Shown here: in pieces, positions 1 through 64,000 of the stretch
How the letters are laid out: each line of letters opens with the position of its first letter
Numbering within the stretch: the first letter of the stretch is position 1
From: Candidatus Moranbacteria bacterium RIFOXYB1_FULL_43_19
Lineage (GTDB): Bacteria; Patescibacteriota; Minisyncoccia; Moranbacterales; UBA11712
Direction of reading: 5' to 3'
Assembly: GCA_001784875.1 (NCBI GenBank)
Contig: MFSH01000008.1
Coordinates: 1,555-65,554 of the forward strand
Length of the DNA stretch: 64,000 nt
Notes under the pieces: generated by a model
What the model saw: the letters and a program-made list of their open reading frames with translations, nothing else
Told to the model about the DNA's origin: nothing
The model's database searches: none
Program-made: the position numbers and the translations under genes

Positions 1-1339
1 AATATTTATACATTTTCGAATCATTTTCCAAAGCTAAGCTTTTTGGATTAAAGCTCGGCTTTTCCCTTCCAAGAGCTAAGCTCTTGGAATTTCTCAAAGC
101 CAAGCTTTCGCTTAGTTTTTTATCGACTAAAACCTCGACAACCCTACCGATGTATTTTTTATTATTTACGAGTGCGGTGCGCGCGAGGATATTTGTGAGT
201 ATTTTTTCGCGGCGAACCTTTTCTTTTTTCGAAATATTATTTTTCAGCTTCCAAGCGGCGGTCTCGGAGCGGGGGGAATATTGGGAAATGTAAGCCATAT
301 CGAATTTCATTTCACGAAATAATTTTACCGTGTTTTCAAATTGTTTTTTGGTTTCGCCGGGGAAGCCGACGATGATGTCGGTGGAAACGGCTGGCGCTGT
401 GTCCGAAAGCTCAACTTTCGGAAATTTCCGAAAGTTGAGCTTTCGGATTTGATAAGTTTGGCGGATTTTTTTGATGAGATTTTTATAATGGGCAACCGTA
501 TAACGCCGGTTCATTTTGCGCAAAATTTCATTGTCTCCCGATTGGGCGGGGAGAGAAATATACTCGCAAATATTTTTTGATTTGACAATTGTTTCAATCA
601 GCTCGTCGGACATATCTTTGGGATGGGAGGTGAGAAAAGATAACCAAAACTTTCCCCGTATAGCGTCTATTGACTCTAACAAATCGGCAAAGCTAATAGT
701 TTTCTTTTTTGTATCTGGTATTTTGTATCTGGTATTTTGTATCTTTGATCTATAGGAATTTACATTTTGTCCAAGTAAAATAATTTCTTTATATCCTTTT
801 TGAACTAAACCTTTGATTTCTTCTAAAATATCTTCCGCCGGCCGCGAATACTCCCGGCCGCGGGCGTAGGGGACGACGCAGTAGGAGCAGAAATTGTTGC
901 AGCCGGTCATGATGGGAACATAGGCGGTATAGTTGTTTGAATATTTCGGTGTTATTTGGAGATAATTATTGCATGGCAAGGTTTTTATATTTAGTATCTG
1001 GTATTTAGTATTTAGTATTTTTTCAATTTCTTTTGGAAAAACTTTAATAGTTACAAATAGATCAGCTTTTTCTTTAAGTCTTCTCTGGACGTCTTTGCGG
1101 TGGGCAAGGCAGCCGGTGAGAATGATAAATTTCTTCGGATATTTTTTTCGGATATTGTTAATTTGCCCGTAAACCCGGTCTTCAGCTGATTGGCGAACTC
1201 CGCAGGTGACAAATATGACAAAGTCCGCCTCTTCTAGCGAGGCGGATTTTTTCAGCTTATATTTTTTTAAGATGGTTTCAATCCTTTCGGCGTCGGAATA
1301 GTTCATTTGACAACCGAAGATTTTGATATAGTAGGTCAT
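1..1339 (-). CDS. MiaB-family radical-SAM methylthiotransferase (MiaB/RimO-like); C-terminus runs off the window start
   Basis: The reverse-strand ORF starts at the ATG at 1339-1337. Its translation reads MTYYIKIFGCQMNYSDAE, VTCGVRQSAE, PIMTGCNNFCSYCVVPYARGREYSRP (the CxxxCxxC radical-SAM site), ILLGQNVNSY, ISLPAQSGDNEILRKMNRRYT, IIVGFPGET and MAYISQYSPRSE. No stop occurs before position 1. It is missing from the ORF track because it is edge-truncated. Confidence 0.75.
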   Translation of the reverse strand, partial: MTYYIKIFGCQMNYSDAERIETILKKYKLKKSASLEEADFVIFVTCGVRQSAEDRVYGQINNIRKKYPKKFIILTGCLAHRKDVQRRLKEKADLFVTIKVFPKEIEKILNTKYQILNIKTLPCNNYLQITPKYSNNYTAYVPIMTGCNNFCSYCVVPYARGREYSRPAEDILEEIKGLVQKGYKEIILLGQNVNSYRSKIQNTRYKIPDTKKKTISFADLLESIDAIRGKFWLSFLTSHPKDMSDELIETIVKSKNICEYISLPAQSGDNEILRKMNRRYTVAHYKNLIKKIRQTYQIRKLNFRKFPKVELSDTAPAVSTDIIVGFPGETKKQFENTVKLFREMKFDMAYISQYSPRSETAAWKLKNNISKKEKVRREKILTNILARTALVNNKKYIGRVVEVLVDKKLSESLALRNSKSLALGREKPSFNPKSLALENDSKMYKY

Positions 1340-1413
1340 CGGTAACAATGGTTATTAGCGGCTGGAAGAGTCGTTAGTTCCTGGTTATCAGAAAAACCAA
1401 TAGGCAATAAAAC

Positions 1414-3159
1414 CTATGGCTTATCTGCGATTTCTTTGTTTATCTTGGCTAAAAATTTATCGAGCTTCATTGCGCCAAGGTCTCCTTTTTCGCGGTCGCG
1501 GACGGCAACGGTTTTGGATTTCACTTCTTTCTCTCCAACAATCAGCATATAATTGATTTTTTCATTTTGGGCGGTGCGAATCCTTTTTCCAAGAGATTCA
1601 GAGGACTCACGAATTAGGGAACGAATATTATGCGAATGTAAGAATGAATTTATGTCCTCGCCGTATTTTGCAAATTTATCAGAAACCGGGATAACTTCAA
1701 CTTGAACAGGAGAAAGCCAGAGCGGAAAAGAACCCGCGTAATTTTCTGTTAAAATTCCGATAAAGCGCTCAAATGAGCCAAAAACAGCGGCGTGAATCAT
1801 GACCGGGACAGCTGGTTTGCCTTTTTTGTCTATATATTCCAAACCAAATCTCTGCGGCATTTGGAAGTCAAGCTGGATAGTTGCCAGCTGCCAGCTTCGC
1901 CCCAGTGCGTCTTTGATTTCAATGTCGATTTTCGGGCCATAAAAAGCCCCGTCTTTTTCTTTGATTTCGTATTTAACTTTTTCTTTTTTAAGAGCGTTTG
2001 CGAGATTTTTTTCCGCCTTGTCCCATTCCGATTTTTTGCCCATAAAATCATCCGGGCGCGTAGAGAGATAAAAGTTAGGCTCAATTCCAAAAGCGGGATA
2101 ATATTCTTTCACCATTTTGATGAGGCTTGAAATTTCTTTTTCGACTTGGTTTGGAAGACAGAAGATATGGGAATCGTCCTGGGTGAGATAACGCACACGG
2201 AGAAGGCCGTTGAGCTCTCCCGATTTTTCATTTCGCATAATGCGTCCGATTTCAGAAAAGCGGATGGGAAGATCACGGTAAGACCTGGTTGTTTCTTTGT
2301 AGATTAAGATATTGAAAGGGCAGTCCATGGGTTTCAGGCAGTAGGTTTCATTTTCTGATTTAATGGAGAACATACTATCCTTGTAGTGGTCCCAATGGCC
2401 GGATTGTTTCCAGAGGATATTTTTGGCGATAAGCGGTGTCTGGATTTCCTGAAATCCATATTTTCTGCGCAGTTCCTTTCCATATTTTTCCATTTCGTTC
2501 CAAATCGCCATTCCTTTGGGGTGCCAAAAAGCGGAACCGGGAGATTCGGCGTGGAAAGAAAAGAGACCAAGGTCGCGCCCAATTTTTTTGTGGTCGCGCT
2601 TTTCCGCTTCGGCAAGCGCAGCAAGATAGTTTTTGAGTTCTTTTTCCGTTGCGAACGCCACGCCATAAATTCTCTGGAGCATTTTATTTTTTTCATCACC
2701 TTTCCAATAGGCGCCGGAAATTCTGGTGAGCTTGAAAGCTTTTGAATTTATTTCACCGGTGGAATCGAGGTGCGGACCCGAGCACAGATCGACAAAATCG
2801 CGTAACGCGTAACATGTAACCCGCAACATTTTTTTGCTTTTTACTTCTTTTTGTAAGTCTTTAATCAATTCAATTTTGTATAACTGCTTGCTTTTTTTGA
2901 ATCTTTCCGTTGCTTCTTTGGCCGGGATGGTGACCTTTTCGAAACTATGGTTTGCTTTGATTATTTTTCTCATCTTGTTCTCAAGTATCTCTAGATCCTC
3001 GGGAATCAATGTCCGGGGCAAATCAAAGTCATAATAAAAACCATTTTCGACTGCCGGTCCAATACCAAAGCGTGCATCAGGAAACATTTCATAAACCGCT
3101 GCAGCCAGGACATGAGCAAGAGAGTGGCGGGCAATTTCTATTTTTTTGATTTTTTCCAT
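1414..3159 (-). CDS. thrS: threonyl-tRNA synthetase; starts at the HSxAH editing-domain motif with no N-terminal TGS domain
   Basis: The product carries HSLAHVLAAAV, FVDLCSGPHL, class II aaRS motifs and a C-terminal anticodon-binding domain. Confidence 0.9.
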   Translation of the reverse strand: MEKIKKIEIARHSLAHVLAAAVYEMFPDARFGIGPAVENGFYYDFDLPRTLIPEDLEILENKMRKIIKANHSFEKVTIPAKEATERFKKSKQLYKIELIKDLQKEVKSKKMLRVTCYALRDFVDLCSGPHLDSTGEINSKAFKLTRISGAYWKGDEKNKMLQRIYGVAFATEKELKNYLAALAEAEKRDHKKIGRDLGLFSFHAESPGSAFWHPKGMAIWNEMEKYGKELRRKYGFQEIQTPLIAKNILWKQSGHWDHYKDSMFSIKSENETYCLKPMDCPFNILIYKETTRSYRDLPIRFSEIGRIMRNEKSGELNGLLRVRYLTQDDSHIFCLPNQVEKEISSLIKMVKEYYPAFGIEPNFYLSTRPDDFMGKKSEWDKAEKNLANALKKEKVKYEIKEKDGAFYGPKIDIEIKDALGRSWQLATIQLDFQMPQRFGLEYIDKKGKPAVPVMIHAAVFGSFERFIGILTENYAGSFPLWLSPVQVEVIPVSDKFAKYGEDINSFLHSHNIRSLIRESSESLGKRIRTAQNEKINYMLIVGEKEVKSKTVAVRDREKGDLGAMKLDKFLAKINKEIADKP

Positions 3160-3223
3160 ATTTTTAATAAATAGTTACGATTTTATAGTAATATCAAATC
3201 GGCTTACTTGCAAGGTTTCGTGA

Positions 3224-4081
3224 GTGAGATACAATAAGAATATGACTTCTTTACAGCGCTCGATAAAAAGAGCAATTATAATACTGGTTTATATAATAAT
3301 TTTCTCCGGAATCGGAACGGGCGCTTTTTTTCTTTTTCGCACGGAGCCGACTTGCGATGACGGCAAACTTAACCAGGGCGAAGAAAAAGCTGATTGCGGT
3401 GGCCCCTGCCAAAAATGCGAGGAAATTCCTAAAATAGAAAATGCCGAAATTTTGGAAAAAAGACTGGTCCCGTCAGGCGCAAACAGATATGATGCCTTGG
3501 TAAAAATCAAAAATCCAAATTCACTTTTTGGAATTGAAGATCTTGGGTATACTTTCAATTTCTTGGATGCCAGCGGAAAAGTTATTGGCCAAAAAGAGGG
3601 AGCGATCTTTCTTCTTCCGGTTGAAACGAAATACATTTTTGTTTTCAACATGGATCTTGCGGAAAAGCCGGATTCTGTCGACTTTCGTATAAAGTCGTAT
3701 AGGTGGCAAAAATTTTCGGATTATGAAGAGCCGAATATTGCTTCCTACCAGAAAGAATTCAGCTTCATCAGTGGCGGACCCGGGTTTGCTCAGTTGAAGC
3801 TGAAAATTCAAAACAAAAGCGGATATGACTTCAAAAAAATATCAACCAAAGCGGTTCTGCGAGACCGCCAGGGGAACCCGGTCGCTATAAACGAAACATA
3901 CAATAACGACGTACGTATAAATGAAGAAAGAGAGGTTATTTTCCAGTGGAGCGAGCCGTTTTCTCAGGATATTGATGTGCAAAATATCGAAGTTGATGAG
4001 GAGGCGAATGTTTTCAGCGACGATAATTTCATGAAGAAATATGGAACACCCGACCAATATGAAAGTTATGAATCGAATTAA
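3224..4081 (+). CDS. hypothetical membrane-anchored protein
   Basis: An N-terminal transmembrane segment (IIILVYIIIFSGIGTGAFFLF) is followed by a Cys-rich stretch and a soluble domain. No family was recognised. Confidence 0.4.
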   Translation: MRYNKNMTSLQRSIKRAIIILVYIIIFSGIGTGAFFLFRTEPTCDDGKLNQGEEKADCGGPCQKCEEIPKIENAEILEKRLVPSGANRYDALVKIKNPNSLFGIEDLGYTFNFLDASGKVIGQKEGAIFLLPVETKYIFVFNMDLAEKPDSVDFRIKSYRWQKFSDYEEPNIASYQKEFSFISGGPGFAQLKLKIQNKSGYDFKKISTKAVLRDRQGNPVAINETYNNDVRINEEREVIFQWSEPFSQDIDVQNIEVDEEANVFSDDNFMKKYGTPDQYESYESN

Positions 4082-4089
4082 AGTTTCAA

Positions 4090-5184
4090 ATGATTAGATC
4101 TTTATACAAATTTGATTGGGTTTTATTCTCAGCGCTTGTTCTCCTTCTGTTTCTTAGCCTGGCTGTGCTTTTTCCGATCAGCTATTCAGGAGAAAAAGAA
4201 ATTCCAGATGAAAGCCATTTTTTGAGACAGACAATTTTTGCGGTCATTGGGCTGACCGTTTTTTTTGTTTTTGCTTTTTTTGATTATCGGAGTCTTAAGA
4301 ATTATTCGACGGTTTTGTACGCTTTAGGTTTTTTGTTGCTGCTGCTCGTTCTTATATTCGGGAAGGTGGTTCGAGGGACGACCGGTTGGCTCGGGATCAG
4401 TGGGGTCCATCTTCAGCCGGTCGAACCATTCAAAATTGTTGCTGCGATACTGCTTGCAAAATATTTTTCACTTCATTCAAGGAGCATCGGAGACTACAAG
4501 CATATTCTTGTTTCTCTTGTTCCGGTGGCTGCATCAATTTTTTTGGTAATCAAGCAGCCTGATTTCGGATCGGCTTTTGTTATTTTTTTTCTCTGGATCT
4601 CGGTTCTCGTTATGAGTGGAATAAATAAAAAACATCTCTTTGTCCTCTTTTTGGTCATTTTGATCTTTGCTCTTTTAGGATGGAATTTTTTTCTCAAAGG
4701 ATATCAAAAAGAAAGAATAACAACACTTTTTAATCCCACTTCTGATCCGCTAGGCGCCGGATATAATGTTATCCAGTCCACAGTCGCGGTTGGGTCGGGA
4801 GGATTTTTGGGAAAAGGCCTTGGCCATGGTTCTCAAAGCCAACTCAATTTTTTGCCCGAAAAGCATACGGATTTCATATTCGCGGTTGTGGCTGAAGAAC
4901 TTGGCTTTGGCGGAGCGGCTTTTGTGATTGTCCTGCTTGCTGTTGTTATTTCGAGACTCATAAAAATTGCGCTGAGCAGCCGGGATAATTTTGGAAAACT
5001 TCTTGTCGGCGGAACAGCCAGTGTGATTTTTGTTCACTCGTTTATCAACATCGGAATGAATATCGGAGTTATGCCGGTGACAGGCATACCCCTTCCTTTT
5101 TTGAGTTATGGTGGAAGTTCTCTCATTACCCTGATGGCCGCTGCTGGTATGGCGGAAAGCGTCTGCCGGATAAATCGAAACTGA
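4090..5184 (+). CDS. SEDS-family peptidoglycan glycosyltransferase (FtsW/RodA)
   Basis: A polytopic membrane protein with the conserved PEKHTDFIFAVVAEELGFGGA block. Confidence 0.85.
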   Translation: MIRSLYKFDWVLFSALVLLLFLSLAVLFPISYSGEKEIPDESHFLRQTIFAVIGLTVFFVFAFFDYRSLKNYSTVLYALGFLLLLLVLIFGKVVRGTTGWLGISGVHLQPVEPFKIVAAILLAKYFSLHSRSIGDYKHILVSLVPVAASIFLVIKQPDFGSAFVIFFLWISVLVMSGINKKHLFVLFLVILIFALLGWNFFLKGYQKERITTLFNPTSDPLGAGYNVIQSTVAVGSGGFLGKGLGHGSQSQLNFLPEKHTDFIFAVVAEELGFGGAAFVIVLLAVVISRLIKIALSSRDNFGKLLVGGTASVIFVHSFINIGMNIGVMPVTGIPLPFLSYGGSSLITLMAAAGMAESVCRINRN

Positions 5185-5382
5185 ACATGGGGCTGGGCTT
5201 GCCCGGTAGTGAAAATTTAGCTGATAACAAATAGAGATAATTGGTAAGGAGCTTATTTACCCAGCTATCCAGCTCGAAATTTATCCCAGATTTTTTTAGG
5301 CCGAATTTCTACTACCGGGCTTGCCAAAGAATCATAATAATGTTATCTTCTTATAGTGGTTTTTTATTTTTGAAAAAAGGAA

Positions 5383-6090
5383 ATGACGTCGAGTTTGACA
5401 CTAAAAGCCGAGACAAGAAAGAAAGAAGGGAAAAAGAAGGACGCGCCGATAGGCGCCATTCCGGCTATTTTATATGGGCGAGGAATTGAAAACGTGATGC
5501 TTTGGGTGAATCGAAGGGAATTCAATCGCATTCGTGAGCAGGCAGGAGAGAGCACTGTTTTCAAAGTGAAACTTGAAAACGGCGAAGAAAGAAATGTCCT
5601 CATAAAAGAAATCCAAAGGGATATTTTGAATGGGAAGCCAACCCACATAGATTTTTATCAGGTTCGGATGGATGAGGAAATAGAAGCAAAAGTGGAACTG
5701 GAGTTTGTTGGAGAATCTCCGGCCGTGAAAGAGCTCGGTGGAATTTTGATAAAAAACATGGATGAGATTGAGGTAAAGTGTCTGCCGGGAGATCTACCGC
5801 CTAAGATAGAAGTTGACATCAGCCGAATAAAAAATTTCGAAGACTATATATATGTCAAAGACTTGCCTGTTTCAGACAAGGTTGAGCTTTTGGCTGATTC
5901 GGAAAATGTTGTGGCGATGGTGACAGAGCCTCGCTCCGAAGAAGAGCTGGCAGAACTCGAAACCGAAGTGAAAGAAGACGTGACGAAGGTCGAAGGAGTC
6001 GTGAAGGAGGAGAAGTCCTCCTCCGATGAATCTTCGGAGGATAAGTCGGCGGGCAAAATCGGAGAAAATAATGAAGAAAAGAAAAAATAA
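5383..6090 (+). CDS. rplY: ribosomal protein bL25 / general stress protein Ctc, with an acidic C-terminal tail
   Basis: The N-terminal LKAETRKKEGKK...IPAILYG motif and the L25 beta-barrel are recognisable. A long Glu/Ser-rich C-terminus follows. Confidence 0.8.
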   Translation: MTSSLTLKAETRKKEGKKKDAPIGAIPAILYGRGIENVMLWVNRREFNRIREQAGESTVFKVKLENGEERNVLIKEIQRDILNGKPTHIDFYQVRMDEEIEAKVELEFVGESPAVKELGGILIKNMDEIEVKCLPGDLPPKIEVDISRIKNFEDYIYVKDLPVSDKVELLADSENVVAMVTEPRSEEELAELETEVKEDVTKVEGVVKEEKSSSDESSEDKSAGKIGENNEEKKK

Positions 6091-6106
6091 TTTCTGAAAT
6101 ATGCAT

Positions 6107-6136
6107 CCGCCCCGAGTCCATCGGGGCGGTTTTTTT
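6107..6136 (+). terminator. intrinsic terminator after rplY
   Basis: The hairpin CCGCCCCGA-gtcca-TCGGGGCGG is followed by TTTTTTT. Confidence 0.6.
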
Positions 6137-6315
6137 AGAGCCCCGCACCATGCCTTTTGCGTTTTGCTTCACATGCTTTTAAAATTATATCCTGCTGGAA
6201 GCGAAAATCGCCGTGGCGTATTCTGCGGTACGGGGTAAATTATGATATAATCTAGGAAAACAAGGAAGCGCGTTCGCAAGAATGCTTCATCCAAAATGAT
6301 TTGCCAAGAACCAAA

Positions 6316-7623
6316 ATGAAAAAAATATTTTCTAAAGTAAAATTATTTCCCATATATTCAGCAAATATCGGAGTAGTATTTTTAGCTGTTCTTCTTTTTG
6401 GGAAAATGGGAACAGGGGCGGCGGTGCCGTCCCAGAAGGAAATTATCAAAACCAGAATCGATGACCTCCGCAAGCAAATAGAAATATATCAAAAAAATAT
6501 TGAGGAAAAAAACCACAAGGAAGAGTCGCTTTCAAATGATATTGAAATCCTTGAAGCCGACATAAAAAAGATTGAGCTTCAAATTCAGGAAACAAATCTT
6601 CAAATTGACGCCCTTGAGGGAGAAATAACTCAGAAAGAAATTGAAATTGAAAAAATGCAAAAGCAGCTTGAGGCAAAGAAAGAGATGCTGGCGAAATTTT
6701 TGCAGGAGCTTTATGAAAAGGGCGGGGGAGAAACATCTGAGATTGTATTCAGTGGGCAAAGCTTTTCGGATTATTTCTCCAAAATCGAGAGCCTTGAAAG
6801 TTTTGAAGACCAGATCAAAGAGACACACGACCAATTGGAAGCTTCGCGGAATGTGCTCAAAGGCGAGAAAGAAAATTTGGTGGACAAAAAAATAGACAAG
6901 GAAAATTTGAGAGGTATGCAGAATGACCAGGAAAGATCACTAGAGCGCGAAAAACAAATGGAGACACTATTGATTTCCCAAGTCAGAAATGAAAGGCAGG
7001 CTCTGGAAAAAAATGTAGGCAGGCTCCAAGCGGAACTAAGCGAGCTCCAGTCGCTTGGCGAGCCAATCAATTTGGAAGAAGCGGTAAAGGCGGCGAAATA
7101 CGCTGCGGATCTCACGGACGTGGCGCCTGAATTTTTGCTAGGGGTGCTTCGGGTTGAATCGGGACTGGGAACGAACGTCGGCGGCGGAAAATACAAATCG
7201 GACATGAATCCGTCTCAGTGGGATACTTTTAAAAAAATTTGCAAAGAGCTTGGGCTCGATCCGGACAAAACTCCCGTTTCCCGCCGGGCTTGCTACAACA
7301 GTGAGGCGAGTGACGGATGCGGTGGATGGGGAGGGGCGATGGGTCCAGCTCAATTTATGCCTTCGACCTGGATGGGATATAAGAGCCAAATCGAAAAAAC
7401 CACGGGCCGCTCTCCGGCCAACCCATGGGACGTCGAAGATTCTCTTGTGGCCATGGGTTTGAAACTCGGGTCAGTTGAAGGAGTGAAAGCGGGGGATAGG
7501 AAAGCTTGGGCAAAAGCGGCGGGAATGTATCTCGCGGGTTCTAACTGGGAAAAGTATTCCTGGTATTCAGACAGGGTTCTTTATTACGCGGACGGGTTCA
7601 AAAAAATAATGAAAAAATATTGA
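6316..7623 (+). CDS. coiled-coil protein with a C-terminal lytic-transglycosylase (SLT)-like domain
   Basis: A signal/TM segment is followed by about 250 aa of heptad-rich coiled coil. It ends in an SLT-like domain (LRVESGLGTN...GPAQFMPSTW). The ATG at 6316 is preferred over the TTG at 6301. Confidence 0.6.
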   Translation: MKKIFSKVKLFPIYSANIGVVFLAVLLFGKMGTGAAVPSQKEIIKTRIDDLRKQIEIYQKNIEEKNHKEESLSNDIEILEADIKKIELQIQETNLQIDALEGEITQKEIEIEKMQKQLEAKKEMLAKFLQELYEKGGGETSEIVFSGQSFSDYFSKIESLESFEDQIKETHDQLEASRNVLKGEKENLVDKKIDKENLRGMQNDQERSLEREKQMETLLISQVRNERQALEKNVGRLQAELSELQSLGEPINLEEAVKAAKYAADLTDVAPEFLLGVLRVESGLGTNVGGGKYKSDMNPSQWDTFKKICKELGLDPDKTPVSRRACYNSEASDGCGGWGGAMGPAQFMPSTWMGYKSQIEKTTGRSPANPWDVEDSLVAMGLKLGSVEGVKAGDRKAWAKAAGMYLAGSNWEKYSWYSDRVLYYADGFKKIMKKY

Positions 7624-7680
7624 TTGGAAAATGGGGACTATTTTTGTCAAGTTTTTTGTCAGAAATTTACGCAGGTTCGA

Positions 7681-7709
7681 TTGACGAATTGCAAAAATAG
7701 TTATATAAT
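7681..7709 (+). promoter_or_regulatory. sigma70-like promoter (TTGACG, 17 nt spacer, TATAAT)
   Basis: The -35 hexamer TTGACG lies at 7681-7686 and the -10 hexamer TATAAT at 7704-7709, with a 17 nt spacer. Confidence 0.3.
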
Positions 7710-7715
7710 AATAGC

Positions 7716-7820
7716 GTAGAATCCAATAACGGGGGATTTGCGCCCCGGCGAAAAAGCGCCGCTTCGCGGCAATTTCACGGGGCGAGAAGGGTGATTTACA
7801 TGGGTGTAAATCGCTTTTTT
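7716..7820 (+). ncRNA. candidate structured leader or small RNA ending in an intrinsic terminator, upstream of the CAP-domain gene
   Basis: GC-rich hairpins (CGGGGGATTTGCGCCCCG, GCGCCGCTTCGCGGC) are followed by the terminator GATTTACA-tggg-TGTAAATC plus TTTTTT at 7793-7820. The longest ORF in the element is 9 aa. Confidence 0.3.
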
Positions 7821-7854
7821 GATTACTAAAAAATAATAATAATTCATATAACTT

Positions 7855-9264
7855 TTGGAGTGGGGTGAGCTCAAACGCTTGATGGCAGAATTCCTTTATC
7901 GGGTGAAACGGGTGAGTCATGTGAATAGGGTGAGCTCAAAAAGAATACTGGCGGAAGATTCGGCCAATTTTGATGTTGGAAAAATTTCTCTTCCTCGGCT
8001 TTCTGACGGGCTGTTTCTTTTTGGCACGGTAGCCCTCTCGGCTGCTTTCTTCCTGTTTGTCATATTGATAAATACGGCTTGGGCATCTTCCATCACAAAA
8101 AATAAAGTTATTGAACTGGCGAACGCGGACAGAAGGGAAAAGGGAGTTGAGGAACTCAAAGAAAACGAGAAGCTTTCGCAAGCTGCCGCAAGCAAAGCCG
8201 AGGACATGATAGTCAACAATTATTTTTCCCATACTTCTCCTGAAGGATTGACACCCTGGCGCTGGATTGAAAAAACCGGTTATGAATACAGTTATGCCGG
8301 GGAAAATTTGGCAATGGATTTTACCTCGGCCGAAAAAATGAACGAGGCTTGGTTGGCGAGCCCAACCCATCGCGCCAACATTTTGAATGAAAAATACAAA
8401 GAAATTGGCGTAGCGGCAAAAGACGGATTTATAAACGGGCATGCGACAACCATTATTGTCCAGATGTTTGGCTCCGGGGACAAAAGCGCTCCCAAGGAAG
8501 AGGAGGCAGGCGAGCCATCAGAAAAAGAGACAGTCGCCGATCAGGGAAACCTTGTTCCTTTCTTGCCGGCCAGCGGCGAGAGAGCAGACAAATTATCACT
8601 TGCCAGTCCCTTGATTACTTCCCCGCGAAATGCCGAGACACTAAATAACAAAAATATAAATATTGTCGGACGGGCCAATCCTCACAGCGCGGTGACAGTT
8701 TTTGACAATGGGACGGCTGTAGGGGACATTATTTCCGATGCCCAAGGCTGGTTCAGGCTGGAGATCAAAGATGCCTCCGAAGGCAGCCACGATTTGATGG
8801 CTACGGCGGAAAGTGTTGCTGCAGGAAGAAAAGAAATCCGGATATCCGATAAAATATCGTTTCGGGTTGACCGCGAAAAGCCTTCGCTAAACTACCATTT
8901 GTATGCCGACAGCCAGGATGGCAAATATATCGTCCGTGTATTTTCAAATAAAAAGAATTGCTATTTCGAACTGGGAGGGAAAAAGTCGCCAAAGAGCTCC
9001 ACAGGCGTGGCAACTTTTTCCGTTGAGACCCGCCAGTCGTCAATTGTGGCCATAGTATCGGATCAGGCTGGAAACAAAACAAAAAAACAAATTGTCCTCG
9101 CGAATTATTTTGCCGGAAGCAAAAAAGGCATTTTTGACAATCTGGCACTTTCTTTCTCACCCCGAACCGCCCTTTCGGATGATTCAGGAAGAAAGATGCT
9201 TGCGCAAAATTTGGGCCTTGTCTCTCACCACTTTCCACAATTAGCAGATGATAATCAAAAATAA
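7855..9264 (+). CDS. secreted or membrane-anchored CAP/SCP-domain protein (YkwD-like) with C-terminal Ig-like region
   Basis: A TM anchor is followed by the CAP domain (NYFSHTSPEG...AGENLAMDF...WLASPTHRANIL). The start is uncertain because the 5' end carries GGGTGAGCTCAAA repeats. Confidence 0.6.
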   Translation: MEWGELKRLMAEFLYRVKRVSHVNRVSSKRILAEDSANFDVGKISLPRLSDGLFLFGTVALSAAFFLFVILINTAWASSITKNKVIELANADRREKGVEELKENEKLSQAAASKAEDMIVNNYFSHTSPEGLTPWRWIEKTGYEYSYAGENLAMDFTSAEKMNEAWLASPTHRANILNEKYKEIGVAAKDGFINGHATTIIVQMFGSGDKSAPKEEEAGEPSEKETVADQGNLVPFLPASGERADKLSLASPLITSPRNAETLNNKNINIVGRANPHSAVTVFDNGTAVGDIISDAQGWFRLEIKDASEGSHDLMATAESVAAGRKEIRISDKISFRVDREKPSLNYHLYADSQDGKYIVRVFSNKKNCYFELGGKKSPKSSTGVATFSVETRQSSIVAIVSDQAGNKTKKQIVLANYFAGSKKGIFDNLALSFSPRTALSDDSGRKMLAQNLGLVSHHFPQLADDNQK

Positions 9265-9435
9265 TGTAAGAATCATTTTCACGAATTTTTCCGAACTATC
9301 GAAAAAAGTGGTGAGGGACAAAGGAGGAAATAAATAATAATTAAAATATAATGATGTGACATAGAAAAAACAAAAAGAAAGTTCCTTAAAATAAAAATAA
9401 AAAAGCGTATATCAATTATGATATAAGTAGAGGTG

Positions 9436-9594
9436 AAAAACCCCCGCTCCAATTTTGCTGGTGAAAATATTCCAAATATTTCTTTTCATGCTCGATGAAT
9501 ATTGTTGTCGCGCGTCGCTGGATGAAAGAGGGTCGAGTTACTCGCTCGACGCGCCGCGCGTGATGTTCAGCGGCAAAATTGGAGCGGGGCAAGC
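9436..9594. repeat. family F hairpin element with a roughly 20 bp terminal stem (CCCCCGCTCCAATTTTGCTGG ... CAGCGGCAAAATTGGAGCGGGG-CAAGC)
   Basis: Long inverted arms enclose internal GC-rich hairpins. A homologous copy lies at 50086-50196 with a shared internal CTCGATGA(A)TATT. Confidence 0.5.
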
Positions 9595-9797
9595 AAAAAG
9601 GTAAGTGTCCTTACTTTTCGCCAATTGGCGTGAATGACAATATGCCCGTCTTCGCGAGGTCTTCGCAAAGGCGGGTTTTTGTTATATGCGATGCTAATCT
9701 ACAAATAAATGCAAATCAGCGAATTGCGAATATTTTTTTCAGATTTGATTATCTTTGAATTTTGAAATATAATAACAATGCTAAAAAACTTGGAGTT

Positions 9798-11054
9798 ATG
9801 TCATATTTTGAAATAATCGGGGGAAGAAAATTGAATGGAGAGATCGAAGTGAAAGGCGCCAAGAACGCGGCCTTGAAAGCCGTAGCGTCGGCTCTTTTGT
9901 CGCGTGAAAAATGGACAATTACCAATCTCCCGCAAATCGAGGATATAAGCCGGATTTTGGAAATGGTGGAAGATTTGGGCGCGGAAGCAAAAAGAAGCAA
10001 AAATAAAGTTGAAATTCAAGCCAAAAACATCAAAAAAAGCCGTTTAAGCGAGAGACTGGCCGGAAAACTACGGGCTTCGATAATCCTGGCCGGACCGGTT
10101 CTGGCGCGAACGGGAAAAGTTTCCATGCCTTATCCGGGAGGGTGCGTGATCGGCAAGCGCCCCATTGATTTGTTCCTCGCCGGATTCCAGAAAATGGGAG
10201 CCAAAGTGAAATGGCAGGATGACCATTTCAGTTTGTCCGCCAAAAAACTAAAAGGCGCGAAAATATTTTTTCCAAAAATAACCGTGACGGGAACAGAAGC
10301 CATGATGATCACGGCGGTTGTAGCGGAAGGAGAGACGATTCTTGAGAACGCTGCCATGGAACCGGAAATTCCGGCTCTGGCGGAATTTCTCAATCGCTCT
10401 GGCTCAAAAATATCAGGCGCCGGAACGCCGACCATCAGAATAAAAGGGGTGAAAAAAATCGGAGGCGGCCGGATGAAAATTATTCCGGACCGGATCGAAA
10501 CAGGGACATTTGTCATACTCGCGGCGCTTTGCGGAGGAAAAATAAAAATCAAGAACTGCAATCCGGACCATATCAGAGCATTCCTTGCGAATATTCAAAA
10601 AGCGGGTGTCCGGATCGAGGAAGAAAATAACGAGCTTGTCGTTTGGGGAGCGGAAAAAATAAATCCGGTCAACGTGTCAACCCACGAATATCCAGGATTT
10701 GCGACTGATCTTCAGCCGCCTTTCACGCTGCTCATGACGCGGGCCAGGGGGACAAGCCAAATTCACGATCCTATTTTTGAAGGGAGACTGCTTTTCACGG
10801 ATATTTTGAATTCGATGGGAGCGAATATTGTTCTCAATGATCCGCATCGGGCGACGGTTCAAGGGCCGACGAAACTGCGAGGGAGAAAAATTGCGAGCCC
10901 TGATCTTCGGGCGGGGATTACACTTCTTCTTTCCGGACTCATCGCGAAAGGGAAAACGACCGTTGAGAATATTTATCAGATTGACAGGGGATATGAAAGG
11001 ATTGAGGAGAGGCTGCAAAAGTTGGGAGCAGATATCAAGCGAATCGAGAAATAA
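9798..11054 (+). CDS. murA: UDP-N-acetylglucosamine 1-carboxyvinyltransferase
   Basis: The N-terminus reads MSYFEIIGGRKLNGEIEVKGAKNAALK. An active-site Cys lies in the PYPGGCVIGKRPID region (characteristic MurA/EPT fold). The ATG at 9798 is preferred over the upstream TTG. Confidence 0.9.
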   Translation: MSYFEIIGGRKLNGEIEVKGAKNAALKAVASALLSREKWTITNLPQIEDISRILEMVEDLGAEAKRSKNKVEIQAKNIKKSRLSERLAGKLRASIILAGPVLARTGKVSMPYPGGCVIGKRPIDLFLAGFQKMGAKVKWQDDHFSLSAKKLKGAKIFFPKITVTGTEAMMITAVVAEGETILENAAMEPEIPALAEFLNRSGSKISGAGTPTIRIKGVKKIGGGRMKIIPDRIETGTFVILAALCGGKIKIKNCNPDHIRAFLANIQKAGVRIEEENNELVVWGAEKINPVNVSTHEYPGFATDLQPPFTLLMTRARGTSQIHDPIFEGRLLFTDILNSMGANIVLNDPHRATVQGPTKLRGRKIASPDLRAGITLLLSGLIAKGKTTVENIYQIDRGYERIEERLQKLGADIKRIEK

Positions 11055-11058
11055 AAAT

Positions 11059-11190
11059 AAAATCCTAAATCCTAAATCCTAAACTCTAAACAATATCAAA
11101 ATTCAAATTATAAAAATTCAAAACCGTTTTGAAAATTTGTATTTTTGAATTTGAATTTGTTTAGGATTTAGTGCTTAGTGCTTAGGATTT
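11059..11190. repeat. long (~130 nt) near-perfect palindrome between murA and mreB, ending in a T-run; likely acts as a terminator
   Basis: The left arm AAATCCTAAATCCTAAATCCTAAACTCTAAACA mirrors the right arm TGTTTAGGATTTAGTGCTTAGTGCTTAGGATTT. The spacer is itself palindromic. TTTTTTATTTT follows. Confidence 0.5.
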
Positions 11191-11198
11191 TTTATTTT

Positions 11199-12206
11199 AT
11201 GTTTATCAAAAAAATCGGCATTGATTTGGGAACCGCCAACACCCTTGTCTTTCTTCCGGGCAAGGGGATTGTTGTCAATGAGCCGTCTGTTGTGGCTATT
11301 TCCCTCATTGACAATAAGATTCTGGCGGTCGGTAACGAAGCCAAGGAAATGATGGGGAGAACGCCCGAATCCATCACCGCCCAAAGACCCCTGAAAGACG
11401 GTGTAATTGCGGATTATCGGATTACAGAAGCTATGCTTCGCTACTTTATAAACAAAGTAAGCGGCGGTTTTCGGCTAGTGCGACCCGAGGTTATGATTTC
11501 GATTCCGGCCGGAGTCACGTCGACAGAGCGCCGGGCGGTTATTGACGCAGCGGTAAAAGCTGGCGCCAAAACGGCCTATGTCGTCAAAGAGCCGGTTCTG
11601 GCGGCGATTGGAGCGGGGATTCCCATCAACAGTGCGGCGGGAAATATGATTGTTGATATTGGAGGAGGAACGAGCGAAGTGGCAATCATATCTCTCGGAG
11701 GAATTGTGGCGGCTCACAGCGCGCGGGTGGGGGGAAACAAGATAGACCAGGCAATTGCCGATTTCATAAAAAAGAAGCATGGCCTCGCCGTCGGGGAACG
11801 GACAGCCGAGGAAATAAAAATCGCGATCGGGAGCGCCATGCCGCAGACAAAAGATGAATATGTCGAAGTGCGAGGACGCGATCTCATCGCGGGACTTCCG
11901 AAAACAATCCGTGTTTCAGCGAATGAAATGACGGAAGCCATCCAAGACGAGCTTCGGGAAATCATAAACGCGATCAAAAGGGTTCTTCAGGAAACGCCAC
12001 CTGAATTGGCAGCGGACGTAATTGACAAGGGAATGATTCTTTCGGGAGGCGGAGCGCTGCTCCGGAATCTCGATCAGCTTATCACAAAGACAACCGGTGT
12101 TCCGTGCTATGTCGCGGATGATCCGCTTCTTTGCGTCGCAAAAGGAACGGGAATTGCTCTCGAACATCTGGAGATGTATAAGAGAACTATAATGATGTCG
12201 AAATAA
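11199..12206 (+). CDS. mreB: rod-shape-determining protein MreB (paralog 1)
   Basis: The N-terminus reads MFIKKIGIDLGTANTLVF and the actin-fold motifs are present. The ATG at 11199 is used because the track's GTG at 11178 lies inside the palindrome. Confidence 0.9.
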   Translation: MFIKKIGIDLGTANTLVFLPGKGIVVNEPSVVAISLIDNKILAVGNEAKEMMGRTPESITAQRPLKDGVIADYRITEAMLRYFINKVSGGFRLVRPEVMISIPAGVTSTERRAVIDAAVKAGAKTAYVVKEPVLAAIGAGIPINSAAGNMIVDIGGGTSEVAIISLGGIVAAHSARVGGNKIDQAIADFIKKKHGLAVGERTAEEIKIAIGSAMPQTKDEYVEVRGRDLIAGLPKTIRVSANEMTEAIQDELREIINAIKRVLQETPPELAADVIDKGMILSGGGALLRNLDQLITKTTGVPCYVADDPLLCVAKGTGIALEHLEMYKRTIMMSK

Positions 12207-12297
12207 ATCACGAAACACGTAACACAAAAAGAAATGAATTAGGCGAGTTATTATTTAGTTCGGAGTATAGAGTTATGTGCTATGTGTTATGAGTTAT

Positions 12298-13404
12298 ATG
12301 ACTATTGGAATTGACGCCAGTCGCGCGTTTCAAAAAAACAAAACCGGGATTGAAGAGTATTCCTATCAGGTTATCAAGCTCCTGCGCGATTTTTTTAAGG
12401 GCGATCAAGTGATTTTATATTGCAATCCGGCGATAAATATAAAACCGGATTTTAGCTTTCCCGAAAATTGGCAGGTGAAAAATTTGCGCGCGCCGATTTT
12501 TTGGACGCAGGCAAGGCTGTCGCTTGAAATGCTGTTTCATCCCGTGGACGTGTTATTCGTGCCAGCGCATACGGTGCCGCTCATCCATCCCAAAAATACA
12601 ATTGTCACTGTCCACGGCCTTGAATTTGAATTTTGCCCGAAAGCCTATTCGCCTTGGCAAAGATTTTATATGCGCTTCGTGATCAAAAATTCCTGCCGTT
12701 GGGCGAAAAAAATAATCGCAGTGAGCGAGAATACGAAGTCTGACTTAATATCAAAATATAATGTTGATGAAAAAAAAATAAAAGTAATATACGAGGGCTA
12801 CAGCGAGTATAATTTTCAATTTCCAATTTCAAATTTTAAATCGAGTCCAAATAATAAAATTTCAAATTATAGAGGTTACATCTTATTCATAGGGCGCCTC
12901 GAGAATAGAAAGAACATCAATGGTATAGTTGAGGCCTTTGAAATTCTGAAAGAGAAATACAAAATTGCGCATAAATTGATCCTGGTTGGCAAGTTTGGCT
13001 ATGGAGGGGATAAAATAAAAGAAAAAATATATAAAAGCGAATACAAAAACGACATTATTTTGACAGGATACGTGAGCGAAGAGGATAAATATTATTTGCT
13101 GAAAAGCGCGGGTATGTTTTTGTTCCCGACATTTTATGAAGGGTTTGGACTGCCGATTCTCGAAGCGCAGAAGGTCGGCACGCCGGTCGTCACTTCGAAT
13201 GTTTCTTCAATGCCGGAAGTGGCAGGGGATGGGGCGGTTTTGGTTGACCCGAAAGATCCGGGCGCGATTGCGGAAGCGATTTATAAGCTCGTCTCGGACG
13301 AAAGCTATAAAAATGATATAATAGAAAAAGGCCTTGCGAACGTGAAAAGATTTTCGTGGGAAAAATGCAGCCGCGAAATCGCGGATGTAATTCGTAATTT
13401 GTGA
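12298..13404 (+). CDS. GT4-family glycosyltransferase
   Basis: The N-terminus reads MTIGIDASRAF and the retaining-GT EX7E motif (FPTFYEGFGLPILEAQKVGTPVV) is present. The start may be at 12277, 12289 or 12298. Confidence 0.8.
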   Translation: MTIGIDASRAFQKNKTGIEEYSYQVIKLLRDFFKGDQVILYCNPAINIKPDFSFPENWQVKNLRAPIFWTQARLSLEMLFHPVDVLFVPAHTVPLIHPKNTIVTVHGLEFEFCPKAYSPWQRFYMRFVIKNSCRWAKKIIAVSENTKSDLISKYNVDEKKIKVIYEGYSEYNFQFPISNFKSSPNNKISNYRGYILFIGRLENRKNINGIVEAFEILKEKYKIAHKLILVGKFGYGGDKIKEKIYKSEYKNDIILTGYVSEEDKYYLLKSAGMFLFPTFYEGFGLPILEAQKVGTPVVTSNVSSMPEVAGDGAVLVDPKDPGAIAEAIYKLVSDESYKNDIIEKGLANVKRFSWEKCSREIADVIRNL

Positions 13405-13487
13405 ATTTGTAATTTGGATATTTTGAATACTCTCATATATGCATATGTGCATATATGAGAGTGTGCGCACTACGATATATCGTAGTG
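13381..13487. repeat. family D 3'-end element (GATGTAATTCGTAATTTGTGAATTTGTAATTTGG plus two perfect hairpins)
   Basis: The element overlaps the last codons and stop of the GT4 gene. The hairpins CTCTCATATATGCA/TGCATATATGAGAG and CACTACGATATATCGTAGTG follow. A paralogous copy lies at the uvrA 3' end. Confidence 0.5.
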
Positions 13488-13603
13488 AAAAAGTTAAAAG
13501 TTATTTGAAAACGAGGGAAATATATTTGGATAAAAAAACCGGACCGGTTCACAGATGAAAATTGTGAGCGGGCCCGGGGGGATTTTTTCAATATTTTGGT
13601 TAG

Positions 13604-13882
13604 CTACAACATAACCTCAATAATTTCTGTTTCAGGGGGCAGGAATTGAAGCTTACCCGTAGCCAAATCCAGTACTGCGATATTATTGTCCATCAGCTCC
13701 CTGGTTCTTTCTTCGCCCAAGTATAGAGCGAATTCATCGATCCGTTGACAGATCCTAAGTTTATTGCCATCTGGGTGGAATTGGCGAGCGTTAGATAAAA
13801 TTTGATGAACTTCACTCGCGACAATGAACCTGGATTTAGCTGGACAAAATCGGAGTTTTGCAAGGTGCTCTCCTTTTTTCAT
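13604..13882 (-). CDS. hypothetical small protein (92 aa)
   Basis: GGAGG lies 4 nt upstream of the ATG on the minus strand. No family was recognised. Confidence 0.3.
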   Translation of the reverse strand: MKKGEHLAKLRFCPAKSRFIVASEVHQILSNARQFHPDGNKLRICQRIDEFALYLGEERTRELMDNNIAVLDLATGKLQFLPPETEIIEVML

Positions 13883-13914
13883 GGCTCCTCCTAGAGTTCT
13901 ATTATTTTAATCAA

Positions 13915-15093
13915 ATGATTTCGAATCACTCTATCACAACTAATAAACTTCGTCAAGGATTCAAAGTGGCTCTTGTCCACGATTTTCTGAACCAACACGG
14001 CGGGGCGGAGAGGGTGCTTTTGGCGTTGCACGAGATATTTACCGAAGCGCCGATTTATACTTTGCTTTATGACCCTCAAAAAATGCGGGGGAAATTCAAG
14101 GACGCCGACGTTCGGCCGTCGTTCCTTCAAAAATTTCCGAAGTTTTTGAAAAAGCGACATAAGTGGCTTTTGCCTCTTATGCCGACTGCGCCGGAGACTT
14201 TCAACCTTCGGGATTTTGATCTGGTGATTTCTTCTTCGAGCGCTTTCGCCAAGGGAATAATAGTCAAACCAAAAACAATTCACATCTGCTACTGCCACAG
14301 CCCCATGAGATACGCCTGGGATTGGAACGAAAAATATCTCGACGAGCAGGGGCTGGGCACGAAAAGACGGATCCTGGCGCGGCTTCTTCTCAATTATGTC
14401 CGGATGTGGGACAAAGTGGCGGCGGACCGGGTGGATTTTTTCATCGCCAATTCAAAATATACCAGGGAGAGAATAAAAAAATACTATGGCTGCGAAAGTG
14501 CGGTCGTTTATCCGCCAGTGGATATTTCTTCCAAGACTAAATCTGGGAGCGATTTCCAAGACTTAGTCTTGGAAAAACGGGGTTACTTTTTGATTGTTTC
14601 CCGGCTATCGCCATACAAGAAAGTTGAAATCGCCGTGGAAGCCATGAACAAATTGAATCTTCCGCTCTTGGTAATTGGAGAAGGTTCTCCGAAATACGTG
14701 AAATACCTGAAATCAATCGCGGGGCCGAAAACGAAATTTCTGGGATTCCTACCGGATGAAATGATAAAAAAATATTTTTTCGGATGCCGAGCCTTCATTT
14801 TTCCGGGAGAAGATGATTTTGGAATCGCACCGGTTGAAGCCATGTCTTTTGGAAAGCCGGTGATTGCTTTCCGGCGGGGAGGAGCCATGGAAACGGTTGT
14901 CGAAGGAGAAACGGGAGAATTTTTTAACGAGCCAACAATTGAAGTTCTGGCCGACGCGGTGCGCCGGTTCCAGGAAAATGAAAAAAATTATGACCCGGAA
15001 AAAATCCAGCATCAGGCGCAAAAGTTTTCAAAAGAAAAATTTCGGGAGCATTTTTTGGAGGAAATTGAAAAAATAATACAAATACGCGATTGA
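13915..15093 (+). CDS. GT4-family glycosyltransferase
   Basis: The N-terminus has KVALVHDFLNQHGGAERVL and the C-terminus has the EX7E motif (FPGEDDFGIAPVEAMSFGKPVIA). It carries an in-frame CCAAGACTTAGTCTTGG repeat at 14531-14572. The ATG at 13915 is preferred over the TTG at 13858. Confidence 0.8.
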   Translation: MISNHSITTNKLRQGFKVALVHDFLNQHGGAERVLLALHEIFTEAPIYTLLYDPQKMRGKFKDADVRPSFLQKFPKFLKKRHKWLLPLMPTAPETFNLRDFDLVISSSSAFAKGIIVKPKTIHICYCHSPMRYAWDWNEKYLDEQGLGTKRRILARLLLNYVRMWDKVAADRVDFFIANSKYTRERIKKYYGCESAVVYPPVDISSKTKSGSDFQDLVLEKRGYFLIVSRLSPYKKVEIAVEAMNKLNLPLLVIGEGSPKYVKYLKSIAGPKTKFLGFLPDEMIKKYFFGCRAFIFPGEDDFGIAPVEAMSFGKPVIAFRRGGAMETVVEGETGEFFNEPTIEVLADAVRRFQENEKNYDPEKIQHQAQKFSKEKFREHFLEEIEKIIQIRD

Positions 15094-15114
15094 AATGCAA
15101 AATGAAAAATATCT

Positions 15115-15567
15115 ATGAAAAAGAAGAAGTTTAAAATTGTTCCAGCAGCATACCTGGTTTTAGCCAAAAAGAAAAAAGTGCTAATGCTTCGAAGGTTCAA
15201 TACGGGATATGAGGATGGGAATTATAGTCTCGTTGCCGGTCATTTAGAGGGCAATGAGTCTTTTCGTAAATGCCTGGTTAGAGAAGCCAAAGAAGAAGCA
15301 AATATAATACTAAATGAAAATGATCTGGAAATTGTTCATGTCATGCATCGGAGAACTACGTTTCACGATGTTGGGTTGAGAGAAAGAATTGATATTTTTA
15401 TTGCTGCGAAAAAATGGAAAGGAGAGATAAAAAATGTGGAACCTCATAAATGTGACGACTTAAGCTGGTTTCCTCTAAAAAAAATTCCAAAAAATACGAT
15501 TCCATACATTAAACTTGTTCTAAAAAATATTTCGAAGGGTGTATTTTATAGTGAATTTGGATTTTAG
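15115..15567 (+). CDS. NUDIX hydrolase
   Basis: The Nudix box GHLEGNESFRKCLVREAKEEANI is present. Confidence 0.8.
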   Translation: MKKKKFKIVPAAYLVLAKKKKVLMLRRFNTGYEDGNYSLVAGHLEGNESFRKCLVREAKEEANIILNENDLEIVHVMHRRTTFHDVGLRERIDIFIAAKKWKGEIKNVEPHKCDDLSWFPLKKIPKNTIPYIKLVLKNISKGVFYSEFGF

Positions 15568-15570
15568 TTT

Positions 15571-16398
15571 ATGCAAAATGATTTTTCTCCAAAAATAAAA
15601 ACCTATCTCGACCGGCTGGCGGCCTCACCCAAGCGGCCGAATTCCTTTTTGTTTGCCGGGGCGCAGCGAACGGGGAAAGCGGAAGCGGCGGAATATTTTG
15701 TTTCGAAACTGGCCCAAAAAACGGGAGATGCGGAATTTTTACGAAGGTTCAGGGGAAAAGTCCATCCGGATGTGGTTGTGATCGAGCCAGAAACTGTCGA
15801 AGACAAAAAGGGCAGGATCCGGGAAAAAGAAATCACAGCTTCGCAAATCCGAGAGGCGTGCCAAAGGCTGAAATTTTTTCCTTATGAGCTTGAAAAAAAG
15901 TTCTGCCTTATCAAAAAATCCCAGCGAATGAATGCCGAAGCTTCGAACGCGCTTCTCAAAATTCTCGAGGAGCCGACAAAAAGCACTTTTTTTATCCTTC
16001 TGGCAGGCGACACCGATTCGGTTTTGCCGACAATTTCTTCGCGCTGCGCTGTCTTGAGGTTTCCCAGGACAGAGCTTCCCGTTTGGAACGAAGAAAACCG
16101 CGAGAAGTTCCGAAATATTTTCAAGGAAGAAATCTTTGAAAAATTCGATTATATTGAAAAAATTTCCCGCGACAAAAATGAATTTTCCGGGATTCTCAAA
16201 GATTGGGAAGCAGTGGCGGCGGAAGGGATGCGAAAACTTGCGACAGGAGACCAGGGAGGCGGGAACAATTTGGGGAAAATGAAAAAAGTTGCGGTCTTGC
16301 TTGAGAATATCAGGGAAGCTATCGATCAACTGGAGCGCACAAACGCGAGTGCGAGGGCAGTGGGGGAGAAATTGATGTTGGAAATGAGTAGTGGGTAA
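15571..16398 (+). CDS. holB: DNA polymerase III delta-prime subunit (AAA+ clamp-loader subunit)
   Basis: The product carries FAGAQRTGKAEAAEYF, the sensor motif NALLKILEEP and the SRC-like SRCAVLRF. Confidence 0.75.
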   Translation: MQNDFSPKIKTYLDRLAASPKRPNSFLFAGAQRTGKAEAAEYFVSKLAQKTGDAEFLRRFRGKVHPDVVVIEPETVEDKKGRIREKEITASQIREACQRLKFFPYELEKKFCLIKKSQRMNAEASNALLKILEEPTKSTFFILLAGDTDSVLPTISSRCAVLRFPRTELPVWNEENREKFRNIFKEEIFEKFDYIEKISRDKNEFSGILKDWEAVAAEGMRKLATGDQGGGNNLGKMKKVAVLLENIREAIDQLERTNASARAVGEKLMLEMSSG

Positions 16399-16493
16399 CG
16401 AGGCAGTGAGCAGTGGGATTGGCCGTGTGTCTTGAGTTGTGAGAAAAAAATCCTATAACTCACTGCTAATGACCTGGCTCACAGCCCACAGCC
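16390..16493. repeat. family E intergenic imperfect inverted repeat (GTGAGCAGTGGG ... CACTGC...CTCACAGCCCACAGCC)
   Basis: Related copies lie at 18297-18417, 25105-25222 and 31630-31735. Each sits immediately downstream of a gene. Confidence 0.5.
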
Positions 16494-16532
16494 ATGTTAC
16501 TAATGACTAAAATATATGCTATAATTCGCAAT

Positions 16533-17600
16533 ATGAAGCATACTTCAAAAATTTTATTATTATTACCGACAATGATATTCCTCTCTGCTTGTTCTCTAAC
16601 CGGCGGCGGGAATGATGGGGGCATTTTTCGTTCGGACGACGGCGGAAAGACATTCGCGTCCAAAGACAAGGCCGAAAACAATCGGACTATCAGCGGAGTC
16701 GACATTTTGAGTCTTGCGGTTAATCCTCAAAACGGAAACGAGATATACGCAGGCTCGAAAGCGAGCGGCATTTTCAAATCAACTGACGGAGGCGAGCTTT
16801 GGAAGCAACTGGGAGTTTCCCGGCTTACTCCGGCAAAAGTCTATTCTTTGGCGATTGACCCGATGAATCCCAACACCCTTTATGCCGTTGCAGCCATTGG
16901 CAAAAGAGGGAAAATCATGAAATCAACCGATACCGGAGAAACTTGGAAGGACACCTATTCGGAGCCGTCTGACGGGTCGCTTGTTCTTTCGGTTGCTTTG
17001 AATCCGCAAAAACCATCAGATATTTTTGCCGGGACGGACCAGGGACAGATAATTTTTTCCGAAGATTCGGGAGAAACATGGAGGAGCGCTTATTGGACGG
17101 AAGGAAAAGCAGCGGTCTCAAAAATTGTCTTTGACAATGCCAATCCGGATTCGGCCTATTTCGTCCTGTTTGAAAAAGGAATCATAAGAACAACTGACGA
17201 AGGGAAAAATTTCGAAGCGCTAAGCTGGAAAAAAGACGATCGAACTTTTTCTTTTGGAAGCGGGCTTGGTGGGGCGGTTTCATTTGAGACGGATCCAATG
17301 CGCGGAGGATGGGTATACGCAGGAACATCCGAAGGGCTCTTGAGGAGCAAGGACGGGGGCGATAACTGGGAAATCGTGAAAACTCTTAGCAATCCAAACG
17401 AACTCAATATCCGCTCGATCGCCGTCAATCCGCAAAATTCGGATGAAATAATTTGCACCGTGGCGCAGGCGCTGTATAAGTCCGTTGACGGGGGAGTGAA
17501 TTGGCTGCCGGTTCAGTTTGACACGAGCCGGACTCTCGAAGTGGCCGAATATAACCCCCAAAACCCGGGGCAGGTTTTTGTGGGACTGAATAAACGGTAA
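16533..17600 (+). CDS. BNR/Asp-box repeat beta-propeller lipoprotein (Ycf48/sialidase-like)
   Basis: A lipobox (LLLLPTMIFLSAC) is followed by seven SxDxGxTW repeats (SDDGGKTF, STDGGELW, STDTGETW, SEDSGETW, TTDEGKNF, SKDGGDNW, SVDGGVNW). Confidence 0.65.
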   Translation: MKHTSKILLLLPTMIFLSACSLTGGGNDGGIFRSDDGGKTFASKDKAENNRTISGVDILSLAVNPQNGNEIYAGSKASGIFKSTDGGELWKQLGVSRLTPAKVYSLAIDPMNPNTLYAVAAIGKRGKIMKSTDTGETWKDTYSEPSDGSLVLSVALNPQKPSDIFAGTDQGQIIFSEDSGETWRSAYWTEGKAAVSKIVFDNANPDSAYFVLFEKGIIRTTDEGKNFEALSWKKDDRTFSFGSGLGGAVSFETDPMRGGWVYAGTSEGLLRSKDGGDNWEIVKTLSNPNELNIRSIAVNPQNSDEIICTVAQALYKSVDGGVNWLPVQFDTSRTLEVAEYNPQNPGQVFVGLNKR

Positions 17601-17737
17601 AGTTCACTTCATGTTTTTAAGCGAAAAATTAAACTTTCTTAAATAGGCTAACCTTGTTTGCCTTGCAAGCATGGCAAACAAGAACGCGATATTTTCGAAA
17701 GATTAATTTTCCGCTTTTAATAATTATTCCTAACTTT

Positions 17738-18295
17738 ATGCTTGACCAAATCATCCAAAAATCAAAGCCGGAAATGGAGAAGGCGGTTGAGAGGTTCAGG
17801 GAGGAAATCGCGAAACTTCGCACAGGCCGGGCCAATCCGGCGATGGTGGAAAATCTGCCAGTTGACTATTACGGCGCCAAAAGCCCCCTAAAACAGGTGG
17901 CGAGCATCACTGTTCCCGAACCGCGGCTCGTTGTCATCACTCCCTGGAACAAGGACAATTTGGTTGACATCGAAAAAGCCGTGAGCGAATCGGGGCTGGG
18001 GCTGAACCCGACCAATGACGGACAAGTCGTCCGGATTGCCATTCCGCCTCTCAACGAGGAGCGCCGGACGGAGCTTGTGAAAGTTTTGGGAAAATATTCC
18101 GAGGAGGCGCGCGTATTAATTCGGCAGGCGCGTGAAGAGGCTTGGGATGAAATACAGGATATGGTGAAAAATGGAAAATTGGGCGAAGACGCGAAATTCA
18201 AAGGAAAGGAACAGCTCCAGAAATTGATTGATGAATATAACGGGAAAGTAGAAGAAGTGAGGGGGAAGAAAGAGAAGGAAATTATGGAAATATAG
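17738..18295 (+). CDS. frr: ribosome recycling factor
   Basis: The N-terminus reads MLDQIIQKSKPEMEKAVERFREEIAKLRTGRANPAMVENLPVDYYG. The ATG at 17738 is preferred over the track start. Confidence 0.9.
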   Translation: MLDQIIQKSKPEMEKAVERFREEIAKLRTGRANPAMVENLPVDYYGAKSPLKQVASITVPEPRLVVITPWNKDNLVDIEKAVSESGLGLNPTNDGQVVRIAIPPLNEERRTELVKVLGKYSEEARVLIRQAREEAWDEIQDMVKNGKLGEDAKFKGKEQLQKLIDEYNGKVEEVRGKKEKEIMEI

Positions 18296-18296
18296 T

Positions 18297-18417
18297 TTTA
18301 GTAACATAGCAGTGGGCGGTGAGACTGGTTGTGGGCAGTGGGTCATGATAAAATTTTTCCAGTGACTAACGACTCACGGCTATTCCCGCTACTCACAGTC
18401 TTGTTACCCACAGCTTT
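18297..18417. repeat. family E intergenic imperfect inverted repeat
   Basis: AGCAGTGGGCGGTGAG...GTGGGCAGTGGG pairs with CCCGCTACTCACAG...CCCACAGC. Confidence 0.5.
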
Positions 18418-18419
18418 TT

Positions 18420-19604
18420 ATGATTACAGTTTTAATTTTTATCTTCATCCTGGGTCTTCTGGTCTTTGTTCACGAACTGGGACATTTTTTGGTTGCGCGA
18501 AGGAACGGCGTTGAGGTTGAAGAATTCGGTTTTGGTTTTCCGCCGAGAATATTCGGGGTTTATTGGAACTGGGAGGGGAAAAGAAGAATAATCTGGGGAT
18601 CGAAAGAAATTGAAGAAGTTCGAGAAGCGAGAAAAATCGGCGAAGAAAAAACTGTTTATTCGTTCAATTGGATTCCGCTCGGGGGTTTTGTGAAAATCAC
18701 GGGCGAAGACGGCGAGAAGAAGGGAAATCCGAAAAGTTTTGCTTCGAAGCCGCCATTTACCCGGGTTAGAATCCTCGCGGCGGGCGTGGTCATGAATTTT
18801 CTTTTGGCGGCCGCACTGTTTTCTTTCGGTTTTTGGCTGGGAGTTCCGCAACCTGCGGAAGAAGTGAAAAATGGGAAAGTGGGAAATGAGAAGATTCAGA
18901 TTGTAGATGTCGGGAAAGGAACGCCGGCTGAGGCAATGGGTATCCGCGCCGGGGACGAAATTTTGGGGGCGATGAAGGAAAATAATCTGGTGAAATTTTC
19001 TTCAGTTGAGGAAGTGCAGAACTTTATAGGAGAAAATAAAGGCAGCCAAGTAATTCTGGAAATTCAAAGGGGGAAGGAAAAATTGGAAATTTTCGGCACA
19101 CCGAGAGCTGATTTTCCGGAAGGCGAAGGGCCGCTAGGGATTGGCCTTGCGAAAATAGTTGTCGCGAAATATCCGTGGTATCGGGCAATTGCCAAGGGAT
19201 TCCAGTATACTTTCGATCTGACAATCACTTTCATTTCATTTTTGGGGTTGCTCATTTGGCGGCTCATTGTCGGCCAGCCGGCGGGACTGGATGTTTCCGG
19301 GCCGGTGGGGATCGCGGTGCTGACCGGGCAAGTGGCGCAGCTGGGTTTCGACTATCTCATCCGTTTCACGGCGATGCTGTCTGTCAATCTCGCTATTATC
19401 AACATTCTCCCGATCCCCGCGCTTGACGGCGGTCGGATTCTCTTCATACTGATCGAAAGGCTTAAAGGCTCGCCGATTTCTCAAAAATTTGAGCAGCGCG
19501 CGCACAGCCTGGGATTTGCTCTTTTAATCTCCCTAATGGTTTTCGTCACCGTGAGGGATTTCATGAAATTTGATTTGGTGGAGAAGGCTATAAATTTATT
19601 TTAA
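18420..19604 (+). CDS. rseP: RseP-like site-2 zinc metalloprotease (M50) with a PDZ domain
   Basis: The HELGHFLVAR (HExxH) motif, a PDZ domain and the NLAIINILPIPALDGG motif are present. Confidence 0.85.
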   Translation: MITVLIFIFILGLLVFVHELGHFLVARRNGVEVEEFGFGFPPRIFGVYWNWEGKRRIIWGSKEIEEVREARKIGEEKTVYSFNWIPLGGFVKITGEDGEKKGNPKSFASKPPFTRVRILAAGVVMNFLLAAALFSFGFWLGVPQPAEEVKNGKVGNEKIQIVDVGKGTPAEAMGIRAGDEILGAMKENNLVKFSSVEEVQNFIGENKGSQVILEIQRGKEKLEIFGTPRADFPEGEGPLGIGLAKIVVAKYPWYRAIAKGFQYTFDLTITFISFLGLLIWRLIVGQPAGLDVSGPVGIAVLTGQVAQLGFDYLIRFTAMLSVNLAIINILPIPALDGGRILFILIERLKGSPISQKFEQRAHSLGFALLISLMVFVTVRDFMKFDLVEKAINLF

Positions 19605-19823
19605 TGGGAAAAATTGTTTGTTGGGTTGACTTAAGCTTTTTTTATTTTGTAAAAATCTTGGTCTTGGGCAACTTTGACACAATTCTTTGGCTGGGGTAAT
19701 ATTAGGTACTAGGAATAGAAAATAAATATAAAAATAGCCTGAAATTCACACATCGCTGAAATACTTTTTTATTTTTTTCTGATTCTCGTGTTTCGATTGA
19801 TAAAAAAAACATTACACGAATAA

Positions 19824-20876
19824 ATGCTTTCAAAAATATTCGGGAAATTTTCAAAAGATATCGGGATTGACCTTGGAACGGCCAACACTTTGGTTTATGT
19901 CCGTGACAAGGGAATCGTCATCAACGAGCCCTCGGTGGTGGCCGTCAACCAAAAAACGGGACAGATCCTGGCTATCGGCTCCGAGGCCAAAAAAATGGTC
20001 GGGAAAACTCCTTCGCATATTGTTGCCACGCGGCCTCTCGTTGATGGAGTTGTTTCTGATTTTGAAGTTACGGAACAGATGCTTCGCTATTTCATCGAAA
20101 AAGTCCATCAAGGAAGTTCGGCCTTTTTTTCCCGCCCCCAAGTGGTGATCGGAATTCCATCGGGAGTGACTGAAGTGGAAAAAAGAGCGGTGGTCGACGC
20201 GGCAGTCAGTGCCGGAGCGCGAAAAGCCTATCTTGTCGACGAGCCTATGGCGGCGGCTATCGGTGCCCGGCTTCCAGTCCAGGAGGCTTCAGGGAATATG
20301 ATAGTTGACATTGGAGGCGGCACGACGGAAATTGCGGTGATATCGCTTGGTGGAGTGGTTGTTTGCCGGAGTCTCCGTATTGCGGGGGACGAAATGAACG
20401 AAGACATTATCCGCTTCGCCCGGGACGAATTCAACCTTCTTCTTGGGGAAAAAACAGCTGAAGATATCAAAATTGCCATCGGGAGCGCCTATGAGCTCAA
20501 TGAAGTTCTGGAAATGCCGATGCGCGGAAGAGATCTCGTGACGGGCCTTCCTAAAGAAGTAATTGTGAACGATGCCCAAATCCGGGAAGCTATTTTCCGG
20601 TCGATAAAGATTATCGTCAACAATATCAAGTCAACTATTGAAGAAACTCCTCCGGAGCTTCTTTCTGATATAATGCAAAGGGGAATAATCCTGGCCGGCG
20701 GCGGGAGCCTCATTCGGGGGATCGAAAGGCTTATTTCCGAGCAAACTGATATGCCTGTCCGGGTAATGGATGATCCTCTGACGGCGGTTGTCCGGGGAAC
20801 GGGAATAATTCTTGAACACATTGACGAGTTGAAAGATATTTTGACGGAAACGCAGTACGATAAGGTATCTTTTTAG
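19824..20876 (+). CDS. mreB: rod-shape-determining protein MreB (paralog 2), followed by mreC, mreD and PBP2
   Basis: The N-terminus reads MLSKIFGKFSKDIGIDLGTANTLVYV. Confidence 0.9.
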   Translation: MLSKIFGKFSKDIGIDLGTANTLVYVRDKGIVINEPSVVAVNQKTGQILAIGSEAKKMVGKTPSHIVATRPLVDGVVSDFEVTEQMLRYFIEKVHQGSSAFFSRPQVVIGIPSGVTEVEKRAVVDAAVSAGARKAYLVDEPMAAAIGARLPVQEASGNMIVDIGGGTTEIAVISLGGVVVCRSLRIAGDEMNEDIIRFARDEFNLLLGEKTAEDIKIAIGSAYELNEVLEMPMRGRDLVTGLPKEVIVNDAQIREAIFRSIKIIVNNIKSTIEETPPELLSDIMQRGIILAGGGSLIRGIERLISEQTDMPVRVMDDPLTAVVRGTGIILEHIDELKDILTETQYDKVSF

Positions 20877-20970
20877 TAGCTGGTAGCTAGTATATGGTAT
20901 CTGGTATATTTTTTTTGATATCAATAAAATAAAATACTAAATACTAAATAACAGATACCAAATACAAGTC
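20874..20970. repeat. family B repeat (GGTATCTGGTAT / ATACTAAATACTAAATA...GATACCAAATAC)
   Basis: The same motifs occur in-frame in the MiaB-like gene at 711-750 and 983-1024. Confidence 0.45.
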
Positions 20971-21774
20971 ATGACATTTTTTTCCCGCAAAAACACAAAA
21001 TTCATATTCACGGTTGTTCTTCTGCTATTCATTGTTTTTCTTTCTTTCCGCGGGGCGGATAATCCGGTCAAGGGAACGACTCTCTGGCTGATCAGCCCGT
21101 TTATGAAGACTTTCCGCATTTTTTCCGGAGGCGTCCAGGGCTTTTTTCACTTTCTCGGATCAATTGGCGAGCTCAAAGAAGATAATGAAAAACTGCTGAA
21201 TGAGAATCAGAACCTTTCGGCGGAAATCGCAAGGCTCAAGGACACGGCGGAGGAGAACAAGGTTTTGAGATCAGAAATGAGCCTTATCCCAAAGGCAAAA
21301 TATGACCTTGAAGCAAGTTTTGTGATCGGGCAAGACGCACTGGGCTCGGGAAGTTCGATTTTCATAGATAAGGGAGAAAATAAGGGAATCAGAGAAGGTA
21401 TGGCGGTCATTGTTTCAAATGGTATTCTGGTCGGGAAAATAAATCAGGTTTTTCCGGATACATCAAAAGTGGTTCTTATTTCCGACCGGGAAAGCGCTAT
21501 AGCCGGTGAAGTTTTGGAATCGGGAGCGAAGGGTATAATCAGAGGAACATACGGGCTCGGGACCATGATGGATATGATTTCTCAGGCTGAAGTTGTCAAA
21601 GAAGGAGATACGGCCATCACATCAGGTTTGAGAGGAGGTATTCCGAGAGGATTGCTTATTGGAAAAATCGGGCAAGTCGAACAATCAGAAGACAAACTTT
21701 TCCAGCAAGCCACAATTTTTCCGTCAGCCAATTTTTCCTCCCTCAAAGTTGTTTTTATTGTGAAAAGTTTCTAA
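20971..21774 (+). CDS. mreC: rod-shape-determining protein MreC
   Basis: An N-terminal TM segment and a coiled coil are followed by the beta domain (GDTAITSGLRGGIPRGLLIGKI). Confidence 0.8.
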   Translation: MTFFSRKNTKFIFTVVLLLFIVFLSFRGADNPVKGTTLWLISPFMKTFRIFSGGVQGFFHFLGSIGELKEDNEKLLNENQNLSAEIARLKDTAEENKVLRSEMSLIPKAKYDLEASFVIGQDALGSGSSIFIDKGENKGIREGMAVIVSNGILVGKINQVFPDTSKVVLISDRESAIAGEVLESGAKGIIRGTYGLGTMMDMISQAEVVKEGDTAITSGLRGGIPRGLLIGKIGQVEQSEDKLFQQATIFPSANFSSLKVVFIVKSF

Positions 21775-21788
21775 GCCAAATTTCGAGT

Positions 21789-22322
21789 ATGAAGAACTTC
21801 AACCTTTTTTTGCTTATCTTGGTCCTTTTCATTTTCCAATTTTCCATTCTGGGGGTATTCTTCCAGAGCGGCCGTATTCCCAATTTGTTTGTGGCGCTGG
21901 TGGTGAGCCTGGCGATAATTTTCGGTTTTGAAAAATCTCTGCCATGGGTCGTTTTCGCCGGATTTCTTTCGGATGCCGGATCAACCTGGCTTTTTGGTTC
22001 GGGAATTTTGGCTCTGGTGATCATTCTTTGGCTGATTGACAAGGTAAAAGCCATTGCTGAATTTCGCTCGAAGCGATATTTGTTTGCTTTCCTTCTTTTT
22101 CTGACTACGGGTGTTTCGAGCGTTGCTTTCGATATTTCGATCGAGCTTATTCTCAAGGCTGAAAAACTTTTTTCTCTGGGAGTTTCTTCCGCATCTTTGA
22201 ATTTGTCTTTCGGGACAGACTATACTTTAAAGACGGCCTATACGGCTCTTTCGGTCATCGCTGTATATTTTTTTGTCCGTAAGATACCCAAGCGTTCTAA
22301 TATTATTTTGGCCAGAAAATGA
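21789..22322 (+). CDS. mreD: MreD-like membrane protein
   Basis: A small polytopic membrane protein sits between mreC and the PBP2 gene. The call rests on synteny only. Confidence 0.5.
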   Translation: MKNFNLFLLILVLFIFQFSILGVFFQSGRIPNLFVALVVSLAIIFGFEKSLPWVVFAGFLSDAGSTWLFGSGILALVIILWLIDKVKAIAEFRSKRYLFAFLLFLTTGVSSVAFDISIELILKAEKLFSLGVSSASLNLSFGTDYTLKTAYTALSVIAVYFFVRKIPKRSNIILARK

Positions 22323-22359
22323 AGTACATAATCCCAATCAAAGCTAATTGAAATAATAG

Positions 22360-24261
22360 ATGTTTTTCAAAAAATATTTCAAAAATAGGCGGCAGGGGAA
22401 AGGCATTGAAATTGAAGACGTGACCAGCTTCCGCGAGAATAGCCCTCAAAGAGAAATGCTGATCAGCGAACCGATTGACAGCCGGGGCTTTCAATTTTTC
22501 CGTTTTTTGGCGATTTCTATTTTTTTGATGCTTGCCTTCAGGGTTTTTTATCTTCAAGTTATGAGAGGAGATTATTATGGCGGACTGGCGAAGGAAAACA
22601 GAATGCGCTACGTGGATATCAAAGCCCCGAGAGGCCTGATTTATGACCGCAATGGGCGGGAATTGGTGAGAAACATACCCAGTTTTGATGTTATTTTTAT
22701 CCCGGCTGATTTTTCCAGAGATGCTTCTGAAAAAAACAGGGACATAAGGGGCATGGCCGAGCTTCTCAATATGAACGACCAAAACATGGCTGCTATCACA
22801 AATTCCCAAGATGCCGATTCGCTGAATCCGGTTCTCGTGAAAAGCAACATCAGCGAAGAAGAAGCTCTTGTCCTTTCAGAAAGAAAGAAAGATTTCGGAG
22901 GTTTCCAGCTGGACAAGACGGCGGTCAGGCAGTATGAAAACGGAGCCGTTTTTTCGGCAGTCATGGGATATACGGGAAAAATAAACCGTGAAGAGCTTAA
23001 GAAATATCCGGATTATCCGCTGACGGACTATATCGGAAAAATGGGCTTGGAAGAGAGCTATGAGAAATATTTGCGCGGAATAAATGGGAAGCAAAAAGTC
23101 GAGGTTGATTCAGCGGGAAACATCAAGAAAAATCTGGGGACGGAAAATCCGACCAACGGGAACGATTTGCATCTGGGACTTGACGCCGGCCTTCAAGAAA
23201 AAATCGAAGAAAGCCTTCAGAAAATGTTTGAGCAAACCGGGACAAAAACGGCCGCGGCGGTTGCTATCAACCCTCAAAACGGGGAAGTTTTGGCGCTGGT
23301 GAGTCTGCCCGGCTTTGACAATAATCTTTTTTCGCAGGGAATAACGTCCGAAGACTACGAAAAACTTCTCGGCGACGCAGAAAAGCCGATGTTCAACCGG
23401 GCGATTTCAGGGGAATATCCGCCAGGCTCGACACTGAAGCCACTGGTGGCTGCCGCGGCGCTTCAGGAAAAAACAATTTCTCCGGATACAACCATTGGTT
23501 GCAGCGGCGGCATCAGAATTGGCAGTTATAATTTTCCCGACTGGAAAACTCATGGAGAGACCGATGTTCGAAAAGCCATTGCCGAAAGTTGCGACGTTTT
23601 TTTCTATTCTGTCGGCGGTGGATGGCAAAATATTCCACCGCTCGGAATTGACCGGATAAAAAAATATGCCGACCTTTTCGGCCTCGGAAAAATTTTGGGG
23701 ATTGACATTCCCGGAGAAACTAGCGGACTCATGCCAACCCAATCCTGGAAGCAGGAAAAGATCGGGGAGCGATGGTTTTTGGGAGATGACTACCACTCAG
23801 CTATCGGACAGGGATTTGACACCGCGACTCCGCTCCAGCTCGCGAACTATATTGCGGCGGTTGCAAACGGGGGAACGGTCTATCGCCCTCATCTTCTGAG
23901 CTACGTCAAGAAAAATGACGGAACGGAAGAAAAAATAAAACCCGAAATTTTGAGCAAAAATTTTGTTTCGTCTTCTAATATGGAAGTGGTGAGAGAGGGC
24001 ATGCGCCAGACAGTTTTTTCCGGAACAGCGCAGTCGCTCAAAGACTTGCCGGTTGAAGTGGCCGGGAAAACCGGAACAGCTCAATTCGGGGGCGAGAACA
24101 AAACGCATGGCTGGTTTGTTTCTTTCGCGCCTTACGACAATCCGGAAATTGCCATGGCAGTTTTGGTTGAAGGCGGAGGAGAAGGGCACTCGACGGCGGT
24201 GCCGGTGACAAGAGAAACTCTCGATTGGTATTTTTCCCGGCGGGACAATGGAACAAAGTAA
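22360..24261 (+). CDS. mrdA: penicillin-binding protein 2 (transpeptidase)
   Basis: A TM anchor and dimerisation domain are followed by the transpeptidase motifs STLKP and KTGTA. Confidence 0.85.
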   Translation: MFFKKYFKNRRQGKGIEIEDVTSFRENSPQREMLISEPIDSRGFQFFRFLAISIFLMLAFRVFYLQVMRGDYYGGLAKENRMRYVDIKAPRGLIYDRNGRELVRNIPSFDVIFIPADFSRDASEKNRDIRGMAELLNMNDQNMAAITNSQDADSLNPVLVKSNISEEEALVLSERKKDFGGFQLDKTAVRQYENGAVFSAVMGYTGKINREELKKYPDYPLTDYIGKMGLEESYEKYLRGINGKQKVEVDSAGNIKKNLGTENPTNGNDLHLGLDAGLQEKIEESLQKMFEQTGTKTAAAVAINPQNGEVLALVSLPGFDNNLFSQGITSEDYEKLLGDAEKPMFNRAISGEYPPGSTLKPLVAAAALQEKTISPDTTIGCSGGIRIGSYNFPDWKTHGETDVRKAIAESCDVFFYSVGGGWQNIPPLGIDRIKKYADLFGLGKILGIDIPGETSGLMPTQSWKQEKIGERWFLGDDYHSAIGQGFDTATPLQLANYIAAVANGGTVYRPHLLSYVKKNDGTEEKIKPEILSKNFVSSSNMEVVREGMRQTVFSGTAQSLKDLPVEVAGKTGTAQFGGENKTHGWFVSFAPYDNPEIAMAVLVEGGGEGHSTAVPVTRETLDWYFSRRDNGTK

Positions 24262-24408
24262 ATGGAATTTATCTATTTGCTGGAACATATAGATTAATTT
24301 ATATCTTGCCTGTTTAATCGGAAGTGGGTTGACAGAATTTCTCTTTTTTATATAATTCATACTGTTCAATATAATAAGTTTCCAGTGCTCGCGAACGAGT
24401 GCTTTTAA

Positions 24409-24527
24409 ATTCACCCCGCACCAATCCTAACAACGCGCGTCAATTATTCACGACAGAGAGGCGAAGCCGCTTCACTCTCTAGCTCAGTCTAACTATGGAC
24501 CTTGGCTGGGATTGGTGCGGGGTGAAC
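24409..24527. repeat. family F-like hairpin element directly upstream of greA
   Basis: The arms TTCACCCCGCACCAATCC ... GGATTGGTGCGGGGTGAA are near-perfect and enclose about 80 nt. Confidence 0.45.
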
Positions 24528-24535
24528 CCAATACT

Positions 24536-24991
24536 ATGACAAAACTTCTTACTCCCGAGGGCTTCAAAAAGCTGGAAGAAGAGCTTGGCATGCGAAAAAC
24601 AGAAATGAGGCAGAAAATTGCCGCCATTATCAAGGAAGCCAAGGAACAGGGAGATCTTTCTGAAAACGCGGAATATACCGAAGCCAAGCGCCAGCAGGCT
24701 GACAACGAAAGGCGGATTATGGAGCTGGAAAGCCAGATCCGCACTTCGGAAGTGGCCAATTTTGTGAAGGGTTCTAACGTGGTCCAGATGGGCTCAAAAG
24801 TGAAAGTGAAATTCAACGGCGAAGAGCAGGTTTTTGAAATTGTCGGCTCGAACGAAGCTGATCCGATGGTCTGGAAAATTTCCAACGAATCGCCGATTGG
24901 CAAAGTTCTTCTCGGGAAAAAAGCCGGAGACAAAGTGAAAGCCGGCACGCCAAGCGGGGAGAAAGAGTATGAGATTATTGAGGTGAAATAA
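24536..24991 (+). CDS. greA: transcription elongation factor GreA
   Basis: The N-terminus reads MTKLLTPEGFKKLEEEL. A coiled coil and an FKBP-like C-terminal domain follow. Confidence 0.9.
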   Translation: MTKLLTPEGFKKLEEELGMRKTEMRQKIAAIIKEAKEQGDLSENAEYTEAKRQQADNERRIMELESQIRTSEVANFVKGSNVVQMGSKVKVKFNGEEQVFEIVGSNEADPMVWKISNESPIGKVLLGKKAGDKVKAGTPSGEKEYEIIEVK

Positions 24992-25104
24992 TATTTCTAT
25001 TGTTTTATCGGAGAGCTAATGGGTTAACGAGTTATATTACAACAAGCACTGGATGAAAGTCCGGGCTTGTTTTTTTGTGGGGGAAAAGATAATATATAGT
25101 CATT

Positions 25105-25222
25105 GGGAACAAGGTTGTGAGCAGTGAGTTAGGTCTTTGGTCATGGGTCTTTGGGGGCTCAATTCCCACAGCCAATGAATCATGACTAGTCCCACTGCCC
25201 ACTGCTTCGTTACTCACAGCCA
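25105..25222. repeat. family E intergenic imperfect inverted repeat
   Basis: GTGAGCAGTGAG ... CCCACTGCCCACTGC...CTCACAGCC. Confidence 0.5.
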
Positions 25223-25227
25223 AATTT

Positions 25228-26673
25228 ATGCTCGACGAAATCAAAGAAATAAAGCTCAAAAAACTCATAAACCTGCGTCAGTCCGGTATGGAAGCCTATC
25301 CGGAAAAAACGGAACGGTCGATGACCAACCAAAAAGCACTGGCCGGTTTTGAGGCGCTCCAGGAAAAAGAATTGAGCCTTGTCGGCAGAATCCGGTCGCT
25401 TCGTCCCATGGGCGGTTCGGCTTTTGCCAATATCGAAGACGAGTCGGGAAAAATCCAGATTTTTCTGAATAAAGATAATATTGGTGAAGAGAAATACAAA
25501 TTATTCACAGACAATGTCGAGCTTGGGGATTTCATCGAAGCCGGCGGGAAACTTTTCAAAACCCAGACTGGAGAAACAACTCTTCAAATTCGGGATTGGA
25601 AAATGCTCTCCAAGAGTCTAGCTCCCGTTCCGACTGAATATTTCGGGCTCAAAGACACGGAAGAACTTTTGCGCCGGAGATACTTGGATCTTATGATGAA
25701 CGCGGAAACGCGCGAAATTTTCCGCCAAAAAAATATCTTCTGGCAGACGGTGCGAAATTTCCTTGCTAAACACGGCTTTCTCGAAGTTCAGACTCCCGTT
25801 TTTGAAAATATTCCCGGCGGCGCCGACGCGGAGCCTTTTGTCACGCGCCACAACGCCCTCGGAAGGGACTATTTCATGAGAATATCCTTGGAGTTGCCGC
25901 TCAAAAAAATGCTGGTCGGCGGATACGAAAAGATTTTTGAAATCGGGCGGGTTTTCCGAAATGAAGGAATTGACCGCGAGCATCTTCAGGAATACGACAT
26001 GGTCGAGCTATATTCGGCTTATACAAACCTCAAAGAGGGGATGAAACTGACGAAAAAAATATTCCAGGAAATTGTGAAAAAATCCGGGAAAGCAGAAACT
26101 GAATACGAAGGGAATATGATAAACTGGCTCGGAAAATGGGAAACAAAAGACTATTTCAAATTATTCAAAGAGGAGACGGAGATCGACCTTGGAAAGGAAA
26201 TCTCCGTGGAAGATCTCAAGAAAAAAGCGGTCGAACTCCGGATTGAATACAGGCCGGAATATGGGAAGGGCCGAATGGTTGATCTTCTTTTCAAAAAAAA
26301 GATCCGGCCGAAATTGACGAATCCTTGTTTTTTAGTCGGCCATCCAATTGAAGTTTCACCGCTGGCGAAAAAAGACCCGAAAAATCCGAAAAAAGTTTTG
26401 CGAGTGCAAGTAATTGCCGGCGGAACGGAACTTGCCAACGGTTTTTCCGAGCTCAATGACCCGATTGACCAGCGAGCCCGTTTTGAAGCGCAAATGAAAC
26501 TTCGCGAGGCCGGAGACAAAGAGGCTCAAATGCTCGACGAGGATTTTGTGGAAGCGCTCGAATATGGAATGCCTCCCGCTTTCGGCCTTGGAATCAGCGA
26601 ACGACTCTTCGCGTTTCTCATGGGAAAGTCGGTGCGAGAAACGATCATTTTCCCGCCGATGAAGGAGAAGTAA
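25228..26673 (+). CDS. lysS: lysyl-tRNA synthetase (class II)
   Basis: An OB-fold N-domain and class II motifs (FRNEGIDREH, GGTELANGFSELNDP) are present. Confidence 0.9.
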   Translation: MLDEIKEIKLKKLINLRQSGMEAYPEKTERSMTNQKALAGFEALQEKELSLVGRIRSLRPMGGSAFANIEDESGKIQIFLNKDNIGEEKYKLFTDNVELGDFIEAGGKLFKTQTGETTLQIRDWKMLSKSLAPVPTEYFGLKDTEELLRRRYLDLMMNAETREIFRQKNIFWQTVRNFLAKHGFLEVQTPVFENIPGGADAEPFVTRHNALGRDYFMRISLELPLKKMLVGGYEKIFEIGRVFRNEGIDREHLQEYDMVELYSAYTNLKEGMKLTKKIFQEIVKKSGKAETEYEGNMINWLGKWETKDYFKLFKEETEIDLGKEISVEDLKKKAVELRIEYRPEYGKGRMVDLLFKKKIRPKLTNPCFLVGHPIEVSPLAKKDPKNPKKVLRVQVIAGGTELANGFSELNDPIDQRARFEAQMKLREAGDKEAQMLDEDFVEALEYGMPPAFGLGISERLFAFLMGKSVRETIIFPPMKEK

Positions 26674-26694
26674 AGTAATAATTAATAAAAAAAT

Positions 26695-27120
26695 ATGGGT
26701 ATCGAAGACGGACCAAAAATGCCGATAAAACAAGAAGAAAGTCCAGGCGTTGAAGGATCTCCAATTCAAGATCCCGCCCTTGAAGCCGAAAAAAGAAAAA
26801 GAGAAATTATGGGCTTGTTTGAAATTATTCAGGATATCATTCAAAGGGCTGGCACAACCGGGGGCGAACTCAAAAAGTTACTTGATGACTTGCAGGATTA
26901 TCAGCAACAGAAATACGGCGAGGTCTTGAAGCTGTTACAAGAAGATAATCAAGAAGATAATTCGGAAGAAGCTCTGGCTTTTCTGAAAGATTCAGACGAA
27001 AGAGCCAAGCGAGCTAGGATGACAGCAGCCCAGATCGAAAGCCTGATGGATGATGTAGTGAAAAAAACCGGCGAATTGAGCGGTATTATTCAACCAAAAG
27101 AACCGAAAAATATTTCTTAA
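26695..27120 (+). CDS. hypothetical acidic protein
   Basis: A clean ORF between lysS and serS. No family was recognised. Confidence 0.4.
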   Translation: MGIEDGPKMPIKQEESPGVEGSPIQDPALEAEKRKREIMGLFEIIQDIIQRAGTTGGELKKLLDDLQDYQQQKYGEVLKLLQEDNQEDNSEEALAFLKDSDERAKRARMTAAQIESLMDDVVKKTGELSGIIQPKEPKNIS

Positions 27121-27126
27121 TTTTCT

Positions 27127-28392
27127 ATGCTCGACCTAAAATTTATCCGGGAAAATAAAGAAAAAGTAAAAGAGAATTGCCGGCTGCGCAATTTTGAGGT
27201 AGATGTTGACCGGCTTTTGGAATTGGATGAAAAAAGGCGGGAAATGATCCAGAGGATGGAAAAGCTGAAAAATGAAAAAAACAAGCTGAACGAAGAAATT
27301 AAAAAATCTGCGGATAAAAAAGTTATTGTCGAAAAAGGAAAGATTATAAAGAAAAAACTTGAAGAAGCTGTTCCGGAATTCGAAGAAACGGAAAAAGAAT
27401 GGAAAAAACTGGTTATCAAAATTCCCAATATGACCCATCCGGACGCGCCGATTGGGAAAGACGACAGCGAGAATAAAGAAATTGAAAGATACGGCGAACC
27501 GCCAGAATTTGCATTTACGCCGAAAGGGCACGAGGAACTAATGAAAAATCTGGACCTTATTGATTTCGAAAGGGGGGCGAAAGTGGCCGGGGCGAAATTC
27601 TATTTTCTCAAAAACGAGGCCGTTTTTTTGGAGCAGGCTTTAGTGAACTACGCACTCGAAGTTTGCCGCCAGGAAGGATTTTCGCCGTTTGTGACTCCGG
27701 ATTTGGCCAAAGACGAGGTTTTGCTGGGAATCGGATATAATCCCCGAGGCGAAGAGACACAGGTTTATTCCATTGAAAAAACGGATCTCAATCTAGTCGG
27801 GACGGCGGAAATCACGATGGGCGGCTATCACAAAGACGAAGCAATAGACGAGAAGGATCTGCCGCTCAAATACGTGGCGCTTTCCCATTGCTTTCGCACC
27901 GAAGCCGGTTCCTATGGCCGACACAGCGCCGGCCTTTTCCGGGTGCACCAGTTCACGAAGGTGGAAATGTTTGCCTATACGCTTCCGGAAAACTCGGAGG
28001 AAATGCACACTTATTTCAAGGATATGGAAGTGAAAATTTTCAAAGGGCTGGGTGTGCCTTTTCGGGTGGTGGACATCTGCACGGGCGACCTTGGCGGACC
28101 GGCTTACCGGAAATACGATCTCGAGGCCTGGATGACGAGCCGCGACGGGTGGGGAGAAGTGACTTCCACTTCCGATACGACGGACTACCAAGCGAGACGG
28201 CTCAACGTGAAAGTGAAACGCGAGGGCGGCCAAAAAGAATTTCTGCATATGCTCAACGGCACTGCCATTGCCACATCCCGGGCTTTGATTGCAATAATCG
28301 AGAATTGTCAGCAGGCCGATGGTTCGGTTGTCATTCCGGAAGTGCTTCGCAAATGGATGCCGGGAGGGATGAAAACAATTAACAGAAAATAA
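27127..28392 (+). CDS. serS: seryl-tRNA synthetase
   Basis: An N-terminal coiled-coil arm and class II motifs (FRTEAGSYGR, GLFRVHQF) are present. Confidence 0.9.
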   Translation: MLDLKFIRENKEKVKENCRLRNFEVDVDRLLELDEKRREMIQRMEKLKNEKNKLNEEIKKSADKKVIVEKGKIIKKKLEEAVPEFEETEKEWKKLVIKIPNMTHPDAPIGKDDSENKEIERYGEPPEFAFTPKGHEELMKNLDLIDFERGAKVAGAKFYFLKNEAVFLEQALVNYALEVCRQEGFSPFVTPDLAKDEVLLGIGYNPRGEETQVYSIEKTDLNLVGTAEITMGGYHKDEAIDEKDLPLKYVALSHCFRTEAGSYGRHSAGLFRVHQFTKVEMFAYTLPENSEEMHTYFKDMEVKIFKGLGVPFRVVDICTGDLGGPAYRKYDLEAWMTSRDGWGEVTSTSDTTDYQARRLNVKVKREGGQKEFLHMLNGTAIATSRALIAIIENCQQADGSVVIPEVLRKWMPGGMKTINRK

Positions 28393-28393
28393 A

Positions 28394-28693
28394 ATGGAAG
28401 ACGAAAAAAAATATGGCCCGGATGGAATTGTGAAGCTTCAGCAAGCAGATAAAGACTCCAGGGAAAAGGGCATGACCTTGAAAGAATGGTATGATGGGCT
28501 TCAAGAATTGGAAAAAGAAATAATTCAAAAGCTAAATGATCTGGATATTTCATTTAAAAAAGGAGAGATTGACGAGGAGACTCACAATGCAAAAAGTGAA
28601 GAACTTTATCGCGCGATAGGGGAAATAGACGAATCATATAATCGGCTGAAGCAGGCCTATAATTCACATTTAAGAATAAGAACAACTAATTAG
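28394..28693 (+). CDS. hypothetical small acidic protein
   Basis: A clean 99 aa ORF abutting serS. Confidence 0.4.
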   Translation: MEDEKKYGPDGIVKLQQADKDSREKGMTLKEWYDGLQELEKEIIQKLNDLDISFKKGEIDEETHNAKSEELYRAIGEIDESYNRLKQAYNSHLRIRTTN

Positions 28694-28730
28694 CAAAATG
28701 GCCATGGTACAACAAGAAAATCTATGCTAA

Positions 28731-29921
28731 ATGTCTGAAAAAATAGACTTATCACCTATAAAAGAAATGGAACTCCGGGCGTCTCGCATTCCCGGAGTTG
28801 TTTCGCTGGCGCAGGGCGTGCCGTCTTTTGACACTCCGGAAACAGTGAAAAGCGCGGCCATTGAAGCGATTGAGAAGGGGAAGGTGGCCAAATATTCTCT
28901 GGCGCCGGGAACTCTTGAATTCCGGGAAGCAATTGCCCAGCATCTGGAAAAGGAAAACAAATTTTTTGACTTTGAGAAGGAAGTCATCGCCACTGCCGGA
29001 TCCATCGAGGCAATCACGGCGACACTTCTGGCGATTATCGAACCGGGTGACGAAGTTCTGATTCCGGATCCGACTTACACTTCATACCAGTCGGCTATCA
29101 AAGTTGCCCGGGGAGTTCCCGTTTTTGTTCCGCTCGATGAAAAAAATCATTGGGCACTCGACATTGAGAAATTCGAAAAACTCATCACACCGCGGACGAG
29201 AGCTTTTCTTTTTTGCAATCCCAACAATCCGACTGGAACCGTATTTGCTCGCAACCAGCTGCACGCGCTGGCGCAACTGGCCATCAAGCACAATTTATAC
29301 ATTTTGAGCGACGAAGTTTATAAGGATTTCGTCTTTGATTCCGGGGAAAAATTATATTCTCTTGCCGAACTTCGCGGCATCCGTGACCGACTCGTCTACA
29401 TATATTCCTTTTCCAAAGCCTATGCCATGACCGGCTGGCGGATAGCATATCTCGCCACGCATCAGGATCTATCCGCGCGCATTCTGGCGGTTCATGACGC
29501 GCTGGTCACCTGCGCGCCGGTCATTTCCCAATTCGCGGCCCAGGCGGCGCTTGAGATGGCCGATAAGGAGGTCATGCGTTTTAGAAATTATTTCCGGAAA
29601 AGACGGGACCTCATCTGCAAAAGACTGGACAAACTCAGCCACGTTTTTGAATATCAGAAACCGGACAGCGCCTATTTTGTGTTTCCCCGGATAAAAAAGG
29701 ATATTCTGCAAAAAATTGCCCCTGATGGCGGTTCCTGGCAGTTTGCGATAGAATTATTGGAGAAAGCCAAAGTGGCTACAGTCCCCGGTTCGGCTTTCGG
29801 TCCCAACGGCGAAAACCATATCCGGATGTGTTTTGGAAGGAGCGAAGAAGATATTAATTTGGCCTTTGACAGGATGGAAAAATATTTCAATGAACAAGGA
29901 ACAAAGATCAACGATCAATAA
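28731..29921 (+). CDS. class I/II PLP-dependent aminotransferase (AspC family)
   Basis: The PLP-lysine motif SFSKAYAMTGWRIAY is present. Confidence 0.8.
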   Translation: MSEKIDLSPIKEMELRASRIPGVVSLAQGVPSFDTPETVKSAAIEAIEKGKVAKYSLAPGTLEFREAIAQHLEKENKFFDFEKEVIATAGSIEAITATLLAIIEPGDEVLIPDPTYTSYQSAIKVARGVPVFVPLDEKNHWALDIEKFEKLITPRTRAFLFCNPNNPTGTVFARNQLHALAQLAIKHNLYILSDEVYKDFVFDSGEKLYSLAELRGIRDRLVYIYSFSKAYAMTGWRIAYLATHQDLSARILAVHDALVTCAPVISQFAAQAALEMADKEVMRFRNYFRKRRDLICKRLDKLSHVFEYQKPDSAYFVFPRIKKDILQKIAPDGGSWQFAIELLEKAKVATVPGSAFGPNGENHIRMCFGRSEEDINLAFDRMEKYFNEQGTKINDQ

Positions 29922-29967
29922 TTTTTTGTTCGTTGTTCTTTGATCATTGATCATTATCTAGGTAAGT

Positions 29968-30711
29968 ATGAAAAATTTATTTAAGAAAATAATTCAGCAT
30001 TATCTGAAATTATTTACCAAAATCATTCTTTGGCGGCACAAGCCGTTCATTGTAGCTGTGGCCGGAAGTACGAACAAGACCACGACCAAAGACTACATTC
30101 TCAAATTTCTGCGGGAAAAATACGGAGAAAAAGAGGTCCGGGGAAACCCGAAATCCTACAATACCGAAATCGGACTGCCTCTGGCGATCCTTTATCTTAA
30201 TTCCGGCGAATCCTCGGCGCTGCGCTGGCTGAAAATTCTTGTCCAGGCCAAAATACGGGCCCTGTTCGGACGAAAATTCCCTAAAAAACTGGTGCTTGAG
30301 TTTGGCGTGGAGGAAAAAGGGGATATGAAATATCTTCTTGAAATGGTTCGGCCGAACGTAGCTATCGTCACCAATATTGAAGGGAGCTATACCTACTCAA
30401 ATTCAGGCCTTGAAAAAATTTTTGAAGAAATGAAGATTATGGCGGAAAATATTCCCAAGGATGGATATATTCTTCTCAATGCTGATGACGAGCGGGTGAA
30501 TGGGCTTAAAAAACACACGAAAGCGAAAACGTTCACCTATGGATTTTCCGAGAATGCGGATGCCCGGGCGGAAAATTTGAAAACCGACGCCCAGGGCCAG
30601 ACATTCGGTTTTGTTTTTCAGGGCAAAAAAGAGTTTGTCCGGATAAAAAAATACGGCCGGACGAACATATATGCCTGGATGGCAGCAAAAGTGGTGAAAA
30701 ATATTTTGTGA
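29968..30711 (+). CDS. Mur-ligase-family protein with the central ATPase domain only; short and possibly truncated
   Basis: The P-loop reads VAVAGSTNKTTTKDYI, close to the Mur ligase GTNGKTT motif. At 247 aa it has no C-terminal domain. Confidence 0.5.
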   Translation: MKNLFKKIIQHYLKLFTKIILWRHKPFIVAVAGSTNKTTTKDYILKFLREKYGEKEVRGNPKSYNTEIGLPLAILYLNSGESSALRWLKILVQAKIRALFGRKFPKKLVLEFGVEEKGDMKYLLEMVRPNVAIVTNIEGSYTYSNSGLEKIFEEMKIMAENIPKDGYILLNADDERVNGLKKHTKAKTFTYGFSENADARAENLKTDAQGQTFGFVFQGKKEFVRIKKYGRTNIYAWMAAKVVKNIL

Positions 30712-30748
30712 AAGCGTAATTCCTAAGATCGGATCTTAGGAAAAAAAT

Positions 30749-31627
30749 ATGGCTTTTTTCCGCAAAAAAGAAAAAAACAAAAGTTGGAAGCGCAAGAAAA
30801 CAAAAATATATTCCGGTGTGCCGAAAAGGGAAAAACAAGAAAAAAAGGGCCGCTTCAGTCGATTCCTTTTTTGGATCTTGCTTTTGGGATTTTTGGGAGT
30901 ATGTGGATACCTTCTTTTTTTCTCGCCTTTTTTGGATGTGGACTCCATAGCTGTCGATGGAAACAAAGAAATACCGTCGGAGCAAATAGTCGAAAAAGCG
31001 AACGGCGCAATAGAAGGAAAATATTGGGGCTATCTTTCGAAACGTAATTTTCTCCTTGTCAGCAAGAATGCCATAAATAGTCAGCTGAAAAGCAGCTTCA
31101 ACCGGCTCGAAATTTCTTCAATCGAAAAAAAGTTTCCCCGGACAATTTTTATCAAAGTCAAGGAGCGCCAGCCGGAGCTTGTCTGGTGCAGCGGGGGAGT
31201 CTGCTATCTGGCTGACAAAAACGGCCTGATCTATTCCGGAGCCAACGCGACAGACGAACAGATAAACAAAGAACGTTTTCTGGTCGCGATTGATGACAAC
31301 GCCCGGCCGGTTGAAATAGGAAAAAATACTCTCGGCGAAAACTTCATCCAATATCTCAAAGAGATTGACGCGGTTCTTGTAAATGACCTCGGGTTTTCAA
31401 TTGACGGAAAATACCATACCCCCGCCCTTTCTTCGCAGGAAATCATTGTGAAAATCAAAGAGGGTGAAGGCTGGACGCTGAAGCTTTCCAGCTTGATTTC
31501 CCCCGGGGAGACAAAAAAAATTCTCGAAACGGTTTTCGAGAAGGATCTATCGGGGGACAAAAGGATCCGATTGGAATATTTGGATTTGAGGGTGAAGGGT
31601 AAGGTGTATTATAAACTTAGGTCATAA
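30749..31627 (+). CDS. FtsQ/DivIB-like cell division protein (POTRA domain)
   Basis: A basic N-terminus and a TM segment are followed by a POTRA-like region (SIAVDGNKEIPSEQIVEKA). Confidence 0.6.
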   Translation: MAFFRKKEKNKSWKRKKTKIYSGVPKREKQEKKGRFSRFLFWILLLGFLGVCGYLLFFSPFLDVDSIAVDGNKEIPSEQIVEKANGAIEGKYWGYLSKRNFLLVSKNAINSQLKSSFNRLEISSIEKKFPRTIFIKVKERQPELVWCSGGVCYLADKNGLIYSGANATDEQINKERFLVAIDDNARPVEIGKNTLGENFIQYLKEIDAVLVNDLGFSIDGKYHTPALSSQEIIVKIKEGEGWTLKLSSLISPGETKKILETVFEKDLSGDKRIRLEYLDLRVKGKVYYKLRS

Positions 31628-31629
31628 GA

Positions 31630-31735
31630 AACAAGCGGTGGGCGGTGGGTCTAGCCGTGGGCCATTAGTTATTAGTTTCCCATGACCCAAGACCGGTGAC
31701 CTGCCCCATTACCAATGACCTAGTTACCAATGACT
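31630..31735. repeat. family E intergenic imperfect inverted repeat
   Basis: AGCGGTGGGCGGTGGG ... CCCATGACCCAAGACCGGTGACC. Confidence 0.5.
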
Positions 31736-31769
31736 TATTATTGCTCCAAAGTTCAAGATAATATAGAAA

Positions 31770-33563
31770 TTATTCTATTTTGTATATTAAAATTGAGTAT
31801 CCAATCGTGGCATAAGGTTCCCGTTCCCGCAGCCACTCGTAGTCCGGTTTTCCTTCTGTGATTTTGTAGTAGAGTGAATTCTGGATGAAAGTCGCCGAAA
31901 TAGCATACCAGCCGGGTTCTTGTCCTGAATCGGCGTGCCAGATGACGGCTTTTGAACCGAGATAGTGGACAACATCTCCGCCGCCAAAATAGTCAACCCG
32001 GATTTTGTCGATGTTGTTTTCGTCCACGAAACTTTTGAGGCGCTTCAAATCCTGGCCCCAGTCAACATTGGAATCGGTTACGTATTTGTAGCCGTTTTTT
32101 GATCCGCCGATGGTTTCGTTGAAATAGGCGAGATAATAGGGATAGGCAAAGGCGGTTTCGGCGACTAGCCAGAGCAAAAGAACAGCCACAACCGCTGAAT
32201 AAATTTTCCTCGTTTTTCCCCGCAACCTCGCCCAAAGAAAAATAATTTCTTTGGAAATAAGAATATACATGAACGGCAGGATCGGAAAAAGGTGCCGAAA
32301 GCCAATATTGAGATTTCCGGTGATGCTCACATAGGCATAGAGGGCGACAAAAAGGAGCATGGCGGTTTCGGCGATGTGGCCATCCAGATAATTTTTGGCG
32401 TTTTTCCAAATATGCCGCGGAAAATCAGCCAAGTTGTTGCGCAGGATGAAATAGATAGAGATAGCGAGCGCGCTAAGAAGCAAGATAAGAATTGGCAAAG
32501 GCTCTTTGATGAGAAAGACAAGCGGAAAGTATTCGCGGAAACTCTGGTTTGTCACTTGGCCGAAGAAATAGGTCGTGTTCCCCCCGGCAACGCGCCCAAA
32601 GACCATGAAAAATCCGGTGAAGTATTGGGCCAGAGGCCTCAAGACGGGGCTGTCTGCCATTTTGTGAAGATAAGGCGCCGCGATGTTTTGCGTTCCGCCA
32701 TAAAGCTGCGTGTCAATAAGTTGGTGGACTTTTTCCGCCGGCATTTTATATATATTGGCTTCATACACAACCCAGATCATGGCAAAACAAACGATCACAA
32801 TGACTGCAAAGGTGGCGGCGTAGTGGCAAAATTTCTGGAGCCAGAACTTCTTGATCTTGCTGATGCCCCAAAAAGAATATTTCAGCTTGTCTTTTCGGAA
32901 AAATATGCAAATAAGAAGCGATAATCCAAAAATGGGGAAAAGAAGCACGGCCGAAAATTTGGCCAGCTGGGCGAGGCCCAAAAAAACTCCAGCCAGCGCT
33001 GTCATCTTCCAGCTTGGATCTTTGAGATATTTGACGAAAAAATAAAAGGCGAAAACAGAAAAAGCGGCAATTCCGAGATCGGTTGTCACATAGTGGTCGT
33101 GGCCCAAAATATTGGGGTCAAAGGCGTAAAGAACGAGTGCCAGAAGTCCCGCTTTGACGCCAAAAAGCTCCTTGGCCCATTTGAAAATGAAAAATCCTAA
33201 AAGAAGAGAAAGCAGGACAATCGGAAATCTCGACCAAAAAATTATTTTTTCCGTATCGTTTCCGGGCAGATACATAAAGCGCCAGCCAGCGTTCCATTGT
33301 CCGTTGGCGTCAGTTGCCCAGAACTGTTCATCGGTCGGAAAAGTGACGTTCAGGAATTGGAGCGGGATGCCGGCCAGGTCCTTGAGAATGGGGGGATGCT
33401 CCGGATTGAGGCGATAGTCGTGATATTTAATATATGAGTATCCCGACGGAATATGGGCTACTTCATCCATAATGGCCGCGTCGCCAAGCGCTGTGCCAAT
33501 AGAAATGGCAAGCATGATTGCCAAAATCGCAGCAACGATATACTTTTGGTATTTTTCGAGCAT
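31770..33563 (-). CDS. GT-C glycosyltransferase, PMT/GT39-like (dolichyl-phosphate-mannose-protein mannosyltransferase family)
   Basis: A polytopic membrane protein with the N-terminal-loop DE motif (AAIMDEVAHIPSGYSY). Confidence 0.7.
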   Translation of the reverse strand: MLEKYQKYIVAAILAIMLAISIGTALGDAAIMDEVAHIPSGYSYIKYHDYRLNPEHPPILKDLAGIPLQFLNVTFPTDEQFWATDANGQWNAGWRFMYLPGNDTEKIIFWSRFPIVLLSLLLGFFIFKWAKELFGVKAGLLALVLYAFDPNILGHDHYVTTDLGIAAFSVFAFYFFVKYLKDPSWKMTALAGVFLGLAQLAKFSAVLLFPIFGLSLLICIFFRKDKLKYSFWGISKIKKFWLQKFCHYAATFAVIVIVCFAMIWVVYEANIYKMPAEKVHQLIDTQLYGGTQNIAAPYLHKMADSPVLRPLAQYFTGFFMVFGRVAGGNTTYFFGQVTNQSFREYFPLVFLIKEPLPILILLLSALAISIYFILRNNLADFPRHIWKNAKNYLDGHIAETAMLLFVALYAYVSITGNLNIGFRHLFPILPFMYILISKEIIFLWARLRGKTRKIYSAVVAVLLLWLVAETAFAYPYYLAYFNETIGGSKNGYKYVTDSNVDWGQDLKRLKSFVDENNIDKIRVDYFGGGDVVHYLGSKAVIWHADSGQEPGWYAISATFIQNSLYYKITEGKPDYEWLREREPYATIGYSILIYKIE

Positions 33564-33656
33564 GATTTCGAATTTTTAATTTTATAATTTTTAAATAATG
33601 TCCAAATTTTTAATGTTTTAAAATTAGATCATTAAAAATGATTTAAAAATCAAAAA

Positions 33657-35495
33657 TTAATTTACGTTTATAACATAATAATCCGTCCCATTTCCGGGCT
33701 GGGGATCGAGCTTTTGGACATAGGCTCCCGGGAAAATTGATTTTGTTTTGGCGATGATTTCGCCGTCATAATACATAAGAACTATCTTGGCCGGCGCCTT
33801 GACGGTTTTCGGGTCGAAGTCGACGGGACGGAAATAGGCAATTTCCGGAGTCGGATAATGCGTTAGAACTTTTATCGCTTCGGCCGAGACAGGCAGGCCA
33901 TCGTCCATGATCTGGCCCCCGGCATTGGCAATGACGTATTTATTCACGTTGGGCGGAAGATTATTGAGATAAAGGGCCATATTTTTGAAATTTTGGGAAA
34001 AAGCGGCGTGAATGTCAGGGGCGCTGGCCCAGTCGATGAAATATGTTTTGATGGCGGCAAATCCAGACCAGGCAATGAGAATGATCAGCGCGGCGCGGCC
34101 GAGCTGGGCGGCAGGAAGCCGGAAATTTCTGGTTTTCATATGGTCGAGAAACCGGAAAATCATTTCCACGGCAAAAGCGGCAATGAGAATAGCAGCCGGG
34201 AGGGCTCCAATGGTCCGAAGAGCGTGGGGAAGGCCTTCGTAGGTGAGAAGTCCCGGCAGAAGCATGGCCACAAGCCAGGAAAGGAGAAGGACAGAGACCA
34301 CAAATTCCTGGCTTCTTTTCCTAAACCTGATTCTCTGATAAAGCCAATAGAAGAAATGGTAAATCAAAATGATTATCCCAATCAGGAAAAATATTCCCGT
34401 CCATGACTGAAGCTCTGGCTGGGAGGGAAAATTATGCCGCCAGTTCTGGTCACCTTTCACATTGAACATTCCAAAAGTCTTGCTGGTACTTTCCCAAAGA
34501 GCCGGCAGAAGATGGCCCTGGTTAACTTTTGGCGAAAGGACAGAAACAGATTCGGATCGGGTTTCAAAATATTCGGGATGCAGCCAAAAAGTGAGAAGCA
34601 TCGGAAGGGCGACAAAAAAAGCAGCTGAAAAGAAAGCCAGAATCGGCCTCCAGTGTTCGCGGAGGAACTTTTTCTTTGAAATGAGGAAAGCGATGAAAAG
34701 GGCAACGAGAATCGCCGGGGCGATCCGGAAGGCGATGTAACCGTGGATTCCAAGGCCGAAAAACACGCCGGCCAAAATATAATCATAGACCCCGCACCAA
34801 TTTTTTATATTAAAAAAAGATCCTAATTTTTCTCCCAAACTTTTTTGTCTTCGGGAAATTGATGCGGGGCAAGCTTTTTTCTCGCGCAGGCCCTTGAAAA
34901 GAAAATAAAAGGCAAAAACAAGGACGAACGGCAGCATGTTGGCGCGAAAAGAAATGCGGTTGAAATTGATGGCCCAAAAAGAAGTGGCGTATAGAAAACC
35001 GGCGACCAGTCCGGTCCGGTAGGTGCCGAAAAGCTCGCGGGCAAGAAGCATCATCCCGGCCACTGTCAATGCGCCGAAAAAGACCGACCACATTTTGAGA
35101 GTAATGATGCTGACGCCGAAGAATTTGAATCCCAAAGCAATGAGATTCATGAAAAGTCCCTCACGCCCATAGTTATTGGGATAGAACCACTGAAATTGGC
35201 CGGTTTCGAGAGCGTTGATGGCGTCGGTCCCATTGACAGCCTCATCCGGATAAACTCCGGGAGGCAACGTCGTGATATGATATGTCCTTGCCAGAATAGC
35301 AATCGCAAAAATCGAAGCCGCGACTGTCAAATAGAAAAATCGATGTTGGAGAAAAGAGTTATCTTTCCAAACAGCAGCTATTCTGTCCTTGAGGGCAGGT
35401 TTTTTTTGCTTTTTTGTTTTACTTTTCATTTCTGTTTTAGAAGTTATTCCGATGATCATATTATACATCAAAACCCCGAGGCTTGACAATATCAT
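33657..35495 (-). CDS. GT-C glycosyltransferase, ArnT/GT83-like
   Basis: A polytopic membrane protein with a DE motif (YPDEAVNGTDAINALETG). Confidence 0.7.
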   Translation of the reverse strand: MILSSLGVLMYNMIIGITSKTEMKSKTKKQKKPALKDRIAAVWKDNSFLQHRFFYLTVAASIFAIAILARTYHITTLPPGVYPDEAVNGTDAINALETGQFQWFYPNNYGREGLFMNLIALGFKFFGVSIITLKMWSVFFGALTVAGMMLLARELFGTYRTGLVAGFLYATSFWAINFNRISFRANMLPFVLVFAFYFLFKGLREKKACPASISRRQKSLGEKLGSFFNIKNWCGVYDYILAGVFFGLGIHGYIAFRIAPAILVALFIAFLISKKKFLREHWRPILAFFSAAFFVALPMLLTFWLHPEYFETRSESVSVLSPKVNQGHLLPALWESTSKTFGMFNVKGDQNWRHNFPSQPELQSWTGIFFLIGIIILIYHFFYWLYQRIRFRKRSQEFVVSVLLLSWLVAMLLPGLLTYEGLPHALRTIGALPAAILIAAFAVEMIFRFLDHMKTRNFRLPAAQLGRAALIILIAWSGFAAIKTYFIDWASAPDIHAAFSQNFKNMALYLNNLPPNVNKYVIANAGGQIMDDGLPVSAEAIKVLTHYPTPEIAYFRPVDFDPKTVKAPAKIVLMYYDGEIIAKTKSIFPGAYVQKLDPQPGNGTDYYVINVN

Positions 35496-35577
35496 TTTTT
35501 CGTAGTAAGCAGAAGGCAGATATACAAGGCGTTTTGCAATGTCAGGCGCTTAAATTTCAGGCGGGAGGGGAAAGGAA

Positions 35578-36435
35578 ATGGTAAAAAAATTGTGGATTTT
35601 TCGGATTTTTTTCTTTTTTTCTTTGATATTTAGCACGAATGCCTTTGCCGCTGACCGGCAGGGCGTGTGGGAAGCTCTGCACTTTGATCGTCTGTATCAG
35701 GAGTATGTGCTTTGGCACCAATGGGCTGACAGCGGAAAAGTCAAGTTTGAGATCTCAAAGTATTCACTCATCGGTGACCAAGAAAAAGAAGAAGTTTTCT
35801 GTTCCGGAGAAATTGAAGCCAACTCCATTCTTATCGCCAAAGATTTTTTCAATGGCGATGATGGCATCGTTTTTGCCCGGAGAGAGGGGAGTTCTGGAAA
35901 TTTGAGTTATTCTTTCTTCTGTTTCTATCCATATGCCAGAAAACTGGAAAAAGTTTTCCCGGAACGGTTTCTGGAATGCGGCTCCCTCACGGTCGAAGGT
36001 GGACGCCTGATCGAATGGTCAAGCTTGAGGTCCACGGTCATAGAGCTCGAAGATGGAAAAGTTATTTTCAAAGATGAAATTGTGGGTAAAAATCTTCTTC
36101 TCTATGCCGGCGGATATGTCATTTCCTTCAATATGAGTGACGGAAAAATATCTGCTCGGCTGGGGGAAATTATCCGCCGCAAAAAAAAGGTAATCACAAT
36201 GGATCGAGGTGCCCTTGCCAACGGCTCGACCATAAATATACCAGTTGGCCAGGGCATAATACTGATCCGGACCGACAGGATCACGACCTGTGAAAAAATC
36301 AGGATTGAGGGAGAAGCGCTTAAGATAATCACGCCCAATGTTTCCATCGGCGACAAAAAAGGAGAGAGCCGAATTTCGATCGAGTATAATCATAGCCAGC
36401 CCCATTCTTTTGAACTGAAAGTCAGGGCGAATTGA
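35578..36435 (+). CDS. secreted hypothetical protein
   Basis: A signal peptide (FSLIFSTNAFA|AD) is present. No family was recognised. Confidence 0.45.
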   Translation: MVKKLWIFRIFFFFSLIFSTNAFAADRQGVWEALHFDRLYQEYVLWHQWADSGKVKFEISKYSLIGDQEKEEVFCSGEIEANSILIAKDFFNGDDGIVFARREGSSGNLSYSFFCFYPYARKLEKVFPERFLECGSLTVEGGRLIEWSSLRSTVIELEDGKVIFKDEIVGKNLLLYAGGYVISFNMSDGKISARLGEIIRRKKKVITMDRGALANGSTINIPVGQGIILIRTDRITTCEKIRIEGEALKIITPNVSIGDKKGESRISIEYNHSQPHSFELKVRAN

Positions 36436-36661
36436 ATGGGTGTCCAAATTTTTAAGCTTCCGGTGCCAAACTGCGTGGATTCCACGCGGGGCAGCGCCGG
36501 GGCTTTTTTTATAGAAAAAACCTTGCCCCGTACCAATTCTGCGCAATATACACCAAACATCGCAGGCAAATTAAAATTATCTTCTAACAAGCTGCTGATA
36601 CGGCAGAAAAATTGGTGCGGGGTTATCCACACCGCCGGATGTTGTTCTCTCCAGAAAGTTT

Positions 36662-39187
36662 TTGTGGTATAATTCTGGAAAAGAAAAGAAAATTTTTTCC
36701 ATGGTAAACAAAAAACCATCACAAACGGGCGGGAGAATTGAAGTTGGTACAATATCGCCAACTGGACCAGCTAGGCAAGTTGAAAATCCAGAAAAAAAAG
36801 AGCTCAAGTTGACCAAAGAAGAGGAAAGAAAAATCGCCCAAGACATCCAAATTCTTTCCGGAAAATACGATTTTGCCAAACTTTTGCGGCAAAAGGGTTT
36901 CGATGTGACAGATACAGACGGAGAAGAATTCAGAATATTTGTTTTGAACAATATGGGTGATCTTCAGGGCGCCCTGCTGTCATATTTGGAAGAAGAATAT
37001 GGGACGCAAAAATTGAAGCAAGAAATTCTTGGAAACGGAAACCTTGCAAGCGAATTTTTTGAAGCTGAAATGGAAAAACAGACGGGAGAATATTATTGCA
37101 AATTTTTGAACAGCCAGAATGAATTGAGTGAAAAACAAGGCCGGAATTTTGACCGGATGAACCTTGAGAAACACTCAGATGTTGTTTTGAAATCAGCGGC
37201 AGAAGTCCTGTCAGAAGCCGTGGACCAAAAAGAGCTGAAAGAAAAAATAGAAGCAGCTGTCGAGGAAAAAATTCAAAAAATTATGCAAGCCATGGACGGG
37301 CTGGATCAAGACGGGTTGCGAAAAAGTGGAGTGGATCCGGACGCTCTCGAAGCAGAAAAGAAATCTTTCTTAGAAAAGGAGAAACAGAAAATTATCGAAC
37401 ATTGTCTGGAAAGATTCCAAAAAGGTTCTGAAGCGGGACCACTGCCTCAAGATCCCGAACAAATTGTTTTTTGGACGAACTATTTCACGAACTCCGCTTT
37501 CAGCCATAAGGGTGACGAAAATCTCCGGAAGGCCTTCGGAAAAGCGTTTCCAAAAACTGTGGGCGGGACAGAAAAATCCGAAATGGACAACAGGGCGGAT
37601 CCCAATGCCACTCCCGAGAGGTTGATTGCCGAACACGGGCTATATAGCGCCAAAACGCCGAATTTGGATGAAATGCTGGGAAAAAGTCCTTCTAAAGAAG
37701 AAGCTTTGCAACGGCTCAAAGAAAATATGCGCAAGTTTTTGGATGATTTCACGACGCACGGGATGCTCGGTCCCCCCGATCCGGAAACAGGAGAGCGCCA
37801 AATTTTGCCGCGGTCTGATCTGGACGGACAGGCTTGCGTGCTGCTTCTCAAAAAAGCGGGCTTCAATTTGGACAAATTGAAATACGTGAAACAGGGCGAG
37901 GAGCCGGAATCGGGCTGGGCATTTGACATAACCAAGGAGCACGGCTATGTCCTGAAAGACGGAGGCCGGGTTCTCATCACCAACGATTCAAACAAAGAAT
38001 CCGGAAAAGACAGTTCGGCCAAGTTTATCTTCGAGGGGCTCAAAAATTTTGGCCTGCTTGACCAGATTGGAAAAGAGGAAATGAAGGCTCTTGAAAAATT
38101 TGTCGAATTTGTGACAAAAGAAGACAACAAAGACTACACCGACCACGAAGCGAAGCAAATCATTGACCATTATCCCAAAAATCTGGCGGGACTGCGCAGA
38201 TTCTTGACGGACGAGGACTTGCTTCGGGTTTTTGAAGAACAGGTAAAGGAAAAAAAATATTTCAACCCATATATGGCTTTGCCGGGCATATATCTGGAAA
38301 ATCTTTCCTATCGCGATCCGGCAACGGGCGAACCGATGAAATTCGAGCAGGTTTCGAAAAAACTCCATAATTCCAAAAAATATTCTTTGGAATCGATCAG
38401 CGATTCGGAGAGCAAGGGATTCTTCATTGACACGGGCGACGGGCGTTTTGGAAAAGTTTTGATTGACTCCGGAAGGCTCGACGCGCAGGGAGTCCGGAGA
38501 AGAAAAATCGGCTTGGGTTATGATGCAGCGAGAAGCGAGGGATTTGGAGCCTATGTGGTTTTTGACGAAGAAGGCAAATATTTTTCCGTCCAAACCGTGA
38601 AAGACATGGACTTTGAATTTGGTCAGGGAATGGAAGTTAGCAAGCGGTATTGGCTTTTCACAGGAGACAGGAAATTGGAGGTGAATCTGGAGGAAATACT
38701 CAAAAAATTGAGTGGCAATCCGGATTATCAGATGGAAGCCGGTCTCAAAGAAGCTCTGGAAAAAGAGAAAAAAGAAATTGAAGAAACAGAAAAAAGAGTG
38801 AATCTTCTCTTTGATGGGTTGAAAATCGGGGCGATTGAAGCAGGAATGCCCGAAGATATTTCCGCCCTTTCAGGCGAAGAAAAAAAGAAAGCCGAGGCGA
38901 AATTCAGGCTTCTGGAAGAAACAAAAACGCTTGCGCGGAAGATTGCGGGCGCTGTATCAGTGAAGGATGTCGAATATTTTTTGGCGAGCGTCTTGGGAGA
39001 GAAAAACTTTGAACAATATGCCAGTTTGAGGGACAAGGAAACAGATCCGGGAAAAAGAGAAAGATTTGGCAATGTAGTCAAAAAAGCATCGCGTGATTTT
39101 TTGGAAAAAAGAGGCTATAATAAGGATGAAGCAAAACAAGTTGTCAACTTATTTTTCAAAATAACGGATCTAAGGTTTACCAAATAA
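36662..39187 (+). CDS. large hypothetical protein (841 aa, highly charged, no TM)
   Basis: A clean ORF, first of a same-strand block that ends in a T4CP-like ATPase. Confidence 0.5.
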   Translation: MWYNSGKEKKIFSMVNKKPSQTGGRIEVGTISPTGPARQVENPEKKELKLTKEEERKIAQDIQILSGKYDFAKLLRQKGFDVTDTDGEEFRIFVLNNMGDLQGALLSYLEEEYGTQKLKQEILGNGNLASEFFEAEMEKQTGEYYCKFLNSQNELSEKQGRNFDRMNLEKHSDVVLKSAAEVLSEAVDQKELKEKIEAAVEEKIQKIMQAMDGLDQDGLRKSGVDPDALEAEKKSFLEKEKQKIIEHCLERFQKGSEAGPLPQDPEQIVFWTNYFTNSAFSHKGDENLRKAFGKAFPKTVGGTEKSEMDNRADPNATPERLIAEHGLYSAKTPNLDEMLGKSPSKEEALQRLKENMRKFLDDFTTHGMLGPPDPETGERQILPRSDLDGQACVLLLKKAGFNLDKLKYVKQGEEPESGWAFDITKEHGYVLKDGGRVLITNDSNKESGKDSSAKFIFEGLKNFGLLDQIGKEEMKALEKFVEFVTKEDNKDYTDHEAKQIIDHYPKNLAGLRRFLTDEDLLRVFEEQVKEKKYFNPYMALPGIYLENLSYRDPATGEPMKFEQVSKKLHNSKKYSLESISDSESKGFFIDTGDGRFGKVLIDSGRLDAQGVRRRKIGLGYDAARSEGFGAYVVFDEEGKYFSVQTVKDMDFEFGQGMEVSKRYWLFTGDRKLEVNLEEILKKLSGNPDYQMEAGLKEALEKEKKEIEETEKRVNLLFDGLKIGAIEAGMPEDISALSGEEKKKAEAKFRLLEETKTLARKIAGAVSVKDVEYFLASVLGEKNFEQYASLRDKETDPGKRERFGNVVKKASRDFLEKRGYNKDEAKQVVNLFFKITDLRFTK

Positions 39188-39199
39188 AAAATAAATTTT

Positions 39200-41389
39200 A
39201 TGGGGCTCAAATACAAAGTTTTAGAAACAGGGAAAGTAGCACCTCCTCGGCAGTCTCAATCTCCCGATCCGGATCCAAAATCCCAGGATCAATCACGGGA
39301 TATAAATGCGGAGCAGAGCGCAGAAATACCCACGGTCAATCTCGAAGTGTCTTCCGGGGAACCGGCAGGTGAGCCAGCGACACCTGCCACTCCCGAAGCC
39401 GATTCCGTTGCAGCGTCTGCTGATGTTCCTGAAACTCCTTCCAAAAAACCGGCAGGCGAGCCGGTTGCTCCTCCAGCTCCGGAATCCGAAACCGAAAGAA
39501 AAAACCGCGAGGACCTTAATAGAATACAGAAAGAATTTGATGAGAATGAAAAGAAAATAGCCGAAGCGAGGGCGAAAAATTTCAAAAGATGGAGAACAAT
39601 TGGCGAAGCATTGGGCTTGATTAAGAGGCCGGTTGATGAAGGCGATGATGTCAAGGAATATCTTGAGAGAAGAGGAGCTCTTTATAAGGCTTTGAGGGTA
39701 TCCGGAGTAAACGCGTTTAGAGGCAAAAACGAAGATCTTCAGAATTTTTTGACTGAATATGACAAAAGTATGATTGCTGTCAGAACCAGGACCTGGGAGA
39801 TGGATACCAGAGCGGGAAATGCAAAATGGTATGACAAGGCCTTTGTCAAATTCGCGAACGTCAGCAAAAATTATAGGGAGTTCATAGGCAAACAATTTCT
39901 CAATGAGAAAGGGAAGTTGAGCGCCAAAGGAATTTTCAAGGGAACAGCGATTGCAGCTTCAGTGTCCATAGCTATCGCGACGGCTTTGGGCGCAGCCTTG
40001 CCGGCCTTGGGGATTGCCGCTGTCGGCGCTGCTGGGACGACCGCTTGGGGCATGCGGATTTTTGGAGGCGTCGGAGCTGGCTATGCCGCCAAAAAGCGAA
40101 TGGAAGCTGGATTTTTCGAAAAGACCAAAAAAGATGTTGAGAGAAGAGTTTTGGATGCGGTTGAATCGATGAAAAATAAAACTGATGAACAATGGAAGGG
40201 TTATATTGAAGGTTTGGAAATGACTAGTGAGAAAAAATTAAAAGGCATATTAGAGGGAGAAGAGCACAAATTCGCAGATGTGGACGCCAAGCACAAAAGA
40301 TATGCTTTGGCCATCGGTTCGGGGACTGTAGTTGCCGGAGCTCTTGCAAGCCATTATATTATGCCTCATGCCAGAGGAATATTCGGTCAAACTTGGGAAA
40401 AAATAACAAATTCATTTGGTGACGGGAAAACCGGTTTCTATGAATCGTCGCACAGTCCGGTTTCTGATGCGGTTGTTCCGGAAAAGACAGGAGGGCCGTT
40501 TTTGGGCGATTCGCACAGGATCAAATCCGGTGAAAATGTCTGGAAAGTGACGAGGGAGATGTATATAGAGCACGCGAAGGAATATGATCTTAAGCCGGAT
40601 GATCCGAAAATCAAAAATCTGTTCCATTCACTCAAAAAACAGGGTTTCTTGGGCCGGATGGGGATTAATGCCGAAAATTTCAATGATTTGTCAGACGCCG
40701 AAAAAATAAAAATCCTCGCGGAAAACAAAACCGCCAATGCGATGGAATGGTATAAGTCCCATCACGGAGGAAAATTGCCGTCAGCGGTCAGAGAAGGCTG
40801 TACGGTTACTCTGGACGACAAAGGAAAATTGTTTGTAGAGGACATTTCGCAGATCAAGGCCGGAGCCGTTCATCACGAGCCAACTCATAGCGCTGGAAAG
40901 GCGGCTACGGCAGCGGAACATCATGGACGGGGCGGCAGAGGAGCAGTTGATACGAGCGAATTCGATCGGAGAATAGAAGATGCTCGGGAACGTGGAGCAG
41001 CGGCGGAAGCTTTTGGCAGGAGTGAAGTTGCGCGGCTCGGAGCGGAGGCTCAAGCCTTGAATGAACAGGCTGTTGCGGGCCTTACCAGCGCCAACGCGCG
41101 GCTTTGGAACAGCTGGCTTGAAAATCTGGGAGGTTTCAAGCTCAACACGCCGGCTTCTCAAATTCAAGAAGCTATCGGCCGTTTTAGTCCGGGAATCACA
41201 AGTGACATGCCGCTTGCGCCAACTGCCGAGGAAATGACTCAAAGGGCAAGTGCGGTCAATTTCACACAGGAAACTTTTCAAAAATTTCCGCCTCTCAATG
41301 CTCGGGAAACGATGCAGCAATATCTAGAACGGATGTCGCGAACCAGTTTCAACCTTTTCAAGGCCTTGAGCATAAAAAACAGACTTTAA
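39200..41389 (+). CDS. hypothetical membrane protein with a Pro/Glu-rich N-terminus and an Ala/Gly-rich TM hairpin
   Basis: The TM region reads GTAIAASVSIAIATALGAALPALGIAAVGAAGTTAWGMRIFGGVGAGYAA. It starts 12 nt after the upstream ORF. Confidence 0.5.
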   Translation: MGLKYKVLETGKVAPPRQSQSPDPDPKSQDQSRDINAEQSAEIPTVNLEVSSGEPAGEPATPATPEADSVAASADVPETPSKKPAGEPVAPPAPESETERKNREDLNRIQKEFDENEKKIAEARAKNFKRWRTIGEALGLIKRPVDEGDDVKEYLERRGALYKALRVSGVNAFRGKNEDLQNFLTEYDKSMIAVRTRTWEMDTRAGNAKWYDKAFVKFANVSKNYREFIGKQFLNEKGKLSAKGIFKGTAIAASVSIAIATALGAALPALGIAAVGAAGTTAWGMRIFGGVGAGYAAKKRMEAGFFEKTKKDVERRVLDAVESMKNKTDEQWKGYIEGLEMTSEKKLKGILEGEEHKFADVDAKHKRYALAIGSGTVVAGALASHYIMPHARGIFGQTWEKITNSFGDGKTGFYESSHSPVSDAVVPEKTGGPFLGDSHRIKSGENVWKVTREMYIEHAKEYDLKPDDPKIKNLFHSLKKQGFLGRMGINAENFNDLSDAEKIKILAENKTANAMEWYKSHHGGKLPSAVREGCTVTLDDKGKLFVEDISQIKAGAVHHEPTHSAGKAATAAEHHGRGGRGAVDTSEFDRRIEDARERGAAAEAFGRSEVARLGAEAQALNEQAVAGLTSANARLWNSWLENLGGFKLNTPASQIQEAIGRFSPGITSDMPLAPTAEEMTQRASAVNFTQETFQKFPPLNARETMQQYLERMSRTSFNLFKALSIKNRL

Positions 41390-41407
41390 TATTTAGAAAA
41401 CAAAACA

Positions 41408-41746
41408 ATGACAACAAAAAACACAATCATGCAGGAAACAATCGTTGAAGAATTGGGACTCACGGATTTGCCTGAAGAGCAAAAATCCAAAGTTCTGGTG
41501 AATCTCCTGGAGTTGGTTTTGAAGCGCCTTTATATGGAGACAATGGACAAACTGTCGCCGGAAGACCAAAAGGAACTGATGAAAATAATTGATGAAAAAG
41601 GGGAACCGGACAGAATTGAAAAATTCCTTCGCGAGAAAATTAGCGATTATGACGAATTTGTGAAAAAAGTGGTGAGCGACCTGAAAGACGAGCTGAAAGA
41701 AGACATCGCCGGCTTTGGAAATGCGGAGGAAGCGACAAAGAGCTGA
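41408..41746 (+). CDS. hypothetical small acidic protein
   Basis: A clean ORF that starts 18 nt after the upstream ORF. Confidence 0.4.
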   Translation: MTTKNTIMQETIVEELGLTDLPEEQKSKVLVNLLELVLKRLYMETMDKLSPEDQKELMKIIDEKGEPDRIEKFLREKISDYDEFVKKVVSDLKDELKEDIAGFGNAEEATKS

Positions 41747-41949
41747 AAGTTGATATGGAAATAGCGACGCTTTTGGCGTAATTTCTAATTTCTGATACCC
41801 AATTTCCAATAAAATGTCCAATATTAAAAATTAAAATTTTTGTAATTGGGCATTTAGATTTTTATTAGAAATTAGATGTTAAATATTGGAATTTTGACGG
41901 GAAGTTTATTTACGGTGATATTGCATAAATAAATATTTACGGATCTTTT

Positions 41950-42474
41950 ATGGCACAACAATTATATCAGGAGCCTATCGAAAAGGAGGATTTGGATTTG
42001 GCGAAAAAGTTAAAAAGTGATATTCCAGCCGCGGGCGCAGGAAAAGTACCAGAAAATGTGGAAACGAAAAAAACGGAAATTACTGAAATTCCGGAAGTAC
42101 CGGTGCCGGAGGCTGAAAAAGCCACGGGAGTTGAATCTGAAATGGGAGGAGAAAAAAAGGCCGAGGAAGTTTCCGAAAAAATTGAAACCGTCCGGAAATC
42201 GATCCAAACCCAAAAACCGACGGCCGGGGCGAGCGTGGCTTCGGACGCGGGAACAGTTTCGCAAATCACAGAATATGAAAAAAAAGTGGAAAAACTGGTC
42301 GAAATGGCGCTCCAAAAAGGCCCGGAGCACGCGATCAAAGTCGCGCGGCACATGGACAAAGGAAAGTCTCCCAGCCAGGCGGATAACTATACCCTCGATG
42401 AAATCCACGACCGTCTTTTGGAAGAGAGTCTTCGAAAACAACTTATTCAGAAAGGACTATTAAAAGAATTATAA
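41950..42474 (+). CDS. hypothetical acidic protein
   Basis: A clean ORF flanked by AT-rich spacers. Confidence 0.4.
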   Translation: MAQQLYQEPIEKEDLDLAKKLKSDIPAAGAGKVPENVETKKTEITEIPEVPVPEAEKATGVESEMGGEKKAEEVSEKIETVRKSIQTQKPTAGASVASDAGTVSQITEYEKKVEKLVEMALQKGPEHAIKVARHMDKGKSPSQADNYTLDEIHDRLLEESLRKQLIQKGLLKEL

Positions 42475-42621
42475 ATTTTTAATTTAGAATTTCGAAATAA
42501 TTTCAAATGATATAATTTTGAAACATTAAAGCATTGGAACATTATTTCAAAATTAAAAATTGGAAATTCAAAATTGTATATCAGAATATTCTTCTTAAAA
42601 TAAAAACAAAAACATATTTAG

Positions 42622-45156
42622 ATGGATGTATATAATTTGAACTTGATAATGTATCCCCTTGCTTTTCTTTTGGCCGCGCTAAGCTTTGGTTCGGCGTTTT
42701 TGATGATTTTCAAAAGCTTTGTTTCTTTTCGCGCTGAAATCACCCGGTCGCTTAATATGGATATTGACATTGTCAAAGTTTCGCGGTCACTCAAAGCCCA
42801 GAATCCGCAGGCGCAGCAGCAGCAGCCGAAAAATGACAAAGAGCTTATTTCCGTAACGGAACATCTTTTCGCGAGCCTCGGGAATATCAAGGAAAAAACC
42901 GGAATTTTCCATCGGCTGATCTATGGCGATGCGGTTATATCCCTTGAAATCGCCAATCCGGCGAGCGGAGATGAGATTTGTTTTTTTGTCGGGGCGCCAA
43001 AAAAATTTATCAATATAGTCGAACGCCAGATTCATAGCTTTTATCCCAAAGCAGCCATCGAAAGGGTAAAAGATTACAATATTTTCAATCCGGGAAGCTT
43101 CACGGCGGCATCGTACCTCAAGCTCAGTCAAAAAAATCATTTTCCGATCCGCACCTATCTGTCTTTGGAGTCCGATCCGCTCAACAATATCACCAATGTC
43201 CTTGGAAAATTTGATGAAAAAAAAGAAGGAGCGGCGATCCAGCTTCTGATAAAACCAGCTCGTGGCGATTGGAGGACCAAAGGGCGGGAAGTAGCTCATA
43301 AAATGCAGCAGGGGAGGCAACTTTCGGACGTGAAAAAAGACAGTTTTTTTCGAGAACTGTTTCGAGGATTCTTCAAAATAGCCGTGAAAAAAGATGACAG
43401 TCAGAAAAAAGATATTCTGAAAAGTGATAAAGATCCGGTGCAGCTGACACCTGAAGAACAGGAAATCATAAAAAAAATCGAGGGAAAGTCGAACAAGCCC
43501 GGATTTTTGGTCAACATCCGCCTCGTGGCTTCGGCCCTCACCCAGGAACGTTCCGAGCAGGTGCTGGCCGAACTTGAAAACGCTTTCATTCAATACGAAA
43601 ATCCCGGGCTGAACCGATTTCGGGTGTTGAGGGAAGACAAAATACGCAAAAAAAACATCGCTTTCGATTTCATTTTCCGGAATTTCAAAGACGACCAGGG
43701 AATGATTCTTTCCTCCGAAGAAGTGGCCAGCATATTCCATTTCCCTCTTTCTTCGACAGAAACGCCGAAAATTTCCTGGCTCAAGTCCCGCACGGCCTCT
43801 CCGCCTTCGAATATTTCCAAGGAAGGAATCAAAATTGGCTACAATGACTATCGCGGAGTGGAAACGGTCATCCGGCACAACGCTGACGATCGTCGCCGCC
43901 ATTTCTATATCATTGGTCAAACCGGAACCGGAAAATCGACCATGATCCAGGAAATAGTGAAGCAGGACATCAAAAACGGTGAGGGGGTCTGCGTGATCGA
44001 TCCGCACGGCGATCTGGTTGACCACATCATTGAATCCATTCCCAAAGAGCGGGCGGAGGACGTCATTTATTTTGACCCGGCCGATATAGAGAGGCCATTC
44101 GGGCTCAATATGCTTGAATTCGACCATGCCAAACCGGAGCAAAAGACTTTTGTTATTAATGAGATGATCAACATTTTTGACAAGCTCTATGACCTCCGCC
44201 AGACAGGTGGGCCGATGTTCGAGCAGTATATGCGCAATGCCGCTCTTCTTGTCATGGAACACTCCGAATCCGGCGCAACACTAATGGAAATTCCGCGCGT
44301 TCTCGCCGACGAAGAATTCCGTCATATGAAACTTTCCCATTGCACAAACCCGGTCGTCAAGAATTTCTGGGAAAAAGAAGCTGAAAAAGCGGGGGGCGAA
44401 GCGGCGCTGGCCAACATGGTTCCCTATATCACTTCAAAACTCACCCAGTTCATTTCGAACGACATGATGCGCCCGATCATCGCCCAGGAAAAAAGCACCA
44501 TCAATTTTCGGCGGGCAATGGATGACCGGCGGATAGTTCTTGTCAATCTTTCCAAAGGAAAAATCGGAGAAATAAACGCCAACCTTTTGGGTATGATTAT
44601 TGTCGGAAAAATTTTGATCGCGGCTCTTTCACGGGTGGACACGCACGAAGAAGGGCGCAAAGATTTCTATCTCTATATCGACGAATTCCAAAATTTCACG
44701 ACCGATTCAATCGCCCAGATTCTTTCCGAAGCCCGCAAATACCGCTTATCACTTATCATAGCCCACCAGTTCATTGCCCAGCTCAAGGAGGAAATTTCGA
44801 AGGCTGTTTTCGGAAACGTTGGTTCAATCTGCTCATTTCGCATCGGGGCCGAAGATGCCGAGTTTGTCCAGAAGCAGTTCGAGCCGGTTTTTGACGCCAA
44901 CGACCTCATGAATGTTGATAACCGGAATTGCTTCATGAAACTTTTGATCGCGAGCCAGGTGGCGCCGCCGTTCAATATGAAAACTTATCCACCGACTGTC
45001 GGCAATCCGAAGATTGCCGAAGCCATCAAAGAGCTTTCCAAGTTGAAATATGGCAGGAACCGTGATATAGTGAATGAGGAGATCATGAAAAAGGCGGCAT
45101 TTGTCGCCGCTGCTCCGACGGCCGACGCGTTTGATATGGGAGAAAAGCCTTTGTGA
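42622..45156 (+). CDS. type IV secretion coupling protein-like ATPase (VirD4/TraG/TraD family) with an N-terminal TM segment and a ~390 aa unrecognised domain
   Basis: The Walker A motif reads RHFYIIGQTGTGKST. A T4CP-type VCVIDPHGD (DPKGE-like) motif follows. The Walker B motif is FYLYIDEFQNF and the C-terminal ARKYRLSLIIAHQFIAQL block is present. Confidence 0.7.
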   Translation: MDVYNLNLIMYPLAFLLAALSFGSAFLMIFKSFVSFRAEITRSLNMDIDIVKVSRSLKAQNPQAQQQQPKNDKELISVTEHLFASLGNIKEKTGIFHRLIYGDAVISLEIANPASGDEICFFVGAPKKFINIVERQIHSFYPKAAIERVKDYNIFNPGSFTAASYLKLSQKNHFPIRTYLSLESDPLNNITNVLGKFDEKKEGAAIQLLIKPARGDWRTKGREVAHKMQQGRQLSDVKKDSFFRELFRGFFKIAVKKDDSQKKDILKSDKDPVQLTPEEQEIIKKIEGKSNKPGFLVNIRLVASALTQERSEQVLAELENAFIQYENPGLNRFRVLREDKIRKKNIAFDFIFRNFKDDQGMILSSEEVASIFHFPLSSTETPKISWLKSRTASPPSNISKEGIKIGYNDYRGVETVIRHNADDRRRHFYIIGQTGTGKSTMIQEIVKQDIKNGEGVCVIDPHGDLVDHIIESIPKERAEDVIYFDPADIERPFGLNMLEFDHAKPEQKTFVINEMINIFDKLYDLRQTGGPMFEQYMRNAALLVMEHSESGATLMEIPRVLADEEFRHMKLSHCTNPVVKNFWEKEAEKAGGEAALANMVPYITSKLTQFISNDMMRPIIAQEKSTINFRRAMDDRRIVLVNLSKGKIGEINANLLGMIIVGKILIAALSRVDTHEEGRKDFYLYIDEFQNFTTDSIAQILSEARKYRLSLIIAHQFIAQLKEEISKAVFGNVGSICSFRIGAEDAEFVQKQFEPVFDANDLMNVDNRNCFMKLLIASQVAPPFNMKTYPPTVGNPKIAEAIKELSKLKYGRNRDIVNEEIMKKAAFVAAAPTADAFDMGEKPL

Positions 45157-45283
45157 ATAAAAAAGTAAAAATGAATAAGTAAAAGTTTCGGTACTCGCTT
45201 CGCTCGTTTTTTTTATAAATTAATATCGCGAAGCGAATCCTTAGCCTTTAGTTTTTCGCTTTTAATTTTTAATTTATATCGTT

Positions 45284-45421
45284 ATGACCGACGAAACTAC
45301 AACTCCGATGACGGATGCTCCGGCAACGGATGCTCCGGCTGCTCCGGAAGCTCCGATGGCTTCTCCAGTGGAACCGACTCCGGAAATGCCTCCAGCGGAA
45401 GAAGCTCCGAAAGCCGAGTAA
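45284..45421 (+). CDS. candidate 45 aa Pro/Ala/acidic peptide (MTDETTTPMTDAPATDAPAAPEAPMASPVEPTPEMPPAEEAPKAE)
   Basis: An ATG-to-TAA ORF that is too short for the ORF track. It lies just downstream of the T4CP-like gene and just upstream of a terminator, and it has no obvious SD. Confidence 0.25.
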   Translation: MTDETTTPMTDAPATDAPAAPEAPMASPVEPTPEMPPAEEAPKAE

Positions 45422-45450
45422 TTATTTTTCAAAAATTACTCATCAAAAAA

Positions 45451-45476
45451 GCCAGTCGAGAACGACAGGCTTTTTT
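45451..45476 (+). terminator. intrinsic terminator closing the T4CP-like block
   Basis: The hairpin GCCAGTCG-agaa-CGACAGGC has one mismatch and is followed by TTTTTT. Confidence 0.45.
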
Positions 45477-45537
45477 GTTTGGAAAAGAAAACCGCTTGGC
45501 GAATGCCCAAGCGGTCGGTTCTGCAGTTATTTTGCCC

Positions 45538-46167
45538 TTAGAAAAGGTCTCTTTGCCGGGCCGGATCCGACAAGCTTCTCAAATTTGGATCGTTGGTTGG
45601 AATCATATAATCGACACAGAGGTAGTATTTCAATACGTTGGCAGCGGCTTCTCTCATTTTTATGCCCGAAAATTTATAATCTTTCAGGACTGAATATACA
45701 GCGTCCCGAATTATGGCCGCGTCAACTTTTGCCTTTTTTCTTCCTTTACCCCTTTTTTCAAGGACGATACTTCTTGCCTTGTCCAACTGTTCTCGGGTCC
45801 TTTCGTTTTCCGGCTGTCCGAAAGAATCTTTCAGCTCTTTTGCCCGCTTCCGACGGAAGTGCTCTTCCGGCGGGATGGATATTGTATTTTCAATACGTCT
45901 GGCCAAACTTCCCCAGAAACGGTCCTGTTCCTCCTTGGAGCTTATTCCCGTGATTCCAAAAACAATTCCGATAACTTCTTTCTTGCGTTCTTGAAATTCG
46001 GGGTGTTCGACACCGACCTCCTTGTTTCTCAGGATGCGCACGGCTATTTTCACCATTTCGTTGAGAAGTGAAACCTCCTCGTCGGTGAAAATCCTCTCTT
46101 TTTTCTTTCCCATTTGCGGGTCTCCTCCTTTTTTCCGGAACGGGTTTTCAATATCTCCCTTGCTCAT
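45538..46167 (-). CDS. hypothetical protein, in an operon with the DUF763 gene (ATGA overlap)
   Basis: A clean ORF whose start overlaps the stop of the upstream minus-strand gene by 4 nt. Confidence 0.45.
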   Translation of the reverse strand: MSKGDIENPFRKKGGDPQMGKKKERIFTDEEVSLLNEMVKIAVRILRNKEVGVEHPEFQERKKEVIGIVFGITGISSKEEQDRFWGSLARRIENTISIPPEEHFRRKRAKELKDSFGQPENERTREQLDKARSIVLEKRGKGRKKAKVDAAIIRDAVYSVLKDYKFSGIKMREAAANVLKYYLCVDYMIPTNDPNLRSLSDPARQRDLF

Positions 46168-47393
46168 ATTATGCGATTCATTATCTTATTTCTTTCAGAA
46201 TATCCGATTTTCATTTTCTCGACAAGTTTTTGCATGGTTTGGATTGTTTGGTCATAAGTCGGCCGGTCGACGGGGTAGGGGATGAAATCCTTTCCTCCAT
46301 GGGCGAAAGAATAGCGGGCCGGGTCTTCATACGAGGCTTTCGCGCCATAAATCACTTCGGCTGTGAGAGCCAACGCTCGAATGGTCTTTGGGCCGACGCC
46401 TTTCAAGGATAAAAGCTGTTCGTAACTTTTTGGTTTTATTTCGGAAACTTCATATAAAATCTTTTCGAGATATTTACTTTTTGAAAAATCTTCAAATATC
46501 ACAGGGTGGGTTTTGAAATCGAGATTGGTTAAATTAACTTTCGTCAGCACCTGGTGTTTGTTGCCAACAGACATTACTTCACTTTGGGGCGTGGAATATT
46601 TTCGCAGCAGTTTGAGATCTTTCATCAAAGTATTATAACTCCCTTGCACGAGTTCTGTGCTGATTTTTTGCGCATTCTCGCTTTCTTTGGCGGTCATATT
46701 TAGTCCGGTATTTTTTCCATCCGAAATTATACCAGCATGTGGTTCAATAACCATGTTATTAGTAGAGTCCGAAAACCAGTGATATCTCCGCGCTGTGACC
46801 TCTCTTTCGTTCATGCCTTGCTGGACGACTGCCCAGGCGCCGTTCTCGCCCCCACACCAATCTCCGGAATTATTGGATTTATTTTTTTCGTTTTTTATCT
46901 TTTTCTTCCATGAGGATTGGTATGGGGGTACCGAAAAGAAAAAACAGTGATGATAGATTTGAAATCCGTCTTGAATGAGTGAGGAATCAACTTTGGCGGC
47001 CATGCGGGAATTATACTCGAGCGAATTTATTTTCTCTTGCGAGAGTTCGGCTCGCGCGCCAAAAAGAGAAATTTGTTCCGGAGTCTTGAGGGAAGTTTTT
47101 CCTTTCCCGCCGCAAATATATATTCCCAAGTCCTTTTCTTCGCCCCGAATGGCTTCTTTGAGAGCAGCGGTCAAAATCGTCGTCAGTCCCGACGCGTTCC
47201 AGTCAAAAGCGAGAACCGTTCCGAGCGCTTGAAACCAGACCGGATCGGAAATCCTTTTCACAAATTCATCCGGTCCGTATTCGGCGACAATGACCCGCGC
47301 CATCTCTCGTCCCAGCTTCACCATCCGCTCAAAGAGCCATTTCGGACACTTGCCGTAATCAAGGGTAAATGTAGCAATTCCACGCTTAAACAT
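46164..47393 (-). CDS. DUF763-family protein (helix-hairpin-helix containing)
   Basis: The HhH block reads LSLKGVGPKTIRALALTAEVIYGAKASYEDPARYSFAHGGKDFIPYPVDRPTYD. A low-complexity insert is also present. Confidence 0.6.
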   Translation of the reverse strand: MFKRGIATFTLDYGKCPKWLFERMVKLGREMARVIVAEYGPDEFVKRISDPVWFQALGTVLAFDWNASGLTTILTAALKEAIRGEEKDLGIYICGGKGKTSLKTPEQISLFGARAELSQEKINSLEYNSRMAAKVDSSLIQDGFQIYHHCFFFSVPPYQSSWKKKIKNEKNKSNNSGDWCGGENGAWAVVQQGMNEREVTARRYHWFSDSTNNMVIEPHAGIISDGKNTGLNMTAKESENAQKISTELVQGSYNTLMKDLKLLRKYSTPQSEVMSVGNKHQVLTKVNLTNLDFKTHPVIFEDFSKSKYLEKILYEVSEIKPKSYEQLLSLKGVGPKTIRALALTAEVIYGAKASYEDPARYSFAHGGKDFIPYPVDRPTYDQTIQTMQKLVEKMKIGYSERNKIMNRII

Positions 47394-47539
47394 GATATCA
47401 CTATATCACTATATTATAATTTGTGGTAGTATCTATATGGACGTATCTATTTTTTACCTATATAATAATTGAACATGAAATTCCGCGGTTGAATATTTGC
47501 TGCGCAAATTCAACTGGGCAGGCAAAATTTAATCTAAGT

Positions 47540-49522
47540 ATGTCGAAGTTCAAGATAAATTCAAAATTTCACCCCGACGGTGACCAACCGAAAGCAATTA
47601 AGCAGCTGACGGCTGGTCTTAAGGATGGCATGAAATTCCAAACCCTTCTTGGTGTGACGGGGTCAGGGAAGACTTTCACGATGGCGAATGTCATCGAAAA
47701 TGAGCAAAAACCAACTCTCGTGATCGCGCCGAACAAAACGCTTGCAGCCCAGCTCGCCCAGGAATTCCGGACTTTTTTTCCAAAAAACGCGGTGGAATAT
47801 TTCGTTTCCTACTATGACTACTACCAGCCGGAAGCATATATTGCGTCCTCGGATACCTACATTGAAAAAGAATCCCAGATAAACGACGAAATTGACCGAC
47901 TGCGGCACGCGGCGACGGTAGCGGTTATGTCGCGGCATGATGTGGTCATTGTCGCGTCAGTGTCGTGTATCTATGGTCTCGGATCACCCGAATTCTATGA
48001 AGAGATTTCTCTTAGCTTCAAAGTGGGGGAGGCAATTGATCGGGAAAAACTGATTCAGGATCTCACGGAAATGCACTTCCTTCGCAGTGAATATCTGTCT
48101 CGCGGGAGGTTTCGCTCTCATGGAGATACGATTGAAGTGATGGCTCCGTCGCGGGAAATTGTCACCAGAATAGAATTGAGAGATGGGAGAGTGAGAACTA
48201 TAAGCGAATATGATTTTCTCACCGGCGAGGCGCTGGGAAAATTGGAAAAAGTTTTAGTCTATCCTGCCAAGCATTTTGTCGTTCCGGAGCCGGTGATGGA
48301 AGAAGCGCTTCATGAGATAGAAAAAGAATTGAGAGACAGGGTGAATTATTTCAAGAAGAATAATAAATTATTGGAAGCGGAAAGGATATACCGGCGGACC
48401 AAGCAGGATCTGGAAATGATGCGGGAAATCGGATATTGCAACGGAATTGAAAATTATTCCCGTTATCTCACCGGCCGCGCTCCGGGAGAAGCGCCGTATA
48501 CGCTGGTGGACTATTTCGGCAAAAATTTTCTCATGGTGATAGACGAATCGCATGTGACCGTGCCCCAGCTCAACGGAATGTATAACGGCGACCACGCCCG
48601 CAAGAAATCTTTGATCGACAACGGTTTCCGTCTCCCGAGCGCCTATGACAACCGGCCGCTTAAATTCAGCGAGTTTGAGAAAAAAATAAATCAAGTGATT
48701 TTCACTTCGGCAACTCCGGGAGGATACGAAACACGTAACTCGCAACACGTAGCACATAACACAAGTGGAATTGTGGAACAGATTATCAGGCCTACTGGGT
48801 TAGTGGATCCTGAATTAGTAATTAAGCCAGCCAAAGGACAAGTGAAGGATATAATTGAAGAAATAAAGAATGTGGTGGCGAAGAAAGAGCGGGTGCTCGT
48901 GACGACGCTCACCAAAAAAATGGCCGAAGACCTCGCGGAATTTTTGAAAGAAAACGAAATAAAATCCGAATATTTGCATTCGGGAGTGGATACGATGGAG
49001 CGAGTGAGAATTCTCGAAAATTTGAGAAGGGGAAAATTTGACGTGCTTGTGGGAGTTAATCTTTTGCGAGAAGGTTTGGATCTCCCTGAAGTTTCGCTCG
49101 TCGCAATACTCGACGCGGACAAAGAAGGCTTTTTGCGCTCCGAAACTTCGCTCGTGCAAACAATCGGACGCGCGGCGAGGAACATTTCCGGGAGAGTTAT
49201 ACTTTATGCCGACAAAGTCACCGGCTCGATGAAGCGGGCGATCAATGAAACGAACCGTCGGCGCGCCACGCAGACAAAATACAACAAAAAACATCGTATC
49301 ACGCCGACAACCATCAAGAAAAAAATCGAATCTATCGTCGATCACGAGCTGAAGCCGGAAATTCCGCGGGAATTCGTGAAACTCGAATCGCTCGAGGATA
49401 TTGCCGGATATGTGAAACAAAAAGAAGCCGAAATGAAATCCGCCGCCCGAAATATGGAATTCGAAAAAGCGGCGGTGATTCGGGACGAAATCATCCAGCT
49501 CAGGAAATTGCAGATGGGGTAA
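47540..49522 (+). CDS. uvrB: excinuclease ABC subunit B
   Basis: The N-terminus reads MSKFKINSKFHPDGDQPKAIKQL. The product carries the Walker A motif GVTGSGKT, helicase motifs and a C-terminal UVR domain. The ATG at 47540 is preferred over the track start. An in-frame ACACGTAAC-type repeat lies at 48726-48766. Confidence 0.9.
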   Translation: MSKFKINSKFHPDGDQPKAIKQLTAGLKDGMKFQTLLGVTGSGKTFTMANVIENEQKPTLVIAPNKTLAAQLAQEFRTFFPKNAVEYFVSYYDYYQPEAYIASSDTYIEKESQINDEIDRLRHAATVAVMSRHDVVIVASVSCIYGLGSPEFYEEISLSFKVGEAIDREKLIQDLTEMHFLRSEYLSRGRFRSHGDTIEVMAPSREIVTRIELRDGRVRTISEYDFLTGEALGKLEKVLVYPAKHFVVPEPVMEEALHEIEKELRDRVNYFKKNNKLLEAERIYRRTKQDLEMMREIGYCNGIENYSRYLTGRAPGEAPYTLVDYFGKNFLMVIDESHVTVPQLNGMYNGDHARKKSLIDNGFRLPSAYDNRPLKFSEFEKKINQVIFTSATPGGYETRNSQHVAHNTSGIVEQIIRPTGLVDPELVIKPAKGQVKDIIEEIKNVVAKKERVLVTTLTKKMAEDLAEFLKENEIKSEYLHSGVDTMERVRILENLRRGKFDVLVGVNLLREGLDLPEVSLVAILDADKEGFLRSETSLVQTIGRAARNISGRVILYADKVTGSMKRAINETNRRRATQTKYNKKHRITPTTIKKKIESIVDHELKPEIPREFVKLESLEDIAGYVKQKEAEMKSAARNMEFEKAAVIRDEIIQLRKLQMG

Positions 49523-49604
49523 AAAGCTATACGGCGTATTGACATATTGTTTGCTTATGCTAGCTTTAGGCAAAACAAATATCAGGGAAAAGGAGGGAAT
49601 TGGC

Positions 49605-49988
49605 ATGCCTGCAGAAGTGATAGAGTTCTTTGCATGTAAACGTGGAAAGGCGGCTGTCGGGGAATTCGAACAAAAATTAAAGGCTCTTCGCGGCAAACTC
49701 GTATTGGTCTTTTTTTATGCCATGTGGTGTGGGCCGTGCCGGAGAATGCTTCAGGAAGCAAAATACCTTCCTTATGTAATAGAAGAGGTCGACAGTCGGG
49801 TAGTTATTTGCAAAGTCGACGTCGACAAGGATAAGCTAAAAAACGCCGGGAATATTGCCATAGCCGGAGAATACAGTGTCCTTGCTATACCTACCACTGT
49901 GTTTATTAAGGACATGAGACATGTTCACGACATCACTGGTGCGGCAGAAGGCGGTGTCATTTTACACAATATCAAAAAATACCTGTAA
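49605..49988 (+). CDS. trxA: thioredoxin
   Basis: The WCGPC active site is present. GGAGGG lies 7 nt upstream of the ATG at 49605. Confidence 0.8.
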   Translation: MPAEVIEFFACKRGKAAVGEFEQKLKALRGKLVLVFFYAMWCGPCRRMLQEAKYLPYVIEEVDSRVVICKVDVDKDKLKNAGNIAIAGEYSVLAIPTTVFIKDMRHVHDITGAAEGGVILHNIKKYL

Positions 49989-50013
49989 TACAGGTGGAAA
50001 TTAAACCCTTTAC

Positions 50014-50041
50014 TCCCGCGGCTTGCTGCGGGACTTTTTTT
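50014..50041 (+). terminator. intrinsic terminator after trx
   Basis: The hairpin TCCCGCGG-cttgct-GCGGGA is followed by CTTTTTTT. Confidence 0.5.
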
Positions 50042-50085
50042 ATGCAATTTGAAATTGATTTATTAACTTAATAGTATTATATTAG

Positions 50086-50196
50086 TGAAACCCCCGCACC
50101 AAATTTTTGCTGGTTTGTATATATGCCAATTTGGGGTAAGTTTTTGTATTTGCGAAATCAGAAACTTATTCTCGATGATATTTGGTACGGGGCAAG
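50086..50196. repeat. family F hairpin element (CCCCCGCACCAAATTTTTGCTGG ... TTTGGTACGGGGCAAGC)
   Basis: A paralog of the element at 9436-9594. Confidence 0.45.
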
Positions 50197-50295
50197 CCTT
50201 AAATGGGGGATTTTTGTGTTAGGGATATGAATTTAGCGCGGAGAATCCTAAAGCTAAACTTTAGGAGCGCCTAAAGTTTAGCTTTAGGGGAAAAT

Positions 50296-50377
50296 ATGGA
50301 TAAAATAATCATTCGCGGAGCTCGCGAGCACCCCGAAGTATAACGCTTCGCGTTAACTACGGGGCAAGCAATTTGAT
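50296..50377 (+). promoter_or_regulatory. uvrA leader: a 15-codon uORF (MDKIIIRGAREHPEV) mimicking the UvrA N-terminus, overlapping a conserved hairpin element (50331-50370)
   Basis: The uORF ATG at 50296 has a GGGGA SD and its stop lies at 50341-50343. Its first 12 codons are synonymous or conservative variants of the uvrA start at 50378. The hairpin CCCCGAAGTATAACGCTTCGCGTTAACTACGGGGCAAGC has a paralog at 55392-55436. Confidence 0.35.
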
Positions 50378-53254
50378 ATGAATAAGATCATTATAAAAGG
50401 TGCTAGAGAACATAATCTCAAAAACATCGACCTTGAACTTCCGCGGGGGAAGTTTATCGTGTTCACGGGAATCAGCGGGTCGGGAAAAAGTACACTCGCA
50501 TTCGACACCATTTTTGCCGAAGGGCAAAGGCGGTATCTTGAAAGTTTGTCGAGTTATGCCCGGCAGTTTTTGGGACAAATGGAAAAACCGGATGTGGATT
50601 CAATCGAAGGTTTGAGCCCTGCGATTTCGATTGACCAGAAAGCCTCATCGCACAATCCGCGCTCGACAGTCGGGACAGTGACGGAAATCCAAGACTATCT
50701 GCGGCTTCTCTATGCCAAAATCGGACGGCCGCACTGCCCGGTATGTGGAAAAGAAATTTCGAAACTTTCAATTGATGAAATTGTGGATCGGATACTAACA
50801 TTCAATGCTCCGGGAACATTGAATGTTTTAGAAATTCTTTCACCGGTAGTCCGCGAGCGGAAAGGTGATTATGCCACGCTTCTTGCGGAGATGTGGAAAA
50901 GGGGATTCGCGGAGGCCTACGTGGATGGAAAAAAAGTGGTCCTCGAAGATGAAGCGAAAAAAGGAAAAATACTCGCCAGATACAAAAAACACAGCATTGA
51001 TATTTTGATTGATACGGTTGAAATCAGCGATAAAAATATTAGCCGGATATTTGAAAGTGTTGAGTCGGCGCTCAAGTTGTCTAAGGGATTGGTGAAAGTT
51101 ATTCCCGAAACGCATAACACGAAACACGACACGCGAGGGGAAGGGATTATTTTCAACCAAAATATGGCTTGTCCGGATCATGAGGACGTGGTTTTCCCAG
51201 AACTCGAGCCGAGGCTGTTCTCTTTCAATAGTCCGCAGGGGGCTTGTCCTGACTGCGAAGGATTGGGAACGAAAAAAGAAATTGATCCGAGCCTCATCAT
51301 TCCCGACAAAACCCGAACGATTGCCGAAGGGGCGATCATGCCCTGGAGCTACAAGCCGAACAACTACCAAGGCTCGATTTTGCGGGCGGTGACGAACTAT
51401 TATCATATTCCCGACAACGTCCGTTTCCGGGATTTGAGCGAAAAACAGCAAAATATTTTATTGTATGGGGATGAGGAACCAGAGGATATTGAAGTGCGGC
51501 TGAAGACAAAAACCGGAGCAGTTTGGCGCTTTGACGTCACCTGGAACGGAATTTTGGGCTTTATGCGCGACCGCTATTTCAAGACCGAATCGGAAGCGGT
51601 GCGGCAGGACATTGAAAAATATATGTCCCAAAGTCCGTGCAGCGCCTGCAAAGGTTCACGATACAAGCCGGAAGCGCTGTTAATAACAGTTGGAAGTCGT
51701 AATATTGCCCAAGTTTCAAAAATAAGCGTAAATGAAACGCTGAAATTTTTTGAGAGTTTGAAACTGAACGAGCGGGAAAAAATAATCGCGGGAAAAATCT
51801 TGAACGAAGTGAAAAGCCGCCTGAAATTTTTGGATGATGTCGGGTTGGGCTATTTGACCCTGGCCCGTTCAGCCAATACTCTGGCAGGCGGAGAAACACA
51901 GCGAATTCGTCTTGCTTCTCAAATCGGTTCGCAACTGGTCGGAGTCCTATACATTCTCGACGAACCGTCTGTTGGTCTTCATGCACGTGACAATGCGAAG
52001 CTTCTTGATACGCTGCTTAAGTTGAGAGACATTGGCAACACAGTGATTATTATCGAACATGACGAGGAAACTATCCGGAGTGCCGATCATCTGGTTGACA
52101 TCGGGCCGGGTGCGGGAAGGCTTGGCGGGGAGATTGTGGCTGAAGGAAAAATTAAAGATATCGAAACTGCTAAGAATTCTGTCACTGGCAAATACTTACG
52201 GGGAGAACTTGAAATTTCAATCCCAAAGGGTCGCCGGCCAGTGCGAAACAAAAAATGGCTGACCGTGAAAGGAGCGACAGAGCATAATCTCAAAAACGTG
52301 ACGGTTGAATTTCCTTTGAAAACTTTGACGTGCGTGACGGGCGTTTCGGGGTCGGGAAAATCAACACTCGTCGAAGACATTCTTGGAAAAGGACTTTCAG
52401 CAAAAATCATGCGTTCGCTGGAGCGGCCAGGCCGGCACAAGGAAATTCTCGGTACGCAGTATGTGGACAAAGTGATCCATATCAACCAGTCGCCGATCGG
52501 GAGGACGCCGCGATCGAACCCGGCGACATATGTGGGATTTTTCACACTGATTCGAGAACTTTTTGCGATGACAAAAGATGCGAAGCGGCATGGTTATGGT
52601 CCGGGAAGGTTTTCTTTCAACGTGAATGGGGGGCGTTGCGACAATTGCCGCGGGGAAGGATTTTTGAAAGTTGAAATGCAGTTTATGCCGGATGTATTTT
52701 TGCCGTGTGATGTCTGTCGCGGAAAAAGATACAACCGGGAAACGCTCGAAGTGAAATATAAAGGAAAAAATATCGCCGATATTCTCGCGATGACGGTTTC
52801 GGAAGGAAAAGTTTTTTTTGAAAATTATCCACGGATATATGCGCCGCTCAAAGTCCTCGAGGAGGTCGGGCTGGGATACATCAATCTTGGCCAGGCGGCG
52901 ACAACGCTCTCGGGCGGGGAAGCGCAGAGAATCAAACTGGCCTCGGAACTTTCGCGGCGGATGACCGGAAATACATTATACATTCTTGATGAGCCGACAA
53001 CAGGACTGCATTTCGACGACGTGAAAAAATTATTGAACGTTCTCCATCGCTTGGTGGAGGCGGGAAATACTGTTATTGTGGTTGAGCACAATATGGATGT
53101 TATCAAAACGGCCGATTGGATCATTGACCTTGGACCGGAAGGCGGGGACAATGGCGGACGCGTGGTGGTCACCGGCCCGCCGGAAGAAGTGGTGAAGTAT
53201 CATCAAGAAAGTTATACCGCAAAATTTCTTCGCGACGTAATTCGTAAATCGTAA
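50378..53254 (+). CDS. uvrA: excinuclease ABC subunit A
   Basis: Two ABC ATPase modules (GISGSGKSTL, GVSGSGKSTL), zinc fingers and LSGGE signatures are present. An in-frame ACACG repeat lies at 51107-51137. The last codons lie inside a family D repeat. Confidence 0.92.
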   Translation: MNKIIIKGAREHNLKNIDLELPRGKFIVFTGISGSGKSTLAFDTIFAEGQRRYLESLSSYARQFLGQMEKPDVDSIEGLSPAISIDQKASSHNPRSTVGTVTEIQDYLRLLYAKIGRPHCPVCGKEISKLSIDEIVDRILTFNAPGTLNVLEILSPVVRERKGDYATLLAEMWKRGFAEAYVDGKKVVLEDEAKKGKILARYKKHSIDILIDTVEISDKNISRIFESVESALKLSKGLVKVIPETHNTKHDTRGEGIIFNQNMACPDHEDVVFPELEPRLFSFNSPQGACPDCEGLGTKKEIDPSLIIPDKTRTIAEGAIMPWSYKPNNYQGSILRAVTNYYHIPDNVRFRDLSEKQQNILLYGDEEPEDIEVRLKTKTGAVWRFDVTWNGILGFMRDRYFKTESEAVRQDIEKYMSQSPCSACKGSRYKPEALLITVGSRNIAQVSKISVNETLKFFESLKLNEREKIIAGKILNEVKSRLKFLDDVGLGYLTLARSANTLAGGETQRIRLASQIGSQLVGVLYILDEPSVGLHARDNAKLLDTLLKLRDIGNTVIIIEHDEETIRSADHLVDIGPGAGRLGGEIVAEGKIKDIETAKNSVTGKYLRGELEISIPKGRRPVRNKKWLTVKGATEHNLKNVTVEFPLKTLTCVTGVSGSGKSTLVEDILGKGLSAKIMRSLERPGRHKEILGTQYVDKVIHINQSPIGRTPRSNPATYVGFFTLIRELFAMTKDAKRHGYGPGRFSFNVNGGRCDNCRGEGFLKVEMQFMPDVFLPCDVCRGKRYNRETLEVKYKGKNIADILAMTVSEGKVFFENYPRIYAPLKVLEEVGLGYINLGQAATTLSGGEAQRIKLASELSRRMTGNTLYILDEPTTGLHFDDVKKLLNVLHRLVEAGNTVIVVEHNMDVIKTADWIIDLGPEGGDNGGRVVVTGPPEEVVKYHQESYTAKFLRDVIRKS

Positions 53255-53325
53255 TTTGTAATTGGGATAATTTTCACTACAACTAGTTGTAGTGAGTTTT
53301 ACTACTATATATAGTAGTAAAATAA
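53231..53325. repeat. family D 3'-end element (GACGTAATTCGTAAATCGTAATTTGTAATTGGG plus two perfect hairpins)
   Basis: It supplies ...DVIRKS-stop to uvrA. The hairpins CACTACAACTAGTTGTAGTG and TTTACTACTATATATAGTAGTAAA follow. Confidence 0.5.
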
Positions 53326-53401
53326 TTTTACAAAAGAAAAAGGACCAGTTTTCTAGGCTGGCCCTCAGCACCTCAGATTATTAATATCAGGAGAATTTAA
53401 G

Positions 53402-53644
53402 TTAAGATCTCGTGATAACACGGACTCGCTGGTCCATGGTGTTCTGCATGTCCGTACTGGTTCCCACAGAAATGATTTTTTCCGCGCAGGCCTGATTCTC
53501 AAGGTAATTCAAGAACTCAGACAAGACGAGATCATCCGTGGCGCCAGTGAAAGCTCGATCCAGTGCGCGCCTTCCATCTTGAGTAACCAGGGCTTCGTAC
53601 TCGCTGCCTTTGAATTTAATCCGTACCTCGTAAACCATTATCAT
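53402..53644 (-). CDS. hypothetical small protein (80 aa)
   Basis: A strong SD (AAGGAGG) precedes the ATG at 53644. Confidence 0.45.
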   Translation of the reverse strand: MIMVYEVRIKFKGSEYEALVTQDGRRALDRAFTGATDDLVLSEFLNYLENQACAEKIISVGTSTDMQNTMDQRVRVITRS

Positions 53645-53655
53645 GGCCGGCCTCC

Positions 53656-53976
53656 TTAGCTGATTGGCTCGATCGGGGTCACTGGCGTCGATTGGTGAAG
53701 TTCGTAATAATTGTCGCCAGGTCCTAAGATTGGGATGATATCCCGCCCCGGATTTTCCATCGGTCGCACGACGACAAATTTTACGCCGCCGTTATTTGGC
53801 CAGCCCAGTTCGAAGAGTCGCCAGGGTTCCATTTCGCCGAGAGGGATTAAGGGTAATTTTTTATACATCTCTCCCAGAGGAGGGGGAACGTCCAGACGCT
53901 TGCCTATAAGATACAAACCTGACAACACCAGTGCAACGAAGCACAAAGCGATTCCAATGATATCCACTTTTTCCAT
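53656..53976 (-). CDS. hypothetical small membrane-anchored protein
   Basis: An N-terminal TM segment (IIGIALCFVALVLSGLYLI) and an AAGGAGG SD just upstream of the start region. Confidence 0.45.
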   Translation of the reverse strand: MEKVDIIGIALCFVALVLSGLYLIGKRLDVPPPLGEMYKKLPLIPLGEMEPWRLFELGWPNNGGVKFVVVRPMENPGRDIIPILGPGDNYYELHQSTPVTPIEPIS

Positions 53977-54043
53977 TCCTCCTTGGAGTTAAAGATCTTG
54001 TTGCTTTTTGGTTTTCGTATAAACATATAGCATTAAGATTTGT

Positions 54044-55342
54044 ATGTCAATGCAAACCATAAAATCTAAAATCTCCAATCTCCCCAAATCTCCCGGTGTA
54101 TACGAATTTCGCGATAAGCAAGGGAAAATTCTTTATATTGGGAAAGCAACGAGTCTTAAGAGCAGGGTGGGGAGCTATTTCGGAAATTTTTCCAAGACTA
54201 AGTCTTGGAAAACCACAAAACTTAGTCTTGAGAGAGGGCCACGGATTGTTGAAATGGTCTCGCGAGCTACAGAAGTAAAAATCCATGAAACCGATTCGGT
54301 TCTCGAAGCCTTGATTTTGGAATCGAATCTCATCAAAAAGTACCAGCCGAAATATAATGTGATGGCGAAAGATGACAAGAGTTTTGGCTATTTTGTGATC
54401 ACCAAAGAAAAATTTCCGCGAGTGGTGATTTTCTGGAAAACGGAGCTGGGGAAAGTGCCGGCAAAAAAAATATACGGGCCGTATCTATCAAAATATCAAA
54501 TGAATATTGCTCTGAAACTGATTCGCCGAATTTTTCCGTTTCATTCCAACAAGCAGCAAACCGAAAAAGGGTGCCTTGATTTCCAAATCGGCCGGTGTCC
54601 CGGACCGTACGTGGGAGCTATTACGAAAAAAGATTATCTCAAAAATATCCGCAATATCGAGATGATACTCCGAGGCGAAAAAAAGCGGCTCGTCAGCTCG
54701 CTTAAAAAAGAAATGAAAAATTGCGCGAAGAACCACGAATTCGAAAAGGCCGCCGAAGCCCGCAACCGAATTTTCGCGCTCGAACATATCAGGGATGTTG
54801 CATTGATAAACCAAGACTTAGTCTTGGAAAATTCCAAGACTAAGTCTTGGGGAAGGATCGAGGCCTATGATATTTCCAATATCGGCGGTGATTATGCGGT
54901 TGGTTCGATGGTCGTTTTCACGAACAGCAAAGCGGATAAAAACGAATATCGTAAATTCAAAATCAAAACAGTCATTGGTGTTGACGATGTTGGTATGATG
55001 AAAGAAGTTTTAGCTCGGCGTTTTAGGAATAATTGGCCGAAACCGGACCTGATTCTCCTCGACGGGGGGAAGGGCCATCTCAATATGGCCCAGAAAATAA
55101 TGGAGGAATTGAAACTCGAAATCCCGATCATTGCTGCTGCCAAAGGGCCGACACGAAAAAAAATCGATATCTACCAGTCAAAATACCTCTTGACATATCT
55201 TGGTCGAAATGAGGAAATAAGGGAGAGGTATAACAGTATATTGAGTGATGCGAAGCTAATCGAGAGAATTCGCAACGAAGCCCATCGCTTTGCGATCAGT
55301 TATCACAAGAAATTACGACAGAAAAATTGGAAAAGTAGATAA
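54044..55342 (+). CDS. uvrC: excinuclease ABC subunit C, short form lacking the C-terminal (HhH)2 domain
   Basis: The GIY-YIG module (GVYEF...ILYIGKA), a UVR domain (EFEKAAEARNRIFALEHI) and an RNase-H-like endonuclease domain are present. Two in-frame CCAAGACTAAGTCTTGG insertions lie at 54192-54232 and 54811-54851. Confidence 0.8.
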   Translation: MSMQTIKSKISNLPKSPGVYEFRDKQGKILYIGKATSLKSRVGSYFGNFSKTKSWKTTKLSLERGPRIVEMVSRATEVKIHETDSVLEALILESNLIKKYQPKYNVMAKDDKSFGYFVITKEKFPRVVIFWKTELGKVPAKKIYGPYLSKYQMNIALKLIRRIFPFHSNKQQTEKGCLDFQIGRCPGPYVGAITKKDYLKNIRNIEMILRGEKKRLVSSLKKEMKNCAKNHEFEKAAEARNRIFALEHIRDVALINQDLVLENSKTKSWGRIEAYDISNIGGDYAVGSMVVFTNSKADKNEYRKFKIKTVIGVDDVGMMKEVLARRFRNNWPKPDLILLDGGKGHLNMAQKIMEELKLEIPIIAAAKGPTRKKIDIYQSKYLLTYLGRNEEIRERYNSILSDAKLIERIRNEAHRFAISYHKKLRQKNWKSR

Positions 55343-55391
55343 GCATATCTAGTACAGTAATACAGTATACTATACCGAATGTCCTTGTCGT

Positions 55392-55436
55392 CCCCCGAAG
55401 TATAAATGCTTCGCATTTAACTACGGGGCAGGCAAT
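55392..55436 (+). repeat. conserved hairpin element (paralog of 50331-50370) immediately upstream of the tRNA locus
   Basis: CCCCGAAGTATAAATGCTTCGCATTTAACTACGGGGCAGGC differs from the uvrA copy by compensatory AACGC/GCGTT to AATGC/GCATT changes. It is flanked by a duplicated TGTCCTTGT. Confidence 0.4.
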
Positions 55437-55442
55437 GGATAT

Positions 55443-55464
55443 GTCCTTGTAGCTCAACTGGATA
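55443..55464 (+). other. tRNA-like 5' fragment (acceptor strand plus D-arm start: GTCCTTG-TA-GCTC-AACTGGATA)
   Basis: It matches a canonical tRNA 5' end up to the D-loop. The cloverleaf then breaks off into a GC-rich hairpin. Confidence 0.3.
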
Positions 55465-55534
55465 CCTGCCCGCTTCGAGTCGCGAAGCGAGTCGGGCGGG
55501 GAGTGTTGGTTTCCGGCCGCCTGCTTGCGCTTTT

Positions 55535-55606
55535 GCCCTTGTCGTTCAATGGATAGGACGCAAGTTTCCGGAACTTGAAATATAGGTTCGATTCCTATCA
55601 AGGGCG
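55535..55606 (+). tRNA. tRNA-Arg (anticodon CCG)
   Basis: A clean cloverleaf. The acceptor stem GCCCTTG pairs with CAAGGGC. The D-arm reads TCGTTCAATGGATAGGACG. The anticodon stem-loop reads CAAGT-TTCCGGA-ACTTG. The T-arm carries GGTTCGATTCC. There is a discriminator G and no encoded CCA. Confidence 0.85.
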
Positions 55607-55636
55607 CAAAAAAAAACGGGCAGGGAACCAAAGATC

Positions 55637-55661
55637 GCAGGTTCGAGTCCTGCCAAGGACG
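55637..55661 (+). other. tRNA-like 3' fragment (T-arm GCAGG-TTCGAGT-CCTGC plus acceptor strand CAAGGAC and discriminator G)
   Basis: A perfect T-arm consensus. Its acceptor strand is the exact complement of the 5' fragment at 55443-55449. Confidence 0.3.
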
Positions 55662-55726
55662 CAATTTTTAGGTTCGATTTTTACCCGCCAAAGTGAGAGT
55701 GTCGGCGTGCCTGTCGAGGGCACAGA

Positions 55727-56476
55727 TTATAAATTCTTTATCCCAATCACCGCTATCATTGCTTCGACTTCTTTGGGTTTATCCCTTCTTGCCGAGAAAT
55801 ATTTTCCAAGTAGCTCAAAAGTGCATTCGGAGCTGATTTCTATATTTTTGCTATATATACCCAAAGATAGAAGCTGCAATTCGGCGACTTTTTTTATGTC
55901 CAAAAAAATTTTATTGCCTTTTCTTTTTATCGCCTCCGGATATTTTGCGAATTTTTTCGCCACTTCCAGACCGATTTCATAGTGTTTTTGGCAAATCGCC
56001 GGGCCGATGCCAACTAAAATATTTTGTGACTTACCTCCCGATTCTTTTATTTTCCCGACTGCGTTTTCTAAAACATTTCTTTCTAAGCTTCGCCAGCCGG
56101 CATGAACCATCCCGACTATCTCTTTTTTCGGATCAAACAAGAAAATCGGCAGACAATCGGCGGCTGTAACTGATAAAAAAATGTTTTTTTGATCGGTGAC
56201 TAAGCCGTCTGTACCTGTGAATCTTTCTCCTTTATTTTTTGCGGATACATATTCAACTCGATTTCCGTGGCATAATTCTCCGCTGGAAACATCTTTGGGA
56301 AAGATGCCAAAAATATTCAAAAATTTCTTCCTGTTCCTCAGATTTTTTTTCATCAAAACAGAATTATTATTCTGGAATTTCATTGACCCGTCTGTTTTTT
56401 GCGAGAACAAAACCAGAAGGCCTCGATATCTTTTGAATAAAGCAAAATTACATTGCATCTTTTCCCTGGAGTTCAT
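55727..56476 (-). CDS. YfiH/PgeF-family (DUF152) laccase-domain protein / purine nucleoside phosphorylase
   Basis: The product carries VTAADCLPIF, GMVHAGWRSL and CTFELLGKYFSARRD. Confidence 0.75.
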   Translation of the reverse strand: MNSREKMQCNFALFKRYRGLLVLFSQKTDGSMKFQNNNSVLMKKNLRNRKKFLNIFGIFPKDVSSGELCHGNRVEYVSAKNKGERFTGTDGLVTDQKNIFLSVTAADCLPIFLFDPKKEIVGMVHAGWRSLERNVLENAVGKIKESGGKSQNILVGIGPAICQKHYEIGLEVAKKFAKYPEAIKRKGNKIFLDIKKVAELQLLSLGIYSKNIEISSECTFELLGKYFSARRDKPKEVEAMIAVIGIKNL

Positions 56477-56602
56477 GCCGGATTATCGTATCGAAATCCT
56501 TGAAATAAAAATTTCCTTTGGAATTTCTTCCTCTGGTTTTTTCATAGAAACAAAACCAACGCTTTAGTTGTTGACAAAGCTCGCGAAAAAAATGTTTTTT
56601 GC

Positions 56603-56821
56603 CTAACCGGCTTTTTCTTCCCCCATCATCGTGAATTTCTTCACCACCATAAAGAGGGCGGACAGACCGACCAAGTCGTAGATAATCCGGGAAAGCGCAG
56701 TCATGTCTCCAAAAATAGCGGCTACAAGGTCAAAATTAAAAAATCCAACCAATCCCCAATTCAAGCCTCCGACGATAAGAAGGATGAAAGCGATCATGCC
56801 CAAGAGCCCTTTTGTCTTCAT
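56603..56821 (-). CDS. DUF378-family small membrane protein
   Basis: The family signature reads GGLNWGLVGFFNFDLVAAIFG. A strong SD (AGGAGGTGA) precedes the ATG at 56821. Confidence 0.65.
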   Translation of the reverse strand: MKTKGLLGMIAFILLIVGGLNWGLVGFFNFDLVAAIFGDMTALSRIIYDLVGLSALFMVVKKFTMMGEEKAG

Positions 56822-57108
56822 TTTTGTATCACCTCCTTTCGAAATACTAAAATAATCCGCGAATCTCATGCTAATCAATGAATTGCGAATGTATTTTTAC
56901 GTTTATTTTATACTATCAAATTAAACTGATTTAGGCGAATATGAAAAAACCAGCCACTTTGGCTGATTTTTACATTAAATCACGGCAACAACTAGCCGCA
57001 GTGATGGCCGCAATGCGAGCAGTCGCATCCTTCGTCACCTTTGGGCTCGTCTTTTTCTTCATCATGCGGCTTTCCGCAATTTGATACCTTTCTCATTGTA
57101 TGAAAAAA

Positions 57109-57717
57109 TTATTGATTATTTTCTAACAATTTTTTTGGGATCTTCCCGGATCCCTCTCTCATTATACTCACGCGGCCGCTTTTTATTTCAACCAGAGAGG
57201 AAGGGAGCGATTTCATTTTACCACCGCCCGTGTAAAAATCAACTTTGTTGCCAAAGTATTTTTTTGCTTCGGCAATTGTTTCAGCCGATTTAATGCTTTC
57301 CGGGTTGGCGCTCGAAGAGATAAGCGGACCGGTTTTTTTGATTAAATTTATCAGGCTTTTCTTTTTCGGAACTCTAAAAGCTAATGTTTTTGTCCCACGG
57401 TGGAGATACTCAAATTTCTTGGTCTTAATCGGCAAAATAACACTCACTTTTCCAGGCCAGATTTTTTTGAGAATATTTTTTGCAGTGCTATCTATTTTTA
57501 TACTAAACAAAGTCAAATCCCTTGTTGAAGAAATAAGGATGATAAAAGGCTTCTTCGGATTGCGCTTCATGATTTTGTATGCCCGTTCGACCGTTTTTTT
57601 TGACCATGCCGAAGCCGCAACGCCATAGATGGTGTCAGTTGGGATCACACCGATTCTATTTCGCTTAAACAAACTGATAGTTTTTGATGCTGATGGGTCG
57701 GAAGAGTTTTTTTTCAT
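57109..57717 (-). CDS. tsaC: L-threonylcarbamoyladenylate synthase (TsaC/YrdC/Sua5 family)
   Basis: The YrdC fold motif VIPTDTIYGVAASAWS is present. It overlaps the upstream gene by 4 nt. Confidence 0.75.
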   Translation of the reverse strand: MKKNSSDPSASKTISLFKRNRIGVIPTDTIYGVAASAWSKKTVERAYKIMKRNPKKPFIILISSTRDLTLFSIKIDSTAKNILKKIWPGKVSVILPIKTKKFEYLHRGTKTLAFRVPKKKSLINLIKKTGPLISSSANPESIKSAETIAEAKKYFGNKVDFYTGGGKMKSLPSSLVEIKSGRVSIMREGSGKIPKKLLENNQ

Positions 57718-58001
57718 AAAGAAAGCTTTTCTCCTTGGGACTTATTCCGGAAAATAAAATAAATAAAGACAACCGACAAGCTTGTGAACAATTTGATTGC
57801 GTTTCCAATAATCAAGGGGATATTTTTTATTGAAATTCCATAAAATAGCCAAAGGGCACCGATAGTCAAAATAGATAAGAAAGTGAACAGTGAAACGTCT
57901 TTAGCACTCTTTCTTTTTATGCTTTTAACAGCTTGAAAGAGAGGATTAAATTCCAAGAGAGTAGAGGCGATAAGAATAAACTCGAGAGGCGTAAGATGCA
58001 T
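57714..58001 (-). CDS. SemiSWEET-type (PQ-loop) sugar transporter
   Basis: A ~95 aa 3-TM protein with EFNPLFQAVKSIKRKSAKDVSLFTF and LWLFYGI, closely resembling bacterial SemiSWEETs. Confidence 0.6.
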   Translation of the reverse strand: MHLTPLEFILIASTLLEFNPLFQAVKSIKRKSAKDVSLFTFLSILTIGALWLFYGISIKNIPLIIGNAIKLFTSLSVVFIYFIFRNKSQGEKLSL

Positions 58002-58152
58002 AATATATTATCTAAATGATTACGATAAAATTCTAGCATTTTGTTTTTTTTGACACAAATTTTAAAAAACACTATAGTTATAAAAAGGAACAAGTTCTCT
58101 TTTTGGGGACTTTATTTTTTACCCCGTTAAATAATACTTAAGCTAATATTTT

Positions 58153-59616
58153 ATGCCAGCAAAAGACGATATTAAAAAAGGCCTTACTTTCGATGATGTT
58201 CTTCTCGTCCCGCAAAAATCGGGGGTTTCGGCGAGGAACACGGATGTGAGCACCTATATAACCAAAGATATCAAGCTGAATATTCCCATTCTCTCCGCGG
58301 CGATGGATACGGTGACTGAATCGCGGCTCGCCATTGCTCTCGCGCAGGAAGGAGGAATTGGAATTATTCACCGCAACCTATCTCCCAAGCAGCAGGCGGC
58401 CGAGGTGGAAAAAGTGAAAAAATCGGAAAGCGGAATGATTGTTGATCCGGTGACGGTGCGGCCGAGCGCGACTATCGGGGAGGTAAAAAAGCTGATGGAA
58501 CACTACCGTATTTCCGGAATTCCGGTGACGGACAAAAAAAACAAGCTGATCGGAATCATCACCAATCGCGATATGCGGTTTGAAACCGATATGAAAAGGC
58601 TGGTGAGAAACGTGATGACGAAAAACAAGCTAGTGACGGCGGCGGAAAAGACAACTCTTGAGCAGGCCAAAAAGCTGCTCCATAAATATAAAATCGAAAA
58701 ACTTCCCATTGTTGACAAACAGTATATTCTCAAAGGGCTGATTACTATCAAAGACATTGAAAAAAAGAGAAAATATCCGAGCGCCGCTAAGGATAGCCTT
58801 GGTAGGTTGCGAGTCGGGGGAGCCATCGGAACAAGCGCTGATATTTTGGAACGGGTGGAACTTCTTGTGAAAGCGGGCGCGGATTTGGTTTCCATCGACC
58901 GGGCGCATGGGCATTCGGAAGCGGTGCTCCGAACTTTGCGCGAAGTCAAGAAAAATTTTGACATTCCGGTGACGGCGGGAAATATTGTGACGGCCGAAGG
59001 AGCGGAGGATCTCATCAAAGCCGGCGCGGACGCTCTAAAAGTCGGAGTCGGTCCTGGATCAATTTGCACGACTCGGATAGTTTCCGGAGCAGGCATGCCC
59101 CAGCTTACAGCTGTTTTCGATGTTGTGAAAATAGCAGCGAAACACAAAATTCCGGTGATTGCCGACGGAGGTATCAAATTTTCGGGCGATATCGCTAAAG
59201 CTCTCGCAGCCGGGGCGAATGCGGTCATGATCGGCAGTCTTTTCGCCGGAACGGATGAAGCGCCGGGCGAAACTATTTTATTCCAGGGGAGAAACTATAA
59301 GCTCTATCGTGGAATGGGGTCGCTCGGAGCGATGCTTGACGGGTCGGCCGACCGGTACGGACAGGGGAAAGTCGAAGCCTCGAAATTGATACCAGAGGGG
59401 ATTGAAGGGCGCGTTCCTGCCAAAGGGCCGCTCGCGAACAGTCTTCATCAGCTGGTCGGGGGCATTCGTTCGGGAATGGGATACTGCGGCGCAGAAAATA
59501 TCAAAGAACTTCGGGAGAAAGCGAAATTTGTGGAAATTTCCAATGCGGGGCTCAAAGAAAGTCATGTCCATGACGTGACTATCACCAAAGAATCGCCGAA
59601 TTATCAAGTGAGTTAA
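58153..59616 (+). CDS. guaB: inosine-5'-monophosphate dehydrogenase
   Basis: A TIM barrel with a CBS pair, the catalytic loop GVGPGSICTTR and GIGIIHRNL. Confidence 0.92.
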   Translation: MPAKDDIKKGLTFDDVLLVPQKSGVSARNTDVSTYITKDIKLNIPILSAAMDTVTESRLAIALAQEGGIGIIHRNLSPKQQAAEVEKVKKSESGMIVDPVTVRPSATIGEVKKLMEHYRISGIPVTDKKNKLIGIITNRDMRFETDMKRLVRNVMTKNKLVTAAEKTTLEQAKKLLHKYKIEKLPIVDKQYILKGLITIKDIEKKRKYPSAAKDSLGRLRVGGAIGTSADILERVELLVKAGADLVSIDRAHGHSEAVLRTLREVKKNFDIPVTAGNIVTAEGAEDLIKAGADALKVGVGPGSICTTRIVSGAGMPQLTAVFDVVKIAAKHKIPVIADGGIKFSGDIAKALAAGANAVMIGSLFAGTDEAPGETILFQGRNYKLYRGMGSLGAMLDGSADRYGQGKVEASKLIPEGIEGRVPAKGPLANSLHQLVGGIRSGMGYCGAENIKELREKAKFVEISNAGLKESHVHDVTITKESPNYQVS

Positions 59617-59643
59617 AGTATGGCATATAGAGTATTTTTTATT

Positions 59644-59871
59644 CTATAATCCCGTGATGCTTGTCAGTGTTTTCAGGAAATAAGGGATAACGAAGGCGAG
59701 AGCAATAAGAGGAAGAATGAACAACACGGCCGTGGCAATCGCTGTCCAGAGGATTATCTTATAAGTCCGGTTTGTGATCCTGTTGATTTCATCTATTTTT
59801 TGGCTCATTTCTTCAAGCTCCGCCTTAGGCGGATCAGTCTTGGGCTGGTTTTCCAACAAGTCTTGGTCCAT
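59644..59871 (-). CDS. hypothetical small membrane protein
   Basis: A single TM segment. No family was recognised. Confidence 0.35.
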   Translation of the reverse strand: MDQDLLENQPKTDPPKAELEEMSQKIDEINRITNRTYKIILWTAIATAVLFILPLIALAFVIPYFLKTLTSITGL

Positions 59872-59949
59872 AAATTTTGGTGACTATAAAATGTTGCTCT
59901 GGCAATAGTTTATAGAATTAATAAATTATTTTATTTCTTCAGGAAACAC

Positions 59950-61542
59950 TTATTTAAGCTTGTAAATAACCAAAAGATCCGACTCGTATCTTGATATTTT
60001 GTAAAATGGCTCTTTTTGTTCATATTTGAAAATTTCCTCCATATTTTCAGGTGTATAAGCCCAGCGGGTAATGGACATGAGATAATTCGCGTTTTCAGTG
60101 CAGTCGAAAGAGAGATCAGCCCGGACAGGATAGCAGCCCACCAGATGGCCAGCTATAGGAACGCAAAAACTGGAATCGGGGTCAGCGTATTGGTTCAGCC
60201 AATCCATACCCTGGCGGTAGCTGGGACCCCAATACTCAAAGTCAAAGCGCTTTTCAATTTGCGATCCAAGCATCAGCCTCGCAGTTTCATTATAATACGA
60301 CCCTCCGAAAGGGTAAATCCAGAAAAACTCGACGAGGAGCCAAAGAAAAGCAAGGCCAATCGCAGTGCTCAGCAGCTTGATCCGGCCTTCGTTGGCGAGA
60401 TTAAACTTTTTATCAAGATATTTTAAGAAGATATCAAATCCAATTCCGGCGAGAATCAAGATGGGCGGAATCACGAGCATGAAATGCCGGACACCGTCGT
60501 ATTTTACTGATTTTGGGAAAAGGCCAAAAGCGAGCCGCAAGAATATCCAGAGGGAAATAAGCGAAAAAAAGAATATTTTTTTGCCGGAGAGCATGTTTCT
60601 GGCAGCAGAAATAAAACCCCAAAAAGCAAAAAGCAGGACCAGCGCGGAAGTAGTGGCCAAGACATGAAAAATGGCGTAATGCCAAGGAAGGGCGCTGCCA
60701 GAGTATAGGTCCCCGAAATAAAGAACATGGCCGGGAAAGCTATGGTGAAAAAAATATCCGATGGCTGAAAATAAGAAAGCGGGATTTCTCCAGAGAGCCG
60801 GCCAAGCCAGGTAAAAAAACGACGCAAATATGCCAACAAAGAGAAGGGAATACAAGAAATCTTTTTTTATTCTCGCGACAAACTCTTCTTGTGAAGAGGT
60901 TTTGTGCTCAAAGATTATATAAATGGCGTATGCGGGGAAAAAAATCGGCAGCAGAAACATCACGTCAATTCTTGTAGCGAGACAAAGGCCGAAAATTGCA
61001 CCGGATACAATAACAAACTTGCATTTTCTATCAAAAAAACCACGTAAAAGAAAATAAAGGGTGGTGATAAATCCAGCGATAACTGGAATGTCTTTGGAAT
61101 TATACTGGCTGTGAGCGGATAAAATCGGATGGAGAATCCAAAAGGAAGAGGCGAGGAGAGCGGCACGTTCGTTGAAAAGCAGGGAAGCCAGCTTGAAGAA
61201 GAAGTAGAGGCCGGTCGCGGCTGTGATAATCAGCAACAGGTGGAAGGCAATTACCGGATCCATCCGAAAGACTTCGATCATTGCCGAGCTGAAGCTGTAG
61301 TTCACCATTTCGAAAAAAGGGCCGTAATATTGGAGATCGTTGCCAGCGGGGAAGTCAATGCGGTCGATTTTCCCACGCAAAAGGTCGGAATAAGCCTGGC
61401 CGATAAAATGCTGTGATGGCTCGTCCCAGGTGATGCCAAAATTCCTCATCGCCGAAAAGTTGAAAATGAGATAAATGGCAAGAATCAGCAGAAAAACAAT
61501 TTGATAGCTGTTTAATTTGCGATTTGTTTGTGCAGCTTCCAT
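59950..61542 (-). CDS. GT-C glycosyltransferase, PMT/ArnT-like (third in the window)
   Basis: A polytopic membrane protein with a DE motif (FGITWDEPSQHFIG). Confidence 0.65.
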   Translation of the reverse strand: MEAAQTNRKLNSYQIVFLLILAIYLIFNFSAMRNFGITWDEPSQHFIGQAYSDLLRGKIDRIDFPAGNDLQYYGPFFEMVNYSFSSAMIEVFRMDPVIAFHLLLIITAATGLYFFFKLASLLFNERAALLASSFWILHPILSAHSQYNSKDIPVIAGFITTLYFLLRGFFDRKCKFVIVSGAIFGLCLATRIDVMFLLPIFFPAYAIYIIFEHKTSSQEEFVARIKKDFLYSLLFVGIFASFFYLAWPALWRNPAFLFSAIGYFFHHSFPGHVLYFGDLYSGSALPWHYAIFHVLATTSALVLLFAFWGFISAARNMLSGKKIFFFSLISLWIFLRLAFGLFPKSVKYDGVRHFMLVIPPILILAGIGFDIFLKYLDKKFNLANEGRIKLLSTAIGLAFLWLLVEFFWIYPFGGSYYNETARLMLGSQIEKRFDFEYWGPSYRQGMDWLNQYADPDSSFCVPIAGHLVGCYPVRADLSFDCTENANYLMSITRWAYTPENMEEIFKYEQKEPFYKISRYESDLLVIYKLK

Positions 61543-61921
61543 CAGTTGGCAATTTATTTCCTATATTATAGCATTTTTTTTGAAGGTCTTGACAATTGCT
61601 GTTTTGTGGTATAAATTTATCTATTCCAAAAAAAGGAGGTGAGGAGAAATTGTTTGGACCAGATATCGAAGCCTATAAAAAACTTCTTCAAAGGCGCATG
61701 GAATGGAGGGAACTCACTGAAGAAGGAAAGGCCGCGGAAATGTTGCAGCTTCACCTTCCCTCATTTTGGCAAATTGTTCCGTACCTCGTTGTCGAGGCTC
61801 GCAGGATAGCGCAAACTTGCGCGATGTCTTACAGGAAATTTGTGTGGGATGCGCTCTTTATGCCTTCAATTCAAAACCCCATTACATAGAAGATTTTTAT
61901 AAAATCTTCAGGGGATCAAAC

Positions 61922-62227
61922 ATGAAACCGCTGGCGCACGGTCCTAATATGTGTGCCGAAGCTGTTGCGGCGCAGGCGGCCAGGCATGCCGGTTACGAAT
62001 TGATTGTCGGAATTGTAATTGCCGGTGAGCCTCAAGAAGATCATAAGAGCGGTCTCATTACACTGACTCTCGAACCCTGCGGAAATTGCCGGACATTTCT
62101 CTCCGCAATGTTGGAGATGAGAGAAGATACTGAAATCATCACTGTGCATCTCGAAAATGACATACATGAAGTCCACACTTTCGGGCAAATTCTGACTAAA
62201 CATAATCACAATTCTTGCGAAAAGTGA
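61922..62227 (+). CDS. CDA-fold zinc deaminase-like small protein
   Basis: The zinc-ligand motifs CAEAVA and EPCGNCR are present. The N-terminus and frame upstream of 61922 are ambiguous. An overlapping frame (61650-61889) has a strong SD. Confidence 0.4.
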   Translation: MKPLAHGPNMCAEAVAAQAARHAGYELIVGIVIAGEPQEDHKSGLITLTLEPCGNCRTFLSAMLEMREDTEIITVHLENDIHEVHTFGQILTKHNHNSCEK

Positions 62228-62339
62228 TCGCCCGGAGGCAAAATATCGCCCCGGGCTTTTTTATTTTTCGAAATATTTATAAAAAAGAACCCCACCGGCG
62301 AACCGATGGGGGAGAAGAGCCATGAGACTCTTGATATTT

Positions 62340-62501
62340 TCAGTTGACGCGGATTTCGGCAACCTTGCCCTCGCGCCGCTTGGGAACGATTGAAGCGATA
62401 GGTGTTGCCCCGGCCTGCTCATACTCCTCGATGGCGGCCGCAACTGCCTTTTCGAACTTTTCCTTCGCCTTCCTTAGTCTCGCGTAGTTTTTTTCTGCCA
62501 C
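62340..62501 (-). CDS. hypothetical small basic protein (53 aa, GTG start)
   Basis: AAGGAGG lies 8 nt upstream of the GTG at 62501. A terminator-like hairpin plus T-run lies downstream (62290-62330). Confidence 0.4.
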   Translation of the reverse strand: MAEKNYARLRKAKEKFEKAVAAAIEEYEQAGATPIASIVPKRREGKVAEIRVN

Positions 62502-62626
62502 GTTTTTTTCCTCCTTAAATAAAAACTCAACCAAAATGGTTGGCTTTGTATAGTATAAGCTGGAAAATTTTTTGTCAATTATTGCTGGGGCTATGGGACG
62601 AACTTCGAATTTATTTAATATCAAGT

Positions 62627-63154
62627 TTATCCACTCGCTAATAACTTAAGCATTTTATTTGGCCATTCAATATTTCCCCTTTTTACTTCCGACTTGAAAA
62701 AGGCGATCATTAATTTTTTTGGTTTTTCGGAAATTGGCGCGTGAATTATCTCGGGCCAAACTTCGCGGTAGTGTAGACCGATTTTATCATGCTTCATATC
62801 GCAGGCTCCGCCGTTCGGATCCTTTTGGATGTATATAATTTTGCTCACATTATTTGTCACACAGGATCCCAAGCATTGAATACAAGGTTCGAGAGTTGTA
62901 TATAAGGTCGAAGATTTGCCAGCATCAAAAGCTTTGAATAATTTTTTTCCGTTTCTAATAATCAAAGTATTCTCCGCATGCATAACCCGCGATTTATGCC
63001 CAAACATATTGCTTCCGGTTGCATCAACAATTTTGCCGTCAATAGACAAAACGGCTCCGACAGGATAATTGGTACCTTTCTTGAATACTTCAGACGCAAA
63101 ATCGATAGCTTTTTGTAGACACTCTTTATCAAATTTTGATATTTTTGATTTCAT
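62627..63154 (-). CDS. CMP/dCMP-deaminase-family zinc-binding protein (TadA-like)
   Basis: The zinc-ligand motifs HAEN and LEPCIQC are present. Confidence 0.7.
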   Translation of the reverse strand: MKSKISKFDKECLQKAIDFASEVFKKGTNYPVGAVLSIDGKIVDATGSNMFGHKSRVMHAENTLIIRNGKKLFKAFDAGKSSTLYTTLEPCIQCLGSCVTNNVSKIIYIQKDPNGGACDMKHDKIGLHYREVWPEIIHAPISEKPKKLMIAFFKSEVKRGNIEWPNKMLKLLASG

Positions 63155-63166
63155 AAAATGTTGCAG

Positions 63167-63239
63167 CTGGGGCGGTAGGATTCGAACCTACGCAATGGTG
63201 GCTTCAAAGGCCACTGCCTTACCGCTTGGCTACGCCCCA
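63167..63239 (-). tRNA. tRNA-Gln (anticodon TTG)
   Basis: The reverse complement reads TGGGGCG-TA-GCC-AAGCGGTAA-GGC-A-GTGGC-CTTTGAA-GCCAC-CATTGC-GTAGG-TTCGAAT-CCTAC-CGCCCCA-G. This is Gln-like architecture with a 3 bp D-stem. Confidence 0.85.
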
Positions 63240-63243
63240 GTGT

Positions 63244-64000
63244 TTACTCCTTCACAATCTTGCCACCGAAAATGTCGACGGCTTCCTGCAGAAGGCTTTT
63301 TTTCTCTTTGAAATCGGGATATTGGGCGGAAAAATCTTTTTCAGTGACGGCTTTCAACCGCAAATTAACGCCCGTTATCTTATCAATCGCTTTCTCTATT
63401 GTCAACCGGTTCTGGGTGTCGGAAATTTTGTCGTTATAAAAAGAGTATTTCGTTTTGAGAATGAGATATTTTCCGTCAATCAGAGCCGGCTGGGACATTT
63501 TGAGGACTGAGGAAAGGGAATGGTTGTAGCTTTTGAGAGACTCGATAATTTCCGTCCATTGGGAAACAATGAGATTGAAATCCTCGCTTGAATTTCCAGG
63601 ACTTTTATTTTCAGATTTCGCAGCCGTTTCTTTCACCTCTTGCTTTCCTGAAATATCCGTTTTTTTCTTTGCCGAAGGTTCAACCTTCGGAAGCGCGGTT
63701 TGCGCAATTTCTCTTTTAGGGGTCGGATCTCTAAATTCAGCAGGTTTGCTGCGGATTGTTTTGGCGAGGCTTACTTCCAAAAATAATTGGGGAATGGGGC
63801 TGTTGCGAAATTTTTCGATATTTTCCTGAAGAATATTGATCAGATCCAAAATCTCGGCAAGTTCTATGTTATTGATTTGATCATTTATTTGTTCGAGCCT
63901 TTCTTTTGTGAGTTCATATGACAATTTTTTCCCAAGTTCCGGGTTTATTTTGAGAACGAGCATTTGGCGAAGATAATTGAGCAAAGATTTTCCAAAATTT
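63244..64000 (-). CDS. dnaX: DNA polymerase III subunit gamma/tau, C-terminal portion; N-terminus lies beyond the window
   Basis: The frame stays open to the window edge. The C-terminus (...LQEAVDIFGGKIVKE) resembles the DnaX C-terminal domain and the middle section is coiled and charged. No AAA+ region is visible in the window. Confidence 0.55.
   Translation of the reverse strand, partial: NFGKSLLNYLRQMLVLKINPELGKKLSYELTKERLEQINDQINNIELAEILDLINILQENIEKFRNSPIPQLFLEVSLAKTIRSKPAEFRDPTPKREIAQTALPKVEPSAKKKTDISGKQEVKETAAKSENKSPGNSSEDFNLIVSQWTEIIESLKSYNHSLSSVLKMSQPALIDGKYLILKTKYSFYNDKISDTQNRLTIEKAIDKITGVNLRLKAVTEKDFSAQYPDFKEKKSLLQEAVDIFGGKIVKE

Follow-up and report, generated by a model that had tools for sequence, protein, structure and literature searches.

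A vertically inherited operon of Moraniibacteriota built around a domesticated type IV coupling-protein ATPase

The locus lies on a contig of Candidatus Moranbacteria bacterium RIFOXYB1_FULL_43_19, and the window referred to throughout is the whole 64 kb stretch of that contig that was analysed. A preliminary description, made from the letters alone, had listed six + strand ORFs in series, and all six were found in place. With the terminator that follows them, they read:

36701..39187, + strand: variable giant protein, 828 aa (ORF), charged, predicted cytoplasmic, without TM segment
39200..41389, + strand: fast-evolving membrane protein, 729 aa, with a Pro/Glu-rich N-terminus and a TM hairpin
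41408..41746, + strand: acidic protein, 112 aa, pI 4.6, Pfam DUF5663 (PF18908)
41950..42474, + strand: acidic protein, 174 aa, pI 5.2, with a disordered N-terminal half and a helical C-terminal block
42622..45156, + strand: coupling-protein-type ATPase, 844 aa, with a TM helix, DUF8128 and a P-loop domain
45284..45421, + strand: candidate peptide gene (ORF), 45 aa, Pro/Ala/Glu/Thr-rich and acidic
45447..45475, + strand: terminator-like hairpin and T-run, closing the + strand block

The short gaps between genes measure 12 nt (39188-39199) and 18 nt (41390-41407). The AT-rich spacers, likewise as described, are 203, 147 and 127 nt long, with GC contents of 0.26, 0.16 and 0.27 against 0.443 for the window. 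The first ORF had been presented as a charged protein of 841 aa. Its existence and its charge stand, whereas its start was that of a mechanical ORF opening at TTG 36662, which overlaps an extended −10-like box (TGGTATAAT, 36665-36673). The start is most likely the ATG at 36701, giving 828 aa and matching the public gene model (P0121); the name 841 aa family is kept below for this protein and its relatives. At the other end, the terminator announced 3′ of the 45 aa ORF was found as a terminator-like hairpin and T-run at 45447-45475, opposite a − strand terminator at 45516-45490. Nucleotide identity across this terminator region (45412-45491) is 84-90% in the four closest species. A promoter and terminator scan gave counts no higher than those of shuffled controls, and we therefore claim no internal promoters. 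An Rfam scan of the window returned two tRNAs and nothing else.

The block is flanked by housekeeping genes, with FtsQ and PMT glycosyltransferases upstream and UvrB downstream. The cell-division and cell-wall genes adjoining the locus are FtsQ, a Mur ligase and PBP2. UvrB, UvrA and UvrC all lie downstream of the block in the window, set off from it by convergent genes and a terminator. The GC content of the block is that of its flanks, and no integrase, relaxase, repeats or compositional shift were seen at the locus. The synteny FtsQ-PMT-module is common to about 80 species-level loci and to two distant ones (L091 and L092). Chromosomal position and gene order are the same in about 80 species-level genomes, over which ATPase identity falls to 55-60%. 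In Moraniibacteriota the order is one or more variable giant proteins, a membrane protein of the 729 aa type, DUF5663, an acidic protein of about 145 aa, and the ATPase. Comparison of gene neighbourhoods showed partners that are lineage-specific and kept in order, and that are not housekeeping proteins. To call all these proteins orphans was too strong for two of them, as the ATPase carries DUF8128 at its N-terminus and the 112 aa protein belongs to DUF5663. A signal-peptide protein (35578-36435), pointed out earlier as lying just upstream, has no counterpart in any related locus and was set aside; a 78 aa ORF was rejected as a module part, having no homologue in any related locus.

We conclude that Moraniibacteriota and related Parcubacteria have inherited this block vertically as a chromosomal operon, with a domesticated type IV coupling protein (T4CP) at its core. 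Domestication is supported by the housekeeping neighbours, the shared synteny, the flank-like GC content and the lack of any relaxase, VirB4, PrgI or Tcp homologue at the locus.

The ATPase has one N-terminal TM helix (aa ~5-36), followed by DUF8128 (aa ~40-400, window 42739-43821). Next comes a P-loop domain (aa ~403-800), interrupted at aa ~500-635 by a predicted helical insertion. All the motifs attributed to it were read directly in the translation: the Walker A region RHFYIIGQTGTGKST (residues 426-440), VIDPHGD (458-464), the Walker B sequence YIDEFQNF (685-692) and the RKY/AHQ block RKYRLSLIIAHQ (705-716). In an alignment of 31 homologues, with a mean column identity of 72%, most motif positions are invariant and nearly all others are at least 90% conserved. 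The catalytic motifs are intact and under strong purifying selection, in a protein with more than 7,000 relatives in the database. The expected N-terminal TM segment proved to be a single hydrophobic stretch (residues 5-36), over which an AF2 model places a long helix (6-45). From the flanking charges, the N-terminus is predicted to lie outside and the domains in the cytoplasm. The same model shows a run of helices (506-634) between strands 481-484 and 638-642, with a pLDDT there of only 55-75. Helical insertions occur also in VirB4 and HerA.

The 390 aa domain that had been reported as unrecognised is Pfam DUF8128 (PF26449), of about 350 aa, a call taken from precomputed annotation of an identical protein (P0001). 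This N-terminal domain counts 1,778 cluster representatives, the full-length ones being mostly 800-860 aa long with the domain at the N-terminus. Likeness to T4CPs was borne out by scores above the Pfam gathering thresholds for TrwB_AAD_bind (40.4 bits, cutoff 20.5), T4SS-DNA_transf (25.4 bits, cutoff 20.1, residues 422-724) and TraG-D_C (24.1 bits, cutoff 22). In a PDB profile search, the only significant matches were TrwB (8.5e-7) and DotL (1.3e-4). With the curated T4CP types (NCBIfam TraD, SXT TraD and CD1115 VirD4-like), best scores were 24-47 bits against cutoffs of 250-648, and most NCBIfam T4CP matches were confined to the P-loop region. Judged by these scores, the ATPase is a subfamily apart from the curated types. 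PHROG 5156 covers residues 76-826 (profile positions 50-809 of 824, E=1.3e-87), and an HMM of the N-terminal domain finds a T4CP of Embleya at 1e-8. By BLASTP, the T4CP of Embleya sp. NBC_00896 plasmid unnamed2 (26% identity, E=1e-75) and a protein of Bacillus subtilis plasmid NRS6116_2 (24% identity, E=2e-39) are collinear with the ATPase over the full length. SPO1 gp27.4 is collinear over residues 34-826 (22% identity, E=5e-22). These similarities place the ATPase in a DUF8128-type T4CP subfamily found in plasmids, phages and CPR bacteria and corresponding to PHROG 5156. A terminase or packaging ATPase was also considered and rejected, PHROG 2666 covering the P-loop alone (residues 415-464).

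The two small proteins between the giants and the ATPase are acidic, as had been claimed. In the 112 aa protein, PF18908 was matched at E=1.1e-5 (26.3 bits, cutoff 23.7); DUF5663 occupies the same position in 56 related loci and was found in 85 of 120 metagenome stretches. The conserved helical C-terminal block of the 174 aa protein reads KGVxHAVKVAxH...DNYxLDxxHD. In 70 related loci a member of its family immediately precedes the ATPase, and so does one in the distant L092 (E=1e-18). In the reverse test, a scan of metagenomes with a degenerate DNA pattern for this family, the ATPase lay directly downstream in 80 of the 84 independent contigs with room for it. The four closest species (L005-L008) keep the 45 aa ORF in the same place, as a frame of 44-51 aa that starts with MTD[DE]. 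It was not found in loci beyond these four, and its membership of the module is uncertain.

The giant proteins diverge much faster. Compared with the closest relatives, the ATPase is about 80% identical and the giants 25-30%. The 841 aa protein has only 9 database relatives, all of Moranbacteria type, its family counts 10 ORFs among 84 related loci, and it matched nothing in Pfam, PDB, PHROG or PADLOC. In two loci (L001 and L065), the 841 aa and 729 aa types form one fused protein. In more distant members of this 841 aa family, a motif series, DLDG...DTG...DHH...RDTSA, recalls DHH phosphoesterases or nucleases; the protein of the window has NDS in place of the DHH triplet. A DHH phosphoesterase domain was nevertheless rejected as going no further than motif resemblance, three statistical tests having failed: Pfam DHH matched none of the 10 family members, a PDB profile search with the family found no DHH protein, and hhalign against E. 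coli RecJ gave a probability of 0.2%.

The N-terminus of the 729 aa protein is disordered and rich in Pro and Glu; the protein also has helical regions, and its C-terminal part measures about 330 aa. The Ala/Gly-rich hydrophobic hairpin ascribed to it was located at residues 245-295, and a third TM helix is probable at aa ~372-392. It has 13 database relatives. Nothing was found under E=0.02 among PDB sequences, and its AF2 model (mean pLDDT 55) gave nothing under E=0.049 in a Foldseek search of the PDB, where only generic long-helix proteins came up. A LysM-like wall-binding domain, suspected from HRIKSGENVWKVTREMY, was rejected, Pfam being silent in 12 members.

The reported absence of VirB4, relaxase and pilin holds for the entire 64 kb window. 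No relaxase, VirB4 or channel gene lies within 10 kb in the 84 related loci, and relaxase, PrgI and Tcp homologues were absent from the window and these loci beyond two marginal matches. Three plasmid and phage relaxase queries found nothing in either, save a marginal match in L067 (E=0.003). A VirB4-like query gave weak matches, and these to the ATPase orthologues only. In three lineages (L001, L023 and L026), an ORF resembling T4SS_pilin lies immediately 3′ of the ATPase and scores just below the Pfam cutoff. A pilin link was rejected: of about 80 loci, only 3 have such an ORF, and the window has none. The early suggestion of a minimal T4SS, or of an episymbiosis apparatus, found no support; channel, VirB4 and pilus components are all missing.

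Our preferred reading, held tentatively and with a little less than even confidence, is that of a domesticated coupling or translocation motor with adaptor-like partners, which may feed the Patescibacteria T4SS and export protein. The ATPase would be held in the membrane by its one N-terminal helix, with DUF8128 and the ATPase domain in the cytoplasm. As its relatives do, it may assemble into a ring-shaped motor, driven by NTP, for recognising a substrate and pushing it towards or through a conduit in the membrane. The DUF5663 protein and the 174 aa family could dock on this motor as adaptors or chaperones, after the manner of IcmS, IcmW and LvgA on DotL, or of TrwA and TraM on TrwB and TraD. 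Upstream, the giant and fast-evolving protein or proteins would be the motor's membrane platform or its cargo. The likeliest route would be to pass the substrate on to the Patescibacteria T4SS, whose VirB4 cluster lies elsewhere in most such genomes; what is exported would be protein rather than relaxase-bound DNA.

Partnership between these genes is supported by the 12-18 nt gaps, the conserved order, the 80 of 84 contigs and the 841/729 aa fusion in L001 and L065. As to the T4SS link, a recent survey reports T4CP homologues in 96% of Patescibacteria genomes and VirB4 in 80%, usually far apart (PMC12102498), and the pilin-like ORF of the three lineages points the same way; against it stand a 64 kb window free of T4SS components and the restriction of that ORF to these three. 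According to the same survey, the T4CP homologue of Southlakia epibionticum is dispensable and its T4SS essential (PMC12102498). This, together with the T4CP being commoner than VirB4, speaks against the T4SS partnership being obligate. The adaptor role is drawn by analogy, the small proteins match no family of known role, and the predicted TM segments of the 729 aa protein would be unusual for secreted cargo.

It is possible, if rather unlikely, that the motor instead acts independently of any T4SS: a membrane-anchored ATPase ring, with the 729 aa-type protein as conduit or platform, would move nucleic acid without a VirB4 machine, much as Streptomyces TraB or FtsK/SpoIIIE do, for DNA export, import or segregation. 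The greater frequency of T4CPs than of VirB4 suits such a translocase, as does the survey's count of only 148 among 5,713 T4CP homologues near virB4 (PMC12102498). On mobile elements, the homologues serve in DNA transfer and are paired with relaxases; the operon always encodes a membrane protein as well, and the locus adjoins FtsQ, the Mur ligase and PBP2, although this closeness to division genes may be mere conserved synteny. The DHH-like motif series of distant 841 aa family members would also fit, but neither DNA-binding nor relaxase nor nuclease domains are statistically detectable, and DHH itself fails in Pfam, the PDB profile search and hhalign against RecJ. Moreover, no more than 2-3 TM segments are predicted in the 729 aa protein, no channel fold can be recognised in it, and the ATPase does not match Pfam FtsK_SpoIIIE at E<0.01.

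More doubtful still is a self-contained, CPR-specific membrane translocation machine working without a VirB4-type T4SS. Here an exapted ATPase would be docked, through the two acidic adaptors, to a giant diversifying membrane protein that carries a DHH-like phosphoesterase module in most lineages. Such a machine might transport nucleic acid or process it, or else bring the giant to the host-facing surface. If true, it would be a secretion or uptake device of a new type, linked to life as an episymbiont.

That the ATPase is a HerA/FtsK-clade enzyme of DNA repair or anti-phage defence, its T4CP signals reflecting superfamily resemblance, seems very improbable. Pfam DUF87, the HerA central domain, does match it (E=9e-10), as do PADLOC mad8 (1.4e-16) and several HerA models (5e-9 or weaker), yet these matches span the P-loop or part of the ATPase domain only, and the NCBIfam HerA models score it at 15-21 bits, where their cutoffs lie at 800-970. 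The preliminary description had considered that its coupling-protein reading would fall if the ATPase classified confidently as HerA/FtsK or as a phage-packaging enzyme; no confident HerA/FtsK or terminase assignment was found, and the ATPase does not combine family-specific domains of HerA/FtsK-SpoIIIE with matches to their family models. Its full-length architecture fits relaxase-linked coupling ATPases instead. UvrB, UvrA and UvrC lie downstream, but are cut off by the convergent genes and terminator. No NurA, Sir2, methylase or nuclease partner was found, and the fixed, lineage-wide position is untypical of defence islands. An anti-phage defence system was rejected as such, PADLOC giving partial matches to the ATPase domain and none to the partners. 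Finally, a decaying remnant of an integrated conjugative element or phage ‘DNA translocation operon’ without cellular role, which the plasmid- or phage-borne context of the closest relatives with assignable gene context and the laboratory dispensability of the phage version (PMC3357382) might suggest, is close to refuted by constant position and order in about 80 species-level genomes at 55-60% ATPase identity, by conserved catalytic residues and by the lack of integrase, relaxase, repeats or compositional shift.

On present evidence, the ATPase belongs to a known superfamily and exemplifies a known phenomenon. It is fixed at one chromosomal site, and its partners are DUF5663, a small acidic protein in tight linkage and a membrane giant that diverges fast. 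This set supplies concrete candidates for interaction, localisation and knockout work. If the giants are cargo or a surface platform, the module bears on the interaction of ultrasmall bacteria with their hosts.

Compared with classical T4CPs (TrwB of R388, VirD4, TraD, DotL and Cagbeta), which have two TM helices, the Moranbacteria ATPase has one. It adds a cytoplasmic DUF8128 of about 350 aa, and within the 64 kb window it is not linked genetically to a relaxase or T4SS. In the Dot/Icm system, DotL is a protein-exporting T4CP that relies on the co-encoded small acidic adaptors IcmS, IcmW and LvgA. The comparison with DUF5663 and the 174 aa family is one of analogy, no sequence or structural likeness to these adaptors having been seen.

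The DUF8128-type subfamily has its ancestry in coupling ATPases that are linked to relaxases on monoderm plasmids and in phages. The plasmid proteins share the N-terminal and P-loop domains and are of similar size (812-913 aa). Their genes stand amid relaxase, VirB4-like, PrgI, TcpD, TcpE and cell-wall hydrolase genes, none of which occurs within 10 kb in Moranbacteria: the Embleya T4CP sits between a VirB4-like ATPase and a replication-relaxation protein, and the B. subtilis gene is followed by relaxase, TcpD, TcpE and VirB4-like genes. The Moranbacteria ATPase has, in their stead, four lineage-specific upstream partners and a fixed chromosomal site. The phage coupling ATPases, SPO1 gp27.4 and 0305phi8-36 orf201, share PHROG 5156 with it; no TM helix is reported for orf201, against one here (PMC3357382). 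In SPO1, gp27.4 is followed by a relaxase-like (MobC-like) gp27.3, and the coupling gene is non-essential in the laboratory (PMC3357382). The phage ‘DNA translocation operon’ pairs its ATPase with a MobC-like relaxase, and the Moranbacteria locus has no relaxase.

Also close are the orphan T4CPs of Patescibacteria (Quinonero-Coronel et al. 2025, PMC12102498), which agree in group, annotation and setting, being far from virB4 and without relaxase. The Moranbacteria gene is very probably among the 5,713 homologues counted there. The block is not an isolated case, being one example of the orphan T4CPs reported in 96% of Patescibacteria genomes. Orphan T4CP homologues in Patescibacteria were already known, and we found no description of the operon or its partners, nor any mention of DUF8128 or DUF5663 in the literature searched. 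The report, as far as consulted, gives counts and distances to virB4 and describes no DUF8128, operon, partner families or synteny; its authors keep exaptation of these homologues open (PMC12102498). With the operon described here, the orphan T4CPs of that report gain one defined locus and a concrete handle on function.

The six + strand ORFs of the preliminary description (841, 729, 112, 174 and 844 aa and a 45 aa peptide, between 36662 and 45476) were all present as described. They are separated by gaps of 12 and 18 nt and by spacers of 203, 147 and 127 nt, the latter with a GC content of 0.16-0.27, compared to 0.443 window-wide. For the first ORF, the ATG at 36701 is the probable start, giving 828 aa in agreement with the public model P0121; a TGGTATAAT box (36665-36673) overlaps the alternative TTG start at 36662. 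For the 729 aa protein (39200-41389), the NCBI model P0130 (592 aa) places the start too late; a conserved ERKNREEF...DENEKKI helix (residues 99-124), upstream of this start, is common to homologues of 716-770 aa. The block ends as follows:

45412-45516, region of convergent terminators where the ATPase block meets the - strand genes
45447-45475, + strand, hairpin of this region, facing the - strand hairpin
45516-45490, - strand, hairpin of this region

Nucleotide identity over 45412-45491 is 84-90% in the four closest species (L005-L008), and the conservation of this stretch exceeds that of the adjoining small peptide ORF.

The motifs announced for the 844 aa ATPase (Walker A and B, and those typical of type IV coupling proteins, T4CPs) were found in the translation; across 31 homologues the majority of these positions do not vary, and nearly all others are at least 90% conserved. 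The hydrophobic segments predicted in the ATPase (residues 5-36) and the 729 aa protein (residues 245-295) were recovered as well. The N-terminal domain, previously taken as unrecognised, is in fact Pfam DUF8128. Matches over Pfam gathering thresholds were obtained for TrwB_AAD_bind, DUF87, T4SS-DNA_transf (residues 422-724) and TraG-D_C, and a PDB sequence search gave significant matches only to TrwB (8.5e-7) and DotL (1.3e-4). Scores against the NCBIfam T4CP, HerA and VirB4 equivalogs were all far below the cutoffs. The AF2 model is of moderate quality (mean pLDDT 62.8), with values of 70-90 over residues 70-380 of the N-domain and only 40-70 in the ATPase domain. The closest relatives of the ATPase are found in Moranbacteria and Parcubacteria.

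The same arrangement was found in about 80 species-level genomes, namely FtsQ, one or two PMT_2 glycosyltransferases on the opposite strand, the variable giant protein(s), a 729 aa-type membrane protein, DUF5663, the 174 aa family (∼145 aa in related loci) and the ATPase, with an ATPase identity of 55-82%. Counts among 84 loci, all lower bounds, were at least 70 for the 174 aa family, 56 for DUF5663, 62 ORFs for the 729 aa family and 10 for the 841 aa type; in L001 and L065 the 841 aa and 729 aa types form a fusion. In distant Parcubacteria, the arrangement is retained in L091, and L092 keeps only a 174 aa homologue (E=1e-18) and the ATPase. For a reverse test, the KGVxHAVKVA motif of the 174 aa family was turned into a degenerate DNA pattern. 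This pattern retrieved 120 metagenome stretches, 117 of which encode a family member, and the ATPase lies directly downstream in 80 of the 84 stretches with at least 900 nt of downstream sequence.

Relaxase, PrgI and Tcp homologues were absent from the window and the 84 related loci, except for two marginal matches, and a VirB4-like query matched weakly, to ATPase orthologues alone. A relaxase-like match at 19561-20649 of L067 is marginal (E=0.003); in this locus the pair of 729 aa-type and DUF5663 genes also recurs after the ATPase (12650-14539 and the next ORF). A T4SS_pilin-like ORF (PF18895, E=1.8e-5, slightly under the gathering score; 135-137 aa, with a signal peptide and two hydrophobic helices) follows the ATPase by 21-43 nt in three lineages only:

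L001, 12527-12940, T4SS_pilin-like ORF
L023, 5468-5875, T4SS_pilin-like ORF
L026, 12481-12894, T4SS_pilin-like ORF

In the closest relatives, an extra 56-57 aa ORF with a zinc-ribbon-like CxxC...CCHC pattern, absent from the window, comes after the ATPase and before the Pro/Ala-rich peptide ORF:

L005, 5753-5923, zinc-ribbon-like ORF
L006, 12556-12729, zinc-ribbon-like ORF

Species-representative records with the Moranbacteria-type operon (L005, L009, L011-L014 and others) often bear the titles Bdellovibrionales, Bathyarchaeia, Micavibrio or Fimivivens, probably through taxonomic mislabelling of CPR bins.

The 112 aa partner is Pfam DUF5663; this apart, the four partners gave no match in Pfam, NCBIfam, PHROGs, PADLOC or the PDB. 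Both small proteins have the acidic pI first described. The 729 aa protein, which has a 100% identical counterpart in Candidatus Moranbacteria RIFOXYD1_FULL_44_12, gave a poor AF2 model (mean pLDDT 55), and fold searches returned only generic helical proteins. Compared with the closest relatives, the ATPase shows about 80% identity, the 174 aa protein 50-58%, DUF5663 44-55% and the 729 aa protein 24-30%; only one of these five relatives has the 841 aa protein (41% over half its length). Judged from these identities, the ATPase is under strong constraint and the giant proteins are diverging very fast. Distant members of the 841 aa family contain DLDG...DTG...DHH...RDTSA motifs, spaced in a way that recalls DHH phosphoesterases; in the window protein (36701-39187) and its three nearest homologues, NDS replaces DHH. 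The phosphoesterase reading, kept as a lead, found no statistical support from Pfam, a PDB profile search or hhalign against RecJ.

The window is ordinary chromosome. Upstream of the block lie genes for ThrRS, RodA/FtsW, MurA, two MreB, MreC, PBP2, GreA, LysRS, SerRS, a Mur ligase, FtsQ and two PMT_2 glycosyltransferases, and downstream those for DUF763, UvrB, thioredoxin, UvrA and UvrC; GC content is uniform across the block.

11178-12206, 19824-20876, 20971-21774, 22360-24261 and 4090-5184, rod-shape genes
31770-33563, 33657-35495 and 59950-61542, - strand, three PMT_2-type glycosyltransferases
46164-47393, - strand, divergent DUF763 protein with a helix-hairpin-helix motif, adjoining uvrB

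Synteny of the ATPase operon with the PMT_2 pair adjoining FtsQ extends across Moraniibacteriota and to the distant L091 and L092. This CPR genome has a full rod-shape set (two MreB paralogues, MreC, PBP2, RodA/FtsW). The Mur ligase ORF (29968-30711) encodes only 247 aa, with a match to the Mur ligase middle domain alone, and may be truncated, frameshifted or split. A 209 aa ORF without family match (45538-46167) overlaps the end of the DUF763 gene by 4 nt. As first reported, VirB4, relaxase and pilin genes were not found in the 64 kb, nor was VirB6.

We conclude that the block is an operon of vertical descent centred on a T4CP homologue, with no relaxase nearby, catalytic motifs kept and lineage-specific partners tightly linked. 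The initial proposal of a minimal T4SS-like, DNA-uptake/export or episymbiosis module is supported in part, as regards a T4CP homologue standing apart from VirB4, relaxase and pilin genes and having lineage-specific partners. The ATPase would be a membrane-anchored ring motor, with DUF8128 and ATPase domains in the cytoplasm, the two small acidic proteins may act as adaptors, and the giant proteins could be the platform or cargo of the motor. Our tentative preference is that this motor hands over to a Patescibacteria T4SS encoded elsewhere. A T4SS-independent nucleic-acid translocase, ranked second, seems less likely; the main points in its favour are that T4CP homologues outnumber VirB4 in Patescibacteria and that the T4CP proved dispensable in Southlakia (PMC12102498). 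A HerA-type repair or defence enzyme is poorly supported and improbable, and a mobile-element remnant, also poorly supported, even more so.

According to Wang et al. (2023), the essential T4SS cluster of Saccharibacteria has no recognisable coupling protein or relaxase. Quinonero-Coronel et al. (2025, PMC12102498) counted 5,713 VirD4-type T4CP homologues; 2,918 of the 3,035 Patescibacteria genomes have them, and only 148 of the homologues are near virB4. VirB4 was present in 2,417 genomes and relaxases were rare; the authors state that T4CP exaptation cannot be ruled out. The ATPase is thus one case of an already published phenomenon. Our literature search found no paper naming DUF8128 or DUF5663, and no published account of the operon, its partner families or fixed synteny, or of a link between DUF8128 and relaxase-associated plasmid or phage coupling ATPases.

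On haloarchaeal plasmids (hits H44-H53), the DUF8128-like part has an annotation of its own, as a "hypothetical protein"; in the two records checked (NZ_CP135526.1, NZ_CP100446.1) its ORF lies ∼300-550 nt upstream of the ATPase-domain match, which suggests a split version of the DUF8128 and ATPase architecture.

A search of annotated plasmids with the ATPase domain matched 338 records. On an Embleya plasmid the gene order around the homologue (812 aa) is PrgI-family protein, VirB4-like ATPase, T4CP, replication-relaxation protein, NlpC/P60; on a B. subtilis plasmid, a replication-relaxation protein and TcpD, TcpE and VirB4-like genes come after the homologue (913 aa). In phage SPO1 the homologue is gp27.4, and gp27.3, which comes next, was linked to the CloDF13 MobC relaxase by an earlier paper that assigned the pair to a "DNA translocation operon" (PMC3357382). 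These three homologues are collinear with the ATPase over the whole protein, N-domain included (E=1e-75, 2e-39 and 5e-22 respectively), and PHROG 5156 matches residues 76-826 (E=1.3e-87). For DUF8128 alone, clustering at the 50% level gives 1,778 representatives; those of full length are mostly 800-860 aa, with DUF8128 N-terminal. Based on this collinearity and architecture, the ATPase is a member of a distinct T4CP subfamily, whose mobile-element members adjoin relaxases.

Follow-up and report, generated by a model that had tools for sequence, protein, structure and literature searches.

Degenerate heptanucleotide arrays within uvrB, uvrA and thrS and after mreB in a Candidatus Moranbacteria genome

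Array sites and repeat unit

The window, a 64,000-nucleotide stretch of DNA, derives from Candidatus Moranbacteria bacterium RIFOXYB1_FULL_43_19, an uncultured groundwater bacterium. Arrays of one repeat type, family C, lie within three of its genes and directly after a fourth, and are listed here with two arrays that the first-pass annotation missed:

1414 to 3159, minus strand: thrS, threonine--tRNA ligase, 581 aa (Pfam tRNA_SAD, tRNA-synt_2b and HGTP_anticodon)
2799 to 2829, minus strand: family C array in thrS, reverse orientation (lag-7 score 16 of 21)
11178 to 12206, plus strand: mreB, with its TAA stop at 12204-12206 (Pfam MreB_Mbl, E = 1.9e-136)
12207 to 12229, plus strand: family C array, forward arm of an inverted pair (lag-7 score 14 of 21)
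12270 to 12297, plus strand: reverse-orientation arm, missed by the first-pass annotation (lag-7 score 17 of 21)
47540 to 49522, plus strand: uvrB (Pfam UvrB domains on homologues)
48726 to 48767, plus strand: family C array in uvrB, six units (lag-7 score 15 of 21)
50378 to 53254, plus strand: uvrA (matches to solved UvrA chains; named UvrA in its protein record)
51104 to 51138, plus strand: family C array in uvrA, five units (lag-7 score 16 of 21)
53235 to 53262, plus strand: related array of CGTAATT type, missed by the first-pass annotation (lag-7 score 18 of 21)

The four family C sites were present where the first-pass annotation had placed them, and motif sharing among them was above chance. 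The unit, which had been taken for an 8-mer or a 6-mer, was 7 bases long with the consensus NAACNYR (AACACGT, AACGCGT), and individual units read AACGCGT, AACACGT or AACATGK. Autocorrelation peaked at lag 7 at all four sites (16, 15, 16 and 14 matches of 21), with no more than 13 of 21 matches at the other lags from 3 to 12. The pattern AAC-N4-AAC-N4-AAC occurred four times in the window (0.53 expected; four reached in 0 of 100 shuffles), and all four occurrences fell in thrS, uvrB and uvrA. The four consensus units were also mutually closer than letter-shuffled versions of the same units (P about 0.001). As plain words, neither AACACG (19 vs. 18.3 expected) nor ACACGTAAC (7 vs. 3.2 expected with one mismatch allowed) was enriched in the window, which places the signal in the tandem arrangement of 7-nt units. 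At score 30, Tandem Repeats Finder reported the thrS copy alone among the four because the uvrB, uvrA and post-mreB copies are too degenerate, and a lag-autocorrelation scan with shuffled controls was used in its place. Assembly artefact was ruled out, identical UvrB, UvrA and ThrRS proteins being recorded from 7, 8 and 11 contigs, respectively.

These results upheld the proposal of one sequence-related repeat family, in frame in uvrB, uvrA and thrS and placed right after the mreB stop. Similarity as a by-product of His, Thr and Asn codons was excluded, the thrS copy lying on the opposite strand (LRVTCYALR) and the mreB copy being non-coding.

Arrays within and beside the genes

The start of uvrB was assigned to the ATG at 47540 (MSKFKINSKF...), in agreement with homologues that begin MSKFK or MKFK; a longer open reading frame from a GTG at 47423 was rejected on the same ground as an over-extension. 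The uvrB array (ACGAAAC ACGTAAC TCGCAAC ACGTAGC ACATAAC ACAAGTG) encodes (YE)TRNSQHVAHNTSG between SATPGGYE and IVEQIIRPTGL, or (Y)ETRNSQHVAHNTS(G) with its flanks; an example of a peptide spanning the insert is NSQHVAHNTSGIVEQIIRPTGLVDPELVIK. The net gain over the ancestral loop was exactly 21 nt, equal to three units or 7 residues. By the same 7 residues the segment exceeded every solved UvrB (gap against 9gy7 and 1t5l) and 74 of 120 Moranbacteria homologues. Empty sites, reading GAT TAT GAG CGA AAA AAT TCG GCN CAA ATT GTC GAG, were found in L001, L003, L005, L014 and L019, and orthologous arrays in L002, L084 and L085. Orthologue alignment, solved structures and empty sites thus agreed with the first-pass view of the segment as an insert and not an ancestral loop. 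At the same position, 44 of the 120 homologues carried unrelated inserts of 4 to 42 residues. Multiples of 7 residues were not enriched among insert lengths at the array site, nor were lengths restricted to them, so that frame-keeping did not proceed strictly in three-unit steps. No inverted repeat was found in or near the array (48650-48850), and no target-site duplication was evident at its junctions. The AlphaFold model of UvrB was poor (mean pLDDT 65.9) and was used solely to place the insert, which falls there in a coil of low confidence that links a helix to a strand.

The uvrA array (CCCGAAA CGCATAA CACGAAA CACGACA CGCGAGG) encodes PETHNTKHDTRG in a variable loop upstream of the FNQNMACPDH motif. 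The array proposed for this linker was real and in frame, although loop length varied across all UvrA proteins: the loop of M. tuberculosis UvrA was 2 residues shorter than that of the window, and the shortest loops among close relatives were 9 residues shorter. An orthologous array was present in L002, the short form in L003, L005 and L013, and longer CACAAAx arrays in L001 and L084. The second array of this gene, at 53235-53262 (ACGTAAT TCGTAAA TCGTAAT TTGTAAT), provides the C-terminal residues VIRKS and the TAA stop of UvrA, where relatives end in ...ILKK or ...VLNK.

On the plus strand the thrS array reads CGCGTAA CGCGTAA CATGTAA CCCGCAA. Its coding strand (minus; TGTTGCG GGTTACA TGTTACG CGTTACG CGAT) yields MLRVTCYALRD adjoining FVDLCSGPH. 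Here too the array was present and in frame, but it was not a simple insert, with a net gain of just 2 residues in the alignment of 120 ThrRS. This comparison also drew on the DNA of L081 to L083, L086 and L087 and on solved ThrRS. The array overlaps and overwrites the conserved strand VTxY...F, whose aligned counterpart in the solved S. aureus enzyme is VTLYSQGDF. Its seed may have been local, as the ancestral VTxY codons (GTN ACN NNN TAC) resemble two GTTACNN units.

The post-mreB copy was the weakest of the four (3 units, 14 of 21). Its forward arm (ATCACGA AACACGT AACACAA) begins one base past the mreB stop, and the reverse arm (GAGTTAT GTGCTAT GTGTTAT GAGTTAT), the complement of AACTCAT/AACACAT units, abuts the ATG of a glycosyltransferase gene (12298). 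The two arms paired in the predicted fold; the fold of the whole spacer was no better than that of shuffles (z = -0.77). Two related genomes (L081 and L083) had longer homologous arrays at this position, and the mreB spacer of L082 was empty (19 nt).

Comparison with close relatives therefore gave the presence/absence pattern that the first-pass annotation had suggested looking for, uvrB, thrS and the mreB spacer each having empty sites and uvrA a short form; array-free close relatives exist for each of the four sites. Ordinary ancestral loops with codons alike by chance are close to untenable as an account of these sites. The M. tuberculosis UvrA loop is of about equal length, the thrS segment is near-canonical in length and aligns with a conserved strand, and neither plain word is in excess by itself, all of which would fit such loops. 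Each site nevertheless had a lag-7 peak, the enrichment tests were significant, the copies include a non-coding and an opposite-strand one, and the orthologous arrays of other species hold the 7-nt register. For uvrB, the gain of exactly 7 residues over the empty sites of close relatives already refutes this account.

Heptamer arrays in the window and in the lineage

Family C was one of about 25 heptamer unit types in the window, and the view of it as a family living specially in repair and translation genes did not hold. About 25 heptamer arrays, mostly intergenic, were found where about 3 were expected; at thresholds of 14, 15 and 16 of 21, lag-7 arrays numbered 25, 17 and 15 (3.1, 1.0 and 0.3 expected). 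At 16 of 21, other periods from 4 to 13 gave at most 3 arrays each, period 14 (twice 7) gave 6 and period 15 gave 5. Moranbacteria loci totalling 447 kb contained 67 lag-7 arrays compared to 0 to 14 for the other periods tested (5-11), heptamer arrays outnumbering those of other periods about 10-fold and lying mostly in intergenic regions or at gene ends. The density of lag-7 arrays per 10 kb was 1.5 in Moranbacteria vs. 0.18 in the other bacteria sampled (1.04 Mb), and loci of other candidate phyla had 0 to 3 each. The Moranbacteria loci searched for NAACNYR (464 kb) yielded 19 arrays of three units or more, spread over more than 10 different sites; 1.05 Mb from other bacteria yielded 0. Family C is thus a dispersed, lineage-specific repeat family. 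Arrays were also encountered in passing in MiaB, MiaA, UvrC and a glycosyltransferase. In the literature collection searched, no paper combined Parcubacteria or the candidate phyla radiation with heptamer repeats.

As a class, the arrays strongly avoided coding sequence: open reading frames held just 8 of the 25 window arrays, though about 91% of the window is coding (P about 1e-12). Since 7 is not divisible by 3, the three reading frames of a heptamer array all yield one and the same cyclic heptapeptide, and a perfect forward family C array translates as HVTRNT* or RVTRNA*, with a stop every 7 codons. The would-be TAA codons were CAA in uvrB of the window and AAA in uvrB of L002 and L084 and in uvrA of the window and L002, and real forward arrays terminated at the next would-be stop codon after CAA or AAA. 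In reverse orientation family C reads VTRYALR, free of stops, as seen in ThrRS and in a relative's MiaA. Stop-bearing units would accordingly persist in genes only if every third unit is mutated, which predicts which arrays survive. The same stop argument was made for TAACTGA repeats (MacGregor 2015, PMC4679880).

Intergenic arrays formed inverted pairs at gene ends that folded into long hairpins (z = -8.1, -4.7 and -2.8), and no secondary structure was significant for the in-gene arrays of uvrB, uvrA and thrS (z-scores of -0.9, -1.4 and 0.0). Rfam returned two tRNAs and no other family match in the window. Pfam revealed no transposase, RAYT-type or reverse-transcriptase domain in 52 window open reading frames, nearly all of the long ones. 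The UvrB and UvrA loops held different repeat types in different genomes, with small perfect palindromes in L016, L017 and L018.

It is unlikely that the arrays represent whole or half copies of a tiny non-autonomous mobile element, akin to MITEs, Rickettsia palindromic elements or cyanobacterial small dispersed repeats, that would insert at many sites, open reading frames among them, and whose mobilising enzyme would be encoded elsewhere in the genome. Such an element would suit the occurrence of NAACNYR at more than 10 non-orthologous loci in this lineage alone, the clean presence or absence with intact empty sites (uvrB, thrS, mreB spacer), the genome-specific repeat types and palindromes of the UvrB and UvrA loops, and the long hairpins of the intergenic inverted pairs. 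Loci of one genome also tended to share a unit variant, and concerted evolution across them was a trend only (permutation P = 0.07, not significant). However, the copies lacked a fixed length, terminal inverted repeats, a recognisable target-site duplication and common ends, and differed in unit number. The uvrB array had no inverted repeat in or near it, the domain scan gave no mobilising enzyme among the 52 window open reading frames, and the thrS array blended into ancestral codons without interrupting them.

Rickettsia palindromic elements, which are palindromic, about 150 bp long and encode a conserved peptide (PMC10969869), are alike in being in-frame repeats in unrelated conserved housekeeping genes, at fold-compatible positions, present or absent among species. 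Here, too, unrelated conserved genes carried in-frame insertions, and relatives had empty sites. In contrast to those elements, family C consists of tandem heptamers in arrays of 20-45 nt, variable in unit number and free of palindromes, and no fixed-length element with palindromic or terminal inverted-repeat structure of this or a MITE-like kind was found.

Inheritance, conservation and proposed origin

The uvrB arrays of the window, L002 and L084 had unit-specific variants in common, and the same unit number was kept in these three species; orthologous arrays were found in three or four species. Unit number differed between species in thrS, uvrA and the mreB spacer. No variation in array length was seen between near-identical strains, as judged from near-identical protein clusters in a small sample of proteins only. 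A sister relationship between the window and L002, which would explain their shared arrays, was not recovered (exclusive sisters in 0 of 200 bootstraps) in the neighbour-joining tree of UvrA plus UvrB, which was star-like. Neighbouring units were imperfect, with 1-2 differences.

That the arrays are contingency loci, in which gain or loss of a 7-nt unit toggles uvrB or uvrA and produces a reversible mutator state, is highly improbable. Growth does not depend on nucleotide excision repair genes, but family C also lies in thrS, an essential gene. A unit that is not a multiple of three does shift the frame when a single unit slips. Imperfect units (1-2 differences between neighbours) suppress slippage, however, and the arrays were identical in near-identical cluster members and across 7-11 contigs, with one unit number in three species. 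Heptanucleotide repeats of Haemophilus drive phase variation (PMC8262952), and likewise have a heptanucleotide unit that shifts the frame on slippage. Contingency repeats are long, perfect and population-polymorphic, whereas the Moranbacteria arrays are short, imperfect and invariant in available strains; perfect repeats and population length heterogeneity were not found among the 7-11 contigs and cluster members, which were identical.

Nucleotide conservation within the arrays exceeded that of their surroundings. The uvrB arrays of L002 and L084 matched at 93% of nucleotides and at 14 of 15 third positions, compared to 27-60% third-position identity in the flanking blocks. Between the window and L002, 23 of 28 array third positions were identical (hand count from codons) vs. 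about 52% gene-wide. Amino-acid identity was lowest within the gene in the arrays. The arrays thus diverge more slowly than surrounding synonymous sites over the short segments compared in two or three species pairs. Together with the low amino-acid identity, this points either to a constraint acting on the DNA or RNA itself or to arrays being corrected time and again to the family consensus. Whole arrays differed between genomes by the same change in every unit (CGCG, CACG, CATG). Genome-wide CpG decay as the source of a CGCG to CACG to CATG series was rejected, CpG observed/expected being 1.2-1.4 in the clade of the window and CGCG observed/expected 1.4-2.6 in all 14 loci examined.

On the strength of the synonymous conservation, well above the gene background and not extending to the encoded residues, the arrays could be functional cis-elements at the DNA or RNA level, such as a row of sites for a nucleic-acid-binding protein with a 7-nt register or a signal for transcription or translation speed or mRNA stability, with the residues tolerated as a side effect. 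The family consensus kept across distant Moranbacteria and the hairpins of intergenic arrays at gene ends agree with this, and cold-shock-type proteins bind heptamer repeats, one per 7 nt (PMC4679880). Such a role is distinctly unlikely: the presence of about 25 unit types within 64 kb speaks against recognition of any one motif, close relatives lack arrays at all four sites, in-gene arrays have no significant structure, Rfam gave no family match, and the conservation comes from short segments in two or three pairs of species.

The four sites are best read as degenerate heptanucleotide simple sequence repeats, STRR-like and made by slippage, whose in-frame, stop-free copies survive in tolerant loops (probability about 0.6). 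In this sequence of events, a lineage that is observed to be unusually rich in heptamer arrays of many unit types would gain and lose 7-nt units by slipped-strand mispairing or unequal exchange, as established for simple sequence repeats. Within genes, persistence would need the frame kept and no in-frame stop, the in-gene arrays would occupy insertion-tolerant positions of the protein, and fixed arrays would be inherited, each as observed here. Spread to non-orthologous loci may have occurred by copying of array pieces (template switching or ectopic conversion) or by slippage that favors this unit. The extra residues are translated and are probably neutral loop filler rather than functional. 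Slippage alone leaves unexplained the presence of NAACNYR at more than 10 unrelated loci, in species with UvrB just 75% identical, the slower divergence of the arrays than of nearby synonymous sites, and the parallel change of every unit in whole arrays; given the imperfect units and the lack of length polymorphism among near-identical strains, active slippage is putative.

A further reading, which is tentative and rather unlikely, is that the Moranbacteria arrays are not passive slippage products and are seeded and maintained by a family-specific process (an undescribed copy mechanism or a protein with a 7-nt register) plus nucleotide-level selection. If true, it would explain the recurrence of NAACNYR at many unrelated loci across the phylum, the synonymous conservation in the uvrB and uvrA arrays despite amino-acid drift, and the repeated targeting of single loops in UvrB and UvrA.

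The short tandemly repeated repetitive (STRR) families of heterocystous cyanobacteria, STRR1-3, have the units CCCCAGT, TTGGTCA and CAACAGT; such cyanobacterial STRR heptamers were reportedly described by Mazel in 1990. The family C arrays do not belong to these families proper, the window having AACRCGT and other A+T-rich unit types in a Candidatus Moranbacteria host. Small dispersed repeats of Nostoc, attributed to Elhai and colleagues (2008), are said to be 21-27 nt long and tied to tandem heptamer tracts, with some within genes. They are fixed-sequence units that insert into heptamer tracts, whereas here the heptamer tract itself is repeated. Cyanobacterial STRR and the TAACTGA repeats of Beggiatoaceae and Cyanobacteria (MacGregor 2015, PMC4679880) are alike in being lineage-specific dispersed tandem heptamer families, and in having TAA-containing units that are limited in coding sequence by their own stops and tend to abut gene ends. 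In Moranbacteria, by contrast, the unit sequences and the phylum differ, many unit families coexist, arrays lie inside open reading frames with the stop-phase unit mutated, and intergenic inverted pairs form hairpins.

Heptanucleotides are reported as the most abundant long-unit repeats in bacteria, and polymerase slippage has been proposed as their origin (Mrazek 2007 via PMC4679880; PMC4692102). Long-unit bacterial simple sequence repeats (Mrazek, Guo and Shah 2007 via PMC4679880; PMC4692102) likewise have head-to-tail 7-nt units, an excess of period 7 and a mostly intergenic placement. Head-to-tail 7-nt units, a period-7 excess and a family dispersed at many loci were found in Moranbacteria; copy number varying between close strains was not found, in a small strain sample of proteins only. 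In comparison with the repeats so described, the Moranbacteria arrays are degenerate and form dispersed sequence families in a candidate-phyla-radiation host, several are fixed in frame in conserved housekeeping genes, and no strain-level length polymorphism was seen.

In at least one lineage of the candidate phyla radiation, short repeats that are normally intergenic are a steady source of new loop sequence in conserved enzymes. The inserts inflate apparent protein divergence and add seemingly "novel" low-complexity segments, which are spurious, to the proteins of metagenome-assembled genomes, and they mark positions in UvrB and UvrA that tolerate insertion. As rare genomic changes, arrays such as the uvrB one common to the window, L002 and L084 could help to resolve star-like species radiations, and the conservation of synonymous sites within arrays hints that these repeats may not be mere junk.

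Heptanucleotide arrays in the window

The host was a candidate-phyla-radiation bacterium (Patescibacteria) of groundwater origin, and its closest UvrB relatives came from metagenome-assembled Moranbacteria and Parcubacteria genomes. Gene calls for thrS, mreB, uvrB and uvrA were sound.

Genes, arrays (in sevens), hairpins and palindromes of the window
1414-3159, minus strand: thrS (Pfam); array, plus strand, CGCGTAA CGCGTAA CATGTAA CCCGCAA
11178-12206: mreB (Pfam); array after the stop, ATCACGA AACACGT AACACAA
47540-49522: uvrB; array ACGAAAC ACGTAAC TCGCAAC ACGTAGC ACATAAC ACAAGTG
50378-53254: uvrA; array CCCGAAA CGCATAA CACGAAA CACGACA CGCGAGG
11052-11200: inverted-pair hairpin, fold z = -8.1
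20868-20972: inverted-pair hairpin, fold z = -2.8
29880-29965: inverted-pair hairpin, fold z = -4.7
53274-53295: palindrome TCACTACAACT/AGTTGTAGTGA
53299-53320: palindrome TTACTACTATA/TATAGTAGTAA

The longest uvrB ORF begins at a GTG at 47423 (699 aa), a form found in some databases (P0001, P0243); the homologues and the NCBI record begin at the ATG at 47540 (660 aa), and the first 39 residues (47423-47539) are therefore an over-extension. A pair of mreB paralogues is separated by about 8 kb (11178-12206 and 19824-20876), both followed by heptamer arrays, and the second also by mreC and a penicillin-binding protein gene.

The repeats reported by the first-pass annotation in uvrB, uvrA and thrS and after the mreB stop were present where it had placed them. 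Autocorrelation peaked at lag 7 in all four (uvrB 15, uvrA 16, thrS 16 and post-mreB 14 matches of 21), with at most 13 matches of 21 at any other lag; the unit is therefore a heptamer of consensus NAACNYR (family C), and not the 8-mer or 6-mer first described. Plain words of family C were not enriched in the window; the tandem form was, AAC-N4-AAC-N4-AAC occurring 4 times (0.53 expected), always within thrS, uvrB or uvrA. The four consensus units resembled each other more than letter-shuffled units did (P about 0.001). Codon bias is not the source of this resemblance: the post-mreB copy lies outside coding sequence and that in thrS is translated from the opposite strand, so the similarity is not simply that of His, Thr and Asn codons.

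Period-7 arrays in the window numbered 25 at 14/21 matches (3.1 expected), 17 at 15/21 (1.0 expected) and 15 at 16/21 (0.3 expected). At the strictest threshold (16/21), other periods among 4-13 gave at most 3 arrays each, period 14 (twice 7) gave 6 and period 15 gave 5. Chance, as an origin of the arrays, was poorly supported and is the least probable explanation considered. About 25 different unit types were represented (e.g., AAATACC/CAGATAC, AAATCCT, CGTAATT, AAGAATT). Only 8 of the 25 arrays were inside ORFs in a window about 91% coding (P about 1e-12); the others were intergenic or at the ends of genes, in many cases as inverted pairs whose long hairpins are imperfect, with each unit mismatched once. 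The intergenic hairpins at 11052-11200, 29880-29965 and 20868-20972 may be terminators. In the 29880 pair, the first arm provides the codons for the C terminus of an aminotransferase (gene 28731-29921).

Other families also occurred in frame. A miaB-like radical-SAM gene (2-1342, minus strand, running off the left end) stays open through two AAATACC/CAGATAC arrays (699-754 and 982-1031) encoding SKIQNTRYKIPDTKKK and KILNTKYQILNIK; the C-terminal part of its product repeats the peptide KSLAL, and miaB of the homologous locus L083 has arrays at similar places. A glycosyltransferase carries ATTTTCA ATTTCCA ATTTCAA ATTTTAA (12805-12846) in the linker between its two domains (residues 177-190, numbered from the listed GTG start at 12277); its gene end has a TGTAATT array and then a long near-perfect palindrome, CTCTCATATATGCATATGTGCATATATGAGAG (13434-13466, fold z = -4.1). 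CTAAAAT-type units (54052-54088) encode UvrC residues 3-15. These glycosyltransferase and UvrC arrays are of families other than C.

Filled and empty sites in homologous genes

The canonical 12-residue UvrB loop, SATP-ADYEKKNSAQIV-EQIIRPTGL, was found in 74 of 120 Moranbacteria homologues and has the length of the Bacillus caldotenax loop. At the same position 44 of the 120 had inserts of 4 to 42 residues of very diverse sequence, among them heptamer-derived (KSKVKSQ..., KSEIRNPKS...) and hairpin-derived peptides (VETRHASSL, PHPNPPLIKG, APKAPLGALGA). The uvrB segment had been annotated as an insert, and the comparisons agreed that it is not an ancestral loop: the gap against solved structures was exactly 7 residues, and the empty site (GAT TAT GAG CGA AAA AAT TCG GCN CAA ATT GTC GAG) was found in the homologous loci of close relatives (L001, L003, L005, L014) and of the more distant L019. 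The orthologous array of the window, L002 and L084 was 21 nt (three units) longer than the empty site. L085 had the same family as ACATGTA units, L006 a different heptamer array (CGAAAGT), and L016, L017 and L018 small perfect palindromes. The insert was modelled as a low-confidence coil between helix and strand (poor AlphaFold model, mean pLDDT 65.9).

The main rival explanation, that the arrays are a very small mobile element, is unlikely: they have neither fixed ends nor palindromic structure, and no mobilising gene was found in the window.

The uvrA array occupies a loop that precedes the conserved FNQNMACPDH motif. It is an insert relative to the short form VKVRSGKSEYIYNQ of L003, L005 and L013, but loop length was variable everywhere and the M. 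tuberculosis loop is just 2 residues shorter than that of the window, so the term holds relative to the closest relatives. The family C array was common to the window and L002; L001 and L084 had long CACAAAx arrays, and L018, L008, L011 and L019 unrelated inserts. At the gene end, a CGTAATT array (53235-53262) rewrites the last UvrA residues and supplies the stop. Just 3' of it are the two perfect palindromes with 11-nt arms, the first of which (53274-53295) precedes a T run and resembles a terminator. Elsewhere in UvrA, a small in-frame inverted repeat (50797-50827; arms AACATTCAATGCTCC / GGAACATTGAATGTT, 93% complementary) encodes TFNAPGTLNV, 3 residues more than in close relatives; at this position L008, L016 and L017 had different perfect palindromes and L011, L012 and L019 had other inserts, so it is a second insertion hot spot.

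In thrS, the family C array was in frame as annotated, but the net gain was only 2 residues (KEVKSKKMLRVTCYALRDFVDLC against the canonical KENPKAKTVSIYRTGNFVDLC, 579 aa) and the array overlaps a conserved strand aligned with VTLYSQGDF of the solved S. aureus enzyme. Just upstream of this strand L082 had 21 additional nt of GTTACGG units; L081 had GTTACAT units and L083 AAATACC units at the same spot. Empty sites (L086, L087) read GTC ACA ATT TAC (VTIY) or GTT TCC GTT TAT (VSVY); the former is already similar to a pair of GTTACNN units, and so could plausibly have seeded the array locally.

The post-mreB copy is an inverted pair (forward arm 12207-12229; reverse arm 12270-12297, ending at the start ATG of the gene that follows) with a weak hairpin (fold z = -0.77). 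Inverted heptamer arrays occupied the same place in the window, L081 and L083; the spacer of L082 was 19 nt without an array, and those of L086 and L087 were about 110 nt with G+C-rich inverted repeats (identified by eye).

Distribution, inheritance and reading frame

Lag-7 arrays numbered 67 in 447 kb of Moranbacteria loci (1.5 per 10 kb), where other periods tested gave 0-14; the rate was 0.18 per 10 kb in 1.04 Mb of other bacteria, and arrays were few in other candidate-phyla loci. Family C, counted as at least 3 NAACNYR units, gave 19 arrays in 464 kb of Moranbacteria loci and none in 1.05 Mb of other loci. Its sites included uvrB, uvrA, thrS and the mreB spacer, miaA of L082 (in frame), an unnamed ORF of L019, and the spacer upstream of a DUF763 gene in L017 and L085. 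The divergent DUF763-uvrB spacer of the window contains 2.5 tandem copies of ATATCACT (47395-47414); a related motif, CACTATATCAC, adjoins family C arrays upstream of DUF763 in L017 (~7870) and L085 (~4000) and near the 5' end of a peptidase S24 gene in L083 (~21735). The motif is a candidate conserved promoter or operator.

As 7 and 3 are coprime, each of the three frames of a perfect heptamer array specifies one and the same cyclic heptapeptide. Forward family C translates as HVTRNT-stop or RVTRNA-stop; the uvrB and uvrA arrays have CAA or AAA exactly where TAA would fall, and finish at the next such codon. The reverse orientation gives VTRYALR, without a stop, as seen in ThrRS (LRVTCYALR) and L082 MiaA (YALRVTRY). 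Gene-end arrays, such as CGTAATT in uvrA, use TAA as the stop. The same stop-codon reasoning was applied to TAACTGA repeats (MacGregor 2015; PMC4679880).

The window, L001, L002, L003, L005 and L018 formed a star-like clade in which the tree did not group array-bearing members as sisters. The window, L002 and L084 had uvrB arrays of the same six units with common unit-specific variants, and these arrays were therefore inherited. No array change was seen among near-identical strains; phase variation, under which the arrays would switch their genes, was poorly supported and is highly improbable. From genome to genome, arrays differed mostly by a single change common to all units: L002 and L084 have GCG, the window ACG and L085 ATG. 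Loss of CpG across the genome does not account for this, and the tendency for different loci of one genome to carry the same variant was not significant (P = 0.07).

Arrays diverged less than neutral sites around them, in few comparisons. Between L002 and L084 the uvrB array was 93% identical (14/15 third positions), against 27-60% third-position identity in flanking blocks. Between the window and L002, identity was 76% and 88% (uvrB, uvrA), with 23/28 third positions identical (hand count) against about 52% gene-wide. The encoded residues were among the least conserved of the protein. From these few sequence comparisons, slow divergence of arrays with poorly conserved products suggests either a constraint acting on the nucleotide sequence or correction biased toward the consensus of the family. 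Synonymous-site conservation would also fit a functional cis-element, an unlikely explanation given that unit families are many and that relatives do without the arrays.

Origin and significance of the arrays

The arrays are probably (about 0.6) heptanucleotide simple sequence repeats like the STRR heptamers of cyanobacteria. Slippage would generate them, and selection would then leave just the frame-keeping, stop-free copies in tolerant loops.

Among bacterial repeats with long units, heptanucleotides are reported to be the most abundant, and slippage has been proposed as their cause (Mrazek 2007, via PMC4679880; PMC4692102); dispersed heptamer families are reported from cyanobacteria and Beggiatoaceae (PMC4679880), and in-frame repeat insertions in housekeeping genes from Rickettsia (PMC10969869). 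No paper linking heptamer repeats to candidate-phyla-radiation bacteria was found in the literature searched. What the window adds is thus a new lineage for a known class of repeat, unusual in its in-frame presence in conserved genes, and with a clear rule for the survival of heptamer arrays inside them.

Follow-up and report, generated by a model that had tools for sequence, protein, structure and literature searches.

Rickettsia palindromic elements (RPEs) are short hairpin-forming repeats without a coding gene that have spread through reduced genomes, where they occupy intergenic DNA, RNA genes, and, in frame, protein genes. The hairpin described here, E1, resembles them in these respects, including its in-frame presence in hisH and a long ELP3-like ORF. 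However, E1 is 36 to 42 nt long compared to about 100 to 150 nt for RPEs and, unlike RPEs, is nearly identical across class-level lineages. Displaced gene-end fragments beside rebuilt genes, which are systematic with E1, have to our knowledge not been described for RPEs. REP/REPIN sequences (RAYT, Y1 HUH) and the hairpin MITEs of IS200/IS605 form single imperfect hairpins with bulges and leave no target-site duplication. E1 shares the imperfect hairpin, the missing target-site duplication, and the strand-specific insertion of this group, and a GTAG-like motif adjoins its stem on the minus strand, as in REPs; the extra-stable C(GNA)G triloop on that strand suggests a single-stranded DNA form. 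In contrast to REPs, which are species-specific, highly abundant, and intergenic, E1 is low in copy number (2 in 64 kb), pan-phylum, and found inside genes. Its left and right flanks share no tetranucleotide comparable to the conserved short target or cleavage motif of REP/REPINs, only subfamily-specific contexts, and no Y1/HUH transposase domain (RAYT, TnpA) was detected in the ORFs flanking uvrA. E1 has the terminal inverted repeats of a classical DDE-transposon MITE but not the target-site duplication. Integron attC sites resemble E1 in their conserved basal stem, with an internal mismatch and an extrahelical base, and in an apical part that varies in length and sequence while pairing is kept. 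However, the attC R''/R' boxes read RYYYAAC ... GTTRRRY, whereas E1 has GTATAAN ... TTAACTAC, a purine/pyrimidine misfit, and E1 forms no arrays and has no cassette ORFs and no integrase nearby. Identity with attC was rejected on these core motifs, as was identity with a dif/Xer site, whose core motifs likewise do not fit E1.

Some integrative elements carry a replacement end of the gene that they enter, examples being phage 21 and e14 at icd and SXT at prfC; tRNA genes and glmS are classic integration targets. With such elements, tRNA-targeting islands included, the gene end occurs twice, as at E1 loci, with synonymous-type differences between a displaced dead copy and a live one. At E1 loci, in contrast, the two copies adjoin, the dead one contains just a 38-nt hairpin, and there is no body, recombinase, or shared core. 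Homology-facilitated illegitimate recombination during natural transformation combines one homologous anchor with one nonhomologous foreign joint, as does the repair that we propose below. Its documented joints use 3 to 10 nt of microhomology at arbitrary positions, whereas at E1 loci the donor side always lies at the limit of homology (the CDS boundary) and the recipient side always 5 to 24 nt 3' of the hairpin.

The two starts of uvrA

The window (the whole 64-kb stretch of DNA analyzed here, from a Candidatus Moranbacteria genome) contains a live uvrA of 958 amino acids with a full domain set (50378-53254); this and all features below are on the plus strand, except for one palindrome that has no strand assigned. 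Upstream lies a mini-ORF of 15 codons (50296-50343) that runs from an ATG at 50296 to a TAA at 50341-50343 (product MDKIIIRGAREHPEV*), with a Shine-Dalgarno sequence, GGGGA, 5 to 6 nt 5' of its ATG. As the initial annotation had claimed, this ORF repeats the start of uvrA, which was also correctly placed at 50378 (peptide MNKIIIKGAREH): 10/12 residues and 23/36 bases are the same, with D/N and R/K as the only protein changes. The differences had been described as synonymous or conservative and as about 10 in number, a slight undercount since 13 bases differ. The mini-ORF opens with a displaced pseudogene piece, part a of an old uvrA 5' fragment, comprising codons 1 to nearly 12 (MDKIIIRGAREH; 50296-50330). 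E1 follows (CCCCGAAGTATAACGCTTCGCGTTAACTACGGGGCAAG; 50331-50368) and holds the mini-ORF stop, as first described, but measures 38 nt by the covariance model rather than the 40 nt (50331-50370) originally assigned. Part b (C AAT TTG AT; 50369-50377) then continues the old frame as His-Asn-Leu and ends the old fragment; in L151, a longer part b is retained (AATCTAAAAAT). The complete uvrA opens exactly at its ATG, nine bases past E1, where the old fragment stops.

The DNA further upstream is shared with relatives. A promoter-like site (TTGAAA-17-TAGTAT overlapping TTGATT-17-TATATT; 50049-50083) falls within a block conserved 5' of uvrA in relatives, and a conserved leader between the inverted repeat CCCCCGCACCAAAT ... 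ATTTGGTACGGGGCAAGCC (50091-50198) is native upstream DNA, orthologous in L004, L151, and L154, which puts the old uvrA start in its original context. A lineage-specific palindrome (CCTAAAGCTAAACTTTAGG twice; 50247-50288) lies just 5' of the old Shine-Dalgarno sequence. The closest UvrA homologues have exactly the peptide of the old fragment at their N-terminus, and the single start in E1-free relatives aligns with the window's old fragment. The mini-ORF represents the uvrA gene's original 5' end (codons 1 to 14), split by E1 after codon 12, and the old start is still behind its native promoter, leader, and Shine-Dalgarno sequence.

The first 36 nt of the live gene belong to a different allele class, and GAACATAAT stands in place of the E1 target GAGCA|CAAT. 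The closest UvrA relative (P0002; 92% identity) has the same MNK start. Old and new starts inside one genome agree at only 22 to 24 of 36 positions, whereas the window's old start matches that of L152 at 32/36 and the new start of L113 at 29/36, and the window's new start matches both the old start of L151 and that of L154 at 30/36. Because the cross-genome matches (30 to 32 of 36) exceed those within a genome, the alleles are swapped between genomes, implying recurrent, independent events that used foreign DNA. The same comparison, set against 23/36 for the neighboring copy, argues against a single origin of both copies in situ and bears out the initial view that the upstream copy is not a decayed target-site duplication. 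The duplicated start with E1 was found in 3 of the 7 uvrA lineages examined, with allele classes swapped between genomes, and is absent from L003, L004, L152/153, and L154; the lineages without E1 also have no duplication. E1 is identical between the window and L113 (38/38 nt), while the old fragments are ~25% different (27/36 identical over part a), a pattern that later or repeated E1 insertion fits as well as strong constraint. The first 16 codons of live uvrA showed no excess divergence relative to the rest of the gene (~75% among all pairs), and identity along the gene does not tell the resident from the incoming start.

A good Shine-Dalgarno sequence precedes the mini-ORF, but none is found within 5 to 10 nt of the live ATG, an arrangement that would suit the device proposed initially, in which mini-ORF and hairpin act as a leader-peptide or attenuator-like control of uvrA translation or transcription. 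The mini-ORF stop also falls in the 5' arm of the hairpin, so that translation would free the GGGG of the 3' arm, and at another locus (L119) the new rpmE start overlaps the ATGA that closes the upstream ORF. Nevertheless, the mini-ORF is not conserved in related genomes, being absent from the four lineages named above and, in L113, frameshifted by a 1-nt deletion that brings a stop at codon 4. Stop position varies by locus, and the hairpin is single and lacks a T-run, offering neither alternative terminator/antiterminator forms nor a fixed stop-to-start geometry. A search against Rfam 15 matched only tRNAs in the window and nothing at E1 there or in 20 further loci, and no gene caller annotated the ORF. 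Both tRNA genes and, in antisense, gene 3' ends show the same architecture, and no peptide can be involved there. We consider a functional leader very unlikely. Translation of the mini-ORF is predicted and probably persists, and it may affect uvrA initiation as an incidental by-product rather than as a conserved device. Our preferred reading, held with slightly better than even confidence, is that the uvrA mini-ORF and hairpin are the scar of an E1 insertion and its repair with foreign homologous DNA, not a regulatory leader.

Two further candidates were rejected. A translational bypass of the T4 gene 60 type (CAC to CAT hop) does not apply, given a gap of 82 nt, a nonadjacent stop, and a new copy with a complete start of its own; nor does a diversity-generating retroelement, because the old-versus-new differences are not adenine-specific. 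Palindromes and strain mixtures can confuse short-read assemblers, and strain variants joined at the palindrome during metagenome assembly could mimic a duplicated start. However, three independent assemblies of the species, made with different pipelines, give an identical sequence, an rpmE analogue lies on an 804-kb single-contig chromosome (L034), and the architecture is common to dozens of unrelated loci, so that an assembly artifact is scarcely credible. A 174-bp length difference between two assemblies is due to runs of N.

The E1 hairpin family

Only two E1 copies are present in the window. The second had been placed initially at 55392-55436; it is a real paralog, with an extent of 55393-55432 (40 nt) under the covariance model. 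The stem-preserving change reported between the copies (AACGC/GCGTT to AATGC/GCATT) stands as one compensatory C-G to T-A substitution in the apical stem, to which one added A-T pair must be joined. Both copies fold as DNA on either strand (about -12 kcal/mol; z about -4.2 to -5.3), and 0 matches to the full 41-nt pattern are expected by chance. The whole element is one hairpin with CCCCG...CGGGG termini, inner pairs, and a 4-nt 3' tail; its base is invariant and its apical stem covaries strongly. Exact-pattern matches numbered 19 in species-representative genomes, all of them Patescibacteria, spanning Saccharibacteria, Moranbacteria, Paceibacteria, Doudnabacteria, and others. With at least 114 more copies in metagenomes, the total exceeds 130, and every named host belongs to Patescibacteria. 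The covariance model (R1) gave 125 matches in 99 loci. Among 52 distinct apical stems, 84% of pairs were Watson-Crick compared to 27% after shuffling, and the covariation score was 0.20 to 0.21 compared to 0.06 in controls. On the strength of these compensatory changes, E1 is a real structure under selection, and its distribution identifies it as a mobile hairpin family across Patescibacteria that is not specific to uvrA.

The mismatches (9 G-T versus 4 A-C) do not decide whether selection acts on RNA or on DNA. With T-N-C on the plus strand and G-N-A on the minus strand, the loop is compatible with a UNCG-like RNA loop in some copies and also with the stable DNA triloop C(GNA)G. Literature searches on elements of this kind in Patescibacteria returned nothing relevant. 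A looser pattern gave 13 matches on viral contigs; these were two unrelated phage sequences without the outer stem and were set aside as chance. As a compact, phylum-wide element that can be searched for with R1, E1 can serve to track DNA exchange among uncultured bacteria of very small size.

In about a dozen insertion contexts examined, excision of E1 in silico left a contiguous gene or tRNA, and neither a target-site duplication nor a repeated flank was seen. E1 occupies tRNA loops and gene ends as well as, in frame, hisH; its sites include AGCW|CAAT, and subfamilies defined by their tails (CAGG, CAAG, or TAAA) have distinct, strand-specific targets. A 36-nt E1 lies in frame both in an intact hisH (L106) and in the long ELP3-like ORF (L079), encoding PKYNLRLTTGxA in each; in the latter it stands 71 codons into the ORF and may precede the true start. 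Copies are dispersed, with 1 to 2 per locus. No disruptive mid-gene E1 was found, traces being confined to within about 80 nt of a CDS end.

Split gene ends beside complete copies

About 40% of E1 copies have the same arrangement as uvrA: E1 splits a short piece of a gene or tRNA terminus, and 5 to 24 nt later comes a complete copy that is a divergent allele and begins exactly at the CDS boundary. Flanking duplication and covariation are thus both found well beyond the copies at which they were first seen. Protein-gene cases include uvrA (3 lineages), rpmE (3), a smpB-like gene, cca, ileS, glmS (2), an HtpX-like gene, and others, and in these the new copy opens within 0 to 2 nt of a start or stop codon. 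The link to SOS or repair genes raised initially did not hold up, as the hosts also include hisH and many tRNAs. The alternative initial suggestion of a mobile element that copies target 5' ends was correct in that a mobile hairpin is tied to the duplicated ends of many genes, but the new copy comes from a divergent allele and the element does not copy its target. Terminal duplications are otherwise rare: only a handful occurred among about 4,300 ORF termini in 870 kb of Patescibacteria DNA, and in every clear case the intervening sequence holds or folds into a hairpin. Unbiased scans of this DNA found no protein-gene terminal duplication without one. No old remainder was found 3' of the rebuilt rpmE and smpB-like genes, and no consistent microhomology was found at the joint between stub and donor (b|ATG).

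At tRNA genes, none of 109 copies left an intact tRNA after E1 removal, and a full tRNA stood 14 to 60 nt to the right in about 26. Dead tRNA 5' halves without E1 also exist (L048), in which a new tRNA was inserted whole and both old halves were kept, so that replacement at tRNAs can proceed without E1. L048 and L066 have dead halves with two different hairpins. The complete copy lies 3' of the E1 plus strand in about 40/40 cases, and E1 is in sense orientation in all of ~10 protein 5'-end families. Orientation set by replication was rejected, as GC skew agreed with E1 orientation in only 39/62 loci (P about 0.06); the polarity is therefore intrinsic to E1.

These observations bear differently on two rival histories. 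In one, a partial tandem duplication of the gene end arises first, through unrelated recombination with foreign DNA, and E1, which has strong sequence and structure preferences (tRNA D- and T-loops, AGCW|CAAT), later enters the dead fragment as the only nonlethal target. Such an order would account for identical E1 copies in diverged old fragments (window and L113), for dead tRNA halves with no E1 or with two different hairpins, and for the in-frame copies in hisH and the ELP3-like ORF, which indicate that E1 inserts on its own; the strand-specific targets of its subfamilies could also give an apparent polarity at tRNAs. It leaves the exact, CDS-bounded duplication without explanation, however, and predicts many hairpin-free terminal pseudo-fragments; ~870 kb and ~4,300 termini yielded none for protein genes, and in uvrA lineages without E1 the duplication is missing as well. 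The uniform sense orientation at protein 5' ends is also unlikely if insertions were independent. We regard this history as possible but rather unlikely.

In the other, E1 would be the att-site hairpin of an integrative element that used a site-specific recombinase, carried a replacement gene end, and later lost its body. The hallmark of such elements is a duplicated end with divergence of the synonymous type, and displaced and live uvrA fit it (13/36 bases differ, 10/12 residues kept), as does the presence of tRNA genes and glmS among the hosts. Yet in >9 protein families the new start directly follows the old fragment (0 to 2 nt apart), and E1 sits inside the old fragment rather than between the copies. 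Moreover, junctions share no core sequence, inspected copies have no integrase gene beside them, and identical, precise loss of the body at dozens of loci is implausible. We therefore judge this origin to be quite unlikely.

Under the preferred reading of the uvrA locus as a scar of insertion and repair, E1 would insert into uvrA and inactivate it, or E1-associated cleavage would break it a few bases beyond the 3' side of the hairpin. The terminal side would then retain only about 36 nt of homology, too little for clean allelic replacement by DNA of a related lineage. Repair would be one-sided, with an ordinary homologous crossover within the gene body and, on the other side, a nonhomologous joint between the hairpin-protected stub (a-E1-b) and a donor strand trimmed back to the CDS boundary, where homology ends. 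The outcome would be a fossil start beside a rebuilt gene with a mutated target site. Mid-gene hits may be repaired cleanly through two-sided homology, in which case the lack of disruptive mid-gene copies is expected. Homology-limited repair alone does not account for the strict polarity, the copy being always 3' of E1, and would require E1-directed, strand-specific cleavage as an added assumption. We know of no bacterial pathway documented to make the b|ATG joint, nor of any description in bacteria of a hairpin-protected stub being joined to a homology-trimmed donor strand.

We also propose, tentatively and as a possibility short of probable, a more general scheme: these tiny hairpins may hit essential genes and tRNAs at conserved sites, with every hit resolved by a polar, homology-bounded patch from another lineage that rebuilds the gene end beside the wreck, such that the elements would drive allele turnover at gene termini. 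If such insertion and rescue is true, essential genes would routinely be repaired with DNA of diverged relatives, pointing to an undescribed joining reaction and a putative hairpin-recognizing enzyme. The question is directly testable with complete Patescibacteria genomes, metagenome time series, and the few cultivated Saccharibacteria. For annotation, the E1 architecture accounts for a class of "upstream ORFs," short pseudo-starts, and tRNA fragments that look odd in Patescibacteria genomes, and it warns against taking them for regulatory leaders.

The tRNA-Arg locus

The second E1 copy lies in a nested tRNA-Arg locus (55381-55661). The initial annotation had noted a duplicated gene start around this copy, and indeed TGTCCTTGT occurs on both of its sides, in each case as the 5' fragment of a tRNA-Arg gene. 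Fragment A is split by E1 into part a (GTCCTTGTCGTC; 55381-55392) and part b (CAATGGATA; 55433-55441), the latter continuing the D-loop (compare GTCGTTCAATGGATA in the live tRNA). Next comes the 5' part of a dead tRNA-Arg B (55443-55516, comprising 55443-55464 and 55501-55516), which resembles the single tRNA-Arg of L003 and is broken by a different, GC-rich hairpin (55465-55500). An insert in the anticodon loop of tRNA-Arg B (55517-55624) contains the live tRNA-Arg(CCG) (55535-55607). The 3' part of tRNA-Arg B follows (GAACCAAAGATCGCAGGTTCGAGTCCTGCCAAGGACG; 55625-55661), and its acceptor arm pairs with the GTCCTTG of the 5' fragments. Read as a cycle of hit and replacement, the process would be visible in such nested tRNA genes and in the swapped uvrA starts.

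The mini-ORF upstream of uvrA is a displaced uvrA 5' fragment

The genome belongs to Candidatus Moranbacteria (Patescibacteria/CPR), and the UvrA encoded in the 64-kb window shares 100% identity with a RIFOXYB1_FULL_43_19 protein. In the window, uvrB (47423-49522) and a thioredoxin gene (49539-49988) precede uvrA (50378-53254), with a 390-nt spacer between the thioredoxin gene and uvrA; a short form of uvrC (54044-55342) and tRNA-Arg(CCG) (55535-55607) follow, with two small minus-strand ORFs between uvrA and uvrC. The mini-ORF (ATG at 50296, TAA at 50341-50343; product MDKIIIRGAREHPEV) has GGGGA 5 to 6 nt 5' of its ATG. The initial annotation observed that it repeats the uvrA start, and the comparison bore this out: the mini-ORF (old) start and the start of live uvrA (N-terminus MNKIIIKGAREH) have 23 of 36 bases and 10 of 12 residues in common, and most close UvrA homologues begin with exactly the old peptide. 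The analysis shows the mini-ORF to be a 5' piece of uvrA, displaced and interrupted by a mobile hairpin (E1), with the rebuilt gene adjoining.

Four related lineages (L003, L004, L152/153, and L154) lack both E1 and the duplication. In each, a single uvrA start lines up with the window's old fragment and lies immediately after the conserved promoter-like block and leader that the window also has. In two further lineages, L113 and L151, the window's layout recurs at the identical site (GARCA|C). In L113, E1 is identical to that of the window and the old fragment has lost one base, leading to a stop at codon 4; in L151, E1 has diverged with its pairing kept, and the piece of old gene 3' of E1 is longer (AATCTAAAAAT). 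The earlier reading as a leader peptide is not supported, since the mini-ORF is not conserved as an ORF across these lineages. The mini-ORF also has no tie to SOS genes.

The old start of the window matches that of L152 at 32/36 bases and the live start of L113 at 29/36, and its live start matches the L151 old start at 30/36 and L154 likewise, whereas old and live starts inside any single genome agree at just 22 to 24 of 36. Allele classes of uvrA starts are thus swapped between genomes. From these identities and the swapping, we conclude that the old and live starts are different natural alleles, with no in-situ duplication, and that the events at uvrA are recurrent. The initial suggestion of a mobile element that copies 5' ends was partly right: E1 is mobile and tied to duplicated gene ends, but the new copies come from divergent alleles. 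The live starts of the window and L113 read GAACATAAT, by which the GAGCA|CAAT target is gone.

Structure and distribution of the E1 hairpin

A covariance model placed only two E1 copies in the window (50331-50368 and 55393-55432), each with a DNA folding energy of about -12 kcal/mol for either strand. As first noted from the sequence, the two differ by compensatory change (one compensatory pair, plus one added pair). E1 is 36 to 42 nt in total and consists of 5'-CCCCGAAGTATAA, a 7- to 13-nt stem-loop, TTAACTACGGGG, and a 4-nt tail (CAGG, CAAG, or TAAA). Its boundaries were set from loci where excising E1 gives back known sequence; in these cases, no target-site duplication was found. The apical stem occurs in 52 distinct versions (84% Watson-Crick paired versus 27% when shuffled), covariation scores were 0.20 to 0.21 versus 0.06 in controls (alignments of 59 and 125 copies), and basal pairs of divergent members also carry compensatory changes. 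The hairpin is under selection. The loop is T-N-C with a C-G closing pair, and the opposite strand forms C(GNA)G, a very stable DNA triloop.

No Rfam family matches the hairpin, and a literature search on such elements in Patescibacteria found no description of E1. An exact 22-base pattern with variable centre gave 19 matches in species-representative genomes, all Patescibacteria from many classes, and at least 114 metagenome contigs carry the same pattern. E1 is a mobile element forming a phylum-wide family. In viral contigs, the only matches were due to chance. In its behaviour, E1 resembles RPE or REP-type palindromic elements, but defining features of each are missing. Plain insertions of 36-nt copies lie in frame (PKYNLRLTTGxA) in an intact hisH and in a long ELP3-like ORF, although in the latter E1 may be 5' of the true start; no copy was found to break a gene in its middle. 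A conserved AT-rich sequence with no Rfam match, AAAGAAAAACTTGAAATTGTCAAAGAACGCGGCGAG, is the target of E1 at four separate positions, depending on the genome, and in a single orientation throughout (L046-L048, L068, L073, L084, L086, L092, L099, L112, L130, and others).

Rebuilt gene ends and nested tRNAs

About 40% of E1 copies have one common layout along the E1 plus strand: a short terminal gene piece (part a; 11 to 81 nt from the gene end), E1, a further 5 to 24 nt of that old gene (part b), and then the gene once more as a complete copy. Genes with this layout at the 5' end include uvrA, rpmE, an smpB-like gene, cca, and ileS; glmS and an HtpX-like gene have it at the 3' end, with E1 antisense. 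In all protein genes with this layout, the new copy starts 0 to 2 nt from the start or stop codon, a boundary that is the limit of sequence homology between lineages. Old and new copies are 20 to 36% different, mainly at synonymous sites. The duplicated gene end resembles that of integrative elements at icd or prfC, but defining features of that family are absent here.

Of 109 E1 copies, none lies in a tRNA that becomes intact once E1 is taken out. On the right, approximately 26 have a full tRNA, encoded on either strand, at a distance of 14 to 60 nt; on the left, no full tRNA comes nearer than 44 nt. The second window copy lies in a nested tRNA-Arg locus (55380-55663), which begins with fragment A (GTCCTTGTCGTC, E1, CAATGGATA). 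Next is a dead tRNA, "B," complete once a different, GC-rich hairpin (55465-55500) and an anticodon-loop insert are removed; this insert holds the live tRNA. In L003 the corresponding place is occupied by a plain tRNA-Arg, and the same nesting was seen in L036, L066, L024, and L048 (up to three levels in L048). The live tRNAs of these nested loci are flanked by a conserved leader and trailer, inverted repeats of one another (CCCCGCACYAAWTTT / AAAWTTRGTGCGGGG). Some dead halves at these loci lack E1, so that replacement at tRNAs does not require it. L054 is also among the nested loci, where the live tRNA lies within one loop of a dead tRNA with the same identity and dead halves hold additional hairpin insertions. 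A second hairpin family, CCTGCC(C/T)G...CGGGCRGG, with a core of CGCTTCG/CGAAGCG or the simple form CCTGCCTGCCGGCAGGCAGG, was found at 55465-55500 and in L088, L031, and L143; it uses the same tRNA D-loop insertion position as E1 (GGATA|, GGTTA|).

We infer a hit-and-repair sequence of events. E1 would have struck a gene, or a break would have arisen just 3' of E1. Because the terminal side would retain too little homology for clean replacement, repair with the DNA of a diverged relative would be one-sided, the stub being kept and joined to a donor strand trimmed to the homology limit. Such repair would explain why scars occur near gene ends only, why the coding sequence boundary is precisely where the new copy begins, and why alleles are foreign and part b is short. 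It does not explain the joint chemistry, the strict polarity of E1, which does not follow replication direction, or which enzyme acts. In the main rival explanation, E1 would simply have settled in fragments that were dead beforehand, which is supported by identical E1 in lineages whose old fragments diverged. However, among approximately 4,300 ORF termini (870 kb), no terminal duplication lacked an intervening hairpin (E1 superfamily or GC-rich), and this absence of hairpin-free fragments at protein genes weakens the settling explanation.

Other repeats and genes around the uvr locus

An inverted repeat, CCCCGCACCAAT ... ATTGGTGCGGGG, forms five pairs (6136-6241, 24406-24527, 34785-34875, 36520-36627, and 50091-50198), each enclosing 60 to 100 nt of unrelated sequence and preceded by a -10-like motif. 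At least three of the five are intergenic, and a listed ORF on the minus strand overlaps the one at 34785-34875. Upstream of uvrA, the pair (50091-50198) is conserved in position in L004, L151, and L154. These pairs may represent a shared 5' leader stem or be left over from tRNA-type units.

A long lineage-specific palindrome (50247-50288), in which CCTAAAGCTAAACTTTAGG occurs twice, lies between the conserved leader and the Shine-Dalgarno sequence of old uvrA; at this site, the palindrome of other lineages is different or missing. Palindromes CACTACAACTAGTTGTAGTG and TTTTACTACTATATATAGTAGTAAAA directly follow the uvrA stop. The region of ~790 bp between uvrA and uvrC (53255-54043) encodes minus-strand ORFs of 80 and 106 amino acids (aa), neither with a Pfam match; the gap is 4 nt in L003 and L004, with uvrC downstream, and L152 and L154 have a single ORF of 112 to 117 aa. 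In an NCBI assembly of the same species, L002 2769-2809 and 9259-9297 are N runs (scaffolding gaps), which alone make up its length difference from other assemblies, with no real indel. Five kilobases upstream of uvrB, 42622-45156 encodes an 844-aa VirB4/TrwB-like type IV secretion ATPase (DUF87, T4SS-DNA_transf), which could matter if DNA exchange or a relaxase-type nickase plays a part. A palindrome family, TTTCCAAGACTWAGTCTTGGAAAA, occurs at 14553-14576, 54189-54237, and 54808-54856, and related CCAAGG...CCTTGG palindromes lie directly 5' of uvrA in L004 and L113. The copies within uvrC are in frame, adding SKTKSW-type segments that L003 UvrC lacks.
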